Of a stretch of 64,000 bases of DNA, positions 1-64,000 are shown piece by piece. The stretch is taken from NCBI GenBank assembly GCA_965224705.1, contig OZ245056.1, positions 1,152,001-1,216,000 of the forward strand, written 5' to 3'. The notes under the pieces are model-generated. The model did no database searches. It was not told where the DNA came from and was given only the letters and a program-made list of their open reading frames with translations. Made by a program: the position numbers and the translations under genes. Numbering within the stretch: the first letter of the stretch is position 1; the number at the start of each line of letters is the position of its first letter. The stretch is from Spirochaetaceae bacterium (GTDB taxonomy: Bacteria; Spirochaetota; Spirochaetia; DSM-2461).

Positions 1-1
1 G

Positions 2-1315
2 AAGATACTGCAGAATGCAGGTTATGACGTTCTTGTCGCTGAAGATGGGAATGAGTGTCTCAGGCTGCTGAAGACTGAACTTGTCGATGTTGTTTTTTTA
101 GACTTCCGTCTGCCGGGAATTGGAGGGTTTGAGGTACTGGAGGTGATTAAATCTCAGTGGCAGGATATTGAAGTGGTTATGATTTCAGGGCATGCAAATG
201 TTGAGAATGCTGTAAAGGCTATTAAACTTGGGGCCTATGATTATCTTGAGAAACCACTGCAGACAGCACGAGTTTTGACCATTGCGAGAAATGCTGTTCG
301 CATGGAAGCTCTTCGCCGGGAGAACACGTCTCTTCGCCAGGGACAGTTCATTGATGAAATGATCGGTTCTACACAGGAAATGCGGCAGATTCAGGACATC
401 ATCAGCCAGAGTGCTCCATCAGACTCACGTGTAATGATACTTGGAGAAAATGGAACCGGCAAGGAACTGGTCGCTCGAATGATTCATGCAAAAAGCCACC
501 GGTACAGGGAGAATTTCGTCGTTATGAACTGTGCGGCGATACCTGACAATTTGATAGAAAGTGAACTGTTTGGTCACGAAAAGGGTGCCTTTACCGGTGC
601 TGTCGCCAGGCACAAGGGGAAATTTGAAATAGCCGATGGAGGGACACTTTTTCTTGATGAAGTAGCTGATATGTCTCTGGATGCCCAGGCCAAGGTTCTT
701 CGTGCGATTCAGGAAATGACATTCACACCTGTTGGAGGAGAGAATCCAATTCAAGTCGATGTCCGTGTTATTTCGGCGACAAACAAGGACATACTTGGTG
801 AAGTAAAAGCAGGAACTGTTCGGGAAGATCTGTTCTTTCGGCTCAACGTTATCCCCATTACACTGCCTCCTTTACGGGATCGGAAAGAAGACATACCTGC
901 TCTCATCGCATATTACCAGCAGCGCCTTGCCCTGGAACGCAAGGAAAATGTACAGAAGCACTTCACCAATGAGGCAATGGAACTTCTTATAGAGTATCCC
1001 TGGCCTGGAAATATCCGGGAACTCAAAAATTTCGTTGAAAGAATTACTATTCTTGTTGAATCGACAGAAGTCTCTGAAGATGTAATGAAGTATTATCTTG
1101 GTGAAGCCGACAGGCATAATCCAGTTGTTCTGCTGGATCATGATTATCAGAATATGAAACTTGCAGAAGCCAGGGAGAAGTTTGAAATGTCCCTGATTCA
1201 ACAGCGTCTTGCTGCGTATAACAACAAAGTATCTGAAACAGCACAGGCCCTTGGTGTTTACACAAGCAATCTGCACAAAAAGATAAAAAAATATGGAATT
1301 GAGATCGTTAAATGA
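2..1315 (+). CDS. Sigma54-dependent response regulator (NtrC/NtrX family), 5' end outside window
   Basis: Frame open from window start (KILQNAGYDV...VVFLDFRLPG receiver); Walker A GENGTGKE, ESELFGHEKGAFTGA, WPGNIREL, C-terminal Fis-type HTH. Confidence 0.93.
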   Translation, partial: KILQNAGYDVLVAEDGNECLRLLKTELVDVVFLDFRLPGIGGFEVLEVIKSQWQDIEVVMISGHANVENAVKAIKLGAYDYLEKPLQTARVLTIARNAVRMEALRRENTSLRQGQFIDEMIGSTQEMRQIQDIISQSAPSDSRVMILGENGTGKELVARMIHAKSHRYRENFVVMNCAAIPDNLIESELFGHEKGAFTGAVARHKGKFEIADGGTLFLDEVADMSLDAQAKVLRAIQEMTFTPVGGENPIQVDVRVISATNKDILGEVKAGTVREDLFFRLNVIPITLPPLRDRKEDIPALIAYYQQRLALERKENVQKHFTNEAMELLIEYPWPGNIRELKNFVERITILVESTEVSEDVMKYYLGEADRHNPVVLLDHDYQNMKLAEAREKFEMSLIQQRLAAYNNKVSETAQALGVYTSNLHKKIKKYGIEIVK

Positions 1316-1917
1316 GAAAACCTACAACAAGGCAGATGGAGTTACTCGATTTCATTGAGAGCTTTCATAGAAGAAAACAATACTCGCCAAGCATCCGAGA
1401 GATTGCCGAACATTTCAAAATATCCGTCAAAGGTGCGTACGACCATGTACAGGCACTCAAGAGGAAGGAACTCATCACCCAGCAGAAGAATTGCCCTCGA
1501 TCCATAGGAATTGTAAATCGCTCAATGGAATCAGGCGAACAAAGCATCTTCATTCCTGTCCTTGGTCATGTTGCCGCCGGTACCCCACTATTCGCCGAAG
1601 AGAACTATGATGGTGAGATTGCACTGTCTCCCAGTCTTGTGGGTTCGTTTAGAAATGTCTTTGCCCTCCATGTGGAGGGCGACAGTATGGTTGGCGCAGC
1701 TATTCATGACGGCGATCTGGCCATCATTGCGAAGCAGGAGACGGCGGAGAATGGTCAAATCATTGTTGCGAGGCTGGATGAAGCAGTGACACTGAAACGA
1801 TATTACAAAGAGAAGAACCGTATATGTCTTAAGGCTGAGAATCCTGCTTACAGACCAATGTATAAGAGGGAGGTTCAGATTCTTGGACGTATCATTATGG
1901 TAATTCGGAAGTTTTAG
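1312..1917 (+). CDS. lexA: SOS repressor LexA
   Basis: N-terminal wHTH (PSIREIAEHF), VAAG cleavage site, GDSM catalytic Ser, TLKR catalytic Lys; ATGA overlap with upstream stop. Confidence 0.95.
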   Translation: MRKPTTRQMELLDFIESFHRRKQYSPSIREIAEHFKISVKGAYDHVQALKRKELITQQKNCPRSIGIVNRSMESGEQSIFIPVLGHVAAGTPLFAEENYDGEIALSPSLVGSFRNVFALHVEGDSMVGAAIHDGDLAIIAKQETAENGQIIVARLDEAVTLKRYYKEKNRICLKAENPAYRPMYKREVQILGRIIMVIRKF

Positions 1918-1919
1918 CC

Positions 1920-2918
1920 ATGGCGGCAGCCACTCAGCCTGTCTATTTCTTCCCCGGCCCGGAAACCGGGAAAAAAAGAGAGCGTATCAATTCAATTCTA
2001 AGCACTGTGACTGCTCAGGACGGGGAAGAGCCGGAATTGCATAAATTTTATCCCTATGACACTCCCATCGTTGATGTTATCTCCGTTATACAGAATGGTT
2101 CACTTTTCGCATCCCGGCGAGTCGTCGTGTTTTCGGATGTTCATGCCCTGAAATCAGATGGCATAAAAGCAATTATCGCATACATTCATTCCCCAACTCC
2201 AGACGCAATTCTGATACTCACTACCGATCAATCTCCAGGTTCCAGGGAGTATCCGGAAAAGCTGGCAGGATCCTTACCCAGGGACAGCATTGAGGTGTTC
2301 TGGGAGGCATTTGCAGGCGATAAGCGAGGCTGGGTAATGCACTTTTTCAGAGAAAAGAACATTAGAATTGAGAGCAGTGCGGTCGATGTTCTCCTGGATA
2401 TAACGGAAGGAACAACAGATGCATTGAAAGAAGCGTGCCATCATTTATGCTTTTCAATTGATCCAGAGGAATTAATACTTGAAGAGGATATCAATAAGGT
2501 ATTGGAACATGGCCGCGAAGAAACTGTTTACAGCCTTTTTGACCGTTTTTGCAGGAGGGACTTAAATGGAGTGCTGGATGCTTATCATAAACTGATGTAT
2601 TCCTCCCCGGCAACAATGGATAGATTTCTCATGCTGTTCGCGGATCCGGTTGTACACCTCATGAATTTCAAGCAAAAGGTTTCCGAGGGACTGGATGAAG
2701 GTTTTGCCGCAAAAGAATTGAGACTTGGAGGGGGGAAGCGTGCCCTTCGCAGCTATAAAGAAGGTGTCCATCGATACAGCAATACGGAACTCCGTCATGC
2801 AGTAAAAAGCCTGGTGGATCTGGAGGCATGGCTGCGGGATGCACCCCGGGAATTACGCAATCTTAAAACCGAACTCTGGCTATGCCGGGTAATCGGCTCT
2901 CATAATTCCGATCAATAG
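1920..2918 (+). CDS. holA: DNA polymerase III delta subunit
   Basis: VYFFPGPETG N-terminus, SLFASRRVVV motif, 332 aa, position after lexA. Confidence 0.85.
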   Translation: MAAATQPVYFFPGPETGKKRERINSILSTVTAQDGEEPELHKFYPYDTPIVDVISVIQNGSLFASRRVVVFSDVHALKSDGIKAIIAYIHSPTPDAILILTTDQSPGSREYPEKLAGSLPRDSIEVFWEAFAGDKRGWVMHFFREKNIRIESSAVDVLLDITEGTTDALKEACHHLCFSIDPEELILEEDINKVLEHGREETVYSLFDRFCRRDLNGVLDAYHKLMYSSPATMDRFLMLFADPVVHLMNFKQKVSEGLDEGFAAKELRLGGGKRALRSYKEGVHRYSNTELRHAVKSLVDLEAWLRDAPRELRNLKTELWLCRVIGSHNSDQ

Positions 2919-4693
2919 AGAAGGCGGATGGTTTCTTTCTGCGTTCTGTGTGATATTTTGACATAGCAGGTTTTTGTTGCATCTTCATAATACCAGCCCG
3001 CATAATAGCGTTGAAATTGAGGATCCTGAAACCACTCAATTCCCTGCATATACAGGGAATCAAATTTGTTTATACCCTTGATCGCTATATGGTGTGTACC
3101 ACCTGCAGGAAATTCCAGCAATATCCTTATTTCCTGATTCAATTTCGTTACTGTGAAACCTTCCGCACCGGTGATGGCCCATACTCCCGGATTTAATTCT
3201 TCAGCCAATGATACATGCCTTGGATATGCCTGGAAACCAATGATCTCAGGATAGAAGACTTCCGGAGGAATTGCCCCCGATTGTATAAGATTCCCGTCGC
3301 CTTCTACTTTCAAGGTTTCGGGTAAATTACCATCTTCATCAGCCATGTCCAGAGCTGATATAATCACTTGTTGACCTATTTCCCGGTTGTCATCATCGTT
3401 GAGGAGCAGCACTCCTGCCGTAAGACTGAGTTTTACATCAATGGAACCACCACTTTTTAATAACCACAAACCATTATTCAGCCAGTAAATTCGAGGCAGG
3501 AGATGAACATTGATCAATTCATCGATTGCTTCCTGGCGCAATTCCCTTAAACCCAATTCTCCGGCCTCGTGAAGAAGTGCCACCCGGGCAATTACCTCTT
3601 CACTGGATAATGATGAACCCTGTATTTCCTGAGCAAGGAGTACAATCCTGTTTGCCTGACTCAGATTATTTGTATCGACAAGATAGATCAGGCTGGTTTG
3701 TGGTGCCGGTAACAGGTTCATCAAAGCGATATCCTCCCCTGCTGCGTTGGCACTTCTTTCGACTTCCAGCTCATGGGCATGGCTGTGAGTGACAATATCG
3801 CCCAGAAAAGGGCTTGTCAGCCAGTTGATTTGACGAGGAAATCTTTCTGCCGCATTGAGGGCCGTAGCAAGACTGGCTGTGTAATGTCCATGCTGTATGG
3901 AGTCTGCCAATACAGCCGCAGCCATGGGGGCATCCCATTGTGTCAGGCGATCTGCATTGAAGCGTGTACTCCAGCTTCTTTGAGCCCTTTGAATCCACCG
4001 GTCTACGGCCTGCTGGTAAACATCCTGTGAAGGGAATGAATTCTGCTGCCGCCATTGAACAGCCGTCAGGTAGTCCCTTTTTTTCCATCCCGTTATTTCA
4101 AGAGTGGAAGAATCACTCCCGTTGGCAACTAATTGAATCTTTTCCGATGAAGTATCCCAGGATGAACTTTCCGGCAGTTTAACCGAATAAGCCAGTTCAT
4201 TAGTCGCAAGGCTGAAAACTCCTGGCTGTTCGGGGGAACTTGTTACGAGCGCATCACTGTTGATTTCAAATGGAATTTCCATGGAACGGACCGGCGGAAT
4301 GGTCTCTGGTATGATGGTGTCCAGGCGAAATCCAGGCTCGTCATCACCTGTCTGGATGGAGAAACCTGCACCATGACTGAGTTCAATATAAACAATGCTC
4401 TCTTCCTGCTTCCAATCAACGATGTCCAGTGGATGACGAATGCCGTCAGTCGTGATTAGCACGACTTTATTTCTTTGCGTGATGTCAATTTTTACCATGG
4501 CTTCACTGAGAGTTATACGTCTGATTTCCGGTGAATAGAGGGCCGTTCCACGACTTGTATAACCCTCAATCGATAGAGTGCCGGAACTTGCACTGAAATG
4601 CTTCACCTGAGTTAAGTGAATTATTAAAAAGCCTGCTGCCAGTAGTAGATAAGCTGAGACAAAAGGGAGATAACCTGTCAGGACACGTTTCAT
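2912..4693 (-). CDS. Hypothetical protein with N-terminal membrane anchor
   Basis: 593-aa ORF, hydrophobic N-terminal helix, no recognisable catalytic motif. Confidence 0.75.
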   Translation of the reverse strand: MKRVLTGYLPFVSAYLLLAAGFLIIHLTQVKHFSASSGTLSIEGYTSRGTALYSPEIRRITLSEAMVKIDITQRNKVVLITTDGIRHPLDIVDWKQEESIVYIELSHGAGFSIQTGDDEPGFRLDTIIPETIPPVRSMEIPFEINSDALVTSSPEQPGVFSLATNELAYSVKLPESSSWDTSSEKIQLVANGSDSSTLEITGWKKRDYLTAVQWRQQNSFPSQDVYQQAVDRWIQRAQRSWSTRFNADRLTQWDAPMAAAVLADSIQHGHYTASLATALNAAERFPRQINWLTSPFLGDIVTHSHAHELEVERSANAAGEDIALMNLLPAPQTSLIYLVDTNNLSQANRIVLLAQEIQGSSLSSEEVIARVALLHEAGELGLRELRQEAIDELINVHLLPRIYWLNNGLWLLKSGGSIDVKLSLTAGVLLLNDDDNREIGQQVIISALDMADEDGNLPETLKVEGDGNLIQSGAIPPEVFYPEIIGFQAYPRHVSLAEELNPGVWAITGAEGFTVTKLNQEIRILLEFPAGGTHHIAIKGINKFDSLYMQGIEWFQDPQFQRYYAGWYYEDATKTCYVKISHRTQKETIRLLY

Positions 4694-4780
4694 TATAAGT
4701 CATGATACTGATGTCTATTCCGCTGGGCAAGGTTGCCCGGTTGTGGAATCGTCGGCTATCATGATTCATAAGGAGAAAAC

Positions 4781-6175
4781 ATGCATCAATTACTCTTACC
4801 TGACAGGAAATCCATACTTCTTTCAGTCAGTGTTTACCTGCTGATAACCATATCCTGCACATCCATACCTGAAAAGTCTGGAGCGATAAACAATATAAGT
4901 CCTGGAGCCTCTTCATCCGAAGAAAAACCCCCGAAAGATCCTTACGAAGAAATAGAAAATTCAGATGATCTACTTGAAACTCTGAACAAACAGGATTGGG
5001 AAAAGATGGATCCTGAAACACAGTTGATCTATGCCGTGCTTCTTTCCAGTAATGGGCAGCTGGATGATTCAAAAACGATTTTGAACACATTGATCAGGAA
5101 TGATCCTTCAATGGGGACTGCGCTGTTTCATTTAGCTCTTGTCGAAGATGCTGGAGGAAATGAGGATGCCAGGAATAAAGCACTGGATTCCGCAATCAAG
5201 GCCGATCCAGACATGGTTGAAGCCCTGGTTTTCCGGGCTGACCTGGCAGTAGAACGTTCGCAGTTCTCCGAAGCTGAAAAGGATTACAGTCATGCATTGA
5301 AACTGGATCCAGAAAATGTGGAAACATTGGTGGGACTGGCGTGGGTATACGCAAAAAATGACAAAAAAGAGAAAGCATTGACTCTCCTAAGTGAAGCACT
5401 GGAAATAGACCCAACTTATATATATGCCAGAGTCGACAGAGCCAGAGTGAATGTCAGTTTGAGCAATTATGAAGATGCCGAAGATGATTTAGATGAGGTC
5501 ATTGCCCTTGAACCGGATGTTGAGTGGCATTATCTGGACAGGGCAAGAATAAGGCTGGCATATTTCAAAGATTTCGAAGGGGCGTTATCGGATCTGACCG
5601 TTGTAGAAGAAATGAATCCGGACAATTTCCTTGCGATGGTATATCTGGCAGGATTACATGAAGAACAACGCCGTTTTACAAGTTCTTTCCGCTACTACAG
5701 GAAAATTCTGGAGAAGCGTCCTGACTACATTGAGGCCTATGCCTCGATGGGAAAGCTTTCCTGGATGGCAGGTCATTATTCTGAAGCGGCCAGGTGGTTT
5801 GAAAAAGCTTCCGCCAACGATCCTGACGAATTCTCCCTGCAATTGATGAGTGCCCTGTCACTGCTTCGGGCTGGCAAAAGAACAGAGGCGAGAGTCATGT
5901 TCGCGGAGACTCTGCGCCGATTCAAGCAGGATGAAACGGCGTATTCAGTCGTCCGATTCTGTAGTGAACGTTCATCAGATGTTTTCGCTGTCAATGCATT
6001 GAATAAAGAGGTGAATGATGTGCTTCGAAACAGATTGTGGTACTACATGGGAGTCATCTACGAATATGAGAACAATCATACCGGTTCTACGGCTGTATTC
6101 GAAAAAATCAGCGAATTAAAGGGCCGGTTGGAATATGACCTGGCATGGGCAGCCCTCAATGGTATGGGAGATTGA
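4781..6175 (+). CDS. Tetratricopeptide-repeat lipoprotein
   Basis: AAGGAG SD; signal peptide ending LITISC; many TPR repeats (ALKLDPEN, ALEIDPTY, IALEPDV). Confidence 0.85.
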   Translation: MHQLLLPDRKSILLSVSVYLLITISCTSIPEKSGAINNISPGASSSEEKPPKDPYEEIENSDDLLETLNKQDWEKMDPETQLIYAVLLSSNGQLDDSKTILNTLIRNDPSMGTALFHLALVEDAGGNEDARNKALDSAIKADPDMVEALVFRADLAVERSQFSEAEKDYSHALKLDPENVETLVGLAWVYAKNDKKEKALTLLSEALEIDPTYIYARVDRARVNVSLSNYEDAEDDLDEVIALEPDVEWHYLDRARIRLAYFKDFEGALSDLTVVEEMNPDNFLAMVYLAGLHEEQRRFTSSFRYYRKILEKRPDYIEAYASMGKLSWMAGHYSEAARWFEKASANDPDEFSLQLMSALSLLRAGKRTEARVMFAETLRRFKQDETAYSVVRFCSERSSDVFAVNALNKEVNDVLRNRLWYYMGVIYEYENNHTGSTAVFEKISELKGRLEYDLAWAALNGMGD

Positions 6176-6177
6176 AT

Positions 6178-7380
6178 ATGAGTTCTTTCGTATTAGACAG
6201 AGTTTCCGATACACGGATGAAGATAGAAGTTGGAACCAGAAAAATTGTTCTGGTTGGTACAGCCCATGTTTCAGCGGAGAGTCTGGAAGAAGTAAAAACT
6301 TCAATACTTGCGGAATCACCTGATCATGTCTGTGTTGAATTGGATGATGCACGGTTGAAAAACCTTGAAAAGGGGCGTAAATGGTCAAGTACGGATATTA
6401 AGAACGTTCTCCGTAAGAAACAGGGTTTCATGATGATGGCCAATTTGGCTCTGACATCATTCCAGCGGCGTATGAGTTTTGATACTGGAGTACTGCCCGG
6501 TGAGGAGATGAAAGCTGCTGTCGATATCTGCCGGGAAAACAGCATTCCATTCACCTGTGCCGATCGTTCCGTCCAGATCACTTTGAGCAGAGCCTGGCGC
6601 AAAAGTGGTTTCTTTTCAAAGTTAAAACTTGTCTCATCGCTTATCGCATCAGTACTGTCTCGCGAGAAGGCCTCAGCAGAAGAAATTGAGAAGCTGAAAG
6701 AAACGGATGTGATGCAGGGAATGATGAATGAATTGGCGGCCTTTTTACCATCGATTAAAACAGTCCTGATAGATGAAAGGGATTACTTCCTCGCAGCTAA
6801 AATCTTTGATGCTCCCGGTGAGAGAATTCTTGCCGTTGTTGGAGCAGCCCATATCCAGGGCATCTGTAAACTTCTTGAGAAGATGTTCAACGGGCAGCTA
6901 TCCAATGATACCTCTGATATCGAAGTGGTACCACCGAAAGGATGGCTGGGCAAGGCGCTCCCCTGGATTTTACCTGCTGTTATCATTTGTCTATTTGTAA
7001 CAGGCATTGTACGATCCGGATTGGAAAGGGGACTGGAAATGAGTACGATCTGGATCCTTTCCAATGGAATTCCTGCCTCTCTGGGAGCGATAGCTGCACT
7101 GGCCCATCCCCTGACTGTTTTAGTCAGCTTCCTTGGTGCTCCTCTTACTTCCTTGAACCCGACTATTGGCGTAGGAATGGTTGCAGGACTTCTTGAATAT
7201 CTATTCAGAAATCCTCGAATCGTGGATATGGAAAACCTGAATTCCGATATAATTTCTCTGAAAGGCTGGTACCGGAACAGGATTACGCGGATTCTGCTGG
7301 TTTTCTTTCTCAGCTCTCTGGGAAGCAGCATTGGTACCATGGTGGCCATTCCATGGCTGACTCAGGTTATGGGGAAGTAA
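6178..7380 (+). CDS. TraB/GumN (pheromone shutdown TraB) family protein
   Basis: LVGTAHVS, VCVELD, PGEEM, LIDERD, VVGAAH motifs plus C-terminal TM helices; ATG at 6178 chosen. Confidence 0.9.
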   Translation: MSSFVLDRVSDTRMKIEVGTRKIVLVGTAHVSAESLEEVKTSILAESPDHVCVELDDARLKNLEKGRKWSSTDIKNVLRKKQGFMMMANLALTSFQRRMSFDTGVLPGEEMKAAVDICRENSIPFTCADRSVQITLSRAWRKSGFFSKLKLVSSLIASVLSREKASAEEIEKLKETDVMQGMMNELAAFLPSIKTVLIDERDYFLAAKIFDAPGERILAVVGAAHIQGICKLLEKMFNGQLSNDTSDIEVVPPKGWLGKALPWILPAVIICLFVTGIVRSGLERGLEMSTIWILSNGIPASLGAIAALAHPLTVLVSFLGAPLTSLNPTIGVGMVAGLLEYLFRNPRIVDMENLNSDIISLKGWYRNRITRILLVFFLSSLGSSIGTMVAIPWLTQVMGK

Positions 7381-7416
7381 TGCTCGATCCAGATCGTTAG
7401 AGCTTTGCTGAGTGAT

Positions 7417-8496
7417 TTATGCCGTGTCAGGAAGCTTGCCGGATTTTACCCGGCTCAGGCCCAATGCCCTGAGAATGAGTCCTGGAAGGGGCTTGCCATA
7501 CGGGCGTCTGGAAAGATTGATATACCACCCCCACTTTTTCATTACAGGAATTTTCAAGGTTTCCACAAACTCTATGAGCGTTCCGTCACTATCTTCAATG
7601 TAGGTGAATCGACCGGCGGCCTCTCCCATATCAAACGGCGTATTGGAATCGACGGTGAAAGAGAATCCATTTGAAGACAGTTTCTCTCCCAATGCATCCA
7701 TGCCGTGAACATCAAAGCAAAGATGAATGAAGCCTCCATCACCCCAATACCGGTTCTTAAAAATCTTATCGGGCTGACGATCCAGGGGCTGGACAAGCTC
7801 AATGCGGCATGATCCAAGGATTGGTCCAAATGGTCCTGTTGACTGCTGACCCCGGGAGAGACGCATACGGCGAAATCGTCTCTCTCCGCCATTCAATGGA
7901 TTCCAGTCAGGAAAAAATCCCTCTTCATCGTAGTCGACGACACCGAAACCCAATGTGTCCCGGTATAGTATCAGGGACTTCTCCATGGAAGAAACTCCGA
8001 TCACCGCCCCGACTGGCCCGCCTGTGAGATGGCCTTTCTTCTGGAACCATTCCTCCGACTGTATGATTTGAAATATGTTCCCCCAGGGATCTTTCAGAAA
8101 GAATGTTAGCTGACCATCCAATCCGGCAGCAGGGCTGTTCAAAACATTGCAGCCCTGGCGGAGAAAGTAACGATGAGCAGATTGAATATTCTCACATTTG
8201 ATAATGGCGGCATAGATGCCTGTGTCGCCCACAAGCGGTGGTTTTTTCGGGAAAACAGTATTCCGGCTGGTATACTGCCATATTTCAAATCCGGAACCGC
8301 CCCTGATACTTATGGCAAGTATCGCATCTCTTGCCTGTACTTCACCTCCCGTGTAGGGGGTCATCAATGGGGCTTCGGCGGCCTCCCTGAAGATGGGAAT
8401 ATCCATTCCAAACATGCCGCTGTACCAATGCCAGGCCTCCTCAACATCGGGAATTCCAATGCCTATCTGCTGTATTCCGTTGATAAGATATGACAT
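7417..8496 (-). CDS. VOC/glyoxalase superfamily protein (two domains)
   Basis: GIQQIGIG, FLKDPWGNIFQI, IHLCFDV, YIEDSDGTLIEFVE; ATG at 8496 with AGGAG SD; the longer predicted start lies in a MITE. Confidence 0.85.
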   Translation of the reverse strand: MSYLINGIQQIGIGIPDVEEAWHWYSGMFGMDIPIFREAAEAPLMTPYTGGEVQARDAILAISIRGGSGFEIWQYTSRNTVFPKKPPLVGDTGIYAAIIKCENIQSAHRYFLRQGCNVLNSPAAGLDGQLTFFLKDPWGNIFQIIQSEEWFQKKGHLTGGPVGAVIGVSSMEKSLILYRDTLGFGVVDYDEEGFFPDWNPLNGGERRFRRMRLSRGQQSTGPFGPILGSCRIELVQPLDRQPDKIFKNRYWGDGGFIHLCFDVHGMDALGEKLSSNGFSFTVDSNTPFDMGEAAGRFTYIEDSDGTLIEFVETLKIPVMKKWGWYINLSRRPYGKPLPGLILRALGLSRVKSGKLPDTA

Positions 8497-8510
8497 GGGG
8501 ACTCCTACTC

Positions 8511-8679
8511 CTAGGAGCCTGTCGGACTTACGCCTCACGGCTCGATTTTTGCCCTTTTTCCCTGCTGCTGCGTTGCCAAAATACTCACGTAGCCCAGCTA
8601 CGCTCCGTTTTTGTCGCCTTGCATCAGGAAAAAATCATCAAAAATCGCCTCGAAGCCTTAAAGTCCGACAGACTCCTAG
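8511..8679. mobile_element. MITE family A (CTAG-flanked, IS5-like target)
   Basis: CTAG-GAGCCTGTCGGACTT ... AAGTCCGACAGACTC-CTAG; related copies at ~14855-14925, 37771-37906, 38585-38751, 43059-43116. Confidence 0.8.
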
Positions 8680-8722
8680 AAAGTCTGTGTACAGAGTGCC
8701 CAATTCATGGAGATAAGTCAAT

Positions 8723-8840
8723 CGGGGTGTCAGAAAGCTTGTTAATCAGAAAAACATCTCTTTAATACGGCTGTTTTGGTGACCTAGGAGTCTGCAATTA
8801 CCAGAAACAGAGAGAATCTAACAAGCTTTCTGACACTCCG
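8723..8840. mobile_element. Small MITE-like inverted-repeat element
   Basis: 22-bp TIRs CGGGGTGTCAGAAAGCTTGTTA / TAACAAGCTTTCTGACACTCCG (1 mismatch). Confidence 0.65.
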
Positions 8841-8841
8841 T

Positions 8842-9239
8842 CAGGGCAATCGCATCTAAAATCCACTAGCCAGAGTGTTTTTCAAAGCCTTATTCATGGG
8901 TTTTTAACCGCAGAGGACGCAGAGAGCGCAGAGTGTTCAAGATAAATGTTGACCAATCTGTTTATGCTATAGAGACGAAAAAACCCGGACTAAAGTAAGA
9001 CTTTTTCTCCATTTTTGGGCGTTTTGCCCAAAATGTGGGTGCGTCCATGCGCCCACGGGCAGCTCTAAGCGGTTTTAAGAGCTCCCCTATATCTCTCTGC
9101 GTACCTCTGCGTTCTCTCCGGTTTAATGCCGCTTTGAGGAGATTCCACATTCTTTGAGACACTGGATAAAAATTTCCATTGACCTCGAAAACCAGTGTTT
9201 TCATTTTTTTTTGTAACAGAATTAGATGCGATTGCCCTG
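8842..9239. mobile_element. ISAs1-type non-autonomous element carrying one interrupted copy of the hairpin repeat module
   Basis: Perfect 18-bp TIR CAGGGCAATCGCATCTAA; 10-bp target duplication GACACTCCGT (8832-8841) / GGCACTCCGT (9240-9249). Confidence 0.8.
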
Positions 9240-9391
9240 GGCACTCCGTGATTGACAGTTGACAGCCCCACTCATCCCCTGTACAATGAGTACGTTTATC
9301 GCATATCCGCTGAAACAATTCCACACAATGATTTCCTGGGGGAACCAGAATGAGTATTTCCAAAGAACCATTATTTTCCTGACGGTAGCCG

Positions 9392-11254
9392 ATGGATTAT
9401 GATGCCCTGGTCGTTGGCGGCGGCCATGCGGGGATAGAGGCCTCCCTTGCCCTCTCACGGATCGGATTCCGTACCATACTGATCACTCAAAACCTTGACA
9501 CTATTGGTCAATTGTCCTGCAACCCGGCTGTCGGAGGTTTGGCCAAGGGGAATATGGTGAGAGAAATTGATGCTCTGGGCGGGGAGATGGGGAGGCTCAT
9601 TGATAAAACAATGATACAATTCCGGGTTCTCAACCGCAGCCGGGGACCAGCCGTTCAGGCCCCCCGGGCCCAGGCAGACAAACCAGCCTACAGACAGAAG
9701 GCCAAACATACCCTGGAACTTCAATCCAACCTGGATCTTTTTCAGGATACAGTTGTTGACCTCCTGACCGGCCCTGCTGACAGCTCACTCCAATCCGGCC
9801 GTCTCCAGACCACAGGCGTATTCACCGAACGGGGCCACCGTATAACGGCCAGGGTTGTTGTCCTCACAACGGGCACCTTCATGAACGGAAAAATATTCAT
9901 CGGTGAATACGAAGGTCAGAATGGCCGTATCGGTGAACCGGCGGCCATGGGCCTGGGTGATGCGTTGAGAAAAAAGGGATTTCGGGTTGGCCGCTTAAAG
10001 ACGGGTACTCCCGCACGAATTCATCGCCGCAGTCTCAATCTGGACAGGATGGAAATACAATTCGGCGATGATGAAGTCTTCCCATTCAGCTTTGACGATA
10101 ATAAACTCAATCGGCCAGCCCTGCCTTGCTACATTACCTATACAAATGAGCATACCCACGAAATTATTCGAAACCACCTGGGCCGTTCCCCATTGTTCTC
10201 CGGGCGGATAGAGGGAAATGGGCCACGGTACTGCCCATCCATTGAGGACAAGGTTGTGAAATTTCCTGACAGGACACGACACCATGTTTTTATTGAACCT
10301 GAAGGGCTGGAAACCGAAGAAATGTATCTCAACGGACTTTCTACCAGCCTGCCGGAAGATGCTCAGGAAGAGTATATTCACAGCATTCCGGGACTGGAAG
10401 AAGCGGAAATCCTGCGTCCGGGTTATGCCGTGGAATACGACTACCTCAATCCCATCGAACTCACACCGGCACTGGAATCCAAGCATCTGCACAACCTTTA
10501 CATTGCAGGTCAAACAAATGGAACAAGCGGCTATGAGGAGGCCGCCGCCCAGGGTTTAATGGCTGGAATCAATGCAGCACGGCAACTCCAGGGCATGGGA
10601 CCCATTATTCTTGATAGAAGTGAAGCCTACATCGGTGTACTTATTGACGACCTCGTAACTCAGGGGACTGAAGAGCCTTACCGGATGTTTACAAGCCGGG
10701 CCGAGCACCGCATCGCTCTGCGTCATGATAATGCTGACCGGCGTTTGTTTCTCAAAGGTGAGATGGCTGGACTTAACTCTTCACAGGCTGCCGAGCGGTT
10801 TGCTGTTAAATGCGATCGTATAGATGAAATCAGGGAACTTCTCCGTAAACGGACACTGAGAGAAGAAGAAGTGATTCAGGGTTCATTGGAGTCACGAAAG
10901 ACAGGAGAAAACTTTGAGCATCTCCTTCGAGATCCCCAAATTACCCTGTCCCATCTCATATCACTGGAACCCAGGATTGCCGTCAATACTCAAACAGACT
11001 GGCTTCATCAGATTGAATTGGATGTGAAGTACGAAGGCTATCTCAAGAGGGAGGAACGGCATGTCAGGCGATTTCGCAAGCTGGAACATGTAACAATCCC
11101 GGACAGCATAGACTGGAATACCGTACCGGGCCTGTCATCGGAAGCCCGTGAGAAGCTCAAAGTTATTCAGCCAGTGAGTGTGGGACAGGCTTCCCGTGTT
11201 CCGGGAGTTCGTTCATCGGATATTGCAATAATATTGGTGCAGATCGGTCGGTAA
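9392..11254 (+). CDS. mnmG: tRNA uridine-5-carboxymethylaminomethyl modification enzyme MnmG/GidA
   Basis: [62 protein letters not shown]. Confidence 0.98.
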
Positions 11255-11522
11255 TGAGTCTGGAAAACCCGGAGCCTTCCAGAGGCGTGTGGACCGTATG
11301 AACGGCACTTTGCAGGATTGATCAAAGAGACAGCTAAAAAAAGGCGCGCGAATCAACAAGGAGGGGACATTTCCACTGTATCGCAGCACCCAGACAACAA
11401 CCCACGGCTTGCCTTGCCGGTGGCCGGGTTGCAAAAAAGGAAGCCATAGCTTAAGGCGGCGGCTTCTTCCTTTGTTTCCACGGGGGATGATTGATTCCCA
11501 TCTCCCCGCGGCTTCGGTGCTA

Positions 11523-14042
11523 TTACTCCACAGTAGTGGTGATGTCCCATAATTCATTTTTGTTAGGCGTGGTCGCCTTATCCTGAGCAAATTTTTTCTC
11601 TACTTGCATGTAAACCGTGTGGCCAGCCAGGAAATTTGTCGGGGGTATGGTGATTGTCACCGTCACTTCATCACTACCCAGAGAAACCCCTTCTGGATTA
11701 ATTATGGTTTGACTAGTAGCATCACCATAGTTATTTACAATCACTATGTTTCCGTGATTACCGATCAATCTTATGGGCTCATCTGCTGCAATGGTAAGCG
11801 AGGTTGCGCCAGTTGCTGCCGAAATTGGACTTAATGTAAACGTTGGGCCTGTCTCGTCTTCGGGGGTGGCTGATTCCTGGTTTGAGAGGTTACCCTCTCC
11901 GGTGGCGTTCGTCGCTGTTACCCCGAAGTAGTGCAGGGTAGCGTTGGGCAGATTCGGTACAACCGCAGTCGCTGCGGTTCCAGAGACCTCAACTTTGGTC
12001 GTCGGCAAGTTCGAGGCATCAAAACCACTGGTGTCATAATACACAGTATAAGCAGTGATGATTCCCACCGTGCCATTACCGCCAGTGAAGCCCGTATCGG
12101 TGAGTGCTGTCCATGAGATTGTAACTTCCCCGTCGCCTGCGGCTGCGGTTATCGTCGGTGCTCCGGGGACCGCATCCGCCGGTGTCGCTGTCGCCGGGGA
12201 GGCTAAACTCTCGTTTGAAAGAGCACCCTCTCCAGTGGCGTTCGTCGCTGTTACCCGGAAGTAGTACTTTGTGCCGTTGGTCAGAGGCGTCACGTCCGCC
12301 GTCAAGGTTCCGCCAGAGACCTCAACCTTGTCAGTCGGCTTGCTTGAGTCAGTAAAACTAGCGGTGTGATAATACACAGTATAAGCGGTGATTGGTCCAT
12401 ATGTTCCATCACTGTTGCTGAAACCCTTATGGGCGGGGGCTGTCCATGAGAGCGTAACTTGCCCGTTGCCCACGACCGTGGCGGTTATAGCCGGTGCTCC
12501 GGGGGGTGTGTTATGCGGCACTCCCACAGTGGCGGAGGCCTCGTCTGAGAGTTCACCTTCCCCAATGGCGTTCGTCGCCGTCATTTTGAAAAAAATCTCT
12601 TGGCCAACATTCTCAGGGAGGAATATGTCCCGAGTACTTAAGTTTTCATCGGCAATCGGAACAGTGCTGACCGCATCATTTTTTCCCCACGAGCTGTCAC
12701 CAGACCGAGTAGAAGAGTCGGTATAATACACCGTGTAACCGGTGATGACTCCCGGCGTGGCATCACCGTTAATGTAACCCGTAAAGGAGGGTTCTGACCA
12801 TGTGAGTTGGATGTTTCCCGCCAGGTCCGTGGCTGCGTCGGTTATATTCGGTGCTCCGGGGGGCGCATTCGGCGGCACTGTCGGGGTGTTTGATACCTGG
12901 TCTGAAGGATCACCTTCCCCGGTGCCGTTGGTTGCCGTTACCCTGAAGAAGTACTCTGTTCCACCAGTCAGGTTTGGCACATCCGCAGTCGTCGCTACGG
13001 TTCCACCAGATTCAGTGACATCAACCTTGGTAGTCGGCAGGTTCCCGGGGACAATAGTATCGGTATCATAGTACACAATATATTTTATGATGACTCCCAC
13101 CGTGCCATTATCATTAATGTAACCCGTGTCGGTGGGTGCTGTCCATGAGACCGTAACTTGTTTGTTTCCCGCGATGGTTTGGAGGTTAGTTGGTGCTCCG
13201 GGGGCCGCATCCGGTGGCACTGTCGTGGTGGCTGAACTTTCGTTTGAAGCCTCACTTTCTCCGGCGGCATTCCACGCTGTTACCACGAAGTAGTACTCTG
13301 TGCCGCCAGCCAGGCCTGTCACTTCCTTTGTCAACGTAGTGGCGCCGGTGACATCGACGGACTCAACACCCGCGGCAGTCCGATCAGTAATGGTCGATGT
13401 AGAGTAGTAGACCGTATATTTGGTGATGACTCCCGTTGTTCCATCGCCGTTGATGAAACCCGTACTGGCGGGGGCTGTCCATTCCAGTGTGACTTTCCCG
13501 GGGCCTGCGGTTGTGGAGGTTAGAGTCGGTACTCCGGGGGCCGCGTTCGCTGGCGGCACTGCCGGGGTGGCCGAGGTTTCGGTTGAAGCCGTACTTTCCC
13601 CGGTCGCATTCGTCGCTGTTACCTTGAAGTAGTACTGTGTACCGTTGGTCAGGCTCACTTCCGCTGTCAAGCCGATGGTGACATCGACTGCCGTAACACC
13701 TGCGGCAGTCAGATCAGTAATGGTCGATTCAGAGTGGTAGACCGTATACTTGGTGATGACTCCCGTTGTTCCGTCACCACCGGTGATGCCCGTGTTACTG
13801 GGGGCTGTCCATACGAGTGTGACTTTCCCATCGCCCGGGGTTGTGGTTGTTATATCCGGTGCTCCGGGGGCTGCGTTGTCGGGCACATCGTCGGGGGTGG
13901 GAGTGGGAGACGGACAGGACGCGAGCAGTACGGTGAGGAGGCTTGCGGTCAGTATGAAGGATGTTGCTGCGAACGCCGAGCGATGGTGCGTTCCGTTTGC
14001 CCTTCTGCATCGTTTGAGAGATTTGAGGTGATTCTGATTCAT
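11523..14042 (-). CDS. Surface lipoprotein with 6 fibronectin type III repeats and one C-terminal Ig-like module
   Basis: Leader ending VLLASC; six (A/P/V)PG(A/V)P...W...Y.VY...YF.VTA.N..GE repeats; final PTFT...DKATTPN module; AGGAG SD. Confidence 0.88.
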   Translation of the reverse strand: MNQNHLKSLKRCRRANGTHHRSAFAATSFILTASLLTVLLASCPSPTPTPDDVPDNAAPGAPDITTTTPGDGKVTLVWTAPSNTGITGGDGTTGVITKYTVYHSESTITDLTAAGVTAVDVTIGLTAEVSLTNGTQYYFKVTATNATGESTASTETSATPAVPPANAAPGVPTLTSTTAGPGKVTLEWTAPASTGFINGDGTTGVITKYTVYYSTSTITDRTAAGVESVDVTGATTLTKEVTGLAGGTEYYFVVTAWNAAGESEASNESSATTTVPPDAAPGAPTNLQTIAGNKQVTVSWTAPTDTGYINDNGTVGVIIKYIVYYDTDTIVPGNLPTTKVDVTESGGTVATTADVPNLTGGTEYFFRVTATNGTGEGDPSDQVSNTPTVPPNAPPGAPNITDAATDLAGNIQLTWSEPSFTGYINGDATPGVITGYTVYYTDSSTRSGDSSWGKNDAVSTVPIADENLSTRDIFLPENVGQEIFFKMTATNAIGEGELSDEASATVGVPHNTPPGAPAITATVVGNGQVTLSWTAPAHKGFSNSDGTYGPITAYTVYYHTASFTDSSKPTDKVEVSGGTLTADVTPLTNGTKYYFRVTATNATGEGALSNESLASPATATPADAVPGAPTITAAAGDGEVTISWTALTDTGFTGGNGTVGIITAYTVYYDTSGFDASNLPTTKVEVSGTAATAVVPNLPNATLHYFGVTATNATGEGNLSNQESATPEDETGPTFTLSPISAATGATSLTIAADEPIRLIGNHGNIVIVNNYGDATSQTIINPEGVSLGSDEVTVTITIPPTNFLAGHTVYMQVEKKFAQDKATTPNKNELWDITTTVE

Positions 14043-14152
14043 TTGATACTCCTATAGTCGGAAGTTTGTTTGGACTCTACAGCCCATTCACGAGTATACC
14101 CATACAATTATTATGATTTTTTTGTTTTGTCCAGGAAAAGCATCGAGATGGG

Positions 14153-14790
14153 CAGGACAATCGCATCTAATTCTATCCCTGAAAAAATACGGAGTAACTC
14201 AAAGAATGTGGAATCTCCTAAAAGCGGGGATAAACCGCAGAGGACGCAGAGGTACGCAGAGAAATACCGCATGGAAAGATTGGTCAATATTTAACCGTGA
14301 ACACTCTGCGCTCTCTGCGGTAAAAAAACCCATGAATAAAGCTTTGAATATAGGAAGGGGGATAAACCGCAGAGGCACGCAGAGGTGCGTAGAGATACGT
14401 AGAGAGAAATATGGCATAAAAAGATTGGTCAATATCTACCGTGAACACTCTGCGCTCTCTGCGGTAAAAAAACCCATGAATAAGGCTTTGAATATAAGGA
14501 AAAGGGATAAACCGCAGGGGACGCAGAGGTGCGTAGAGATACGTAGAGAGAAATATGGCATAAAAAGATTGGTCAATACTTACCGTGAACACTCTGCGCT
14601 CTCTGCGTCCTCTGCGGTTAAAAAACTTATGAATAAAGCTTTGAATATATGGAAGAGGGATAAACCGCAGAGGACGCAGAGGTACGCAGAGAAATATGGC
14701 ATAAAAAGATTGGTCAATATCTACCGTGAACACTCTGCGCTCTCTGCGTCCTCTGCGGTTAAAAAACTTATAAATAATGCGTTGAATACA
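14153..14790 (+). repeat. Tandem array of 4 hairpin modules preceded by an ISAs1-type end
   Basis: AACCGCAGAG..CGCAGAG-loop-CTCTGCG..CTCTGCGGT units near 14231, 14363, 14508, 14660; CAGGACAATCGCATCTAA at 14153. Confidence 0.9.
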
Positions 14791-14854
14791 GGAAAAGTTT
14801 CCACTCGGTGTATGGACAAGAATTGCCGCGAAGTCCCTCCCGAGTCGCCTTCGT

Positions 14855-14925
14855 TTTTGCTGCTGCGGTGCCTGCCTGTCGGCAGACAGGTCGCCTTGAA
14901 GTCTTAAAGTCCGACAGGCTTCCAG
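14855..14925. mobile_element. Partial MITE family A (one end)
   Basis: TTAAAGTCCGACAGGCTTCCAG end plus CCTGCCTGTCGGCAGACAGG palindrome. Confidence 0.6.
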
Positions 14926-15008
14926 GCTATCAGACTATTCTCGTTACAGAGTCATTTTCGCTGTTTAGGGGGATAAAAAGGCGGGAGAATTTATACATGC
15001 GTCATGGC

Positions 15009-16235
15009 TTACTTGCGCAGGATCAGCGTAAACCGTGTTTCCTCCTCCTTGAATTCCGGTTCCGTTCCGTTGTGCTTTTCCATCTCCGGCATAATGGTAT
15101 GGCTGATTCCCCTCCCCATGTCTTCCACATATCCGCAATCACGCATAACATCCCGCAGCAGTTCATTTCGGGCGGACCGGCATCCGGACTTCATCCTCTC
15201 TATGGTGATGGTGTTCGGCAATCTTCCCGGGGATATTATTTCCAGGCGATTTGAATATATCGACAGCTCCACATCTGTTTTGATTGTGTAATCCCGGTGG
15301 ATCAGCGCATTCACAAGTGCCTCGCGGATCGCATTCAGGGGATAATCCCATCGCTCAACCCTCTGGCCGCCGCCGCGCTCCTCCCGCATGGCAATATTGC
15401 GCTTTACAAAATCAAGCACCAGTTCTACAAGCCCCGGAAACAGCATTGTTCCATCGCCGGCATACAGGGGGATGAGCGGAGCGTTCAGGACTCTCCGTTC
15501 CCTGACAGAAGTCGACTTATTCTCTCCGTCGAATACACAGACCGATATGCCGCTGTTTTTCACAAGCCGTCTGGAATCCTTTCCAAAAAGCAGGACAGCC
15601 GCGATTGTCGGCATTCTGTCCCCATTGGCATCCGCTAGCAATTCCGTATCATAGAGAATGGATTTCCACTCCTTTGCATTGTCGATCGCAGGGACTTTTC
15701 GTCCCCTTATTACCCTGTTCGTGGAAAAATAATCGTAGATCCTTCTCAGATCAAGATCGGCGATTGAGGCATTGATGATCGGCTTCAGAATGAAGCTGCC
15801 GCATAGGGGCGAGGCATAATACAATCGGGCCTCCTGCTCCCTTGTGGCCTCCCGGCTGCTCGTTCCAACACGGATATAGGTTATCCATCTGGAACCGCTC
15901 TTTACCTTGTAGGGCTTGTCCGGCGCATTGTCCGGGAGGCTTACTATTCCGATGGATTTGCCGTCGATAACCAGAGTCTCCCAATGGGGAATCAGGGCGG
16001 GTTCAACGTTGTTAGAACAAAGATTGATTATCTTTTCTTCCCATTTCTTCCCGCTTGTCAATAAACCGGAGATTGAGCTGTCATCCTCAATGCCCAGCAA
16101 TATCCGCCCTCCCGAGAAATTCAGCAAGGCCCCTATCTCCTTTGTCAGGGCCTCATTGCCGATCTTTTCACTCTTGAATTCGATGGAAGACGATTCCCCG
16201 TTTTGAATAATTTCATCCAGGTCAACTTTGCGCAT
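15009..16235 (-). CDS. Schlafen/AlbA_2 domain protein with HATPase_c_4 (RecG C-terminal-like) domain
   Basis: GESSSIEFK, ALLNFSGGRILLGIEDD; AIREALVNALIHRDY, LEIISPG, RN..L, VEDMGRGI. Confidence 0.88.
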   Translation of the reverse strand: MRKVDLDEIIQNGESSSIEFKSEKIGNEALTKEIGALLNFSGGRILLGIEDDSSISGLLTSGKKWEEKIINLCSNNVEPALIPHWETLVIDGKSIGIVSLPDNAPDKPYKVKSGSRWITYIRVGTSSREATREQEARLYYASPLCGSFILKPIINASIADLDLRRIYDYFSTNRVIRGRKVPAIDNAKEWKSILYDTELLADANGDRMPTIAAVLLFGKDSRRLVKNSGISVCVFDGENKSTSVRERRVLNAPLIPLYAGDGTMLFPGLVELVLDFVKRNIAMREERGGGQRVERWDYPLNAIREALVNALIHRDYTIKTDVELSIYSNRLEIISPGRLPNTITIERMKSGCRSARNELLRDVMRDCGYVEDMGRGISHTIMPEMEKHNGTEPEFKEEETRFTLILRK

Positions 16236-18525
16236 TCTTGCGTTTCTCCCCCGTTATGGACTCGACTTCTTCCCTAAAAAGTACTATATCCTTACGGCAA
16301 TTTTTTTCGATCTCCTCCAAAAGTGGTTTGACATCTTTGTTCTTCCATTTGTTTTTTTCAAGCCATATATAGAAATAAAATGCCAGATTGCAGTATGTTT
16401 CGCTAAACTTCCAATCGGATTTGTTCCACTCCAGAATTTTGTCGATCAACCCCGATTCGCGGAAGGCTGTCAGCACCAGATACCTCCGCAGGGAAGTGGC
16501 CCTCCACTCAGGCCAAAACTCATCCAGACTGAAATCGCTGCCCAAAAGATGCAGGGCTAACGCGTCTTTGATGTACTCGTTTATCTGCAAAAAGCTGAAA
16601 ATCGGAAACAGAGTGTGGGGCAAATCGTCGTCGTTTATCTGCTGTTCAAGTGATTCAATCAAGGACTTCCAGATTTTTAGGCGGACATCCTTAAGGGAGA
16701 GAAAACAGGCCTGAAGCGACAGGCCGATGGCCTTGTTTTTGGGGAGGGATGTTCCTCTTTTTCCCTGTAGTTTCGACAGTTCATCGGCCCTGTCCGGATT
16801 GTCTCCAAAATAAAAGACGAAACACTTTGTCCACCACGGCGATTTAAGATGCTTTGCGGCACTGCTGATATTGTCAATGCCGCGTCCGGCAAAGAACTCC
16901 TGCAAGAGGTGGTGGCTGAAGCTAATCTTTCCATCAATCTCCCGAACCAGCCGTGATCGCCGGATGATTTCATCGCACAATTGCCGGGTATTGGTCGTGT
17001 GTCCCCTCTCCGCAAGCTCCCTGCCAATCATGGCGTTGAAATCATCCGCAGGCATGTCCGTCCTTTCCTCTGTGTGCATCGTAAAGGCTATTTTCCTGAG
17101 CAAAAAGTCCTTTATCTCATGATGAAACTGGAATTTCATCCCCTTTTCTTTATCCCAGCGCTCCAGCATTATCTCGGTGAATTTCTTGAACAGTTCCGTC
17201 ACATTGGCGGGAATGTCCCGGTTTTCATACTCCGCCGTCCAGGCGAATATGGTAACCAGCAGTGGAGTCAGCTCAAAGCCGTGAATCTCCCTTATTCGGC
17301 TGAGAGTCTTGTCGGCATGGTGCAGAAGGAGTTCTTCATCGCTCCTTGCCAGGTGCTTTTTATTGCTCCGGAGGCTTCTGGAAACAATTTTTTTAGCCTG
17401 ATTCACACTCAACGCTTCAATGCTGTATGAGAGATTGAAAAACTCGCCATCATTGATGTTCTCCCCGGGTCGGGAGACGCATATAAGTCTGGTACGGGGA
17501 TATTGCGGCTTAAATTCCCGCACCAAAAACTGGAGAATCTTTTTGCGTGTTTCCGGTTCTGGTATTTCATCAAAAGCATCGACAAGCAGCATGACACGGC
17601 TCTGTTCAAAGATCTCTTTACTTATGAGAATTTCACCCGAAAGGCTCTTTGATACTTCGCCGCAAAACCCGATAAAATCATTCATGCCGCTGATATGTCC
17701 GTGCATCTCCTTAGCTTGTATAAGCAATGGGAGAATTTTGGATTTTGGTTCAGGATTTCTGGCGATAAGGTATGACAGGCGCCACAGCAGAGTGCTCTTT
17801 CCTGTGCCCGCGTCGGCCTGAATAAAAACATCTTCCTCTTTTTTTATCAGTTCTTTTTCCGTCAGTTCATCAAGCGAAAGCTTCTGCCCCTTCTTGCTGT
17901 CGGTTGTGTGCCTGTAGAGTTTCAATGATGTATAGGAATCGTCAGTAACATGGGTTGTGATAACATCATCCGGATCGAAACTTTCAACCCGTTTCTTGAT
18001 GGCATCATAGTATACAAAGACATCCGCCGTCATGCCCTTCCATACTTCGGGGCAGTGCTCATCGATGAGGGGTATCATATCCTCAATATCGAGGAAACGG
18101 ATGTTATGGCCCTGCAGTTCCTGGTCGATATAGTCGCGTGCGCGTTTGTTGATTGTGCCTCTGGCGCAAAGAATCACCTCGTCCGGTTTTCGCTTTGCCT
18201 TTTCCCCCGGCACATGCACGGGTGTGTCGGCGGCGGTCCGCAGCTGGCACACAAGATTGGCGGCATTGGAAGCCGGGTTCACCGCCATGCTAATCTTACC
18301 CTTCTTGGTCTGAACGGCGATCATCCTTTGTTGTTTCAGTTTGTCTTCTTCAATGAAAAGAATGTCTTTCCCCAACTCATCCGGGCCGTGGTTTTCTCTG
18401 GGATTCCTGTACCCCAGGGAAAGAAACAGAGTTCGCACCACGTCTTCACGGAATTTCTTTTCGTCCAATTCGCCAAGACGCTTCCTTTTTTCTTCCATTG
18501 GAACGGCGATCTTCGGGTAGTCCAT
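16222..18525 (-). CDS. NACHT/STAND NTPase with N-terminal Mrr-like restriction endonuclease domain
   Basis: HGPDELGKDI..IAVQTK nuclease motif; Walker A ADAGTGKST; Walker B LLVDAFDE; TPLLV and FSHHLLQEFFAG NACHT motifs; GGAGG SD before ATG 18525. Confidence 0.85.
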   Translation of the reverse strand: MDYPKIAVPMEEKRKRLGELDEKKFREDVVRTLFLSLGYRNPRENHGPDELGKDILFIEEDKLKQQRMIAVQTKKGKISMAVNPASNAANLVCQLRTAADTPVHVPGEKAKRKPDEVILCARGTINKRARDYIDQELQGHNIRFLDIEDMIPLIDEHCPEVWKGMTADVFVYYDAIKKRVESFDPDDVITTHVTDDSYTSLKLYRHTTDSKKGQKLSLDELTEKELIKKEEDVFIQADAGTGKSTLLWRLSYLIARNPEPKSKILPLLIQAKEMHGHISGMNDFIGFCGEVSKSLSGEILISKEIFEQSRVMLLVDAFDEIPEPETRKKILQFLVREFKPQYPRTRLICVSRPGENINDGEFFNLSYSIEALSVNQAKKIVSRSLRSNKKHLARSDEELLLHHADKTLSRIREIHGFELTPLLVTIFAWTAEYENRDIPANVTELFKKFTEIMLERWDKEKGMKFQFHHEIKDFLLRKIAFTMHTEERTDMPADDFNAMIGRELAERGHTTNTRQLCDEIIRRSRLVREIDGKISFSHHLLQEFFAGRGIDNISSAAKHLKSPWWTKCFVFYFGDNPDRADELSKLQGKRGTSLPKNKAIGLSLQACFLSLKDVRLKIWKSLIESLEQQINDDDLPHTLFPIFSFLQINEYIKDALALHLLGSDFSLDEFWPEWRATSLRRYLVLTAFRESGLIDKILEWNKSDWKFSETYCNLAFYFYIWLEKNKWKNKDVKPLLEEIEKNCRKDIVLFREEVESITGEKRKNAQS

Positions 18526-19084
18526 GTCCACGCCTCCATTTCCGCAAAAACTCCCGTCATCAATCAGTAATGACAGTCATCTGCCGATCACCTTGATTAT
18601 ACCAGGCAGAACAATGTCCCTTCAAGCAAGCGAGAGATTGGTTAATATTTACCGTGAACACTCTGCGCTCTCTGCGTCCTCTGCGGTTGAGAATTCTTTA
18701 CCACGAAAGACACCAAAATTTGGTGGTTTACTTTCCAGGGTTCCTGAATAAACCCCTCCTCGCTTAGCGGAGATGCCACCTTTTCCCCACTGCTGACGAA
18801 AACCGCGCTCCCAAGTAGCTTTGAGTTCATCTCAAGGCCCTCCATGCGAAAGCCCCCCACACCTGAGCCCCCCACCTCCGTCCCCTCCGTGCCTCCGTAA
18901 GAAACTCCCTTCCAGCTAAGCGAAAGGAGGGGGGATTCTCAAGGGGGAACCCCCCCTTGAGTCGTATTTTTCTTTGTTAAACTTTCTTTTTGTCGAAAAA
19001 AAAGAAAGTTTAGGCCCAGCGGCCCGAGCGCCTGCGGCTTGAGCGTAGATAAAGCGGTCAAATCATGCTATGCTGAAAAGCATC

Positions 19085-20827
19085 ATGAAAAAGCTGGAAC
19101 AAGGCATCACTGAGTTCAAGGAATTTATCGATGAAAACTGCTACTTCGTCGATAAAACCCATCTTATCGGCTATCTCATCGACCACCCCAGCAAGGTTCA
19201 TTTAATCACCCGGCCCCGGCGCTTCGGCAAAACCCTGAACTTAAGCATGATCCGCTATTTCTTTGAGGCCCCCCCACCGGGCGGCAGTAGCGGCGATGTG
19301 CCGCCCAACGCCTCCCTTTTCGACGGCATGTCCATCACGGAACACCCCCGGTGCCGCGAGTTCATGGGACAGTATCCGGTAATCCACATCAGTTTCAAGG
19401 ACGTGAAAAAATCAACATTTGAGAAAAACCTGAATTTAATCAAAGATGTCATATCGGATGAATTCATCCGGCATGCTTATTTGCTGGAATGCGACTGCAT
19501 GTCAGCAAATGAGAAATCCTTTTTCAATAGAATCCTTCAAAAAGAAGCCGGGGAAGACGATTTCGAGAAATCAATCAAATACCTCTCCGCCTGGCTCCAC
19601 CGCGCCCACGGCAAACCACCCTACATCCTTCTGGACGAGTATGACACCCCCCTCCATTCGGCCCATGTGGATAAGTACTACGATCAGATGATCACCTTTA
19701 TCCGCAGCTTCATGGTGCAGACCTTCAAGGACAACCCCCATCTGAAACAGGCCGTGGTGATTGGCATATTGAAAGTTGCCCAGGAAAGCATATTCAGCGA
19801 TTTTAACAATCCCAGGGTCAGTACATTGCTGGATCCGGAAATTGAAGACAGCTTTGGGTTCACCGAGTCCGAGGTAGAGGCCATGACCGCCTACTTCGGA
19901 CTGGAAGACGAAATGGAAGGCATAAAAGAATGGTACAACGGCTACCTCTTCGGCGGTGATACCGTCATCTACAATCCATGGAGCATAGTCAGTTTTCTTA
20001 GCCGCCCCAGGGCCGGATTGAAACCCCACTGGATAGGCACCAGCGACAACAGGCTGATCAAGGATGTCATCAATTTAGACCGCCGGGAAGCCAAAATGAC
20101 AATAGAAAAACTCCTGCGGAAGGAGGAAGTCCGTAAACCCCTGCTGACCAACATCCCCTACCCTCAGGTGGAAAGCGACCCCGATGTGGTATGGAGCTTT
20201 CTTCTTCACAGCGGCTACCTGAAGGCCTCCGAGAGGCAGCAGGAACACAGGGACATAACATGGCGGCTTTCCATTCCCAACCTGGAGGTGGAAACCGCCT
20301 GGATTACCGTTATTTCCCGCTGGCTAAAGGAAGACATCAAAATAAACGAACACTTCACGGACTTTGTCACCGGCATCCAGGAAGTCAGTCCCCGGCACAT
20401 AGAACGGGGACTGTCCCGGATCCTTCGCGGCTTGGCTAGCTACCATGATACGGCCAGGAGCAAAGAGGAGGGGGAAGACGAGGAATCCAGACGGGAAAAC
20501 TTCTACCACGGTCTGGTACTGGGACTTCTGGCCTGCCTGAGCCCGGCTTATGCCGTTGAGAGCAACCGGGAATATGGTGAGGGCCGCCCGGACATCGTGG
20601 TACTCAAGAAGGGAAACAATCCGGCCCAGGCCGAGGAAGCCGTTCTGCTGGAATTCAAACATGGAACAGCGAAGGACGGCAAAGCCCTGGAAGATTTAGC
20701 CCGTGAAGCCCATACCCAGGCGGTAATGAAGTACATGGACGGAGTAAGGAACAAATGGCATCCGCAGCGGCTGCTTGTTCTGGGGGCGGGGTTCAAGGGC
20801 AGGGAACTGGCGGTTTTTTACGATTGA
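19085..20827 (+). CDS. AAA-ATPase-like + PD-(D/E)XK nuclease protein, tandem copy 1
   Basis: YFVDKT, RPRRFGKT, LLDEYDTP, WYNGY, YNPWS, IPNLEV; SNREYGEGRPDI..LEFK nuclease. Confidence 0.92.
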   Translation: MKKLEQGITEFKEFIDENCYFVDKTHLIGYLIDHPSKVHLITRPRRFGKTLNLSMIRYFFEAPPPGGSSGDVPPNASLFDGMSITEHPRCREFMGQYPVIHISFKDVKKSTFEKNLNLIKDVISDEFIRHAYLLECDCMSANEKSFFNRILQKEAGEDDFEKSIKYLSAWLHRAHGKPPYILLDEYDTPLHSAHVDKYYDQMITFIRSFMVQTFKDNPHLKQAVVIGILKVAQESIFSDFNNPRVSTLLDPEIEDSFGFTESEVEAMTAYFGLEDEMEGIKEWYNGYLFGGDTVIYNPWSIVSFLSRPRAGLKPHWIGTSDNRLIKDVINLDRREAKMTIEKLLRKEEVRKPLLTNIPYPQVESDPDVVWSFLLHSGYLKASERQQEHRDITWRLSIPNLEVETAWITVISRWLKEDIKINEHFTDFVTGIQEVSPRHIERGLSRILRGLASYHDTARSKEEGEDEESRRENFYHGLVLGLLACLSPAYAVESNREYGEGRPDIVVLKKGNNPAQAEEAVLLEFKHGTAKDGKALEDLAREAHTQAVMKYMDGVRNKWHPQRLLVLGAGFKGRELAVFYD

Positions 20828-20929
20828 TAAGCTCCGATAATGCCGACTTAAACCCCCGAATTTTTGGATTTCTGGGGTGTGAAATGCTATTGTCACGATT
20901 AAACGTCAATATGCGTGAGCCAGGTTCAA

Positions 20930-21145
20930 TAAACCCATGAATAAGGCTCTTTGAGTATATGAAAGGGGATAAACCGCAGAGGACGCAGAGGTACGCAGAG
21001 AAATACAGCATAGAAAGATTGGTCAACACTTACCGTGAACACTCTGCGCTCTCTGCGGTTATAAAAAAAGGATTCTTCAGCTTTGCGTTCATCCAAAGCC
21101 CCCCCGCAACCACAGAGCCACCACCTCCGTGCCTCCGTGAGCCCC
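20930..21145 (+). repeat. Hairpin module plus CTCCGTG-repeat module between AAA copies (also ~23049-23280, ~25186-25417, ~27323-27570)
   Basis: Same unit as the 14.2-kb array, followed by CCACCTCCGTG(CCCTCCGTG)CCTCCGTGAG. Confidence 0.88.
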
Positions 21146-21200
21146 CCCTCCACACCCCCGTATAGATGAAACAGCCAAACCATGCTATGTTTAGTATGGC

Positions 21201-22946
21201 ATGGAAAAGAATCTGACTCAGGGCATCACCGATTTCAAGAAATTCATCGACAATGATTGTTACTTTGTCGATAAAACCCGTCTCATAGAACATCTTATCA
21301 ATGACCCCAGCGAAGTGCACCTTATCACCCGACCCCGGCGCTTCGGCAAAACCCTGAACTTAAGCATGATCCGCTATTTCTTTGAGGCCCCCCCACCGGG
21401 CGGCAGCAGCGGCGATTTGCCGCCCAACGCCTCCCTTTTCGACGGCATGTCCGTCACGGAACACCCCCGGTGCCGCGAATACATGGGGCAGTATCCGGTT
21501 ATTCATTTGAGCTTTAAGGATGCCAAGGGGGCATCATTCAATGAGTGTATGGAGATAATCAGGGATATGCTCTCTATGGAATACCAGCGGCATGAATACT
21601 TACAAAATTGCGGAGTGCTGCGCGAGGCCGATAAAGAACTGTTTTCCAGAATATTGAACCGAAACAGCACCAACAACGACTGCACCCAATCCATCAAACA
21701 CCTCTCCTTCTGGCTCCACCGCGCCTACGGCAAACCACCCTACATCCTTCTCGACGAGTACGACACGCCCCTGCATTCGGCCCATGTGGACAGGTACTAC
21801 GACCAGATGATCACCTTCATCCGCAGCTTCATGGTGCAGACCTTCAAGGACAACCCCCACCTGAAACAGGCCGTGGTAATCGGCATATTAAAAGTTGCTC
21901 AGGAGAGTATATTCAGCGACTTCAACAATCCCAGTGTGTCCACCATCCTTTCCTCGGCCATGAAGGACTGCTTTGGTTTCACCGAAGCGGAAGTGGAGGC
22001 AATGGCCGCTTACTTTGGACTGGAAGACGCAATGGAGGGCATAAAAGAATGGTACAACGGCTACCTCTTCGGCGGGGACACCGTCATCTACAATCCATGG
22101 AGCATCGTCAACTATCTGCGCTCACCCGAGGAAGGGTTAACACCCCACTGGATAGGCACCAGCGACAACAGGCTGATCAAGGATGTCATCCAATTAGACC
22201 GCCGGGAAGCCAAGATGACCATAGAAAAACTCCTGCGGAAGGAAGAAGTCCGCAAACCCCTGCTGACCAACATTCCCTACCCTCAGGTGGAAAGCGACCC
22301 GGACGTAGTATGGAGCTTTTTACTCCACAGCGGCTACCTGAAGGCCTCCGAGAGGCGGCAGGAACACAGGGACATAACATGGCGGCTCTCCATTCCCAAT
22401 CTGGAGGTGGAAACCGCCTGGATTACCGTTATTTCCCGCTGGCTTAAGGAAGACATCAAGATAAACGAACACTTCACGGACTTTGTCACCGGCATACAGG
22501 AAGCCAGTCCCCGGCACATAGAACGGGGACTGTCCCGAATTCTTCGCGGCTTGGCCAGCTACCATGATACGGCCAGGAGCAAAGAGGAGGGGGAAGACGA
22601 GGAATCCAGACGGGAAAACTTCTACCACGGTCTGGTACTGGGACTTCTGGCCTGCCTGAGCCCGGCGTATGCCGTTGAGAGCAACCGGGAATATGGTGAG
22701 GGCCGCCCGGACATCGTGGTACTCAAGAAGGGAAACAATCCGGCCCAGGCCGAGGAAGCCGTTCTGCTGGAATTCAAACATGGAACAGCGAAGGACGGCA
22801 AAGCCCTGGAAGATTTAGCCCGTGAAGCCCATACCCAGGCGGTAACGAAGTACATGGACGGAGTAAGGAACAAATGGCATCCGCAGCGGCTGCTTGTTCT
22901 GGGGGTAGGGTTTAGGGGCAGGGAACTGGCGGTTTTTTATGATTGA
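21201..22946 (+). CDS. AAA-ATPase-like + PD-(D/E)XK nuclease protein, tandem copy 2
   Basis: Same motifs as copy 1; 581 aa. Confidence 0.92.
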   Translation: MEKNLTQGITDFKKFIDNDCYFVDKTRLIEHLINDPSEVHLITRPRRFGKTLNLSMIRYFFEAPPPGGSSGDLPPNASLFDGMSVTEHPRCREYMGQYPVIHLSFKDAKGASFNECMEIIRDMLSMEYQRHEYLQNCGVLREADKELFSRILNRNSTNNDCTQSIKHLSFWLHRAYGKPPYILLDEYDTPLHSAHVDRYYDQMITFIRSFMVQTFKDNPHLKQAVVIGILKVAQESIFSDFNNPSVSTILSSAMKDCFGFTEAEVEAMAAYFGLEDAMEGIKEWYNGYLFGGDTVIYNPWSIVNYLRSPEEGLTPHWIGTSDNRLIKDVIQLDRREAKMTIEKLLRKEEVRKPLLTNIPYPQVESDPDVVWSFLLHSGYLKASERRQEHRDITWRLSIPNLEVETAWITVISRWLKEDIKINEHFTDFVTGIQEASPRHIERGLSRILRGLASYHDTARSKEEGEDEESRRENFYHGLVLGLLACLSPAYAVESNREYGEGRPDIVVLKKGNNPAQAEEAVLLEFKHGTAKDGKALEDLAREAHTQAVTKYMDGVRNKWHPQRLLVLGVGFRGRELAVFYD

Positions 22947-23337
22947 TAAGCTCCGATAATGCCGACTTAAACCCCCGAATTTTTGGATTTCTGGGGTGTG
23001 AAATGCTATTGTCACGATTAAACATCAATATGCGTGAGCCAGGTTCAATAAACCCATGAATAAGGCTCTTTGAGTATATGAAAGGGGATAAACCGCAGAG
23101 GACGCAGAGGTACGCAGAGAAATACAGCATAGAAAGATTGGTCAACACTTACCGTGAACACTCTGCGCTCTCTGCGTCCTCTGCGGTTATAAAAAAAGGA
23201 TTCTTCAGCTTTGCGTTCATCCAAAGCCCCCCCGCAACCACAGAGCCACCACCTCCGTGCCCTCCGTGCCTCCGTGAGCCCCCCCTCCACACCCCCGTAT
23301 AGATGAAACAGCCAAACCATGCTATGTTTAGTATGGC

Positions 23338-25083
23338 ATGGAAAAGAATCTGACTCAGGGCATCACCGATTTCAAGAAATTCATCGACAATGATTGTTAC
23401 TTTGTCGATAAAACCCGTCTCATAGAACATCTTATCAATGACCCCAGCGAAGTGCACCTTATCACCCGGCCCCGTCGCTTCGGCAAAACCCTGAACTTAA
23501 GCATGATCCGCTACTTCTTTGAGGCCCCGCTGCCGGACGGCGGCAACACTGACGCACCGCCCAATGCCTCCCTTTTCGACGGCATGTCCGTCACGGAACA
23601 CCCCCGGCACCGCGAATACATGGGGCAGTATCCGGTGATTCATTTGAGCTTCAAGAATGTAAAAAGTCCTTCCCATGAGAACAGCATGCATCTCATTCAA
23701 TCCTGCCTGGCCGATGAATTCAGAAGGCATAATTATTTGAAAGACAGCGGCTGCCTCGCTGAAGAGGAATTGACATTGTTCAACAGGATTATCAGGCGCG
23801 AAGGATCGGAACAGGACTGCGCGGAATCCCTTCCTCTCCTCTCCGCCTGGCTCCACCGCGCCTACGGCAAACCACCCTACATCCTTCTCGACGAGTATGA
23901 CACGCCCCTGCATTCGGCCCATGTGGACAGGTACTACGACCAGATGATCACCTTCATCCGCAGCTTCATGGTGCAGACCTTCAAGGACAACCCCCACCTG
24001 AAACAGGCCGTGGTAATCGGCATATTAAAAGTTGCTCAGGAGAGTATATTCAGCGACTTCAACAATCCCAGGGTCAGCACATTGCTGGATCCGGAAATAG
24101 AAGACAGCTTTGGCTTTACCGAGTCCGAGGTAGAAGCCATGACAGCCTACTTTGGACTGGAAGACGAAATGAAGGGCATAAGAGAATGGTACAACGGCTA
24201 CCTCTTCGGCGGGGACACCGTTATCTACAACCCCTGGAGCATAGTCAGTTTTCTTAGCTGCCCCAGGGCCGGACTGAAACCCCACTGGATAGGCACCAGC
24301 GACAACAGGCTGATCAAGGATGTCATCCAATTAGACCGCCGGGAAGCCAAAATGACCATAGAAAAACTCCTGCGGAAGGAAGAAGTCCGCAAACCCCTGT
24401 TGACCAACATCCCCTACCCTCAGGTAGAAAGCGACCCCGATGTGGTATGGAGCTTTCTTCTTCACAGCGGCTACCTGAAGGCCTCCGAGAGGCAGCAAGA
24501 ACACAGGGACATAACATGGCGGCTTTCCATTCCCAACCTGGAGGTGGAAACCGCCTGGATTACCGTTATTTCCCGCTGGCTTAAGGAAGACATCAAGATA
24601 AACGAACACTTCACGGACTTCGTCACCGGCATACAGGAAGCCAGTCCCCGGCACATAGAACGGGGACTGTCCCGCATTCTTCGCGGCTTGGCCAGCTACC
24701 ATGATACGGCCAGGAGTAAAGAGGAGTGGGAGGACGAGGAATCCAGACGGGAGAACTTCTATCACGGCCTGGTACTGGGTCTTCTGGCCTGCCTGAGCCC
24801 GGCTTATGCCGTTGAGAGCAACCGGGAATACGGTGAGGGCCGCCCGGACATCGTGGTGGTCAAGAAGGGAAACAATCCGGCCCAGGCCGAGGAAGCCGTT
24901 CTGCTGGAATTCAAACATGGAACAGCGAAGGACGGCAAAGCCCTGGAAGATTTAGCCCGTGAAGCCCATACCCAGGCGGTAACGAAGTACATGGACGGAG
25001 TAAGGAACAAATGGCATCCGCAGCGGCTGCTTGTTCTGGGGGTAGGGTTTAGGGGCAGGGAACTGGCGGTTTTTTATGATTGA
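23338..25083 (+). CDS. AAA-ATPase-like + PD-(D/E)XK nuclease protein, tandem copy 3
   Basis: Same motifs; starts 2137 bp after copy 2. Confidence 0.92.
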   Translation: MEKNLTQGITDFKKFIDNDCYFVDKTRLIEHLINDPSEVHLITRPRRFGKTLNLSMIRYFFEAPLPDGGNTDAPPNASLFDGMSVTEHPRHREYMGQYPVIHLSFKNVKSPSHENSMHLIQSCLADEFRRHNYLKDSGCLAEEELTLFNRIIRREGSEQDCAESLPLLSAWLHRAYGKPPYILLDEYDTPLHSAHVDRYYDQMITFIRSFMVQTFKDNPHLKQAVVIGILKVAQESIFSDFNNPRVSTLLDPEIEDSFGFTESEVEAMTAYFGLEDEMKGIREWYNGYLFGGDTVIYNPWSIVSFLSCPRAGLKPHWIGTSDNRLIKDVIQLDRREAKMTIEKLLRKEEVRKPLLTNIPYPQVESDPDVVWSFLLHSGYLKASERQQEHRDITWRLSIPNLEVETAWITVISRWLKEDIKINEHFTDFVTGIQEASPRHIERGLSRILRGLASYHDTARSKEEWEDEESRRENFYHGLVLGLLACLSPAYAVESNREYGEGRPDIVVVKKGNNPAQAEEAVLLEFKHGTAKDGKALEDLAREAHTQAVTKYMDGVRNKWHPQRLLVLGVGFRGRELAVFYD

Positions 25084-25474
25084 TAAGCTCCGATAATGCC
25101 GACTTAAACCCCCGAATTTTTGGATTTCTGGGGTGTGAAATGCTATTGTCACGATTAAACATCAATATGCGTGAGCCAGGTTCAATAAACCCATGAATAA
25201 GGCTCTTTGAGTATATGAAAGGGGATAAACCGCAGAGGACGCAGAGGTACGCAGAGAAATACAGCATAGAAAGATTGGTCAACACTTACCGTGAACACTC
25301 TGCGCTCTCTGCGTCCTCTGCGGTTATAAAAAAAGGATTCTTCAGCTTTGCGTTCATCCAAAGCCCCCCCGCAACCACAGAGCCACCACCTCCGTGCCCT
25401 CCGTGCCTCCGTGAGCCCCCCCTCCACACCCCCGTATAGATGAAACAGCCAAACCATGCTATGTTTAGTATGGC

Positions 25475-27220
25475 ATGGAAAAGAATCTGACTCAGGGCAT
25501 CACCGATTTCAAGAAATTCATCGACAATGATTGTTACTTTGTCGATAAAACCCGTCTCATAGAACATCTTATCAATGACCCCAGCGAAGTGCACCTCATC
25601 ACCCGTCCCCGTCGCTTCGGCAAAACCCTGAATTTAAGCATGATCCGCTATTTCTTTGAGGCCCCGCTGCCGGGCGGCAGCAGCGGCGATGTGCCGCCCA
25701 ACGCCTCCCTTTTCGACGGCATGTCCATCACGGAACACCCCCGGTGCCGCGAGTTCATGGGACAGTATCCGGTTATTCATTTGAGCTTTAAGGATGTTAA
25801 AAACAACGCATACAGCAAAGCAATCAACCTTGTCCGAGAAGTCATTGCCATTGAATTCAACAGGCATGGATATCTAACCGAACAAGGATTCTTAAACAGC
25901 CGGGAAGAAATTTTCTTCACAAGCATAGTCAATCAGGAAGGTACAGACGAGGACTATGCAAAATCCATCAAGTGGCTCTCCGCCTGGCTCCACCGCGCCC
26001 ACGGCAAACCACCCTACATCCTTCTGGACGAGTATGACACCCCCCTGCATTCGGCCCATGTGGATAAGTACTACGATCAGATGATCACCTTTATCCGCAG
26101 CTTCATGGTGCAGACCTTCAAGGACAACCCCCACCTGAAACAGGCCGTGGTGATCGGCATATTGAAAGTTGCTCAGGAAAGTATATTCAGCGACTTTAAC
26201 AATCCCAGGGTCAGTACATTGCTGGACCCGGAAATTGAAGACACTTTCGGGTTCACAGAATCCGAAGTGGAAACCATGGCCGCCTACTTTGGACTGGAAG
26301 ACGAGATGGATGGCATAAGAGAATGGTACAACGGCTACCTCTTCGGCGGGGACACCGTCATCTACAATCCGTGGAGCATCGTTAGCTTTCTTGGCCGCCC
26401 CAGGGCCGGGCTGAAACCCCACTGGATAGGCACCAGCGACAACAGGCTAATCAAGGATGTCATCCAATTAGACCGCCGGGAAGCCAAGATGACCATAGAA
26501 AGACTCCTGCGGAAGGAAGAAGTCCGCAAACCCCTGTTGACCAACATTCCCTACCCTCAGGTAGAAAGCGACCCCGATGTTGTATGGAGCTTTCTTCTTC
26601 ACAGCGGCTACCTGAAGGCCTCCGAAAGGCAGCAGGAACACAGGGACATAACATGGCGGCTCGCCATTCCCAACCTGGAGGTGGAAACCGCCTGGATTAC
26701 CGTTATTTCCCGCTGGCTAAAGGAAGATATCAAGATAAACGAACACTTCACGGACTTCGTCACCGGCATACAGGAAGCCAGTCCCCGGCACATAGAACGG
26801 GGGCTTTCCCGCATCCTTCGCGGTTTGACCAGCTACCATGATACGGCCAGGAGTAAAGAGGAGTGGGAGGACGAGGAATCCAGACGGGAGAACTTCTACC
26901 ACGGCCTGGTACTGGGTCTTCTGGCCTGCCTGAGCCCGGCATATATCGTTGAGAGCAACCGGGAATATGGTGAGGGCCGTCCGGACATCGTGGTACTCAA
27001 GAAGGGAAACAATCCAACCCAGGCCGAGGAAGCCGTCCTTTTGGAGTTCAAACATGGGAACGCGAAGGACGGCAAGGCCCTGGAAGATTTAGCCCGTGAA
27101 GCCCATACCCAGGCGGTAGAAAAATACCTGGACGGGGTCAGAGAAAAGTGGCATCCTGAGCGCCTGCTTGTTCTGGGAGCAGGGTTTAAGGGCAGGGAAC
27201 TGGCGGTTTTTTATGATTGA
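25475..27220 (+). CDS. AAA-ATPase-like + PD-(D/E)XK nuclease protein, tandem copy 4
   Basis: Same motifs; starts 2137 bp after copy 3. Confidence 0.92.
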   Translation: MEKNLTQGITDFKKFIDNDCYFVDKTRLIEHLINDPSEVHLITRPRRFGKTLNLSMIRYFFEAPLPGGSSGDVPPNASLFDGMSITEHPRCREFMGQYPVIHLSFKDVKNNAYSKAINLVREVIAIEFNRHGYLTEQGFLNSREEIFFTSIVNQEGTDEDYAKSIKWLSAWLHRAHGKPPYILLDEYDTPLHSAHVDKYYDQMITFIRSFMVQTFKDNPHLKQAVVIGILKVAQESIFSDFNNPRVSTLLDPEIEDTFGFTESEVETMAAYFGLEDEMDGIREWYNGYLFGGDTVIYNPWSIVSFLGRPRAGLKPHWIGTSDNRLIKDVIQLDRREAKMTIERLLRKEEVRKPLLTNIPYPQVESDPDVVWSFLLHSGYLKASERQQEHRDITWRLAIPNLEVETAWITVISRWLKEDIKINEHFTDFVTGIQEASPRHIERGLSRILRGLTSYHDTARSKEEWEDEESRRENFYHGLVLGLLACLSPAYIVESNREYGEGRPDIVVLKKGNNPTQAEEAVLLEFKHGNAKDGKALEDLAREAHTQAVEKYLDGVREKWHPERLLVLGAGFKGRELAVFYD

Positions 27221-27629
27221 TAAGCTCCGATAATGCCGACTTAAGCCCCCGAATTTTTTGGATTTCTGGGGTGTGAAATGCTATTGTCACGATTAAACGT
27301 CAATATGCGAGAGCCAAATTCAATAAACCCATGAATAAGGCTCTTTGAATACATGGAAAAGGGATAAACCGCAGAGGACGCAGAGGCACGCAGAGAAATA
27401 CAGGATAGAAAGATTAGTCAATACTTACCGTGAACACTTTGCGCTCTCTGCGTCCTCTGCGGTTATAAAAAAAAGAGGATTCTTCAGCTTTGCGTTCATC
27501 TCAAGCCCCCGTACGAAAGCCCCCCCGCACCAGATGCCGCCACCTCCGTGCCCTCCGTGCCTCCGTGAGCCCCCCCCTCCACACCCCCGTATAGATGAAA
27601 CAGCCAAACCATGCTATGTTAAAAGCATC

Positions 27630-29375
27630 ATGAAAAAGAAACTGACTCAAGGTATTACTGATTTCAAAGAATTCATCGACAACGACTGCTATTTTGTCGA
27701 TAAAACCCATCTTATCGCGCACCTTATCGACGACCCCAGCAAGGTCCATTTAATTACCCGCCCCCGGCGCTTTGGAAAAACCTTGAATCTGAGCATGATC
27801 CGCCACTTCCTGGAAGCCCCCCTGCCCACTCCCCAAGACCAGAATTCCCACACATCGTTCACAACTCCCAATGCTTACCTTTTTGAGAATCTTGCAATCG
27901 CCTCCCATCCGCGCTGCGCCGAGTTCATGGGGCAGTATCCGGTTATTCATTTGAGCTTCAAGAATGTGAAAAGTCCTTCCCAGGAGAACAGCATGCGTCT
28001 CATTCAATCCTGCCTGGCCGATGAATTCAGAAGGCATAATTATTTGAAAGACAGAGACTGCCTCGCTGAAGAGGAATTGACATTGTTCAACTGGATTCTC
28101 AGGCGCAAGGGATCTGAACAGGACTGTGCGGAAGCCCTTCGTCAACTCTCCGCATGGCTCCACCGCGCCTACGGCAAACCACCCTACATCCTTCTGGACG
28201 AGTACGACACCCCCCTCCATTCGGCCCATGTGGATAACTACTACGACCAGATGATCGCCTTCATCCGCAGCTTCATGGTGCAGACCTTCAAGGACAACCC
28301 CCACCTGAAACAGGCCGTGGTAATCGGCATATTGAAAATTGCCCAGGAGAGCATATTCAGCGACTTTAACAATCCCAGGGTGAACACATTGCTGGATCCG
28401 GAAATTGAAGACACATTCGGGTTCACAGAATCCGAGGTGGAAACCATGACCGCTCACTTTGGTCTGGAAAATACCATGGATGGTATAAAAAAATGGTACA
28501 ACGGCTACCTCTTCGGCGGAGAAACCGTCATCTACAATCCCTGGAGCATCGTCAGTTTTCTTAGTCGTCCCAAAGCCGGTCTGCACCCGCACTGGATAAG
28601 CACCAGCGACAACAGACTCGTCAAGGAAGTCATCAAACTAAAGCGCCGGGATGCGAAAATGACAACAGAAAAACTTCTACGGAAAGAGGAAGTGCGCAAG
28701 CCGCTCTTGACCAACATTCCCTACACCCAGATAGAAAATGATCCGGATGTGGTATGGAGTTTCCTTCTCCACAGCGGCTACCTCAAAGCTTCCGACATGC
28801 ACCAGGAAGAACTGGGAACCAGCTGGCGGCTCTCCATACCCAACAAAGAATTGGAAACGGCCTGGAAGACTGTGGTGCTGAACTGGCTGAAGGAGGATCT
28901 GTCCATCAACGAGGATTTTACGGACTTTATCAGCGGCATCAGAGAAGCCAATCCCAGGCTGATTGAACGCGGCCTGAAGCGAATCCTGTTTGGCCTGGCC
29001 AGTTATTACGATAGCGCGCGGGACGAGGAGGATAGGCGGGAAAACTTCTACCATGGTCTTGTACTGGGTCTTCTGGCCTATCTTGGCCCGGCCTATACCG
29101 TGGACAGCAACCGGGAGTATGGGAGAGGCCGCTCGGACATTGTGGTGGTCAGAAAGGGAAGCGATCCTGCCCAGGCCGAGGAGGCTTTTGTGTTCGAATT
29201 CAAGCAGGGAAACACCGATGCTGATACCTCACTGGAAGTGCTGGCCCAGGCTGCTTATGCCCAGGCGGTGGAGGGATACCTTGGCGGAGTCAGGGAGAAA
29301 TGGCATCCGAAGGAATTGTTGGTTCTGGGAATTGGTTTCCGGGGGAAAGACTTGTCCCTGTATTGCGAGGCATGA
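27630..29375 (+). CDS. AAA-ATPase-like + PD-(D/E)XK nuclease protein, tandem copy 5 (divergent C-terminal half)
   Basis: Start MKKKLTQG at 27630 by alignment with paralogs; SNREYGRGRSDI..FEFK. Confidence 0.92.
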   Translation: MKKKLTQGITDFKEFIDNDCYFVDKTHLIAHLIDDPSKVHLITRPRRFGKTLNLSMIRHFLEAPLPTPQDQNSHTSFTTPNAYLFENLAIASHPRCAEFMGQYPVIHLSFKNVKSPSQENSMRLIQSCLADEFRRHNYLKDRDCLAEEELTLFNWILRRKGSEQDCAEALRQLSAWLHRAYGKPPYILLDEYDTPLHSAHVDNYYDQMIAFIRSFMVQTFKDNPHLKQAVVIGILKIAQESIFSDFNNPRVNTLLDPEIEDTFGFTESEVETMTAHFGLENTMDGIKKWYNGYLFGGETVIYNPWSIVSFLSRPKAGLHPHWISTSDNRLVKEVIKLKRRDAKMTTEKLLRKEEVRKPLLTNIPYTQIENDPDVVWSFLLHSGYLKASDMHQEELGTSWRLSIPNKELETAWKTVVLNWLKEDLSINEDFTDFISGIREANPRLIERGLKRILFGLASYYDSARDEEDRRENFYHGLVLGLLAYLGPAYTVDSNREYGRGRSDIVVVRKGSDPAQAEEAFVFEFKQGNTDADTSLEVLAQAAYAQAVEGYLGGVREKWHPKELLVLGIGFRGKDLSLYCEA

Positions 29376-29502
29376 TTTGACGGATGATTGATGAATTGTG
29401 AATCTTCCGGGGCTGTGTCAGGACGAAGGATTTGGTTCATCCGTAGACTTCCCCTCTTTACGAGCTTCCATAGCGCACTCCGTGTAAATCCGTGTCATCT
29501 GC

Positions 29503-30180
29503 GGTTACAAAACCCATGAATAAGGCTCTTTGAGTATATGAAAGGGGGATAAACCGCAGAGGACGCAGAGGTACGCAGAGAAATGAAGCATAGAAAGATT
29601 GGTCAATACTTACCGTGAACACTCTGCGCTCTCTGCGTCCTCTGCGGTTATAAAAAGAAAAGAGGATTCTTCAGCTTTGCGCTCATCTCAAGGCCCCGTG
29701 CGAAAGCCCCCCCATAACCAGAGCCACCACCTCCGTGCCCTCCGTGCCTCCGTGAGAGACACACCCCAGAATCATTGTTTTTCATTTTTGGGGGACTTGT
29801 AATTGGCTTCTAACGTGAACACTCTACGCTCTCTGCGGTTACAAAACTCATGAATAAGCCTCTTTGAGTATATGAAAGAGGGATAAACCGCAGAGGACGC
29901 AGAGAAATACAGCATAGAAAGATTGGTCAATACTTACCGTGAACACTCTGCGCTCTCTGCGTCCTCTGCGGTTATAAAAAGAGAGGATTCTTCAGCTTTG
30001 CGTTCATCCAAAGCCCCCCGCAACCCAGGCCACCACCTCCGTGTCCTCCGTGCCTCCGTGAGAGACACCCCAGAATCGTTGTTTTTGATTTCTAGGGCAC
30101 TTGTAATTGGCTTCTAACGCGAACACTCTGCGTCCTCTGCGGTTACAAAACCCATGAATAAGGCTCTTTGAGTATATGAG
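29503..30180 (+). repeat. Composite array of hairpin and CTCCGTG modules
   Basis: Full units near 29550 and 29884 plus half units. Confidence 0.88.
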
Positions 30181-30269
30181 TTGTAATATTGTTGTTAGGC
30201 GTGGCCGCCTTGTCCACAGCAAAATCTGCCTTATTGGGCACATTCTTATGGCGGTGTGCGGGGGTGCCT

Positions 30270-30536
30270 TCAGAGCTTTTCGATCTCTTCTTCGCTTAGG
30301 CCGGTGGCCTTGATGATGAGTTCCATGTCGGCTCCGGCGGCTTTTAATCGCCTGGCTGTTTGCATTATACCCTCTTCCCTGCCATCGTTCCAGGATTCAT
30401 CCAGGCCGCTTAGATAATCCCTTCTCCATTTCTCTTTGGCTTCCAGCCTGTCAAGCATGGCTTGATCGGCAGTGAATGTTGTGTAGAGTTTATGGGCCTC
30501 CTGAATATATGGGTTGTCTCCCAATAGCACGGGCAT
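30270..30536 (-). CDS. Putative internally translated small Rpn C-terminal protein (RpnS-like), 88 aa
   Basis: AAGGAGG-ACGAG-ATG in frame inside the Rpn gene. Confidence 0.6.
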   Translation of the reverse strand: MPVLLGDNPYIQEAHKLYTTFTADQAMLDRLEAKEKWRRDYLSGLDESWNDGREEGIMQTARRLKAAGADMELIIKATGLSEEEIEKL

Positions 30537-31124
30537 CTCGTCCTCCTTCAAATAACCTTCGTACTTAAAAAAATAGCACCATCGTTCAAAGTCGCTTCCA
30601 ATAGCCAGGTGGGCTTCATCGGGAAATGTCATTTTCGAGAGTTCCATGAACATGATGTACAGATGGTCGGTCAAGACCTGTTCGGGATGATCCATTTCGG
30701 TAAGTTGAAAGCAGGTGTGGTACTCCTCCAGTTGTGGAAAAAGGGGCTCGCCAACCAGATTGATGCAAATAACCGGATTGAGTCTGGAGTAGGCCTCTGA
30801 TTCACGCAGTTGGTTCTGGTAGTTTTTTGCCCAGTATAACAGACTTCGATTGGCAAAATACTTGCCGGTGGAGATCTGTATCTCAACGTTAATGATGCGA
30901 TTGCGGCTGTCTCTTGCCTTGACATCCAGTATAGTTTCCCTGTCGCTGAAGTATTCTTTCAGGTTGTAGGGGTTGAGTATATCGACGCTGGTGACCGGGC
31001 CTAATTCCTTTGGAGTTAAAAATGCATTGATAAAATTCGTCAGCAGGCTGGTGTTTTTCTCATCGCCCAGAAGGGCACGGGCAAACAAGTCAGACAGCGG
31101 ATCGAATGGTCTGGTTGTTTCCAT
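30270..31124 (-). CDS. Rpn family recombination-promoting nuclease / PD-(D/E)XK putative transposase, copy 1
   Basis: PLSDLFA, ILDVKARD..INVEIQ, RSLLYWAKNY, C-terminal GREEG..ARRLK..IIKATGLSEEEI. Confidence 0.92.
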   Translation of the reverse strand: METTRPFDPLSDLFARALLGDEKNTSLLTNFINAFLTPKELGPVTSVDILNPYNLKEYFSDRETILDVKARDSRNRIINVEIQISTGKYFANRSLLYWAKNYQNQLRESEAYSRLNPVICINLVGEPLFPQLEEYHTCFQLTEMDHPEQVLTDHLYIMFMELSKMTFPDEAHLAIGSDFERWCYFFKYEGYLKEDEMPVLLGDNPYIQEAHKLYTTFTADQAMLDRLEAKEKWRRDYLSGLDESWNDGREEGIMQTARRLKAAGADMELIIKATGLSEEEIEKL

Positions 31125-31130
31125 GATTTT

Positions 31131-31159
31131 ACATTACGGGAGTTTTGGCATTTATGCAA
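31131..31159 (-). promoter_or_regulatory. Sigma70 promoter giving a probably leaderless Rpn mRNA (identical copy at 32711-32739)
   Basis: TTGCAT-17 nt-TAATGT-6 nt-ATG; no SD. Confidence 0.55.
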
Positions 31160-31199
31160 GGGATGTCTTAGCGTGAAGGGTGAAGTGTGAAGCCCCCCT

Positions 31200-31745
31200 G
31201 CAATCCAGAGCCACCACCTCCGTGTCCTCCGTGCCTCCGTGAGAGACACACCCCAGAATCATTGTTTTTCATTTTTAGGGGACTTGTAATTGGCTTCTAC
31301 CGTGAACACTCTGCGTTCTCTGCGGTTACAAAACCCATGAATAAGGCTCTTTGAGTATATGGAAGGGGGATAAACCGCAGAGGACGCAGAGGTACGCAGA
31401 GAAATGTAGCATAGAAGGATTGGTCGATACTTACCGTGAACACTCTGCGCTTTCTGCGGTTACAAAACCTATGAATAAGGCTCTTTGAGTATATGAAAGA
31501 GGGATAAACCGCAGAGGACGCAGAGAAATACAGCATAGAAAGATTGGTCCATACTTACTGTGAACACTCTGCGCTCTCTGCGGTTAAAAACTTATGAATA
31601 AGGCTCTTTGAGTATATGAAAGGGGGATAAACCGCAGAGGTATGCAGAGAAATGCAGCATAGAAAGATTGGTCGATACTTACCGCGAACACTCTGCGCTC
31701 TCTGCGGTTAAAAAACCCATGAATAAGGCTCTTTGAGTATATGAG
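31200..31745 (+). repeat. Array of three hairpin modules plus CTCCGTG module
   Basis: Units near 31371, 31505, 31628. Confidence 0.88.
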
Positions 31746-31837
31746 TTGTAATATTGTTGTTAGGCGTGGCTGCCTTGTCCGCAGCAAAATCTGCCTTATT
31801 GGGGCACATTCTTATGGCGGTGTGGGGGGGGGTGCCT

Positions 31838-32116
31838 TCAGAGCTTTTCGATCTCTTCTTCGCTCAGGCCGGTGGCCTTGATGATGAGTTCCATGTCGGC
31901 TCCGGCGGCTTTTAATCGCCTGGCTGTTTGCATTATGCCTTCTTCTATACCCTCTTCCCTGCCATCGTTCCAGGATTCATCCAAACCGCTTAGATAATCC
32001 CTTCTCCATTTCTCCTTGGCTTCCAGCCTGTCCAACATGGCTTGATCGGCGGTGAATTGGGTGTAGAGTTTATGGGCCTCCTGAATATACGGGTTGTCTC
32101 CCAATAAGACTCGCAT
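31838..32116 (-). CDS. Putative RpnS-like small protein, 92 aa
   Basis: AAGGAGG-ACGAG-ATG conserved in frame. Confidence 0.6.
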   Translation of the reverse strand: MRVLLGDNPYIQEAHKLYTQFTADQAMLDRLEAKEKWRRDYLSGLDESWNDGREEGIEEGIMQTARRLKAAGADMELIIKATGLSEEEIEKL

Positions 32117-32704
32117 CTCGTCCTCCTTTAAGTAACCTTCGTACTTGAAAAAATAGCACCATCGCTCGAAGTCGCTTTCAAAAGTCAGGCTGTCCCTGTC
32201 GGGAAAGGCCATCTTCGACAGCTCCATAAACATGATGCACAGATGGTCGGTCAGCACCAGCTCTGGATTACCCACTTCGGTAATATGAAAGCAGGTGTGA
32301 CACTCCTCCAGTTGGGGAAAAACGGACTCGCCAACCAGATTGATGCAAATAACCGGATTGAGTTTGGAGTAGGCCTCTGTTTTCCGCAACTGGTTCTGAT
32401 AGTTTTTTGCCCAGTATAACAGACTGCGATTGGCAAAATACTTGCCGGTGGATATCTGTATTTCTATGTCGATGATGCGCTTGCGGTTGTCTCTTGCCTT
32501 GACATCCAGTATGGTTTCCCTGTCGCTGAAGTATTCTTTCAGGTTGTAGGGGTTGAGTATCTCGACGCTGGTGACCGGGCCTAATTCCTTTTGAGTTAAA
32601 AAAGCATTGATAAAATTCGTCAGCAGGCTGGTGTTTTTCTCATCGCCCAGAAGGGCACGGGCAAACAAGTCAGACAGCGGATCGAATGGTCTGGTTGTTT
32701 CCAT
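31838..32704 (-). CDS. Rpn family nuclease, copy 2
   Basis: Close paralog of 30270-31124 with an extra EEGI repeat. Confidence 0.92.
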   Translation of the reverse strand: METTRPFDPLSDLFARALLGDEKNTSLLTNFINAFLTQKELGPVTSVEILNPYNLKEYFSDRETILDVKARDNRKRIIDIEIQISTGKYFANRSLLYWAKNYQNQLRKTEAYSKLNPVICINLVGESVFPQLEECHTCFHITEVGNPELVLTDHLCIMFMELSKMAFPDRDSLTFESDFERWCYFFKYEGYLKEDEMRVLLGDNPYIQEAHKLYTQFTADQAMLDRLEAKEKWRRDYLSGLDESWNDGREEGIEEGIMQTARRLKAAGADMELIIKATGLSEEEIEKL

Positions 32705-32741
32705 GATTTTACATTACGGGAGTTTTGGCATTTATGCAAGG

Positions 32742-33035
32742 GCGAAAGCCCCCCCCCCCCCCCCGCACCAGATGCCGCCACCTCCGTGCCCTCCGTGCCT
32801 CCGTGAGAGACACCCCAGAATCATTGTTTTTCATTTTTAGGGGACTTGTAATTGGCTTCTACCGTGAACACTCTGCGTTCTCTGCGGTTACAAAACCCAT
32901 GAATAAGGCTCTTTGAGTATATGAAAGGGGGGATAAACCGCAGAGGACGCAGAGGTACGCAGAGAAATGTAGCATAGAAGGATTGGTCGATACTTACCGT
33001 GAACACTCTGCGCTCTCTGCGTCCTCTGCGGTTAA
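32742..33035 (+). repeat. CTCCGTG module plus 1.5 hairpin modules
   Basis: Unit near 32934; C16 tract at 32749-32764. Confidence 0.85.
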
Positions 33036-33163
33036 AAAACTAAGGAAGAATCTCCAGTCGATGTATGGAGAAGAATTGCAGTGACGGCCATCTGCTCTCA
33101 TCTCCTGGCCTTGCTACAGGTTTATGACAGTTTATTGGTCAATTTCCCGATAAAAACGAATAC

Positions 33164-33196
33164 AAAAAAAGAGCCCCGGTGATTACCAGGGCTCTT
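33164..33196 (-). terminator. Rho-independent terminator of lipoprotein gene
   Basis: AAGAGCCCTGGT-AATC-ACCGGGGCTC followed by T7 on the minus strand. Confidence 0.8.
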
Positions 33197-33261
33197 GGTC
33201 TAGCTATGAAGAACTGTTAATGCAGTTCTTCCGAAATGCTGAACAATCAATTCAGATATTT

Positions 33262-34350
33262 CTAATTCACTGTAACCGTTATGGTTCCAGTTATTCCAGC
33301 ACCCTCTTCTGATTCCGCTGTTATGGTTGCGGTCTGGCCTCCCGTCGCTGTTGAAACAACCGTCACCAGTCCAGTCGTACTTACCGTCGCTACGTTTGTA
33401 TCGCTACTCTTCCATGAGACAATCTGAGATGGATTGTTGGTTCCTGTTACGGTTGCACTCAGCTGTACCGTGCCGCCTGCATCCAGATTCTGATTACCTT
33501 CGTTTATCGTAACAGAAGTTACCGTAGGATCCAGTGCAACCGTTGTCTTCACGGTAGCTGCGATATTGTTGTTAGGCGTGGCCGCCTTATCCGCAGCAAA
33601 ACCTTCCGCTATAACCACGCTGACCTCTTGGCCTAATATGAATTGTACCATGTTTGTTTCGATTTTCACCGTCATTCCATCATTTTGCAAAGTAACACTG
33701 TATACAGAAAGATGTGTGGGGTTAGCGCCACCATCGTCATGCATAACCGTTAGTTTGGCTTTTTGCTCGTCTGCAGTACCGAGCAATGTTATGGCCTCAT
33801 TTGCTTTAAGGTACATTATATTAGTCCCTCCTGATTCCCAAGCGATTACTGTAAACGTTGGGGCTGTTGTATCGACCGGGGTGGCTGTTTTCTCTTCTGA
33901 GGCCGCACTTTCCCCGGTGGCATTCGTTGCTGTTATCTTGAAGAAGTACGGTGTGCCGTCGGTCAGGCCTGTCACTTCCTTTGTCAACGTAGTGCCGCCG
34001 GTGACCTCGACTGCCGTAACACCTGCGGCAGCCAGATCAGTAATGGTCGATTCAGAGTGGTAGACCGTATACTTGGTGATAACTCCCTTCGTGCCATCCC
34101 CGCCAATGTAGCCCGTATCGGTGGGTGCTGTCCATGAGAGTGTGATGTTCCCCGCCGTGTCCGCAGTTGCGGTGACTAAAGTCGGTGCTCCGGGAGGCGC
34201 GTCCTCGACGGTGGAATTGGTAGACGGACAGGCCGCGAGCAGCACGGCGAGCAGGCTTGCTGCAAGAATGAAGGATGCTGTCGCGAACGCCGAGCGCGTT
34301 CCGTTTGCCCTTCTGCTTCGTTTGAGAGTTTTGAGGTGATTCCGATTCAT
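33262..34350 (-). CDS. Surface lipoprotein: 1 FN3 + 1 PTFT Ig-like + 1 Big_2-like domain
   Basis: Same leader family (VLLAAC); PPGAP FN3; DTTAPTFT..DKAATPN; VQLSATV..VSWKSSD..VATV. Confidence 0.88.
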   Translation of the reverse strand: MNRNHLKTLKRSRRANGTRSAFATASFILAASLLAVLLAACPSTNSTVEDAPPGAPTLVTATADTAGNITLSWTAPTDTGYIGGDGTKGVITKYTVYHSESTITDLAAAGVTAVEVTGGTTLTKEVTGLTDGTPYFFKITATNATGESAASEEKTATPVDTTAPTFTVIAWESGGTNIMYLKANEAITLLGTADEQKAKLTVMHDDGGANPTHLSVYSVTLQNDGMTVKIETNMVQFILGQEVSVVIAEGFAADKAATPNNNIAATVKTTVALDPTVTSVTINEGNQNLDAGGTVQLSATVTGTNNPSQIVSWKSSDTNVATVSTTGLVTVVSTATGGQTATITAESEEGAGITGTITVTVN

Positions 34351-34462
34351 TTGATTCTCCTATAGTCGGAAGTTTGTTTGGGTGCTACAGCTCATTATGA
34401 GGTATACTCATACAATTATGACAGATTTCTCCTGTTTTGTCCAGAAAAAGCATCGAGGTTGG

Positions 34463-35345
34463 CAGGGCAATCGCATCTAATCGCAAAGAATGTGGAATCT
34501 CCTGAAAGCGGTACTAAACCGCAGAGGACGCAGAGGTACGCAGAGAAATACAGCGTAGAAAGATTGGTCAGTATTTACTGTGAACACTCTGCGCTCTCTG
34601 CGGTTAAAAACCCATGAATAAGGCTCTTTGAGTATATGGAAGGGGAATAAACCGCAGAGGACGCAGAGGCACGCAGAGAAATACAGCATAGAAAGATTGG
34701 TCGATACTTACCGCGAACACTCTGCGCTCTTTGCGGTTACAAAACCCATGAATAAGGCTCTTTGAGTATATGAAAGAGGGATAAACCGCAGAGGACGCAG
34801 AGGTACGCAGAGAAATACAGCATAGAAGGATTGGTCTATACTTACTGTGAATACTCTGCGCTTTCTGCGGTTAAAAACTTATGAATAAGGCTTTTTGAGT
34901 ATATGGAAGGGGGATAAACCGCAGAGGACGCAGAGGTACGCAGAGAAATGTAGCATAGAAGGATTGGTCGATACTTACCGTGAACACTCTGCGCCCTCTG
35001 CGGTTAAAAACCTATGAATAAGGCTCTTTGAGTATATGAAAGAGGGATAAACCGCAGAGGACGCAGAGGTACGCAGAGAAATACAGCGTAGAAAGATTGG
35101 TCAGTATTTACGGTGAACACTCTGCGCTCTCTGCGTCCTCTGCGGTTATAAAAAAAGAGGATTCTTCAGCTTTGCGTTCATCTTAAGCTCCGTGCGAAAG
35201 CCCCCCCGCACCAGAGCCGCCACCTCCGTGCCCTTCGTGCCTCCGTGAGAGACACACCCCAGAAGCATCGTTTTCATTTTTAAGGACTTGTAATTGGCTT
35301 TTACCGTGAACACTCTGCGTTCTCTGCGTCCTCTGCGGTTATAAA
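34463..35345 (+). repeat. Tandem array of five ~133-bp hairpin modules after an ISAs1-type end
   Basis: Units near 34516, 34648, 34783, 34916, 35049; CAGGGCAATCGCATCTAA at 34463. Confidence 0.92.
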
Positions 35346-35470
35346 AACTAAGGAAGAATCTCCAGTCGATGTATGGAGGAAAATTGCAGTGGCGGCCATC
35401 TGCTCGCATCTCCTGGCCTTGCTACAGGTTTATGATAGTTTATTGATCAATTCCCGATAAACATGAATAC

Positions 35471-35503
35471 AAAAAAAGAGCCCCGGTGATTACCAGGGCT
35501 CTT
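35471..35503 (-). terminator. Rho-independent terminator (duplicate of 33164-33196)
   Basis: Identical hairpin + T7 within a ~230-bp duplicated 3' flank. Confidence 0.8.
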
Positions 35504-35569
35504 GGTCTAGCTATGAAGAACTGTTAATGCAGTTCTTCCGAAATGCTGTGAACATCAATTCAGATATTT

Positions 35570-37585
35570 CTAGTTCGTCAGCGTAACCGTTATGCTGCCA
35601 CTTACTCCAGTATCCACTGTTGATGTCGCTGTTATGTCTGTGGTACCGCCAGCCGATGCTCCCGACGCGACTGTCACCAGTCCATTCGCATCCACCGTCG
35701 CTACGGCAGGAGTAGCGCTAGTCCACGTAACTGTTTGCGCTGGATTGTTGGTTCCTGCCACGGTTGCAGCCAGCTGTAGCGTTCCGGTAGCTATACTCAA
35801 ATCCCGATTACCTCCGGTTATCGTGACACTGTTTACCGTGGCCGCACTCACTGTAACCGTTATGGAGGCAGACTGTCCAGTATTCACTGTTGATGTCGCT
35901 GTTATGGTTGTCTGGGAACCTCCCGTTGCTGTTGACAAGACACTTACCACTCCACCAGCCACCGTTGCTACGGCAGTATCACTGCTTTCCCATGTAACTG
36001 TTTGCGCTGGATTGTTAGCTCCTGCCACGGTCGCAACCAGCGTCACACTCCCGCTCGGATCAAGCGTCTGATCAGCTTTGTCAAGAGTGACACCAGTCAC
36101 GGTGACCGCACTCACTGTAACCGTTATGGAGGCAGACTGTCCAGTATCCACTGTTGATGTCGCTGTTATGGTTGTCTGGGAACCTCCCGTTGCTGTTGAC
36201 AAGACACTTACCACTCCACCAGCCACCGTCGCTACGGTAGTATCACTGCTTTCCCATGTAACTGTTTGCGCTGGATTGTTGGTTCCTGCCACGGTCGCAA
36301 CCAGCGTCACAGTTCCACCCGCATCAAGCGTCTGATCAGTTTTGTCAAGAGTGACACCGGTTACCGTAGGCGTTGGAGTTGCAACCTCTGTCTTCACGGT
36401 AGCTGCGGCATTGTTGTTAGGCGTGGCCGCCTTATCCTTAGCAAAATCTGCCTCTATATCCACGCTGACCTCTTGGCCAGCTGTGAAAGTAGCTGCCGCG
36501 TCCAGAGTAATTGTCACCGTTGTTTCATTACTTTCCAAAGCAACCGTTTTTACAGTAAGAGCTACGGGGCTAGTGCCAGCAGCATCATTTTTAACCGTTA
36601 GTTTGGCTACGTTTGCGGCTGCATCAGTACTGAGCAATGTTATGGCCTCACTTGCTGTAAGGGTCAGCGTGCTCTGCGATCCTGCCGTAATTGCGCTTAA
36701 GTCAAACGTTGGGGCTTTTGTGTCCGCCACGGTAACTTCTAAGTGGGGATCGGCTGTTGCAACGTTCTTGTTAGGCGTGGTCGCCTTATCCTCAGCAAAA
36801 TCTGCCTTTATCTCCACGCTAACCTTTTGGCCAGCTGTGAAAGTAGTTGCCGAATTTACAGTGATTGTCACCGTCACTTCATCAGCATCCACAGCAGCAT
36901 CTGCCACAGGAACGTCTGTGTTTGTACCACCAACGTCATTTGTGACCGTTAGTTGGCCGCTTCTTGCGGTTGCATCAATACCGAGCAATGTTATTGGCTC
37001 ACTTGCTGTAAGGGTAAGCGTGGTTGCAGCATCTGATGGTGAGATTGCGTCTAACGTAAACGTTGGGGCTGTTGTGTCCTCCGTTACGGTAACCTCTTTG
37101 GTGTCTTCGAGATTCTTGTTAGGCGTGGTCGCCTTATCCGCAGCAAAATCTGCCGCTATCTTCACGCTGACCTTTTTGCCAGCTACGAAGTCTACCGGGG
37201 GGTCTATAGCGATTGTCACCGTCATTCCATCAGTACCCAGAGTAGCCCCTGTTACAGGAACGTCTGTGTCTGTACCACCAACATCATTTGTAACCGTTAG
37301 TTTGTCCTTGTTTACGGCGTCATCAGCACTGAGCAATGTTATGGCCTCATCTGCTACAATGGTAAGCGTTTTTACATCAGTTCTTCCCGCAATTTCGCTT
37401 AATGTAAACGTTGGGGGTGTCGTGTCGGTGCTGGTAGACGGACAGGCCACAAGTAGCACAGCGAGCAGGCTTGCGGCAATAATGAAGGATGCTGTCGCGA
37501 ACGCCGAGCGCGTTCCGTTTGCCCTTCTGCTTCGTTTGGCTCCTCCAAGTTGGCTTGAAAGAGTCTTGAAATGATTCCGATTCAT
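35570..37585 (-). CDS. Surface lipoprotein: 3 PTFT Ig-like + 3 Big_2-like domains
   Basis: Leader ending VLLVAC; three PTF..DKA.TPN modules; three ATVAG.NNPAQTVTW modules, two near-identical at DNA level (258-bp period). Confidence 0.88.
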   Translation of the reverse strand: MNRNHFKTLSSQLGGAKRSRRANGTRSAFATASFIIAASLLAVLLVACPSTSTDTTPPTFTLSEIAGRTDVKTLTIVADEAITLLSADDAVNKDKLTVTNDVGGTDTDVPVTGATLGTDGMTVTIAIDPPVDFVAGKKVSVKIAADFAADKATTPNKNLEDTKEVTVTEDTTAPTFTLDAISPSDAATTLTLTASEPITLLGIDATARSGQLTVTNDVGGTNTDVPVADAAVDADEVTVTITVNSATTFTAGQKVSVEIKADFAEDKATTPNKNVATADPHLEVTVADTKAPTFDLSAITAGSQSTLTLTASEAITLLSTDAAANVAKLTVKNDAAGTSPVALTVKTVALESNETTVTITLDAAATFTAGQEVSVDIEADFAKDKAATPNNNAAATVKTEVATPTPTVTGVTLDKTDQTLDAGGTVTLVATVAGTNNPAQTVTWESSDTTVATVAGGVVSVLSTATGGSQTTITATSTVDTGQSASITVTVSAVTVTGVTLDKADQTLDPSGSVTLVATVAGANNPAQTVTWESSDTAVATVAGGVVSVLSTATGGSQTTITATSTVNTGQSASITVTVSAATVNSVTITGGNRDLSIATGTLQLAATVAGTNNPAQTVTWTSATPAVATVDANGLVTVASGASAGGTTDITATSTVDTGVSGSITVTLTN

Positions 37586-37770
37586 TTGATTCTCCTTAAA
37601 TAGGTCGGAAGTTTGCCTGGGCTCTACAGCCCATTAGAAGGGCATGCTAGTACAGGGTTCTCCTATTGTCAAGGGCACGAAGTGAAATTTAGAATTTTTT
37701 TTCGCAAAAAAAATTTTGGCACAAAAACCCCTTTCGATGCTCTGGATTTAGCCCAGGCAATCAGGTTCTT

Positions 37771-37906
37771 CCAGGAGTCTATCGGACTTTAAGGCTTTGA
37801 GGCTATTTTTTGATGATTCTTTTTGATGCAAGGCGACCTGTCCGCCGACAGGCAGGCAAGAACGGAGCGTAGCTGGGCTGCGGGAGTATTTTGGCAGCCC
37901 AGCAGC
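37771..37906. mobile_element. Partial MITE family A
   Basis: CCAGGAGTCTATCGGACTTTAAGG.. reverse-complement match to the 8511-8679 element; second TIR missing. Confidence 0.7.
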
Positions 37907-38354
37907 GGGGTATGCGAGTCCTGGACTCGCATACCAAAGAGAGTGCCGAGCGATAGTCAGGAAAAGCCCATCAGCTTGAATTGTAAGGGTAATATTCATC
38001 AATACGCTGGCAGTATGAATTCCTCCCTGGATGCTTTGACAAAGAAGTCGGTATTGCTGATTCAGGGAAATGCATAAGTTCACCTTGCCGCGGCTGGACA
38101 CAAATGACATACCCAGAGATAAAGCCGCAGATGCAATGACTGGTACTTGAGAGGTTAAGGATGGACTGTGAAACTGTCGGCACACGCACTTAAACCCGGA
38201 AAGGGGTGACACTTCTACTGTGGTAAGGGGAGTGGCATTTCTACGTGATACAGCAGGAGGGGATTTTTTGATGCTGCTAATAGCTTGACACGTCACCATA
38301 CTCTGGTTTAGTTAGTAATAGGTTTCCGGTTTTACCATCAAGGAGGAAGACGGA

Positions 38355-38561
38355 ATGAATTACACGGCTGTTATTGAGCATTGCAGGGCTACTGGATTAT
38401 ATGTTGGATATGTTCCTGGTTTTTCTGGTGCGCACTCACAGGGTAAAACTCTGGAAGAGCTAAACATAAACCTGCGTGAGGTTATATCTATGCTGTTGGA
38501 AGATGGCGTGCCTGATATGGAGACTGAGTTTGTGGGAACCCAACAGGTTGTGGTTTCATAA
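38355..38561 (+). CDS. hicB: HicB-family antitoxin (short form)
   Basis: YTAVIE..YVGYVPGFSGAHSQGKTLEEL..NLREVI; AGGAGG SD. Confidence 0.85.
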   Translation: MNYTAVIEHCRATGLYVGYVPGFSGAHSQGKTLEELNINLREVISMLLEDGVPDMETEFVGTQQVVVS

Positions 38562-38564
38562 GCA

Positions 38565-38588
38565 ATGGGACAAGTACCAGTTCTCTAA
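38565..38588 (+). pseudogene. hicA: Probable hicA toxin stub (MGQVPVL*) cut by a MITE
   Basis: ATG 3 nt after hicB; resembles HicA N-termini; the stop TAA falls on the MITE target site. Confidence 0.55.
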
Positions 38589-38751
38589 GGAGTCTGTCGG
38601 ACTTTAAGACTTCGAGACGATTTTTGATGATTTTTTTTGATGCAAGGCGGCGAAAACGAACGAAGGCGGCTCTCCAGAAGCAAGCAGGAGGCTTACTTCT
38701 GGAGAGAAGGGCAAAATCGAACCGTGAGGCCTAAGTCCGGCAGACTCCTGG
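38585..38751. mobile_element. MITE family A, both ends present
   Basis: CTAA-GGAGTCTGTCGGACTT ... AAGTCCGGCAGACTCC-TGG. Confidence 0.8.
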
Positions 38752-38865
38752 GGTTTCGATCATTTTCATGAAAGTTGCGGCGGCTTCAAAGGCACAACAC
38801 TTGCCGCAATGGCCGTAACTATAGGACTACTTGCAAAGGAAGCAGTTCCATCAAAGGAGTTATTC

Positions 38866-39378
38866 ATGGCAAATGAGATTCAGATTGTCAAACGAGACGA
38901 GCAGAAGGCCCTTGTCGTCCGGAACAGGGTGAGCATGCTGAAACTCCCCAAGGCTATCGGCAGTGCTTATGCCAGGATTGTCGAACACATGAAGCGCAAG
39001 GGCTGCGATCCCGAAGGGGCCCCGTTTACAAGTTACAAGGTGGACGACTGGGAGAAAACTGTCAGCATAAGCGGATTGAAAATGCTTATCAGTGTATTCA
39101 CCCAGAAATGGGATGTCGAGTCCGGTTTTCATGTTCCTGAAAACATGGAAGGGGAAGGTTGTGTGGAAGCGATAACACAGCCGTCCGGCGAGTATTTCCA
39201 TGCGGTCCATATCGGTCCCTATCAAAAAGTTGGTGAAGTCTATAAAAAAATATATGCATTGGCAAAAGAACAGAACCGGACATTGGACAATAGAACTTAC
39301 GAATACTACGAAAACGACCCGGCCGATACACCCAAAGACAAGCTAGAAACACGGGTAATTGTGAGGATCGTAGATTAG
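38866..39378 (+). CDS. GyrI-like small-molecule-binding protein
   Basis: AAGGAG SD; HIGPYQKVGEVY..YEYYENDP...L.T motif. Confidence 0.85.
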   Translation: MANEIQIVKRDEQKALVVRNRVSMLKLPKAIGSAYARIVEHMKRKGCDPEGAPFTSYKVDDWEKTVSISGLKMLISVFTQKWDVESGFHVPENMEGEGCVEAITQPSGEYFHAVHIGPYQKVGEVYKKIYALAKEQNRTLDNRTYEYYENDPADTPKDKLETRVIVRIVD

Positions 39379-39590
39379 GGCTCGTTGAAAAAGTCATTAT
39401 CACAAATTCTCAAGGTAAAAGCCAGTTGCAAATGAGCAGTTCCGAACCATGCTGACCTCTTCAAAACAGTTTCTGCCCTAAACGGGTGAAGGCTTCTGAG
39501 GTAATATCTATCGTCATAGGGCTCACCGTCTAGGTTAATTGGTTTTTTGTTCTTGTACGAATTTGGATAAACAATTGAGTGGATATCAAA

Positions 39591-39818
39591 ATGCAGGAAA
39601 AGGTTTTAAAAATAATGAACACAGTCCTTGAAAACAGGGGAAAAGAGAAATTGACATCCATAACTCCTGAGATGCACCTGAGAAATGACATTGGATTTGA
39701 TTCCCTTGACTTAGCTGAACTGACAGTGCGAATTGAAGCAGAGTATGACATTGATATTTTTGAAAATGGAATCATAAACTCCGTGGGAGAAATTCTCAAT
39801 AAACTGGAAAACAAGTGA
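39591..39818 (+). CDS. Acyl carrier protein
   Basis: DIGFDSLDLAEL phosphopantetheine attachment motif. Confidence 0.85.
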   Translation: MQEKVLKIMNTVLENRGKEKLTSITPEMHLRNDIGFDSLDLAELTVRIEAEYDIDIFENGIINSVGEILNKLENK

Positions 39819-39827
39819 GGAAGGAAT

Positions 39828-40616
39828 ACGTTTCTCAAAGATACTGATAACAACAGACTTGTTCCATGGGGTTCTCTGATTGATGATCTCAACAATACCT
39901 CCAGCTACAATCCTTACTGTAAGTCTGATGATTGTTACACCGTTTTTAAACATATAATTCTATCGTTGCTGCTAGACGAAGAAGTAATTCTTCTCGATTC
40001 GGACTTTACTGACTCTGAATTAGTAAATCTTACCGGTCATTTTGAATACGATGAATTCACTCGACCAATTGACAGGGGCACAGTTTCAACTATATCCAGC
40101 GAACAGGAACTAATTGAAAAGTTCAGTCCTCCCCCTGAGAATTGGAAAATAACATTGTTTACATCGGGAACAACTGGTACTCCCAAAAAGGTCAGCCATG
40201 ATTTTAAATCAATTACAAGATTTGTAAGAATTTCAGAGCACAATAGAAAGAGTATCTGGGGATTTGCCTATAACCCCACTCATATGGCTGGAATTCAGGT
40301 TTTCTTTCAGGCATTGCTGAATGGAAACTCTATCATTCGTCTATTTGGACTTAATACTGACGAAATTTATAACGAGATTAGAAATAACAGTATAACGCAT
40401 ATTTCAGCTACCCCAACTTTTTACAGGCTCCTGCTGCCCTGTGATGAAGCGTTTCCCTCCGTAGAAAAAATTACTTCAGGCGGTGAGAGATTCAATGAAA
40501 AGACTTTTAATCAACTGGAAAAAATCTTTCCAAATGCCGGAATAACCAATGTTTATGCTTCAACAGAAGCAGGAACCCTCTTGCTTCACGAAATGATTAT
40601 TTCGACTTCTATGTAA
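39828..40616 (+). pseudogene. Truncated acyl-CoA synthetase / AMP-binding enzyme
   Basis: FTSGTTGTPK, ATPT, SGGE, YASTEAG, then ends abruptly; frame extends up to an ACG at 39828 behind an SD (likely mutated ATG). Confidence 0.75.
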
Positions 40617-40645
40617 GGAACAAATAAAACCTCTCTCCGTTGTTT

Positions 40646-40951
40646 TCAGGTACAATTTGATGCAGTCGTTTTTTCTTTAACATGCTTAATAATTTCGGCT
40701 TTATCAGCTTTTCCATTATCCATAATATTATCAATTTTGAAATATCGTCTCGCCAGTCCAATAAGGTATAAGCCAGTAATTATTAGAAAGAAGTATAGTA
40801 TTAACTGTATTTTACCATATGGATATTTTTCTGTTTCCCATCCCATATAAAAGAAAATGAATAATAGTAGTGATGATATAGCTGTTGTTATGAAACCTAC
40901 TAATGAGAAATATAAAGAGTACTCTATCTGAACAAAGGTTTTGAATTTCAT
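40646..40951 (-). CDS. Integron cassette 3: small two-TM hypothetical protein
   Basis: AAGGA SD, AT-rich, follows R' site GTTATAG at 40976-40982. Confidence 0.65.
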   Translation of the reverse strand: MKFKTFVQIEYSLYFSLVGFITTAISSLLLFIFFYMGWETEKYPYGKIQLILYFFLIITGLYLIGLARRYFKIDNIMDNGKADKAEIIKHVKEKTTASNCT

Positions 40952-40975
40952 TTAAGTTCCTTTAAATATTATTGC

Positions 40976-41143
40976 CTATAACGGCCCGCCGTTATCTGGC
41001 GTTGGTCCGCGCCCCTTGTGGGCTTGATCCAGCCTAATTTTTGGGAAAAGTGTATCACACTTTTCTCGGAATGGATCAAAGGACCAATGTGGCCGAAGGC
41101 CCGGAGGTGCGAAGCACCGGAGCAGATCAACGGCTGTTTTATG
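40976..41143 (-). other. attC-like recombination site
   Basis: Minus strand CATAAAAC-AGCCGTTGATCTG ... CAGATAACGGC-GGGCC-GTTATAG; imperfect long hairpin with an extrahelical base. Confidence 0.7.
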
Positions 41144-41176
41144 AACTTGACTTAGTAGAAGATCCTATCTCTATAG

Positions 41177-41959
41177 TTACTCTACAGGAATATATCCTGC
41201 TACTAATGTGACATCTTGACCGAAAGAGCCGCCAATATAGTTGGAAAATATCAGTATTCTGTTATGAGTAATTATTTCTTCAGTGATAGATTCATGCAGA
41301 AACAGATGGATAGTTATCTCATTCTGTATTGCGGTTATTCTTCTTTCATACTCGCTCGAAAAATCACCGAATTTTCTCAGTAATGCCCATTCCTTCATGT
41401 GATTGATTTCAGCCTCATCTGCAATAGTTAGACTATGCACATCTATGGTTACTATCGAAGATGACGGCCAGCCTGGCATGTATACATGGCTAGGTTCAGT
41501 CTCCTGGTGATTCAGAAAGAAAGCTATGTCTGGGAAAAGTAGCTTCGGAGAGTAACGTTGGATCATATCCAGGTCTTTACCATTGAACGTTATGACCGAT
41601 CCATCAGTAAAATGATATTCAAACTGAACCGGTACCTCTCCGTCGTATACCTCAACAAGCCCCAATATGCCCCATTTCTCGCCATACTCTTCGGAAAACT
41701 GAGAATCATGTTTCCAGATCTGTTTGCTTGAATTGTAATAATTTATCTGCCTTATTCTTCCGTATTCATTGATGTGTTCGTCTTTAAACACATATTCAGA
41801 TCTAACTAGTTCCGAGTCCTCGTAGAACCAGTCAATATATTCAAATGTGTCACCGTCTTTAGTCCCAGGTTCAAAAGTCTCTCGTTTAGTTGTCTCTTCT
41901 GTATGACCGAAGACAACCGATAAAAGGAGCATCAACATAGCAAACACATTTTTTTTCAT
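41177..41959 (-). CDS. Integron cassette 2: secreted hypothetical protein
   Basis: Signal peptide MKKNVFAMLMLLLSVVFG; lies between two attC-like sites. Confidence 0.7.
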   Translation of the reverse strand: MKKNVFAMLMLLLSVVFGHTEETTKRETFEPGTKDGDTFEYIDWFYEDSELVRSEYVFKDEHINEYGRIRQINYYNSSKQIWKHDSQFSEEYGEKWGILGLVEVYDGEVPVQFEYHFTDGSVITFNGKDLDMIQRYSPKLLFPDIAFFLNHQETEPSHVYMPGWPSSSIVTIDVHSLTIADEAEINHMKEWALLRKFGDFSSEYERRITAIQNEITIHLFLHESITEEIITHNRILIFSNYIGGSFGQDVTLVAGYIPVE

Positions 41960-42031
41960 AAAGTAGACAAATCTCCGATATTGATAGATTCTTTTTGGCT
42001 CTATGTCTTTAAGAGACAATCGATCAAGTTC

Positions 42032-42122
42032 ATTAAACGTTCCGACAATATGTGAAGTCTAGCACGAAGTGGTAGATTTGGCGAAGCCCGAAGCGAAGCG
42101 GAGCATATATTGTCTGTTATAG
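42032..42122 (-). other. attC-like recombination site
   Basis: Minus strand CTATAAC-AGACAATATATG ... CATATTGTC-GGAAC-GTTTAAT. Confidence 0.75.
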
Positions 42123-42138
42123 GATGTATTTGGAGTGG

Positions 42139-42570
42139 TTAGAAGATACTTCTTTGCCAGGTCCCCTCATTTATTTTTTGATTTGATACACCTTTTGAAA
42201 ATCCATTTTGATCAAAGTGTAACTCTATAATAGGATATTTTCCATAATAAGTGTCTTGTCCTGCTTCAAACCTTAAATAAAAATATGGAGCGTCACTAGC
42301 TGAAGCATAGGTACCATCCCATAGTAATGAAAGTGTATGGTAGTGAATTGATGAAATCCTCTTTATTATAGCATCGGGAACTGTTATTAGTTTATGGGGT
42401 AAAGATATTAAAATAGACTGGATTTCATTCTGACTAAAGGATATTTTTATTTCCTCTCCTGTAGAGTATGAAATCGTAATATCCCTTGGATCTTCAAATC
42501 TATCCTTATGCGCACGTACAGGACTGATTATCAGAACAAAGAAAATCAAAAAATAAAGATTTCTATTCAA
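42139..42570 (-). CDS. Integron cassette 1: secreted hypothetical protein
   Basis: GGAGG SD + TTG, signal peptide; its 5' GTTATAGG is complementary to its 3' CCTATAAC. Confidence 0.7.
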   Translation of the reverse strand: MNRNLYFLIFFVLIISPVRAHKDRFEDPRDITISYSTGEEIKISFSQNEIQSILISLPHKLITVPDAIIKRISSIHYHTLSLLWDGTYASASDAPYFYLRFEAGQDTYYGKYPIIELHFDQNGFSKGVSNQKINEGTWQRSIF

Positions 42571-42593
42571 TAGAGATATCCCTCCAAATATTT

Positions 42594-42762
42594 CCTATAA
42601 CTAAATCTTATCTCCACGAATTTCATACACTTAACCCCTCGTCCTGAGGCTGATCAGCAACACTTCTACAACCGAAGAACCAGAGGCTCCGCTGCTTGCT
42701 TCTCGAAATTCCTCTAGCGTTTAACACATGTCCAGGATACCACAAAACATAACCCGTGTCAA
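42594..42762 (-). promoter_or_regulatory. attI-like core site (GTTATAGG, 42594-42601) and Pc-like promoter (42734-42762)
   Basis: TTGACA-17 nt-TATCCT with extended TG, pointing into the cassettes. Confidence 0.6.
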
Positions 42763-43058
42763 ACCCCCATCAGTGAATGGGACGTTCATCATTGCAATCC
42801 GTAAGACACACCTCGTCATACTTAATCGCCCACCAAAACCGCTCCATATACACCTTACCTATGGCCCGGCCTTTACCGCTCCCATGCTTAAGATTTTTTC
42901 TTAAAGTTGCCCTGGAACTCTTTGATCGGCGTTGAAAATTTCAGGAAACCCGTTAAGACATAAGTCTCTCTGTACTACGCCGATGCAGAACGATTTAACC
43001 AGCGAAGAGGAAAGTTATCAGAAAAGGAGTTTGCGGGAGTACCTGTCAATGACCATCG

Positions 43059-43116
43059 CTAGGAGTCTGTCGGACTTACGCTTCACACCTCAAAGTCTCA
43101 GCGCCCGACAGATTCC
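43059..43116. mobile_element. Internally deleted MITE family A
   Basis: CTAGGAGTCTGTCGGACTTACG ... CCGACAGATTCC. Confidence 0.6.
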
Positions 43117-43590
43117 CCCACCCTTCTGCGCCGTTCAAACCCTACAATGCCAATCGACAATCCTGCCGCAATCCATAGCAGCCATGGCGTGTCCAGCGGA
43201 AACAGGGAGGCCGCAGCGGCACTCAGCATGTAGCCAAATGGGACAACGGCAACGGCTGCGGATTCAAGCAGGCCCTGCCTGCCTGCCGCCCTTTCTTCGT
43301 TCCCTTTCCAGTAGACAAGATGAACCGTAACAAGATGAATCCAGCCCTGGCAGGCACCGGCGACGACGAGGAACAAAAGGAGCATGGACAGAGAGGGCAG
43401 CCTGCCGCTGTCAAACCGGATTGCTCCTGCGGCAATGCAGACAGCGGCGAATACAAGGGCGGCAGCTTGTGTTGATCTGTTCCCAACCCTAACGGCCAGT
43501 CCGCTCAGACCCAGAACCATACCGGAAAGAATACTTCCTCCCAGAAGAGCGGCAAGGCCATAACCGATAAACTGTGCGCTTAGACCCAGG
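43115..43590 (-). pseudogene. Duplicated 3' end of the MFS transporter gene (direct repeat of 61111-61586)
   Basis: 476-bp near-identical repeat at offset 17996. Confidence 0.92.
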
Positions 43591-43812
43591 TCTAATGATC
43601 ATGAACGATTGCGCGATGATCCACTGCTTCAATATATATGCGGGCGGGATGATAAAACCCCAACTGCCAGGAAGAGCACCCTGAACAGATTGGAACTCGG
43701 TCATGAACTGGATGAGAAACTCAAGACCCGGTACGGCAAAATCACCTGGGATGCCAGGGGGATTGAAGAGTTTCTCTGTCAACTGTTTCCTGACAGTTTC
43801 GGGGAGCCATGA
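43591..43812 (+). pseudogene. IS1380-family transposase fragment
   Basis: NDHERLRDDPLL...KSTLNRLE motif. Confidence 0.7.
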
Positions 43813-43884
43813 AACTTATGGACCGGTTGAGGGAATATATTCCTTCCAAGTACAGATTACTCACTAAAGAATGATTTGAAACTA

Positions 43885-43913
43885 TTGACAGCGTGTATCC
43901 ATTTAGATACATT
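43885..43913 (+). promoter_or_regulatory. TA promoter with palindromic operator
   Basis: TTGACA-17 nt-TACATT overlapping TGTATC-N6-GATACA. Confidence 0.6.
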
Positions 43914-43918
43914 TTAAC

Positions 43919-44014
43919 ATGTTTCTTGTTGAAAAGCCTCCACAATTTGATAAATGGCTGAGAAATCTTAAAGATACAAAAACCAAAGATATTCTGGATT
44001 CACTGGAGATCTAA
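43919..44014 (+). pseudogene. Internally deleted RelE/HigB-like addiction-module toxin
   Basis: MFLVEKPPQFDKWLRNLKDTKTK|DILDSLEI*, only 31 aa. Confidence 0.7.
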
Positions 44015-44016
44015 GT

Positions 44017-44313
44017 ATGAATGAAATAACACGTTTTGATGTATCAGACTATCTGGACAATGATGAACTGATTGCCGAGTACCTGAGCAATATCCTTGAA
44101 GAAGGAGACACGGGCCTGCTGCTGGAAGCTATTGGTGATGTGGCAAAAGCCCGGGGCATGACGAAAATAGCCGAAAGTGCCGGACTGGGAAGGGAAAGCC
44201 TGTATAAAGCCTTTTCCAAAGACGCGAAACCCCGGTTTGAAACGATATTTAAAGTCTTGCAATCTCTGGGAATTACGATTCATTTTCAGACTAAGAGTAA
44301 GGCGGTTGTGTAA
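44017..44313 (+). CDS. Addiction-module antidote protein (HigA-like HTH)
   Basis: FDVSDYLD..AIGDVAKARGMTKIAESAGLGRESLYKA..PRFETI. Confidence 0.9.
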   Translation: MNEITRFDVSDYLDNDELIAEYLSNILEEGDTGLLLEAIGDVAKARGMTKIAESAGLGRESLYKAFSKDAKPRFETIFKVLQSLGITIHFQTKSKAVV

Positions 44314-44415
44314 ATCTGACAGCTCCGACCCTTTTACCCCTGGAGATTCGTGTATTGAGAAAGTACTTGAATAGTATATAATTGCAATGCGTATTAATCA
44401 GTTAGGAGAGACTGT

Positions 44416-45780
44416 ATGCTGGAAGTAAAAACAGATAAAGAAAGAATCTCGTTAACCCCCGTCAGACGGGATAAGGAAGAAAACTCATTAACCTTCGACC
44501 TCCAGGATAGCAGTAACAAAATATGGATGACAGTAGAACGCGCTGATAATCAGTTAATAATAAAAGAAAAAGATGAGGATATAATAGAATCCAAGCAGTC
44601 CCTTGAAGTCAAGCTGAACAACCTTTTTCTTTCCATGATTGAAGCTGAACAATCAGGAACTGAATTGACAGAAACCGAGGATGAAAACAACAATCCCTTT
44701 GATCCGGAATCTATAAATGTTAATGCTAAAGCATTCAACCTTACTCTTATTTATGAAATGATAAAAGATGGTGATATTGATTTGTTCCCCGATTTTCAGC
44801 GAAATCTGGTTTGGAACAGCATTCAAAAATCCAGGCTTATTGAATCAATTCTTCTCCGTATCCCCCTTCCCATGTTCTATTTTTCTGAAGATATGGAAGG
44901 ACGCATTACAATTATTGATGGCTTACAGCGATTAACAACTATTAAAGACTTTATGGATAACCAATTCCCACTGACCAAGCTTGAGTACCTTCAAGAGACC
45001 TGTGGAGGGCGTTATTTTTTCGATGATGGTAAGAAAAAAGGAATAGACGCAAAATACCTTAGATGGTTCAAACAGACTCAGTTTTCAGTGAATGTCATTG
45101 CCCCATCCTCTCCTTACAATGTGAAATATGATATTTTCAGGCGTATCAATACGGGAGGCAAACCTTTAAACAACAAGGAAATCAGGAATTGCCTTGCAAG
45201 CTCTGATCTTCGAAATCTTCTTAAAGAAATGGCTCAAAGCGAATCATTTTTATCTGCTACTGACAATGGGATTAAATCTGTCAGAATGGAAGACCAGGAC
45301 GTGGCACTCAGGTTTCTTCTGTTCTATAGACTAAAAGAGAAGAATGGTGATATTCAGCAATACGATGGCAGTATGAATTCCTCCCTGGATGCTTTGACAG
45401 AAGAGATGCGAAGAATAAGTAAAGAGGAGAAAGAAAAATACTTGAACTTGTACACAAGCGCAATGATGAATTCAGAGTATCTTTTTGGGAGCAAGTACGC
45501 ATTCAGAAAAATTAAGAAACATAACTTACAACCTAATGCGAGAAGACTTCTGATAAACAAAGCTCTTTTTGTTTGCTGGTCTATTCTACTCGCAGATTAC
45601 AGTCCAGAAAGGGTGAAACAGTGCAATCAGCCGAAAGCTCTTGTACGGCCTCTTGCTGAGAAAATAGAAGAAGATGAAGAATTGCATTACTACTTATCTT
45701 ATGGCACAAACGGGAGAGCCAACCTTCTCCACACACTGAAATACTGTGAACAGATTATTAAAGACAACCTGGAGGTATAG
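44416..45780 (+). CDS. DUF262 (ParB-like) protein, Menshen NsnA-like
   Basis: PDFQRNLVW, SRLIESILLRIPLP, IIDGLQRLTT, IFRRINTGG. Confidence 0.88.
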   Translation: MLEVKTDKERISLTPVRRDKEENSLTFDLQDSSNKIWMTVERADNQLIIKEKDEDIIESKQSLEVKLNNLFLSMIEAEQSGTELTETEDENNNPFDPESINVNAKAFNLTLIYEMIKDGDIDLFPDFQRNLVWNSIQKSRLIESILLRIPLPMFYFSEDMEGRITIIDGLQRLTTIKDFMDNQFPLTKLEYLQETCGGRYFFDDGKKKGIDAKYLRWFKQTQFSVNVIAPSSPYNVKYDIFRRINTGGKPLNNKEIRNCLASSDLRNLLKEMAQSESFLSATDNGIKSVRMEDQDVALRFLLFYRLKEKNGDIQQYDGSMNSSLDALTEEMRRISKEEKEKYLNLYTSAMMNSEYLFGSKYAFRKIKKHNLQPNARRLLINKALFVCWSILLADYSPERVKQCNQPKALVRPLAEKIEEDEELHYYLSYGTNGRANLLHTLKYCEQIIKDNLEV

Positions 45781-46926
45781 ATGGAACAGTTAAATATCAA
45801 AAATTTTAAATGCTTTAATGATATTGCAATTGACTTGAATAAGCTGACAGTACTTGCGGGAGCCAACAGCCGGGGAAAAAGCACCTCAATTCAGGCTTTT
45901 CTTTTCCTGCGTAGAACAATAGAACATTGCGGTGAGTGGAATAAAGACTCAATGTGTTACTGCCTGTCAAATCAGCATTTTAACAATTTAAATGTAGAGC
46001 TGAATAAAAACTACTGCCTCTCTCTTGGAACAAGTTCTTCAATAATCCCCTTTGATTCTTCCTCTGCGGGAATTGAAATTGGTATTAAAGATAAAAGCGG
46101 AACATTCAGCATTTATTATGATGCAGGAGAACAGGATTCACTCTATCTCACGCCAGAAAAGATTAAAAACATGAGTTCTGATAATACCATGTCAATATTC
46201 AAGCAGCAGTTCTATTATCTTAACGCTGAAAGAATCGGTCCACGTATGCAGCAGGAAATTAGGTTCTATGACTACCCCAACACAGGGTATCAGGGAGAAT
46301 ATACAGCCCAACTCCTAGGAGATACGGAACTTACCTACCGATTTAATGTTGATGAGCAGCGGATGTCACCTGATTCCAGATCAGCAAAACTGGAGCAGCA
46401 AGTCAATGCCTGGATGGACTATATTTTCCCCGGTACATCTATTTATGCGGAATATAATCCAAAAACTCTTACAGCTCAAATTATGATAGGCGAGAACTCG
46501 GAAAGGACTCAGGCCCCCAATATGGGATTTGGTATCAGCTATGTGCTTCCCATCATTGCCAGCGGCTTGATTGCTCAAAAAGATGCATACATGGTTATAG
46601 AAAACCCGGAAGCCCATCTTCACCCATCAGCTCAGTCCAGAATAGGAAGCTTCCTTGCGATAGTTGCCAATTCCGGAGTCAAAGTCATAATTGAAACGCA
46701 TAGTGATCATGTCCTGAATGGTTTCCAGCTTGCAGTGTTGAAGAAACAGATTGCCTCAAAAGATATAACCATAAACTATTTTTCCGATAGAGAGTCTGAT
46801 CGTCAGCCCCATGTAGAACCTATTGCAATCAGTGAAACGGGGGAGCTGTCCAGTTGGCCGAAAGGGTTTTTCGATCAAAGCCAGCGAGATATGGCCGAAT
46901 TATTCAGGCTGCGGAAAAATGTGTAA
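45781..46926 (+). CDS. AAA/ABC-type ATPase with DUF3696-like C-terminus, Menshen NsnB-like
   Basis: NFKCF, GANSRGKS, YLNAER, GFGISY.LP, IENPEAHLHPSAQ, IETHSDH, WPKGFFDQ. Confidence 0.88.
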   Translation: MEQLNIKNFKCFNDIAIDLNKLTVLAGANSRGKSTSIQAFLFLRRTIEHCGEWNKDSMCYCLSNQHFNNLNVELNKNYCLSLGTSSSIIPFDSSSAGIEIGIKDKSGTFSIYYDAGEQDSLYLTPEKIKNMSSDNTMSIFKQQFYYLNAERIGPRMQQEIRFYDYPNTGYQGEYTAQLLGDTELTYRFNVDEQRMSPDSRSAKLEQQVNAWMDYIFPGTSIYAEYNPKTLTAQIMIGENSERTQAPNMGFGISYVLPIIASGLIAQKDAYMVIENPEAHLHPSAQSRIGSFLAIVANSGVKVIIETHSDHVLNGFQLAVLKKQIASKDITINYFSDRESDRQPHVEPIAISETGELSSWPKGFFDQSQRDMAELFRLRKNV

Positions 46927-47698
46927 GTTCTTTCTACTTAACGAAGCAGTTGATCTCCCCGAATTTGATGATTTTTTATGTGGAATGATGGAACTGAATG
47001 CCATTGAAAGAGATGGATATGGATTCTACAAACATGATTCAATCTATAGCATTGATAACTATTCAAGGCTATTTGAGAATTATTCTCAAGATACACAGCT
47101 TGTCAGTCTGTTTATTGAGCAACTAATTCATTGTGATACTTATCTGAAGGATGAACAAACAGCAGATGAATTTTGGAAAACTGATAATGCGTTTCTTGGT
47201 ATTGATTTTTCAAAAACAAGTATTTCTGAGCACAAGCAAGTAACAGATAATGATAGTTTTCATGACTTTATTTCTACTCTTCTCTTTAACTGTGATTTCA
47301 GGGGTTTCTGGAAGAGGAAAAAAGAATTACTCCCGGATCTGATTTTCTGTGATTCCGTCAAGCAAAGTATCCAGAAGGCCGGAAATTCTTCTCATTTCAA
47401 TCAGATTTTAACGAAACTCAAAATCTTAAATGATATTGCCCGAAACTGGCAGAAAGGGAAATTCAGTTATCATAGAGCCAATCAGAACCACGGCATAAAT
47501 ATTTCACCAGAAACTCCTAATACCATGGCTAAATATGGAACTCAAAGAACCTTCCAATTGCCGGAAGGCGGTAGTCAGGAATTTAACTTGCATGTCAAGA
47601 CTGGTGGTTTAAGATTTCATTTTTACCCGAATGAACAGAACAGAAAAATCTATATTGGGTACATTGGACCTCATTTGAGGACAGTGAAGTATAAATAG
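46919..47698 (+). CDS. Putative effector, Menshen NsnC-like (RelE-like C-terminus)
   Basis: Overlaps the ATPase stop; C-terminal HVK...RFHF......IYIGYIGPHL. Confidence 0.7.
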   Translation: MCKFFLLNEAVDLPEFDDFLCGMMELNAIERDGYGFYKHDSIYSIDNYSRLFENYSQDTQLVSLFIEQLIHCDTYLKDEQTADEFWKTDNAFLGIDFSKTSISEHKQVTDNDSFHDFISTLLFNCDFRGFWKRKKELLPDLIFCDSVKQSIQKAGNSSHFNQILTKLKILNDIARNWQKGKFSYHRANQNHGINISPETPNTMAKYGTQRTFQLPEGGSQEFNLHVKTGGLRFHFYPNEQNRKIYIGYIGPHLRTVKYK

Positions 47699-47712
47699 TA
47701 AGGAAGAGAAGA

Positions 47713-48009
47713 ATGCCCAAACCCCGCTTAGAACTCACCTGGATAGGCAAGGAAAACCGCCCCAGCCTGGAACCAAGAATCCTGATAGAAGATTCAGAAA
47801 AATCCAGAGGCAGCCGAAAATCCCCAAACATGCTGATCCACGGCGACAACCTTCTGGCCCTCAAAGCCCTGGAATATTGCAGGCAAGCCACAGAATACAA
47901 CGCCCGGCACAATGAAAAGCCCTGGCGCTACGCCATCATTCCCGGAAACAAGGTCTCCCCTCAAATGAGTTTTGAGGGACTGGTTAAGCAGTTTGGGGAG
48001 GAGGAATGA
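47713..48009 (+). pseudogene. In-frame fusion scar of type III R-M Mod N-terminus and probable Res C-terminus
   Basis: KPRLELTWIGK..LEPRILIED..NMLIHGDNLLALKALE joined to YC..ATEYN....KPWRYAIIP. Confidence 0.75.
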
Positions 48010-49172
48010 TGGAATACATACCTTGCGAAGAATTAGCAAAAGAGTTCGAGGAGCATCTGAGTAAAGAGGACAACCAAAATATTTTATTCTCTGGTAAATT
48101 CGGTTCCGGTAAAACAATTTTTTTAAAAAGATACTTTGATGACCATAATGATAAATATGAAACAATCCATCTCTATCCTGTCAACTACAGCATTTCATCC
48201 AATGAAGATATTTTCAAATTGGTTACAGCAGATATTGCCGGAGAACTGCTCTCCAGGGAGTTTATTAGTACCAATAAAAAATTTCAAGAATCTTTAAAAA
48301 GTGTAATTAAATCAGAAAAATTCTGGGATTTCCTTGAAGCCCTGCCCAAAGTGGGCAAAGTTATAGAGATCGGAAATACAGTCAAAGACATACTGGCAGA
48401 TATTAAGAAGCCGGAAAGCGACATTGACAAAGTCAAAACCTATCTGGATACTATTTCCAGTAATGATCCAGTAAAAGAAATAATTACTCAAGCCCTCAGT
48501 AGTATTTGTAACAAAAAAAAGATTTTAGTTATTGACGATCTGGACAGAATAGATCCAGAGCATCTTTTCAGAATTCTCAATGTTTTAACCGCATACTGCG
48601 ATAGTAATATCGGACTAGGCTTTGACAAAATAATCCTTGTTTGTGATATTGAGAATGTCAGAACGATTTTTCATCATCGTTATGGTCCGGAAGCTGATTT
48701 TTATGGGTACATATCCAAGTTTTACAGCAAGGGATTTTTTAGATTTTCTCTTGTTGATCGGATTATAGGCCCTATTAGACAGGTCATTGTGAACTGTCTC
48801 TCCAATGTGTTAGGTCCCGGCTACAACATTAACTCCCTTTTAGACTTCCCTGACTTTATATTCCAGCCGGGGATTGTATCCATGCTTGACATACATTTAT
48901 TCACCCAAAATGACTTGTCATATATCTTGCATACAAGACTTGAACCATTTTATAACGATAATGTAGCAGTTGACAAATTTATTGTCATAAATGCAGCTTA
49001 TATCTATGCTTTATTTCAATACGACAAAGGTAAGGCATTCTTAGCTATCGAGGAATACGGTCAATCCTCAAAATCAAGATTACCACGCGAGTCATCAGTA
49101 ATCTTTGACCGGTTACTGATTGGCCATGCTCTTGGCCGCTTGGTACAGGATCGACGCGCTGTGCCAAAGTAG
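48006..49172 (+). pseudogene. KAP-family P-loop NTPase copy 1, C-terminally truncated by an IS
   Basis: SGKFGSGKT, LVIDDLDRI; similarity to copy 2 ends at 49154 where the IS begins. Confidence 0.82.
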
Positions 49173-50770
49173 TTGTCACACAAGTTAAGTCAACTTAGGA
49201 GGTGACAACATGCAACGCTACAGTGTTCAATTCAGGAATACTATCTTGCAAAAGATGATCGGCCCGGAGAAACGGAAGGCCGCTGATCTCTCAGAGGAAT
49301 TCGGGGTTTCTGCAGCCACAATCTATGGGTGGAAATCAAAGCTAAAAGACGGTACCCTTTTAGTTATGGGAAATGAATCAACGAGTCATGAGAGAATACC
49401 GTCGGAGAAGCTAATGCTTCTACTCGAGTCAAAGGGAATTAGTGGAGCAGAAATGGGTGAATGGCTTCGCCGAAATGGTCTGCACTCTGAACATCTTGAG
49501 CTATGGGAACAAGAGCTCCGGGCCCTTGTTGATCAGAAAGGTGGGGATAAGTCCCGGGAGATGAGGGAGATTCGCAAGGAGCTGAAAAAGAGGGATAAAG
49601 AGCTTAGCCGTAAGGACAAGGCTCTTGCGGAGATGTCAACAATCATAGCACTTCAAAAAAAACATCTCTTCTGTTTCAGGAGGCCGAGGACGAGTGACTC
49701 ATCGTAGTGTGAAGAAACAGATTGTTTCTGATATCAAGGAGGCTGTGGCTTTAGGGGCTCCAATCTACAAATGCTGTGATGCTCTGGGAATTCAAACAAG
49801 GACGTACTACCGGTGGACTCAATGCACCGATGATAAGCGCGCAGGGAAGGCAAGGGGAAATCCCAGAGCCCTAAGCGAACAGGAAAAGGATGCGATCATT
49901 GCTGTGTGCTGCTCGGAAAGGTTTGTGGATACCAATCCTTATGAAATTGTTGCTGCTCTTGCTGAAGAAGCCACTTCCCTTGCAAGTCCCAGAATATTCT
50001 ATCGAGTGTTGAAGGAACGGGGGACTCCTCTCTCACAGGCGGAACTCAAAGCCGCCTGGAAAGTCCTACAGACCACCGAAACTTAAAGCGACCGGCCCGG
50101 ATCAAGTGTGTTTCTGGATATTACATGGATGCCCTCTCAGGTGAATGGTCTATTCTGGTATGCCTATATTGTCATTGACGTTTGGAGCCGTGAGATTATT
50201 GGCTGGACCATCCATGATTCTGAGTCGGAAAAATATGCCAGAGAGTTATTCCTTAGAATTAAAGCGAAACGGGACCTCAAGGGAACCTGGCTCCATGCGG
50301 ATAATGGGAATCCCATGTGGGGAGCGGCCTTTGCCGTTACTCTGGCAAACATGGGTATGTTCCTTTCGCATTCCTGTCCTTTGGTGAAAAATGACAATCC
50401 ATTCATAGAGTCATTCTTCAAGACTCTGAAATACCATGCTGGTTATCCGCAGGGCTTTGCCGCTATTGATGAGGCCAGGAGTTGGACGACATATTTCATC
50501 AACTGGTAGAACACAATTCATAGGCATTCGGGAATAGGCTATGTAACACCGCTACAGCGGCGAACAGGTGCATCATCCAATCTATTCTATTCGCCAAAAA
50601 GGAACCGGACACTTCAGGAGGCATGGAAGAAGCACCCTGAACGTTTCCCGAAAAGGAGTCCTCGAATGTGGAGAGAGCGTATGGTTGTCTACCTGAATCC
50701 TGCACGGGGAACCAGAAAGTTTTTATATAAAAAAGCAGGATGATTGTGACAACTTACTTGACACTAAGCG
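49155..50770 (+). mobile_element. Degenerate IS3-family element (orfA 49210-49707, frameshifted orfB ~49694-50740)
   Basis: 26-bp imperfect TIRs (19/26) ending AGTTGTCACA; HTH orfA with A8 slippery run; DIT, HADNG, DNPFIESFFKTLK DDE motifs broken by frameshifts and stops. Confidence 0.85.
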
Positions 50771-50912
50771 ACATGAAGTCCAAAGGAAATCATACAGATG
50801 CTATTTTTTTAAAACCATTTTTAGAAACTCCAAGTTTTATTGTTTCAGGGATATTATATGCTTCTTTAGGAAAATGATAGACCAGAAAATCGTAAAAACG
50901 GTTTTTGTGGTA

Positions 50913-52274
50913 TTAACGCATGATTTTTCTAACAATGCTGACAGTTAGATAGCTCATCATAGTAAAACCTGTCAATCCTTCTAAACCAGCAAAAAAAGCC
51001 ATCCAACCATTTGTCGGAGATATATCACCGTATCCAATAGTTAAAAATGTTATAGCACTAAAATACAAAGCCTGAAAAAATTTAGGCCAACATTTTGACG
51101 GCAAGGTAAGTGTTAGAGTATCCGATACGAAAAAAAATATTATCGCAAAAATAAAAATAAATCCAAATAGAGCAATAATAATTCGACCGGGTTTTGTTCC
51201 ATATTTTCCAGCTAAATTAAAAACCATATTCCAAATAAAAGTTAAATATTTCTTCTTGTGTTTTCCTTCCAAAGCCTTTTGCCATTTATACTCTGCAAAG
51301 CAATCATCCTCTTCGGCGTATAGTCCTTGATTATGGAAATTTAGTCTAAGCATTGCCAGTTGTCTTGAAAGTGAATCAGTGGCATCCCCCTTGCCTTGGT
51401 TCAAGACATTATTTTTGCACTTGTTCCAATCTAAAATAATATACCCTTTGTTTATTGTTTCACTAAAAGATAAAATGCCTTCATCAGATATAGCTGCTTC
51501 TCTTATATCCAATGAACTGTCTATTGTACAGATGTCAAAACGAAGTTTTTTAAAACAAGAACCATTAGTATTGATGGCTGTATTTTTGAAAAAAACACAT
51601 CCAATAAAAACAAGTATATTCTCACCACATATTTCCTTAATACTTAGGTCTATTTTTTCAAAAGACATCTCCTTAAAATAAAACGAAGTATTTTTTACTT
51701 TTCTAAAGAGGAATTTTTCAAATCCAAAGTTCATAAACTCAAAACGAACCTCTTTATTTATCCAATTTGTATCAAAAAAACTAACAATTGAAACATTTAA
51801 TTTATTTTTTGAAAAAAGAAATCCAGATATTTTACTAATTTCTTTTTCTTGTGCAGAATTATTATCAGTAGAGAAAATAGATTTGTTAAATAATATTTTT
51901 TTACAACTAAATTTATTATTAGAAATAACAATATTCCTATGAAAAGTACAATCCATCAACTTAAATTCTGATACCATAATATTGCAATTACTTAAACTAA
52001 AATCATGGTTGATATCTGTCTCTGAAATAGCAAATATTGCTTCTTTATCTCCATCTGGATGAAAATTACATTGCTCTATGAAGATTGACTCAAAGATAAT
52101 ATTTTTAAATACTATTTTACCAAGAAAATCAACATACCGAAAAGAAAAAAATACACTAAAATTTTCTGGTTTATCCTTAAGCATCTTCATTATACCATCT
52201 TGAGATATTTTCCGATGTTTATTAGAAGACCCCTCGAGCTTTAACTTCCACACATTGCTAACCATTGTATACAT
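50913..52274 (-). CDS. Two-TM potassium-channel domain protein with long N-terminal Phe-rich (pentapeptide-like) repeat region
   Basis: ALYFSAITFLTIGYGDISP pore and filter flanked by TM helices; YGTKPGR motif. Confidence 0.85.
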   Translation of the reverse strand: MYTMVSNVWKLKLEGSSNKHRKISQDGIMKMLKDKPENFSVFFSFRYVDFLGKIVFKNIIFESIFIEQCNFHPDGDKEAIFAISETDINHDFSLSNCNIMVSEFKLMDCTFHRNIVISNNKFSCKKILFNKSIFSTDNNSAQEKEISKISGFLFSKNKLNVSIVSFFDTNWINKEVRFEFMNFGFEKFLFRKVKNTSFYFKEMSFEKIDLSIKEICGENILVFIGCVFFKNTAINTNGSCFKKLRFDICTIDSSLDIREAAISDEGILSFSETINKGYIILDWNKCKNNVLNQGKGDATDSLSRQLAMLRLNFHNQGLYAEEDDCFAEYKWQKALEGKHKKKYLTFIWNMVFNLAGKYGTKPGRIIIALFGFIFIFAIIFFFVSDTLTLTLPSKCWPKFFQALYFSAITFLTIGYGDISPTNGWMAFFAGLEGLTGFTMMSYLTVSIVRKIMR

Positions 52275-52725
52275 TTTTTATCTCTTCAAATTTATTTTTA
52301 TAGTATTCAAAAACACTGTCATTTAATAAAAAATCTGACATATATATCAAATCCTTGCCTCCATTATTTTTAACTTTGTCTTTTGCTTTTTTTGACGGAA
52401 AGTAGCGAGTTATACCATATATAGGAATACTTATCTTTTTATTTTTAAGTAATTCAATAATTTCAAGTCCCAGCTCATCTTCACGCTGATCCCCAAGTGA
52501 TATATCAATTATGATTATACTGATGCTATTTCCAACAAAATCCTCGTTCATCATAAATTCTTTTATCGCCTCAAGCCCATATTTAAAAATATTTCCATAT
52601 CTAGAATTATCGTCAAAATGAGTAAAAGAGTCAGGGAATAATTTAAAAGGCCCAACATAATTGGAAAATCTTTCTCTTAAATACTCATAATCACATGGAT
52701 CATCATCGAGCAAATATATATTCAT
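52258..52725 (-). CDS. Stand-alone response-regulator receiver domain
   Basis: IYLLDDD, IIIIDISL, GLEII, YGIT; ATGA overlap with the upstream gene. Confidence 0.8.
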   Translation of the reverse strand: MNIYLLDDDPCDYEYLRERFSNYVGPFKLFPDSFTHFDDNSRYGNIFKYGLEAIKEFMMNEDFVGNSISIIIIDISLGDQREDELGLEIIELLKNKKISIPIYGITRYFPSKKAKDKVKNNGGKDLIYMSDFLLNDSVFEYYKNKFEEIKNVYNG

Positions 52726-55700
52726 TTGCACTCCTCCTCAACGATAGGTATACCTATCTCAAAATAATTTCTAGAAATATTCATTCTTATCTCCTTTTTA
52801 TATAGCTGCCAAAACAAATGTCTAATCGTAAATAAAGATATACTTGCAAATGGAATTATATTCGATTCAACAATATTCTCTATTCGTGCCTTATCCTCAT
52901 TTGTAATCTCTGGGGTACTATTTCCAATATAAAGATAATTTTCTTCAAATCTGACTCTAGAAACAAGTTTCTCTCTATCAAAATATTTTGCCATATTTAG
53001 CATCAGTTGAGTAATAACCAATTTAATATTAATTAGATTCAAATAGTGTACATCTTTATCCTTATCATCATATTCGATTTCTAGATTGTCTATGCATATA
53101 TTCTTATAATATCGAAATATGTAAACAAAAATTTTTGGTATCAAATCATCAATTACAGGGGCAAGTAAAGTTTTCCCTGGTGAACCATCAAAATCATCTT
53201 TATTTTTTAACAAAGAATAATAAACTTGACCAATATAAAAATCAGATTCAACCAACAATGTTGGTATATAAATATCAGGGTTTTCACTATATAGTCGGAT
53301 AATACTATTTTTTAAATTATCAAAATTATATTTTGCACCGTGAGCCGTTTTATAGTAACCCTTTGAGAATTCTTCAATCCTTTTCTTTTTATCTAACCAA
53401 TCCCTTAGTAAGTCACCTGAAAAGTATTTATTTATGTATTCAATAATTTTGTTGCGAAAAACATTGATGAACCGAATTCGGTTTAAAATATCAAGGATAT
53501 TTAACTCATTGTTATCATAAAAGCAAAATACAGCTTTTCCTTTCAGCCTCATACAATTACTATCACCATCTTTTTCCCTCTTAACTTCCTCCGCCAGCCG
53601 ATAAAATATCATGCGATTAAATCCCATATCTTCAGCATTTTTTATATCACTATTAGTATTAGTTAGTGGGATTTCAATGCCATCTTGACCAACCCAATTG
53701 TTTTCTTTTTTATGAATAATAAAACTAGTCCAGTGGTATATATTCTCTTTTATTCCATTTTTTTCTGTTAAAAGTATTTTTCCGTTCAATAATTTATATC
53801 CAAACAATTTCGTCAAATCCCAACCTTTCTCAGTATCCATGTCTTTTCCAAAGTTACCAAATAGTTGAAATTTATTTTCTTCAACTTTCGTATCAAGCAG
53901 GAAAAAACCACCACCCTTTTTAGTACTAATCCCAAGAACATTTGCAATTTCTTCTGTTAAATCCCTAGCAATAGAATCTATAGGATCAGTCCTTCTATCC
54001 TGCATTACACCCGTTGAAGCTTTTTGAAGCCACTTAGAAAACCAATTTGAATGAGATTTGTTTGAAGCAAAGTATTCTTCTAATTTTTTTTTATTTGGGA
54101 AATTGTTCTCCCAACAGGAGAAATCAGAATTAATCACTTTTGTCCCTACTGTCAAGTGATTGAATAATTCTTCAACTTTGCCCATTAATTCTCTATTTTC
54201 TCCACTTAACTTCATAAAATCATCATAATAACTAACTGCCTTATTTTTACTCTCTTGCTCAAGACTAAATTTATCCCTAATTATTGATGTATTCTCAAGA
54301 TAAAGGGCTTCCAGGAAGACTTTTCTTGTCATATTTTGCACATCTTTCTTCTTAAAAATTCCGAGTATATTCTCTTCAAGTTTACAGACACGGCCTTCAT
54401 TGTTTCGAACTGAACGACTAATATGAGCGGCAGAAAAGATCCCAAAATTACTCAATGCGAATTGAAATTTCCCTATCTTTACCCTTACTTCTTCATTTTC
54501 ATATTCTTTTTCATGTTTCAGATCCCCACGGTTCTTTTGTTCCCTTAGTTTACTTAGTTCCTCTTGTTCCTCCAGTTTCTCCAGTTTCTCCAGTTTCTCC
54601 AGTTTCTCCAGTTTCTCCAGTTTCTCCAGTTTCTCCAGTTCCTTCAGTACCTCATAGATAATATTCTCCATTTTACATATAACAGTTAAAGTCTCAATTG
54701 AGATTAAATATGTTGTTTGAACTAAGGAGCCATATTTAATTAGATACCTCAAGTAATTTACTTCATCTACTATGGTGTTTATAGTTTTTTCAGAATTGAC
54801 TGCATTGTCAAATCTCTGATTAAATTTAATTAATTCATCCAACACCCAGTAAAATACGGCAATTTGTATTCCTCTATGTCTTATCAATGAATGGTGGTTA
54901 AAAGCCTTGATTGTATTAAACTTTAGATTATGTACAGTTGTATTTCCTAACTTTAGACAATTCGTTATATAGTTGTAAAGTAAATCAATAAATTCTTCAT
55001 ATGTTATCTTCAAACTATAAGTTGAGGGGGGATTAAACAGCTCCTCTGTACCTACAGAAAGACAAAATTCATTACTATTTCTAGAATTTAGTTTTTTAAG
55101 AATTTCCTCTTCCTCAGTAGTTAGCTTTTCCGTGGATCTTTGCTTTGAAAAGATTTTGTATATGCTGTGTATTATCATCACTTGTGATAATTGACTGCTA
55201 TACGATTTATCACCCATTTCTGAGTGATTAACCATAAGATCATCTTTATTTATTTTTCTTAAATTGATATATTCATGATCAAAAAAATATTTTCTAATAG
55301 CATCTAAAGATGCCATAGAGGTCAACCTCTGAGTATCATCCTCCTCAAAACATATAGGACAATATTCTTCGGGATGCTGTATAACCGGGGCATAAATAGA
55401 AGTAAAAAAATATATATTTTCTTCTCTGATTCTATTGCTTATCGTATAATAGTCTTCTGGGCTCATTCTATTTAATAAAGTAAAACATCCCTTAAAAACA
55501 ATTTTTTCGTCTATTTGAAGAATTGCGCTAAACAGATTGTTGAATGTCTTCCCGGTTGCAAGTAAAACATCTATGTAGTATACATCTGCATCTTCAATAA
55601 CTTCTTGGTTAATTTTTCTTAGATCTGAATAATGATCACCAATCGGATCGAACTTGACAACATCGGCTTTGTCATCAAAGACTAACCGATTAATTAAATG

Positions 55701-58700
55701 GATAAATACCCCATTTTCATCTTTGTCAGGAGCTATTAGTAACTTTCTTTTATCATCATCACTACCAGAGTCATTTATTTTATTGGAAATATTCTCACAC
55801 CAAGTCTCTAGCGAATCCTTATTGTCTTTTATAATATCAGAGTAATAAAAGTAGTAAAGAAAATGCTTGTATTGTCCGCTATAGTGTTTTATTCGAAGCA
55901 TTGATTTATTTATTACTGCCCGGTTATTTAATGGGTTACCTTCTTCAACGTCTCCAAAATAGACCTTAAAACTACAATCATTACTTTCGTAAGGTAACCA
56001 TTCCGGTGTTCCAAAAATAATTTCTGGAATTACGGAAGCTCTATTTGTAGAAAAGAGTGGCACTTCTAAAAGAGGATCATTTTTGGGGAAACATCTCTCA
56101 CAGCCAAGTAAATCATGCCATGTTGACTTCAAATATATTAAATACTTATTATTTCTATCGATGGAGAATTTCGAGTCATTCACTAATAAATTATTTTGCA
56201 TTTTATTCTGTAGGACAGTAATCTTCTTTTGGGTATCAATACTCCAATATTTATTTTTCCATTCTAACGTGTTTTGTTTCTTGTCTCCAATAACAACCAA
56301 CGAGTAATAGGGAGAAATTACTTTCACTTTATCCCAGATTTGTTCAAAGTCATCCTCTGAGTACAATTTTTGATAGAATTGATTTTCTATTTCAAGACAG
56401 GTTGTAAGTGTTGAAGAAATCGGGACAATTATGATTATGCATTCCTCTCTTAACGGATTTTCTTTTGATTTTTGTATTCGCTCTCTCAAGGCATTAAAAT
56501 AATTAGAAAAATGCATCTTGGTATTATTCTTGATAATCGCATAATCTAAATCAATTAGTGGTACTTGTTCTTCTTTATTTGATAAGTATTCAAGAAAACA
56601 CTTTACACGGGTAACAAGAAGTTCGGAATAATTACCATAGCCAATTAATGTGTAATTTTTGCATTGAGGCTTATATTCAGAATTACAAAATATTTCCCTA
56701 GCCAGCCAATAAGAAAACAAGGTAGCATATTTATTCTGCTGAAACATTTTCAGTGCTACTACAAAATCAGTTATATGAATTTTTGCCCCTAACTTTACAT
56801 GTGTGTTAGTCCATTTACACCCATTCTCTTCTATATTTTTAGCTAGTTTCTCACCTAAAAACTTAGATATGTAGGATTCATAAAGCAAATAGTTATGCAT
56901 AAAAGTATAGCTTCTATTTTCTTTTGCAATGAAATTTTCTGCAATAAAAATAGAATTACTGATATATTTTTTTCCCTCTTCTGTTAGGTCTGTCATATCT
57001 TTTATTGATTGATCCTGTTCAAAAGAGATCAAACATTCTGAAGAGAAAGAGATTATTGTTGATTCAAATCTGTCTCTCGTCGAGATTAGCAAGTTCAAGT
57101 TATCTAATATCTTTTCACTCTTTTTATTTAAGATAATTGACTTTAATTCATCAATACATGTGTGATACTCCACATTTGATAAGTTGTAAAAAACTAGATT
57201 TCCACTGGCATTTTCCATACTCACATACCTGAGCATCAAGACATAAAGATAACGAAATGTATTATGTGGATTCTTTGTGTTTTTATCATCTACGATTTTT
57301 ATACAATCAATGATTGCTTTATGGTCATGGTAAATGGCTCCTTGTTCCCAATTCCTCTCTTTTAATAGATCACTTTCTTTTGATCGTTTATACTCATGTT
57401 TTAATAGTTTGTAATAATAGTCCTTATCTGCATATTTATGACTCATCATTTTTTGAGGGAAGTATTTTTTTCTTTCCTTTATATTTTTCAGTATTTTTCT
57501 ATTAAATGGAAAAACCACTTCATAAAGGGTACCGAATGGAGGATGTAAATTATCTTCTAATGTATTAGTATACAGTGAATCTTTTTGGGGTATAGTTAAT
57601 CTCACTGTCTTAGTCGGATTGTTATATCTGTTTGTATAAATATCAAGAATTCCATTGATTTTATTCAACGTAGAGGTGCACTCAGGAATACCATAACTTG
57701 CTGTTTCCGAATGTCGTTGCCTCGGCAAAAAAGCTTCATCGGGGGGGACAAAAAAAAGATCATATAAAAGTTTTTCCTCCTGAGACAAGTCATCTTCAAT
57801 CTCATTTTCTATAATCTTATCTCTTAATATCTTGGCATTTTTCTTTTTTACGTCAGGTGACAAAAAATGAAAACTTTCTTTATTGTCAAGATATTGCAAT
57901 GTTTTTTCAATGAGACCAATTTTCCCGGCATCAACCAGTGAAATATCCAAAAAACGAACATCTTCTTCTAAAACAGTATCTTCGTTAAGAAGGAAAGGCC
58001 ATCTATCGTGAACATCATTAAATTTATCGACAGAGTCTAACTTGTAGATATTAGTTATCAAAATACCAGTCTTTTCAGTGGAGTGTTCTATGCAGTTTAA
58101 AGCTAGCTCCTCAATACCTAATGATATTTTCTGTGTATAATCGTGTAGGCGAAAAAAATAATCGGTATAGTCTGTCAGTAAAGACGGATTTTTTTCTAAA
58201 TATTTATTGGCTATTACCGCTGGCCATGAAACATGTCCAGTAGTTTTTTTATTCCCCATAAAAATAGAAGTGAATGCATGATGAAGAACTCTGCCCGCCG
58301 AAATGGCATAAAAGATAAAAATCTGGTATAATTTACAATCTAATAACTCGTTAACAGCATATTGCCCAAATTCTTCATAGTAACATTTCTCATTGCCTTT
58401 TCCAGGATATATATAGGGGACTAAAAGATGAAGCTCTTTCAACAATTTAAAAAAGAACTCTAAATAATATAGCTCCATGAAAATATTTTTTTCCTCGGGG
58501 TTATATTTGGAGATTGAGTAAGTCCTGATTTCTTTTAGTATCTCATCAGCATTAAGTATGGACCTATTTTTGAATCGTCCAACCAAATCGTGATTTTCAA
58601 TAAAATCCTTTATAGCAGTGTCAAATAAGAGTTTTTTGCTTTCCTTATTTAGTTGTATAAATGGAATACTATGATGACTTACTGCATACTTGTTATAATT

Positions 58701-59204
58701 TCGAGCCTGTTCGCCATCCCTTGGATCTGAACTCCAACTATAATCTACCTGTATTTCATTCTTGCTTTTTTCAGTGTAATGGTATTGCTTAATGGCAAAA
58801 GGTGATGTACTGTACAATGAAGCTGAATCAACCAACTGCCTCAATTTGTGAGAAGCTACGCCAGTCTTCCCACAATAAATAGTTAATGGTTTTTTAATAC
58901 TGTTACAAAATAAAAACAAAATAGAGGGAAGTGAAGCTGGGTAGCTTTCAAAGTTCTCATCGATAAAAATCTGTAATTTGCTCACACGTATTGCTTTCTG
59001 TATAAAAATGTTTAATATCTTAAATAGTAAATAGCATTCACTTTTTTTTATATTTTTTGAAGTAATTTTAATTAGAAAATCAGTTGAATCCAAAAGAGAA
59101 GCCTGACTATCAGTGTAAAGGGAAATAGTAGATGAGTCATTATCGTATTTAATCTTGTGACAATATCTTGATAGAAGTGTTTTATCATATTGGCTATTGT
59201 GCAT
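52722..59204 (-). CDS. 2160-aa multidomain protein: GHKL/HATPase-like, two PRTase-like and a C-terminal histidine-kinase-like region
   Basis: AAGGAG SD; EELALNCIEHS..LVDAGKIGL..YGI; IIIVPISSTLTT; YYIDVLLATGKT; TAHGAKY..LMLNMAKY. Confidence 0.7.
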   Translation of the reverse strand: MHNSQYDKTLLSRYCHKIKYDNDSSTISLYTDSQASLLDSTDFLIKITSKNIKKSECYLLFKILNIFIQKAIRVSKLQIFIDENFESYPASLPSILFLFCNSIKKPLTIYCGKTGVASHKLRQLVDSASLYSTSPFAIKQYHYTEKSKNEIQVDYSWSSDPRDGEQARNYNKYAVSHHSIPFIQLNKESKKLLFDTAIKDFIENHDLVGRFKNRSILNADEILKEIRTYSISKYNPEEKNIFMELYYLEFFFKLLKELHLLVPYIYPGKGNEKCYYEEFGQYAVNELLDCKLYQIFIFYAISAGRVLHHAFTSIFMGNKKTTGHVSWPAVIANKYLEKNPSLLTDYTDYFFRLHDYTQKISLGIEELALNCIEHSTEKTGILITNIYKLDSVDKFNDVHDRWPFLLNEDTVLEEDVRFLDISLVDAGKIGLIEKTLQYLDNKESFHFLSPDVKKKNAKILRDKIIENEIEDDLSQEEKLLYDLFFVPPDEAFLPRQRHSETASYGIPECTSTLNKINGILDIYTNRYNNPTKTVRLTIPQKDSLYTNTLEDNLHPPFGTLYEVVFPFNRKILKNIKERKKYFPQKMMSHKYADKDYYYKLLKHEYKRSKESDLLKERNWEQGAIYHDHKAIIDCIKIVDDKNTKNPHNTFRYLYVLMLRYVSMENASGNLVFYNLSNVEYHTCIDELKSIILNKKSEKILDNLNLLISTRDRFESTIISFSSECLISFEQDQSIKDMTDLTEEGKKYISNSIFIAENFIAKENRSYTFMHNYLLYESYISKFLGEKLAKNIEENGCKWTNTHVKLGAKIHITDFVVALKMFQQNKYATLFSYWLAREIFCNSEYKPQCKNYTLIGYGNYSELLVTRVKCFLEYLSNKEEQVPLIDLDYAIIKNNTKMHFSNYFNALRERIQKSKENPLREECIIIIVPISSTLTTCLEIENQFYQKLYSEDDFEQIWDKVKVISPYYSLVVIGDKKQNTLEWKNKYWSIDTQKKITVLQNKMQNNLLVNDSKFSIDRNNKYLIYLKSTWHDLLGCERCFPKNDPLLEVPLFSTNRASVIPEIIFGTPEWLPYESNDCSFKVYFGDVEEGNPLNNRAVINKSMLRIKHYSGQYKHFLYYFYYSDIIKDNKDSLETWCENISNKINDSGSDDDKRKLLIAPDKDENGVFIHLINRLVFDDKADVVKFDPIGDHYSDLRKINQEVIEDADVYYIDVLLATGKTFNNLFSAILQIDEKIVFKGCFTLLNRMSPEDYYTISNRIREENIYFFTSIYAPVIQHPEEYCPICFEEDDTQRLTSMASLDAIRKYFFDHEYINLRKINKDDLMVNHSEMGDKSYSSQLSQVMIIHSIYKIFSKQRSTEKLTTEEEEILKKLNSRNSNEFCLSVGTEELFNPPSTYSLKITYEEFIDLLYNYITNCLKLGNTTVHNLKFNTIKAFNHHSLIRHRGIQIAVFYWVLDELIKFNQRFDNAVNSEKTINTIVDEVNYLRYLIKYGSLVQTTYLISIETLTVICKMENIIYEVLKELEKLEKLEKLEKLEKLEKLEKLEEQEELSKLREQKNRGDLKHEKEYENEEVRVKIGKFQFALSNFGIFSAAHISRSVRNNEGRVCKLEENILGIFKKKDVQNMTRKVFLEALYLENTSIIRDKFSLEQESKNKAVSYYDDFMKLSGENRELMGKVEELFNHLTVGTKVINSDFSCWENNFPNKKKLEEYFASNKSHSNWFSKWLQKASTGVMQDRRTDPIDSIARDLTEEIANVLGISTKKGGGFFLLDTKVEENKFQLFGNFGKDMDTEKGWDLTKLFGYKLLNGKILLTEKNGIKENIYHWTSFIIHKKENNWVGQDGIEIPLTNTNSDIKNAEDMGFNRMIFYRLAEEVKREKDGDSNCMRLKGKAVFCFYDNNELNILDILNRIRFINVFRNKIIEYINKYFSGDLLRDWLDKKKRIEEFSKGYYKTAHGAKYNFDNLKNSIIRLYSENPDIYIPTLLVESDFYIGQVYYSLLKNKDDFDGSPGKTLLAPVIDDLIPKIFVYIFRYYKNICIDNLEIEYDDKDKDVHYLNLINIKLVITQLMLNMAKYFDREKLVSRVRFEENYLYIGNSTPEITNEDKARIENIVESNIIPFASISLFTIRHLFWQLYKKEIRMNISRNYFEIGIPIVEEECK
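54570..54641 (-). repeat. In-frame 9-bp minisatellite, 8 units, encoding (LEK)n
   Basis: (CTCCAGTTT)7 CTCCAGTTC on the + strand. Confidence 0.95.
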
Positions 59205-59336
59205 ATAAACTCCTTCTAAGTATTAATTGGAGATGGATGATTATTTCTTGTATCATACCAAGCGCTTAGTGTCAAGTAGCCGAATTGCCTCATAATTAAT
59301 CTACTCGAACGACCTTTGAAAGTAAGAGGTCGAGTT

Positions 59337-59633
59337 ATGAGGTTGACAATGAAAACCAGACGGGAATTAGCAAGAGATGAGGCTGTACAGTATAGAAAAG
59401 CCTCAAGGAGGGAGAAGAGTGTGGTTCTGACTCATTTTGTACGGATAACCAGCTATAATCGCTCTTATACCGCGACTCTTCTTCGCTGGTATGGCAAGAG
59501 AGTAAGGGATGACAATCCTAACCAGCCGAAACAGTACATAACAACCAAAAAGAGGCGTAAAGGCGGCGAACGCCCTCCAAAGTACCCTCTGGTTATTAAA
59601 GAAACTGTCGAGTGGCTATGCGGGATGATATAA
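59337..59633 (+). pseudogene. N-terminal fragment of an ISNCY-type integrase/transposase
   Basis: MRLTMKTRREL...YRKASRREKS.VL..F...T.YNRSY...LL; no DDE domain follows. Confidence 0.7.
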
Positions 59634-61045
59634 TGGAATACATACCTTGCAAAAAACTAGCAGAAGAGTTCGAGGAGCATCTGAGTAAAGAGGACAACCA
59701 CAATATTTTATTCTCTGGTAAATTCGGTTCCGGTAAAACAACTTTTTTAAAAAGATACTTTGATGACCACAATGATAAATATGAAACCATCCATCTCTAT
59801 CCTGTAAACTATAGCATTTCATCCAGTGAAGATATTTTCAAATTGCTTACAGCAGATATTGCCGGAGAACTGCTCTCCAGGGAGCTTATTAGTATCAATA
59901 AAGAATTTCAAGAATCTTTAAAGAGTGTAATTAAATCAAAAAAAATCTGGGATTTACTTGAAGCCCTGCCCAAAGTGGGCAAAGTTATAGCGATCGGAAA
60001 TACAGTCAAAGATATACTGGCAGATATTAAGAAGCCGGAAAGTGACGTTGACAAAGTCAAAACCTATCTGGATACTATTTCCAGTAATGAAAATAGTAAA
60101 GGAAATAATTGCTCAAGCCCTTAGTAATATTTGTAACAAAAAAAGATTTTAGTTATTGACGATCTGGACAGAATCGATCCAGAGCATTTTTTCAGAATTC
60201 TCAATGTTTTAACCGCATACTGCGATAATAATATCGGACTAGGCTTTGACAAAATAATCCTTGTTTGTGATATTGAGAATGTCAGAACGATTTTTCATCA
60301 TCGTTATGGTCCGGAAGCTGATTTCTATGGGTACATATCCAAGTTTTACAGCAAGGGATTTTTCAGATTTTCTCTTGTTGATCGTATTGAAGAACGTATT
60401 AGAAAGGTCATTTTTACAAGTCTCTCCAACGTGTTAAATGACGACTACATTAATTTCCTTTTAGACTTCTCTGACTTTATATTCCAGCCGGGGATTGTAT
60501 CCATGCTTGACATACATTTATTCACCCAAAATGACTTATCATATGTCATGCATACAAGGCTTAAACCATTTCATAACAATGATGCAACAGTTGACAAATC
60601 CATTGTCATAATTGCGGCTTATATCTATGCGTGGTTTCAATACGACAAAGATAAGGCATTCTTAGCTATCAAGAAATACGGTCAGTCCTCAAAAACAAGA
60701 ATATCAAACCAGTCATCAAGAATCTTCGACCGGTTACTGATTGGCCATGCTCTTGACCGCCTGGTACAGTATCGAGATAGTAACCATATATATGAAAGTA
60801 AATATGAAGAAGATACCAAATATACATGTCAATATAAAGTTCAAATGGCAAATTCTTCTGGTGATTTCTACCTACAGTCAAAGATAACTGAATGGACAAA
60901 ACCCTTCAATACAAATCAGGATCAGGTAAATTGGGATCGTCTTAATGCGGAAGAAATTGAAGACGCTAAAAAGTCAATGATTGCAAAGTTGTTTACAATT
61001 TCAATGCAGAACATAATAAAGCACCTCCCGGAGCATAACCCATGA
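59633..61045 (+). pseudogene. KAP-family P-loop NTPase copy 2, frameshifted near 60090-60145, C-terminus retained
   Basis: Aligns with 48009-49154 and continues ~90 aa further. Confidence 0.82.
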
Positions 61046-61105
61046 TAAGATGATTCATACCGGAGGAATGTTCGACAAAAACACTCTGAATTTCAATCAA
61101 TATCA

Positions 61106-62311
61106 TCACTCCCCCACCCTCCTGCGCCGTTCAAACCCTACAATGCCAATCGACAATCCTGCCGCAATCCATAGCAGCCATGGCGTGTCCAGCGGAAACA
61201 GGGACGCCGCAGCGGCACTCAGCATGTAGCCAAATGGGACAACGGCAACGGCTGCGGATTCAAGCAGGCCCTGTCTGCCTGCCGCCCTTTCTTCATTCCC
61301 TTTCCAGTAGACAAGATGAACCGTAACAAGATGAATCCAGCCCTGGCAGGCACCGGCGGCGACAAGAAACAAGAGGAGCATAAACAGAGAGGCCAGCCTG
61401 CCGCTGTCAAACCGGATTGCTCCCGCGGCAATGCAGACAGCGGCGAATACAAGGGCGGCAGCTTGTGTTGATCTGTTCCCAACCCTAACGGCCAGTCCGC
61501 TCAGGCCCAGAACCATACCGGAAAGAATGCTTCCTCCCAAAAGAGCGGCAAGGCCATAACCGATAAACTGTGCGCTTAGACCCAGGCGTTCGGTAAAGAA
61601 AAAAGGCAAGTTGAGCAGCACCAGAGTGTTGACCGCCTGCATCCCAAGATACAGAAACACCGGGGCACCCTTGCGCTTAAGCCCAAGAAAATCCTTCGCT
61701 AATACAGAAAAACTCCGGACAGGCGATAGACGGCGGATTTTTTCCCGCCGGGCGCGAAAAGGAAGTTCTTTTAAGAAGACCTCGGATATGCCGCTGGCAA
61801 AAAAGCAGGCACTGTTTATAAGCAGCAGGGGAATCAAACCAAAAGCCGGATAGAGTGCCGCACCAAGCAATTGACCCGCCAGAGAAGATAAATGTCCGGT
61901 GCCGACTCGCAGGCTCAGCAGATCAACCCGTTCGCTCTTCTGATCCAATATGTAGCTAATGACCGCCGGAGAAAAGAAGGCCTGCATCACGGCATTAAGG
62001 AAAACCAGCGGCAGAAACACGATCAATGGATTGCCAACGTCAAAATTCGCAAGAACAGCGGCGGCGGTTAATAAAAAAAGGCCTCGGGCCATGTCCGTCC
62101 CGGCTATAATTACAGGTCGTTGCGTTCTGTCGGCCAGTATGCCGCCAAAAACACCGAACAGCAGAATGGGCAGATGCGCGGCAGCCTGTATTGCGCCGAT
62201 ATTGAATGGATGCGGATGGACAGCAGTAATGAAAACCAGCAATGCCACAACGTACATGCTGTTCCCGAAACAAGTCAGCATGTTTCCGGCAATAATGATC
62301 AATCGGTTCAT
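61106..62311 (-). CDS. MFS transporter
   Basis: About 12 hydrophobic segments; GILADRTQR motif A. Confidence 0.88.
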   Translation of the reverse strand: MNRLIIIAGNMLTCFGNSMYVVALLVFITAVHPHPFNIGAIQAAAHLPILLFGVFGGILADRTQRPVIIAGTDMARGLFLLTAAAVLANFDVGNPLIVFLPLVFLNAVMQAFFSPAVISYILDQKSERVDLLSLRVGTGHLSSLAGQLLGAALYPAFGLIPLLLINSACFFASGISEVFLKELPFRARREKIRRLSPVRSFSVLAKDFLGLKRKGAPVFLYLGMQAVNTLVLLNLPFFFTERLGLSAQFIGYGLAALLGGSILSGMVLGLSGLAVRVGNRSTQAAALVFAAVCIAAGAIRFDSGRLASLFMLLLFLVAAGACQGWIHLVTVHLVYWKGNEERAAGRQGLLESAAVAVVPFGYMLSAAAASLFPLDTPWLLWIAAGLSIGIVGFERRRRVGE

Positions 62312-63918
62312 TTGATGATATGTTCAATAAGATGCGGTACGGCGGCCATTTCAGGCAGTTCCTTGTAATCTGTCGGCAATTTCGGTGGAACAAGGCTGGA
62401 ACTCAAAGTCCAGCTTTCCGGGAAAGAAATACTGCTTTCTGCCGGAAAAATGATATGGAAGAGAACAGGATAACCCGCATTGGGTCCGCTTACAGGTGTT
62501 CTTGGCTGATGATCCCCTATTATCAGCATGAAATTTCTGCCGTTTAATATATTGGTCAAATATTGGATCGTTGTTGTCAGGCTGTAACGTATGCCTTCCA
62601 GGTAGCCTTCGGCAAGTTCATTCCCATAGAGCCAGTTGTTTTCAAAGTATCTTAGGTAGCCGTTTTCGTATTCGCGGCCTTGCTGACTGAAATCCCAGTC
62701 CTCCTTATACACCGGAATCCTGACAAAGGGAGTGTGGGAGCTGACCAGAAGATAAAAGGCGAATTCCTTCCGATCATCCCTCAGATGATTTGAGGCAAAC
62801 GCATAAAACATATATTGATCGCTCATTGCCCCAAAGGATATGTTCGGACCCTGATAACCAAAATCATCTTGCAGAAGATAGGTATCAAAGGGATAGGCAT
62901 TTTTCCATTCCGCACTGGCCTGGGTTGAACCCGGTGCCACGTAGCAGCTCCAATAGCCCGCTTCTTTCATTTCTGTCAATAGATAGGCTTTCTCTCCGCT
63001 GCGGACCCTTTCGTCGTATATTTTCTGATTGGCAATCTGTGCCCCTGCAAGCAGGGTGGCATCGGCAAGCCAGCTTCTGCCGCCGAAGGCCGGAGAGCGT
63101 ACAAAACCGCTTCGAACAAGCATGTTTTCATTACTAAGCCGCATTTGCAGTTCCTCATACACATCGCGCATAATGTCCGTGTATTCCTCTTTTTGAAACA
63201 GGACGGCTCCGTAGGACTCAATGACAACAAAATGAACATCGCTGTCCTTTATACCCGGAAAAACCCATTCAGGTTCCTGGACTTGTAAAGCGGGCTCGGT
63301 CAATTCCTCGGTTTCAACGTCATACGAAATTGGGGCGGGTTCTGACACGCGGCCACCGCTTATCATTCTTACGGACTGGGAAACCGGGGAGCCGAAAGGC
63401 CCAAGCATGAGCAGGACTGCTGCCGCGCTTAATGCAATTTTTATCTTCCTGTTTGACAGGACATCCCTGCTGTCTGCTGATTTTCTGATGATGGTCCTGA
63501 TAACGGCCATAAAGCCATAGGCGGACAGGATTATGACCGCTACGGTCATAATAACAGCGGCCGTCCGAATAAAATTCGCCGAGAGATTTGTTCCCTGGAG
63601 AAGCATAACGAAAAAATTGGGAATCAACTGCATGTCCGAAACCATGTCGAAGTGTTCCAAATAGATTATTCGAAAGAACAATTCTCCTATAAGAAAAAAG
63701 ACGAGAAACGACAGAATACAAAGTGCCGCTGCGATTCTTGCCCCGCGGAATCGAGTCCCGGCAAGAAGGACGAAAACAATCATTAACTCTCCCATGGGCA
63801 ATAGAAAAGTCAAAGGCGCAAAATTTTCCAGTACCGGAAGCAGGCGGTAGGAAGCAAAGCCTGAATTAAGCAGCAGAAGGGCCGTCAGCGGCTTAATCAG
63901 ATTTTTGACAGATTGCAT
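62308..63918 (-). CDS. Membrane-anchored sulfatase/alkaline-phosphatase superfamily protein
   Basis: N-terminal TMs; VVIESYG, SPAFGGRSWLA, SSHTPF, IGDHQP. Confidence 0.8.
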   Translation of the reverse strand: MQSVKNLIKPLTALLLLNSGFASYRLLPVLENFAPLTFLLPMGELMIVFVLLAGTRFRGARIAAALCILSFLVFFLIGELFFRIIYLEHFDMVSDMQLIPNFFVMLLQGTNLSANFIRTAAVIMTVAVIILSAYGFMAVIRTIIRKSADSRDVLSNRKIKIALSAAAVLLMLGPFGSPVSQSVRMISGGRVSEPAPISYDVETEELTEPALQVQEPEWVFPGIKDSDVHFVVIESYGAVLFQKEEYTDIMRDVYEELQMRLSNENMLVRSGFVRSPAFGGRSWLADATLLAGAQIANQKIYDERVRSGEKAYLLTEMKEAGYWSCYVAPGSTQASAEWKNAYPFDTYLLQDDFGYQGPNISFGAMSDQYMFYAFASNHLRDDRKEFAFYLLVSSHTPFVRIPVYKEDWDFSQQGREYENGYLRYFENNWLYGNELAEGYLEGIRYSLTTTIQYLTNILNGRNFMLIIGDHQPRTPVSGPNAGYPVLFHIIFPAESSISFPESWTLSSSLVPPKLPTDYKELPEMAAVPHLIEHIIK

Positions 63919-64000
63919 AAATATCCCCACTCTTCCCTTTGGCAGGCCATGAATCAATGCGTGTTTTCATTGCCGTATCGGAGATAAACGTGGTCAAACG

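Follow-up and report, generated by a model that had tools for sequence, protein, structure and literature searches.

The 64,000-nucleotide stretch of DNA analysed here (the window) carries five of the 44 intact DUF1703 paralogs that we found at 24 loci of the genome, a count that leaves out paralog fragments with fewer than 500 aligned residues. An intact allelic repertoire had been proposed from the array alone, and it turns out to be far larger than the window reveals. A small set of old alleles of one module, predicted to be helical, inside the ATPase domain has been shuffled among the 44 gene copies, likely by homologous recombination in the conserved flanks. We give a probability of roughly 40% to the reading that this module is an old allelic recognition surface that gates the nuclease by deciding to which partner protein the enzyme responds. 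The partner would probably belong to a phage or another mobile element, and its recognition by the module would either switch the nuclease on or block it, with ATP-dependent oligomerisation acting as the gate by analogy with other STAND proteins.

The five genes lie in tandem on the + strand at 19085..20827 (copy 1, 580 aa, module class k1), 21201..22946 (copy 2, 581 aa, k2, the protein used for the structure model), 23338..25083 (copy 3, 581 aa, k3), 25475..27220 (copy 4, 581 aa, k4) and 27630..29375 (copy 5, 581 aa when counted from the ATG in line with the starts of the other copies, k3). Copies 1 to 4 share a backbone of clade C and copy 5 has one of clade B. As the sequence-only reading had described, all five are free of internal stops, follow each other with a period of about 2.1 kb (start spacings of 2116, 2137, 2137 and 2155) and contain an in-frame 180-bp block between SFK(D/N) and LS(A/F)WL. 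On the + strand, the blocks occupy 19403..19582 (k1), 21522..21701 (k2, residues 108-167, with predicted helices at 113-130, 132-135, 142-152 and the start of 158-176), 23659..23838 (k3), 25796..25975 (k4) and 27966..28145 (k3 on the different backbone, with 15 nt differences from 23659-23838). Classes k1 and k4 also occur on backbone-B paralogs and in congener G001, and k4 in congener G009 too. The block edges are very sharp, with mismatches per codon going from about 0 to 1-3 at codon 108 and the divergence ending at codon 167. The same reading was right in seeing four very different classes among the five copies (28-40% aa identity between classes, blocks 3 and 5 forming one class at 83% aa) and a kept E(F/Y).RH.YL core, for which R130 and H131 are found in 44/44 paralogs and E127 in 43/44. 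An exact 180-bp exchange unit was rejected because the block length is family-wide (58-61 aa in 116 of 122 more distant homologs) and the block halves recombine; the constant length reflects the constraint of a fixed fold rather than a precise exchange mechanism.

The notion that copies 1 to 4 are near-identical except for the block needs amendment. They are indeed 92-94% identical (aa) outside it, but this leaves 30-43 residue differences there. Copy 1 differs at its N-terminus (72-75% nt identity in the first 40 columns of the alignment), and copy 2 has other alleles at two smaller blocks on the + strand, M2 (21933..21971, residues 245-257, an allele unlike the other four copies) and M3 (22110..22142, residues 304-314). 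The backbone of copy 5 is distinct, at 74-77% aa.

The genes have the same domains and motifs as DUF1703 (PF09820 AAA-ATPase_like plus PF08011 PDDEXK_9), that is, Walker A RPRRFGK[ST], Walker B DEYD and a sensor-1 glycine (PMC1913061). Both domains scored above cut-off in copies 1, 2 and 5, the copies scanned (for copy 2, PF09820 at E 1.7e-43 and PF08011 at E 2.4e-9). On the + strand of copy 2, Walker A reads RPRRFGKT (21330..21353) and Walker B DEYD (21753..21764), followed by the PD-(D/E)XK nuclease domain (22593..22943). Residues G49 and K50 of Walker A, D185 and E186 of Walker B, the sensor-1 glycine G228 and the nuclease residues E472, D504, E524 and K526 are all present in 44/44 paralogs. 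Nuclease motifs I-IV of the family (acidic residue in the first helix, PD, ExK, Q) are thus complete, with Q546 invariant in alignment A1. The histidine of E472xxxH476 is found in 43/44 paralogs and E497 in 44/44, which roughly fits CR-REase7 when compared by its description (His soon after the active-site Glu; Glu on the first core strand) in the accessible part of that report (PMC11342252).

By modelling copy 2 (pLDDT 92; an earlier model from 51 close homologs was discarded at pLDDT 59), we obtained a predicted structure in which the block forms a helical subdomain that follows strand 2 and precedes Walker B in a STAND/Cdc6-like ATPase. Residues 1-420 of the model have structural matches at Z 10-18, consistent with a STAND-like NTPase core. 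The best matches, to residues 3-409, are the archaeal STAND-like ATPases Paby2304 (2qen, Z 18.2, rmsd 3.9, 304 aligned) and SSO1545 (2fna, Z 17.2, rmsd 4.2, 306 aligned), which differ in that they have about 350 residues, are 12-13% identical and leave the nuclease part unmatched; NLRs, Avs, Cdc6/Orc, TnsC and also MuB come next. The nuclease part resembles Wolbachia CidB/CinB in fold (7esy, Z 9.0, rmsd 3.1, 149 aligned) and in its ExxxH motif. None of the PADLOC and NCBIfam models matched the protein, which tells against the recognition-surface reading. A sequence search of solved structures gave nothing significant (best E 0.16 to 7esz), and a protein atlas search with the module region returned only PF09820 and unnamed clusters. 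By topology, the module is predicted to sit at the position of the initiator-specific motif, which in initiator-clade AAA+ proteins is a helical insertion after strand 2 that binds DNA by way of basic residues. The protein runs from the ATPase at its N-terminus to the nuclease at its C-terminus and has no repeat sensor domain; the module would therefore be its main allelic surface. Within the module, core hydrophobic positions are conserved and the other positions vary; the net charge of the class representatives, 0 to -6, fits protein contact rather than DNA contact. The module may have the sensor or specificity role that the sequence-only reading proposed for it.

Then, we compared modules and backbones across the genome. 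Clades B (11 genes, 100/99) and C (7 genes, 100/100), both well supported in the C-half, contain the same five module clades. The pattern holds when other assemblies are included (clusters of 42 and 31 sequences), and it shows that the block is shuffled between backbones. In total, 19 module classes were counted among 161 sequences, 12 of 173 having been dropped as not parsable. On backbone A, the two module halves are reshuffled independently of each other. It had also been proposed that the ATPase and nuclease are homogenised while the block stays divergent, and this was borne out together with the exchange of the block between backbones. Of 35 adjacent pairs in 17 arrays from 3 genomes, 28 differ (<75% nt) at codons 141-160, whereas 1-5 of the 35 do so in windows of the C-half. 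Gene conversion is a plausible route for such an exchange. Weighing against the recognition-surface reading, M2 and M3 also swap (11-15 of 35 adjacent pairs), and adjacent same-backbone pairs of this genome (G000) are not more different than non-adjacent ones (14/18 versus 141/174). Selection for unlike neighbours in G000 was rejected, as there is no excess difference between neighbours.

The same variation recurs in other genomes. Two congeners and genomes of another family have tandem arrays that vary at this very position, and some of these arrays follow an ABABAB order. In G001, which has ABABAB and ABAB arrays, the tested allele pairs are 53-55% identical (nt) in the module versus 94-99% in the flanks. 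In G069 and G199, which represent a distant subfamily in another family, differing pairs are 40-44% identical (nt) over a 44-residue segment versus 80-92% in their flanks, with three copies carrying three alleles in one case and an ABA array in another. Relatives in plasmid and phage collections (22 and 11 records) are all below 40% identity.

Selection was measured by pairwise Nei-Gojobori counts, and these did not uphold the idea of a hypervariable block under diversifying selection. We saw no recent positive selection, which also counts against the recognition-surface reading. Nine of 10 between-class pairs are saturated at synonymous sites (pS 0.70-0.99), and dN/dS is 0.24-0.34 in the 3 such pairs for which it could be computed. 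Close block alleles are under purifying selection (pN/pS 0.16). The module alleles are old, constrained and few. A divergence peak maintained despite gene conversion has been published as a signature of selection (PMC3924837), and it favours the recognition-surface reading; selection may well maintain several module alleles. Hypermutation driven by a retroelement was rejected, there being no adenine bias and no template: transitions of either kind make up most of the differences between the 61 close pairs of blocks, unlike the adenine-specific changes relative to a template repeat seen in targets of diversity-generating retroelements. Searching for blocks outside full-length genes gave matches at two places only, both at or beside broken paralogs, and no invertase or recombinase was seen beside the array.

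The competing account that fares best, rather unlikely in our view, is a neutral mosaic. A spreading, possibly selfish family would be homogenised by short conversion tracts everywhere except in its least constrained subdomain, a long heterology between conserved flanks, and functionally equivalent alleles would be replenished by horizontal transfer. Indeed, no window is less conserved in distant homologs than the module (0.19-0.26), and the stretches on either side of it are the most conserved, which by itself favours exchange of the whole block and counts against a recognition surface; the swapping of M2 and M3, which likewise have conserved flanks, agrees with this, as do the lack of positive selection and of excess neighbour difference in G000. 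Module alleles are also closer between species (pS 0.37-0.43) than recA (0.82), making import likely and suggesting horizontal transfer among congeners, and duplicating a pair can yield ABAB order. However, most windows of the C-half diverge to a similar degree across the genome but are uniform inside arrays, two backbones retain the same five classes, and the catalytic residues are kept in 44/44 copies. Alternation in G001 is strict despite about 1.2 kb of 97-99% identity, which would let odd-unit crossovers disrupt the order. A first neutral simulation, in which all windows diverged, was given no weight either way. A toy neutral model was then started from six real paralogs and run without duplication, loss, mutation or import; in most of its settings, homogenisation of the module kept pace with that of the C-half or outran it. 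As this is the reverse of the data, we counted it, weakly, for the recognition surface.

Second, the module could be a self-assembly code, which we judge unlikely. It would then provide subunit contacts in an ATPase ring or filament, each class assembling with its own kind, or AB pairs forming obligate mixed oligomers, thereby insulating dozens of paralogs per cell. Its predicted position is compatible with this, since the Apaf-1 motif, in the accessible text, touches its copies in adjacent subunits around the pore (PMC5050015), a likeness at the level of topology. A self-contacting module could also be swapped whole without changes elsewhere, as in G001, and ABABAB order suggests balanced dosage. 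Nevertheless, independent reshuffling of the module halves on backbone A would break a self-complementary code, and insulation alone does not explain many classes on one backbone.

Third, it is quite improbable that the module recognises a DNA target for a mobile element, setting the cut or insertion site of a self-mobilising ATPase-nuclease in the manner of the DNA-contacting initiator-specific motif of Orc1/Cdc6, TnsC and IstB. The fold matches include Cdc6/Orc1, TnsC and MuB, IstB is described in the text available as engaging DNA through this motif (PMC11208146), 44 copies are scattered over 24 loci and two upstream flanks of paralog loci occur in G009 without the gene. DUF1703 has also been proposed as transposon-related, the available parts of two reports linking NTPase+REase genes to transposable elements (PMC5289972, PMC11342252), which weighs against a recognition surface. 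However, the modules are neutral to acidic where initiator-clade AAA+ proteins have a basic motif, although their position agrees with it by topology; the 400-bp flanks of 24 loci have no terminal inverted repeats in common, and four flank searches gave no clean empty site in G009. Still less credible is a nuclease effector that an animal-associated spirochaete directs at its host and that varies so as to match or escape host proteins. The CidB/CinB-like nuclease fold, the DUF1703 expansions reported in symbionts in the portion of the source available (PMC6387759) and the mollusc metagenomes among the runs containing the stretch would suit it; against it, the sequence has no signal peptide or header domain (the protein starts about 40 residues before Walker A), no partner gene is conserved at 20 other loci and the family is common across many bacteria (13987 clusters at 50% identity). 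A collapsed or chimeric assembly is almost certainly not the explanation: gene order was read from the assembly and no contig among the short contigs of four public runs spans the array, but each module class is present in frame at other places of the genome as well as in other assemblies, the same architecture is seen in the independent single-contig genomes G001, G009, G069 and G199, and a public run yielded block 4 nearly unchanged, with 2 differences over 179 nt.

Expansion of DUF1703 with recombination is already known, as Cardinium cCpun has a lineage-specific expansion of 25 copies with intragenic recombination (PMC6387759). The available part of that report gives recombination events without positions and describes no such module, whereas here 44 copies are intact, many are in tandem and the variation lies in one structural module common to backbones and species. 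A localized swappable module is apparently unreported in the literature searched, which was thin on subscription papers. Likewise, CR-NTPase8 + CR-REase7, Tribolium Medea1 and CifB (CidB/CinB) are NTPases fused to a restriction-type nuclease in the accessible text (PMC11342252). In contrast to CifB, with its paired nuclease domains and adjacent cifA, the proteins here have just one nuclease domain and lack both a CifA-like partner and a secretion header. STAND immune proteins (Avs/AVAST, bacterial NLR-like proteins, plant NLRs, Apaf-1/CED-4) have a related ATPase-helical-winged-helix core (Z 10-15 to NLRs, Avs3 and Avs5) and the same idea of an ATP-gated effector with polymorphic recognition. 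Avs/AVAST and NLRs have an N-terminal effector and a C-terminal repeat sensor; here the nuclease is C-terminal, there is no TPR/LRR/WD40 sensor and the polymorphism is inside the ATPase domain. Variable segments are exchanged by recombination between conserved flanks in type I restriction HsdS domain shuffling and, in the accounts available, in the tprK and vls gene-conversion systems. The present system differs from these in that every donor is itself an intact gene, with neither a silent donor array nor a single expression site, and in that the protein made is predicted to be a cytoplasmic enzyme.

DUF1703 is a very large family, repeatedly expanded in host-associated bacteria and related to Medea and CifB nucleases, for which the literature examined holds no tested function. 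The arrays offer near-isogenic pairs made by nature, with up to 97-99% identity downstream of a single predicted subdomain; these pairs indicate the likely specificity element and open the function of the family to direct testing. If the module is indeed a recognition surface, an immune repertoire has been built otherwise than by repeat-domain sensors. A broader proposal, held tentatively as possible rather than probable, is that DUF1703 is a widespread sensor-less branch of STAND immune nucleases with specificity in a swappable ATPase subdomain. Recombination would keep a combinatorial repertoire (module halves, two minor blocks and backbones), with alleles traded between species, amounting to an NLR-like receptor library without retroelement or silent cassettes.

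Defence-type domains neighbour the array in the window (Mrr-NACHT, Schlafen AlbA_2 and two PDDEXK_2 genes), which favours the recognition-surface reading. At 20 other loci of G000, only 4 have a PADLOC match (E<=1e-25) among their 106 neighbouring ORFs, most of which are transport or metabolic genes; the family is therefore not concentrated in defence islands, which counts against that reading. A scan for sigma-70 sites found them rarer than in shuffled sequence, and cover by RNA runs was not counted as evidence of transcription. A retroelement for another gene adjoins one of the paralogs.

An ORF and sequence check bore out what the sequence-only reading described for the array (19085-29375, + strand): five open reading frames with spacings of 2116, 2137, 2137 and 2155 bp, each holding a 180-bp block in frame. 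In a profile search, PF09820 and PF08011 both scored above cut-off in all three copies scanned; this pair is the DUF1703 architecture. The edges of the block (residues 108-167 of copy 2, between Walker A and Walker B) are sharp to the codon, and amino acid identity between block classes is 28-40%. Copies 1-4, said to be alike outside the block, are indeed 92-94% identical there, but copy 2 carries alleles unlike those of the other copies at two smaller blocks, M2 (residues 245-257) and M3 (residues 304-314), and the N-terminus of copy 1 also differs from the others. Blocks 3 and 5 are of one class, and the backbones (remaining gene) of these copies are only 77% identical.

The five genes of the array belong to a much larger repertoire. 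In the 3.0-Mb genome, assembled as one contig, 44 full-length DUF1703 copies without internal stops, besides fragments, are spread over 24 loci, 13 of which are tandem runs of 2-5. None of the 44 paralogs has lost Walker A, Walker B or the nuclease residues E472, D504, E524 and K526, and 43 of them have a block of 60 residues. Searches detected the family in 5 of 30 relatives and, in a phylum-wide sample of 200 genomes, in 24.

The block is uncoupled from its backbone. In 172 paralog pairs with C-terminal halves at least 88% identical, three windows within the block fell below 70% identity in 58-75% of the pairs, against 0-24% for all other windows. Trees gave full support to two clades of the C-terminal half, B with 11 genes and C with 7, and the same five block clades occur in each. 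After sequences from other assemblies were included (161 of 173 could be parsed), these clusters reached 42 and 31 members and still held only the same five block classes, the 161 sequences having 19 in total. On backbone A the block halves either side of RH.YL combine independently. Finally, in 17 arrays from the source genome and two congeners (G001 and G009), 28 of 35 adjacent pairs differed at codons 141-160 and 20 at codons 101-140, compared with 11-15 at M2/M3 and 1-5 in windows 321-580.

The block alleles are old, not freshly mutated. The diversifying selection previously invoked is not supported in the sense of recent positive selection: synonymous sites are saturated in 9 of 10 window block pairs, dN/dS between classes is 0.24-0.34 where computable, and pN/pS is 0.16 among close alleles, as in the remaining gene. 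We found neither adenine bias among block differences nor a template copy of the block. The insert is the least conserved window across the family, and its exact length is structural, since 58-61 residues are kept in 116 of 122 more distant homologs.

Tandem copies with unlike block alleles recur elsewhere: in G001 the alleles run ABABAB in one array of six copies and ABAB in another of four, and in two arrays of G009 they run AABABA and AAB. The source genome and G001 share classes k1 and k4 at pS of 0.37-0.43 (recA, 0.82), and G009 and G012 have one block in common at 99% identity (recA pS 0.87). Since blocks are closer between genomes than recA, these comparisons point to horizontal transfer of alleles. 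In a distant subfamily from another family the insert is shorter; at the block position each of the three tandem copies in G069 has its own allele, the array of G199 has the order ABA, and this subfamily also varies at M2/M3-like blocks. Of five tandem copies in G015, one departs from the rest at the block position, with other blocks equally variable, and a two-copy array in G060 is uniform.

A structure model built from 133 sequences (pLDDT 92, pTM 0.84) places the block after strand 2 (100-104) and ahead of the Walker B strand (181-185), with predicted helices at 113-130, 132-135, 142-152 and the start of 158-176. By topology, we take this site to be the probable position of the initiator-specific motif. 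The model best matches the archaeal ATPases 2qen (Z 18.2) and 2fna (Z 17.2), then NLRs, Avs, Cdc6/Orc and TnsC, and its nuclease part matches CidB (Z 9.0). Across 18 classes compared, hydrophobic core positions are constant, remaining positions vary and the net charge ranges from 0 to -6, which speaks for a surface that contacts protein.

Recombination within the conserved SFK and LS.WL/Walker B flanks would likely transfer either all of the block or one of its halves, and short conversion tracts may polish the remaining gene up to the block edges. Selection keeping distinct specificities fits these data: the same five classes are retained on two backbones, arrays alternate, catalytic residues are intact in all copies and the pattern recurs in another subfamily. 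A divergence peak despite gene conversion is a published sign of selection (PMC3924837). Our leading reading, ranked above all others at a probability of about 0.4, is that the block may act as a surface that recognises proteins, probably foreign ones, and thereby gates the nuclease. Its weakest step is the defence role: the neighbours of the window array are defence-type genes, but no PADLOC defence model matches the DUF1703 protein and a PADLOC match lies nearby at only 4 of 20 other loci. A neutral mosaic, with block variety kept without selection, is the less probable account. In its favour, same-backbone pairs of the source genome show no excess difference between neighbours (14/18 adjacent vs 141/174 non-adjacent); against it, a toy neutral model, albeit a crude one, in most settings homogenised the block sooner than the C-half. 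Somewhat more doubtful is a self-assembly code, although the initiator-specific motif of Apaf-1 touches adjacent subunits (PMC5050015). DNA targeting by a mobile element is improbable, although the motif of IstB touches DNA (PMC11208146) and NTPase+REase genes have been called transposon-related and likened to Medea1 and CifB (PMC11342252, PMC5289972). A host effector is very unlikely, although public runs containing the window stretch include mollusc metagenomes, and an assembly artefact is hardly credible.

DUF1703 was defined computationally (PMC1913061), and PF09820 is among the listed domains of RADAR, PARIS and Old-tin (PMC10952713). In Cardinium DUF1703 is expanded to 25 copies with intragenic recombination and function unknown, Table S4 of that study giving recombination without positions (PMC6387759). 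A swappable module confined to one site of DUF1703 proteins is not described in the literature covered, which excludes the 2016 primary NTPase+REase paper, where the insert may be discussed. The array genes are members of a known family and carry a recurrent allelic module, undescribed in that literature, with a putative role in recognition.

Several other elements were observed. A diversity-generating retroelement (L032:49-3754, a stretch from G000:C1:2209000-2217000) lies directly upstream of a DUF1703 paralog, with an FGE-sulfatase-like target, a repeat pair (769-886 / 1370-1487, 81%), an Avd match that exceeds the cut-off and a reverse transcriptase divided between two ORFs; it has no action on the block and was ruled out as source of its variation. 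A second retroelement-like remnant (L033:921-4193, from G000:C1:524000-530000), with an FGE-sulfatase-like gene and a truncated reverse transcriptase, adjoins a 3' fragment of a DUF1703 gene. A ~2040-bp element that carries a reverse transcriptase gene and is likely a group II intron occurs in three copies 97-98% identical (G000:C1 ~331800, ~1071300 and ~1652400), one between DUF1703 genes, and in fragments.

Within the window, neighbouring genes at 44416-46926 match PADLOC NsnA (E 8e-107) and NsnB (E 3e-108). Divergent from the array, 15009-18531 (-) encodes a Mrr_cat-NACHT protein (769 aa), then a Schlafen AlbA_2/HATPase_c_4 protein (408 aa). Tandem PDDEXK_2 (Rpn/YhgA-like) genes at 30270-31124 and 31838-32704 (-) are 88% identical over 300 nt and have 10 long matches within the genome. 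A 2160-aa ORF (52722-59204, -), in a stretch of 28-33% GC, matched nothing in Pfam (E<=1e-12), NCBIfam or PADLOC. Three fibronectin/Ig-domain proteins (11523-14042, 33262-34350 and 35570-37585, -) have a common lipoprotein-like leader, the third with a Big_2 match at residues 408-489.

REP-like repeats occupy spacers between genes (e.g. 18632-18688, 21013-21069 and 29593-29649); one 18-mer from them occurs 129 times in the genome (at most 1 mismatch), 22 of them near DUF1703 starts. At 21180-21200 and most paralog starts, a TGCTATG- or CGCTATAAT-type motif, read by eye and not recovered by a consensus promoter scan, ends ~8-14 bases upstream of the start codon, which suggests that DUF1703 genes may each be transcribed from an extended -10 promoter of their own into a leaderless message. 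Two single DUF1703 copies (L048:2407-9231 and L049:1940-8073) are each flanked by like genes, namely two 494-aa ORFs with the same N-terminus (the one scanned being glycosyl hydrolase family 3) and two caspase-domain genes; this arrangement may be a trace of integration by recombination.

Follow-up and report, generated by a model that had tools for sequence, protein, structure and literature searches.

An AT-rich operon encoding a giant kinase with two PRTase folds, a lone receiver and a GYG-filter channel points to an undescribed family of probable anti-phage two-component systems

The operon at positions 50913 to 59204 of the window, as the stretch of 64,000 nucleotides of Spirochaetaceae DNA analysed here is called, encodes a giant cytoplasmic sensor kinase, a stand-alone receiver and a putative potassium channel, and it is probably one allele of a so far undescribed, defensive (anti-phage) family of two-component systems that would act by the mechanism proposed below. 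The family has a constant core, in which a giant kinase (GHKL, probable STAS, PRTase, PRTase, helical bundle, GAF and DHp-CA) is followed by a receiver, and a slot that holds a PNP nucleosidase, a TIR domain, an NDT-like protein, small membrane proteins or a GYG channel. A role in defence is suggested by these effector types, by the patchy, AT-rich distribution of the family and by its defence-rich neighbours. The initial annotation knew of no characterised system with such a composition, and a literature search that covered some but not all of the key papers yielded no earlier description of the kinase-receiver family. The logic of the system has precedents in Detocs and, for the channel, in HalA of the Hailong system.

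The operon and its genomic island

All three genes lie on the minus strand as open and overlapping frames. The giant sensor kinase (P0001, 2160 aa; 52722..59204) is an intact ORF, the receiver is located in an open frame at 52258-52731, and the channel (453 aa) occupies 50913..52274. Judged from sequence, the receiver most likely starts with the ATG at 52725 (52258..52725, 155 aa), a codon which forms an ATGA overlap with the stop of the giant gene and has a GGAGG motif ahead of it. The GC content of the operon is 30.5%, compared to 47.1% for the genome, and is lower than that of all 8.3-kb windows sampled in 2-kb steps. The three genes had thus been described correctly as intact, overlapping and strongly AT-rich, and all motifs quoted in the initial annotation were found where it had placed them. 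Short-read contigs from one sample are identical to 50743-54599 and 54611-59349 with zero differences, a match that is not independent as this sample is probably the source sample. Since these contigs agree with the assembly, an assembly error behind the odd residues described below is unlikely. In an RNA run from another study, several short contigs fell on the operon (12% of words), which does not establish transcription.

The surroundings, initially described as a defence island with broken neighbours, turned out to be just that. Direct repeats of the 3′ end of an MFS gene (MFS_1) at 43114..43590 (minus strand) and 61110-61586, which match at 97% in a blastn comparison of the window with itself, flank an island of ~17.5 kb. 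An intact Menshen system (NsnABC; 44416..47698, plus strand) was identified by PADLOC, with E-values of 8e-107 for NsnA, 3e-108 for NsnB and 3e-50 for NsnC. It is followed by a KAP-NTPase gene (48000..49154, plus strand; Pfam KAP_NTPase, blastn), which is cut by an IS and is a direct repeat (92%) of a second, frameshifted copy at 59623-60775. Downstream of the operon lies a fragmented IS3-type element (49155..50760, plus strand; HTH_Tnp_1 and rve pieces), of which a full-length copy (94%) is present elsewhere in the genome. The remnant of a repeated element upstream of the operon (59285..59620, plus strand), found at five other places of the genome (88-94%), is probably an IS end.

Domain architecture of the giant kinase

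No family of Pfam, NCBIfam or PADLOC covers the giant protein, and a crude hydropathy scan gave no transmembrane segment. Structure models cover residues 170-2160; all coordinates given for its domains refer to the minus strand. The N-terminal alpha/beta segment (residues ~40-175; 58680..59087) is possibly STAS-like, with a probability of 1.3% and an E-value of 0.04 in hhalign against a profile of 20 STAS sequences. The ATP-binding domain of the GHKL type that comes next (residues ~178-568; 57501..58673) contains a helical insertion and is, in its predicted structure, closest to the anti-sigma kinases RsbW (6m36; VIA Z 7.3, rmsd 2.4, 102/103 residues aligned) and SpoIIAB (1l0o; Z 7.0). Its Atlas features correspond to HATPase_c 'ATP-binding protein' clusters (0.95), and conservation within the family is high for N370 (78/80), H374 (77/80), D425 (77/77), G505 (80/80) and T/S559 (80/81). 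Residues ~600-720 (57045..57407) form a probable STAS-like domain, a weak assignment resting on an hhalign score of 21.9 (E 0.004, probability 8%), where 25 column shuffles scored 9.4 at most. A D/N-x-S motif is present in this domain in 31 of 74 full-length members and absent from the window copy.

PRTase fold 1 (residues ~771-1040; 56085..56894) resembles PurR (1o57; VIA Z 11.8, rmsd 3.4, 164 residues aligned) and OPRTase (4fym; Z 11.7). No member of the family has the acidic pair in its PRPP loop (IVPIxSTxxT), while H802 and H810 are present in all 137 sequences and the fold closes with an invariant CxxC (C1035 and C1038, 138/138 each). PRTase fold 2 (residues ~1077-1287; 55344..55976) resembles HPRT (6igs; Z 10.8, rmsd 3.3, 139 residues aligned), matches APRTases weakly at the profile level (E 0.14) and carries a second CxxC. 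OPRTase and HPRT also head the Foldseek list of the PRTase models (best E 1.1e-3), so that the type I PRTase core fold is present in both domains. The loop of fold 2 reads FVDDxxxSGxTF in the family and YIDVLLATGKTF in the window copy; D1212 is invariant (138/138), and the following D/E1213 (DD or DE) is found in 112 of 138 members and is a valine in the window copy (DV). Both PRTase folds of the window copy therefore lack the acidic pair of active enzymes. The degenerate PRPP loops noted initially hold for fold 1 and for fold 2 of this copy, but not for fold 2 of the family at large. By hhalign, no similarity was detected between the two PRTase folds or between the N-terminal GHKL and the kinase domain.

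A helical bundle (residues ~1290-1690; 54135..55337), all-helical in the AF2 model, connects to a GAF domain (residues ~1696-1935; 53400..54119), with VIA matches to 3p01 (Z 10.5) and the GAF domain 3cit (Z 9.9); Pfam GAF_2 was recognised in the relative at locus L001 (E 3.8e-9). The bundle also contains a 9-bp tandem repeat encoding (LEK)n at ~54570-54640. The C-terminal DHp-CA histidine kinase with H1955 and N2070 (52725..53390) matches RetS (Z 14.4) and HK853 (Z 13.8, rmsd 3.3, 197 residues aligned), and the family profile matches ThkA (E 2e-6). Within the family the His (111/122), the N box (121/130) and the G2 Gly (121/126) are conserved and the G1 box is divergent in most members; in the window copy the G2 Gly is replaced by Ser2123. 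The sensor of L001 has a canonical GAF-HisKA-HATPase_c arrangement. The ATP-binding module, the two PRTase-like folds and the kinase-like C-terminus called by eye in the initial annotation are all recovered by structure comparison, and GAF and the probable STAS-like domain are additions to that list.

The receiver and the channel

The receiver possesses the acidic pocket (DDD), the phospho-Asp (Asp74) and the Thr, and its beta-5 Lys is replaced by Met (ATG codon 52339-52341), in line with what had been read from the sequence initially. It matches Pfam Response_reg with an E-value of 0.048, and a receiver search recovered it alone among 35 candidates. The phospho-Asp is invariant in the 22 aligned receivers, and the Lys is, by eye, present in 19 of the 21 others.

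The channel consists of an N-terminal region of pentapeptide-type repeats, a helical linker and a 2-TM pore with the filter TIGYG (51027-51041). The initial call of a GYG-filter channel is backed by Pfam Ion_trans_2 (E 5.5e-12) and by a pore profile that matches Kir/KcsA. For the repeat region 99 relatives were found, many with pentapeptide repeats (PF13576); its lag-5 hydrophobic periodicity is 0.22, and the combined score was reached by 23 of 2000 shuffles. Among 41 relatives the channel profile was recovered in G000 only, and a search of 301 genomes of a further phylum sample, run with a stringent threshold and without positive control, gave no matches. The three-gene layout of the window operon recurs at L001, yet the linkage of the channel to giant and receiver, expected from the outset, is no fixed part of the family (one of 27 other loci). 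In a FastTree tree of the PRTase core, the two channel-bearing sensors fall into two clades, separated by a branch with a support of 100. As the channel is this rare and occurs in separate sensor clades, it is a swappable effector and not part of the core.

A family with a constant core and an exchangeable effector

At E<=0.001 to its core, the family of the giant comprises about 550 clusters, its sensors having 2000-2400 aa, either whole or split in two genes. For relatives of the giant, the matches in Pfam, NCBIfam and PADLOC were restricted to the kinase domain or the PRPP loop, and standard libraries leave the clusters unannotated. Of the related loci, 27 continue beyond the giant gene, and in each of these a receiver gene follows; the window and the loci examined contain a single receiver gene apiece. 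At some loci the receiver is fused to PNP (PNP_UDP_1, E 1e-16; L002 and L004) or TIR (TIR_2, E 2.5e-6), and in the REC-PNP form the PNP part is recognised by PADLOC PDC-M60C as well as by a model of a CBASS PNP effector. The NDT-like matches are weak (E 0.03-0.09). The commonest partners, at 14 of the 27 loci, are small membrane proteins without a known family, several families of which are singled out by the effector slot as candidate toxins. Whether homologues keep the receiver and exchange the effector had been posed as a check, and both are the case.

The distribution of the family is patchy. In a set of 41 relatives and in 401 genomes of the phylum it was found in G000 only, and elsewhere in 2/401 and 3/401 genomes, centre genomes included. 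A single-sequence genome scan gave no matches, nor did plasmids, phage records and viral contigs. PADLOC matches are more frequent among neighbours (24/123) than among control ORFs (9/122; p 0.008), although by region the enrichment is weak (10/15 system loci compared to 6/10 control regions), and none of the 9 neighbours at L001 has such a match.

Relation to known systems

Detocs consists of the TPR-kinase DtcA, with its His at about 645, the lone receiver DtcB, proposed to damp the signal, and the receiver-effector DtcC, whose activation by phosphorylation was shown (Rousset et al., bioRxiv 10.1101/2023.01.24.525353). As far as the available part of this preprint describes it, Detocs shares with the present family a histidine kinase, a receiver and a swappable killing effector, PNP and transmembrane proteins among them; the REC-PNP of L002 and L004 is the same fusion as DtcC, and phospho-His and phospho-Asp are conserved here as well. 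It differs by its TPR-kinase, compared by description with the GHKL, tandem PRTases, helical bundle and GAF of the giant (Pfam TPR has no match in 27 family proteins), and by having both DtcB and DtcC in place of one receiver per locus.

HalA of Hailong combines pentapeptide repeats with a K+-channel-type pore and is described as a depolarising anti-phage effector, toxic without its negative regulator according to a review among the sources consulted in part (PMC13586616, PMC13434031, PMC13276650). The channel of the window has the same make-up (Ion_trans_2; PF13576 in relatives). Unlike in Hailong, its partner is a kinase-receiver pair, and no HalB nucleotidyltransferase is located beside it, where the receiver and IS3 fragments lie, or at L001. 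As HalA was not among the best 60 of 266 PDB sequence matches of the channel, or in two further PDB searches, direct homology of the two is only a possibility. The window operon thus has the full make-up of neither Detocs nor Hailong. The validated Ambrosia system (AbrR, AbrA-D) also has a HATPase/kinase and a lone receiver, but in the part of the preprint available it comprises a methyltransferase (N6), an XRE regulator and an HNH nuclease, all absent from the window operon, and no PRTase (bioRxiv 10.1101/2025.09.30.679545).

The defence PRTases (retron type III/PRTase-CE, ShosT, PsyrT and Ophion OpnC) share the type I fold, and single family members match PRTase-CE (E 0.026), PRTase_III-A (E 4e-4) and ShosT (E 8e-6), by the fold 2 loop only. 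PRTase folds in defence are known as single-domain effectors, whereas here two of them lie within a sensor kinase. The regulatory PRTase PurR and the RsbW/SpoIIAB-STAS partner switches, which provide the best structural matches of PRTase 1 and the N-terminal GHKL, respectively, differ in that both modules are fused into one kinase here, in an operon without sigma factor or DNA-binding domain.

Proposed mechanism and alternatives

It appears possible, though we put this forward tentatively, that the giant represents a kind of immune receptor not described so far. Its paired PRTases and its RsbW-like ATPase would survey the PRPP/nucleotide pool (or produce a signal from it) and feed a histidine-kinase relay with exchangeable outputs, namely nucleosidases, TIR enzymes or, on two independent occasions, a GYG channel gated directly by the receiver domain. 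With somewhat greater probability, the PRTase pair would bind PRPP or nucleotides, fold 1 providing a PurR-like ligand site and fold 2 possibly being catalytic, and the GHKL/STAS module would respond to ATP status or to a partner protein. The kinase would be turned on by a disturbance that the phage causes, His1955 would phosphorylate the receiver, and the receiver would activate a fused enzyme (PNP, TIR or NDT-like) or an adjacent membrane protein; in the window operon, opening of the channel would depolarise the cell and thereby abort the infection. If true, this would give PRTase folds a sensing role and provide a receiver-gated ion channel, both of which would be new. To our knowledge, no phage trigger of a defensive two-component system is known, and the domains of the giant point to a testable class of ligands, namely PRPP, nucleotides and ATP.

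The window copy itself is not a typical member. Its giant deviates at 8 of 67 conserved family columns (rank 123 of 137), including the G2 Gly to Ser exchange and K938E; D1213V and the missing STAS Ser motif come in addition. As the receiver Lys, the G2 Gly and one PRPP-loop Asp are lost, its relay may be decaying or rewired and the copy perhaps attenuated. There is some, albeit rather low, probability of a guard or antitoxin logic instead, in which the channel is toxic by default like HalA and kinase and receiver keep it closed, until loss of ATP/PRPP or a phage attack on the giant releases it; the receiver of this copy might then act unphosphorylated. Three intact ORFs in spite of the lost Lys and G2 Gly, the toxicity of unregulated HalA and the damping proposed for the lone receiver of Detocs would fit with this idea, but the REC-PNP and REC-TIR fusions rather suit activation driven by phosphorylation, as in DtcC, and no second receiver is present to serve as a buffer.

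It seems improbable that the window operon is a family remnant in decay, with the channel as a passenger or a recent, uncoupled replacement. Most of the lost residues are one base away from the family residue, its sensor has a terminal branch of 1.15 compared to 0.26-0.81 in five clade mates, and broken KAP and IS genes flank the operon on both sides. Nevertheless, 8.3 kb of AT-rich DNA have been kept without stop or frameshift, with strong RBS motifs and overlapping start and stop codons; His, N-box, Asp and TIGYG are retained, and L001 repeats the three-gene layout.

Slightly less probable still is a signalling function outside of defence, by which ion flux or metabolic enzymes would be coupled to the purine/PRPP or energy status. 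Modules of the PurR and RsbW type serve as sensors of metabolism and stress, a TRAP transporter gene adjoins L001, and at L011 and L033 the receiver gene is followed by ThyX. On the other hand, none of the 27 loci has a DNA-binding output, the outputs being TIR, PNP and membrane proteins; the distribution is very patchy, and genes of Hachiman, RM, Thoeris-type, AbiE and T4SS systems are among the neighbours of family loci. It was also the distribution that led us to reject a housekeeping K+ system.

Sensor kinase operon and its domains

The operon of the window belongs to a family that is real, unannotated and modular, and that is probably defensive. As described in the initial annotation, it consists of three ORFs on the minus strand whose starts and stops overlap, and the motifs quoted there were all found in place. 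The gene of the 2160-aa sensor kinase (52722–59204; hereafter the giant) is followed by those of a 155-aa receiver, starting most likely at 52725, and of a 453-aa channel (50913–52274). The operon has a GC content of 30.5% (genome: 47.1%), is present once in the genome and is matched over nearly its whole length without difference by short-read contigs from one sample, which is probably its source.

No family in Pfam, NCBIfam or PADLOC was found for the giant. Yet when a 567-aa core was searched with phmmer, the matches, clustered at 50% identity, numbered 550 clusters for E ≤ 0.001 and 448 for 1e-10. AlphaFold2 models were obtained for residues 170–1345 (pLDDT 73; 50-sequence alignment) and 1290–2160 (pLDDT 77; 59-sequence alignment). 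Structural searches with these models bore out the two PRTase folds previously called by eye, both being of type I: PRTase 1 (residues ~771–1031) matched PurR (Z 11.8, rmsd 3.4, 164 aligned) and OPRTase (Z 11.7), and PRTase 2 (~1077–1277) matched HPRT (Z 10.8, rmsd 3.3, 139 aligned). The calls of a GHKL module and a kinase likewise held, the N-terminal GHKL domain of the model aligning with RsbW at a middling score (Z 7.3, rmsd 2.4, 102 of 103 residues) and the C-terminal DHp-CA region with RetS (Z 14.4) and HK853 (Z 13.8). Ahead of the modelled DHp-CA region lies a GAF domain absent from the initial annotation (Z about 10), and a STAS-like domain between GHKL and PRTase 1 is weakly supported. 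At the sequence level, the family profile matched kinase structures (E 2e-6), and the member at L001, an Omnitrophota locus, exhibits canonical GAF, HisKA and HATPase_c domains.

Conservation was assessed in 138 family proteins of at least 1200 aa, six near-duplicates having been dropped. Kept across this set are the N, H, D, G and T of the GHKL domain, a pair of His residues in PRTase 1, one CxxC and, in the loop of PRTase 2, the first Asp; in the kinase, the His (111/122), N (121/130) and G2-box Gly (121/126) are conserved. The acidic pair is found in PRTase 2 of 112 of the 138 proteins and never in PRTase 1, which thereby resembles a ligand-binding regulatory PRTase. As the N-terminal module is missing from 60 of the 138 proteins and forms an upstream gene of its own in several loci (such as L002, L004, L005, L028, L029, L033 and L036), it is a separable unit.

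Receivers and effectors

Pattern scans yielded 8 genome and 26 metagenome loci, ten of which stop within the giant gene; the remaining 24 form 16 groups at 45% sensor identity. In these 24, as in L073, L077 and L078, which came from genome searches, the giant is followed by a receiver (24 of the 27 receivers were aligned, L020 was judged by eye, and L021 and L032 were assigned by position, size and 53–100% sensor identity to L020, L027 and L030). The outputs are a small membrane protein in 12 loci (TM segment in eight of ten scanned), receiver-TIR fusions in five, receiver-helical in three, receiver-PNP in two, receiver-NDT-like in two (weak Pfam matches) and a four-TM protein in two. Linkage to a GYG channel, as in the window, recurs at L001, but in only this one of the 27 other loci. 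No locus had a DNA-binding output.

In seven further proteins (P0009–P0015; 2482 aa) a calcineurin-like metallophosphoesterase replaces the kinase at the C-terminus, a direct sensor-effector fusion. A ThyX thymidylate synthase gene directly follows the receiver at L011 (16595–17224) and L033 (6822–7460), in different sensor clades, which may indicate involvement of the nucleotide pool. On the opposite strand, L011 (19400–24093) also encodes another large GAF-HATPase kinase, likewise unannotated, whose partner is receiver-like.

The channel was probably recruited twice, since the window sensor clusters with loci whose output is a membrane protein (support 100; FastTree, midpoint root) and shares 26% identity with the L001 core, and since the two channels have the helical linker and pore in common but not the N-terminus. 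The Hailong effector HalA, which is reported to depolarise cells, has the same domain make-up as the window channel, whereas its partner nucleotidyltransferase HalB has no counterpart at the window operon. Any homology of the channel to HalA would be putative: no HalA entry was among the matches listed in PDB sequence searches (the best 60 of 266 in one of them).

Proposed mechanism

PRPP and (p)ppGpp are ligands of PurR-type PRTase domains. Kinases such as RsbW and SpoIIAB respond to ATP/ADP as well as to STAS partners. Judged by the modelled folds, sensing would proceed via the PRTase and GHKL/STAS modules. By analogy to Detocs, the signal would most likely pass from sensor kinase to receiver to toxic effector, and the receiver would either open the channel or hold it shut. 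In Detocs, His and Asp are required for defence and effectors are swapped (bioRxiv 10.1101/2023.01.24.525353). The family would be a variant of defensive two-component systems in which the sensor is new.

Full-text literature searches found no description of this architecture; the texts covered included passages of the Detocs preprint, DefensePredictor (PMC13092281), a BREX survey (PMC12839542), Kaur 2020 (PMC7159879), the Ambrosia/Ophion preprint, PMC13586616 and two reviews. A search of Table S8 of DefensePredictor gave one PRTase system, a 343-aa retron-III-like protein (PMC13092281). The Detocs supplements, with PNP operons of unknown function, may include the receiver-PNP form.

The window copy

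The window giant deviates from the family at 8 of 67 conserved positions, which places it at rank 123 of 137; the median is about 4 deviations. Its kinase has Ser at the G2 position, its PRPP loop contains Val, a Glu replaces a 98% conserved Lys, and the D/N-x-S motif of the STAS-like domain is absent. In the receiver the Lys is replaced by Met (ATG, one base from AAG). The reading frames are intact despite these changes, and the copy may be in decay or have been rewired, which makes L001 or L002 preferable as initial targets.

Distribution and defence neighbourhood

The family has a patchy distribution. The window genome is the only carrier among 41 relatives and among 401 genomes of its phylum; two other samples contained 2 of 401 and 3 of 401 carriers, centre genomes included, in large searches that score only two candidates per genome. 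Of 123 ORFs neighbouring the system at 15 loci, 24 had a PADLOC match (the five effectors of the systems themselves excluded; L016, L025 and L028–L033 outside the scan), versus 9 of 122 control ORFs taken from ten regions in two genomes (Fisher p 0.008, neighbours within one locus not being independent). Per region, 10 of 15 system loci versus 6 of 10 controls had a match. In our judgement, the control matches are partial and to housekeeping proteins, whereas those at system loci are long (Hachiman, RM, Thoeris-type and PDC models). Neighbours at L001 had no PADLOC match.

Right behind the system, L012 (8331–13065) contains methyltransferase, PRTase-CE, ORC-CDC6-like ATPase and CARF genes. At L027 (15488–19607) several TIR and SLOG genes of Thoeris type come in a row after the receiver-TIR gene; the first TIR gene and the SLOG gene are also present at L030. 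Upstream T4SS coupling-protein genes at L002 (6355–8346) and L005 (4960–6501) suggest carriage on conjugative elements.

The island around the window operon (~17.5 kb) is flanked by direct repeats of 477 bp that correspond to the end of an MFS gene. It also contains an intact Menshen system and two KAP-NTPase copies, both broken, while the operon itself has IS remnants on either side. A short ORF (47713–48009) had no Pfam match; its beginning resembles a type III Mod methyltransferase fragment. Further defence-type genes, Schlafen/AlbA_2-HATPase_c_4 beside Mrr-NACHT, lie left of the island (15009–18531). Five tandem AAA-ATPase_like + PDDEXK_9 paralogues (19070–29375; 581–676 aa; 79–95% DNA identity; three of five scanned) are followed by two PDDEXK_2 genes (30270–32704). 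Between 8600 and 38700 an intergenic repeat family of ~130–150 bp occurs, often in tandem; it has 42 genome matches of at least 80 bp, 27 of them within 1.0–1.2 Mb, and may be a REP-like or cassette-type element.
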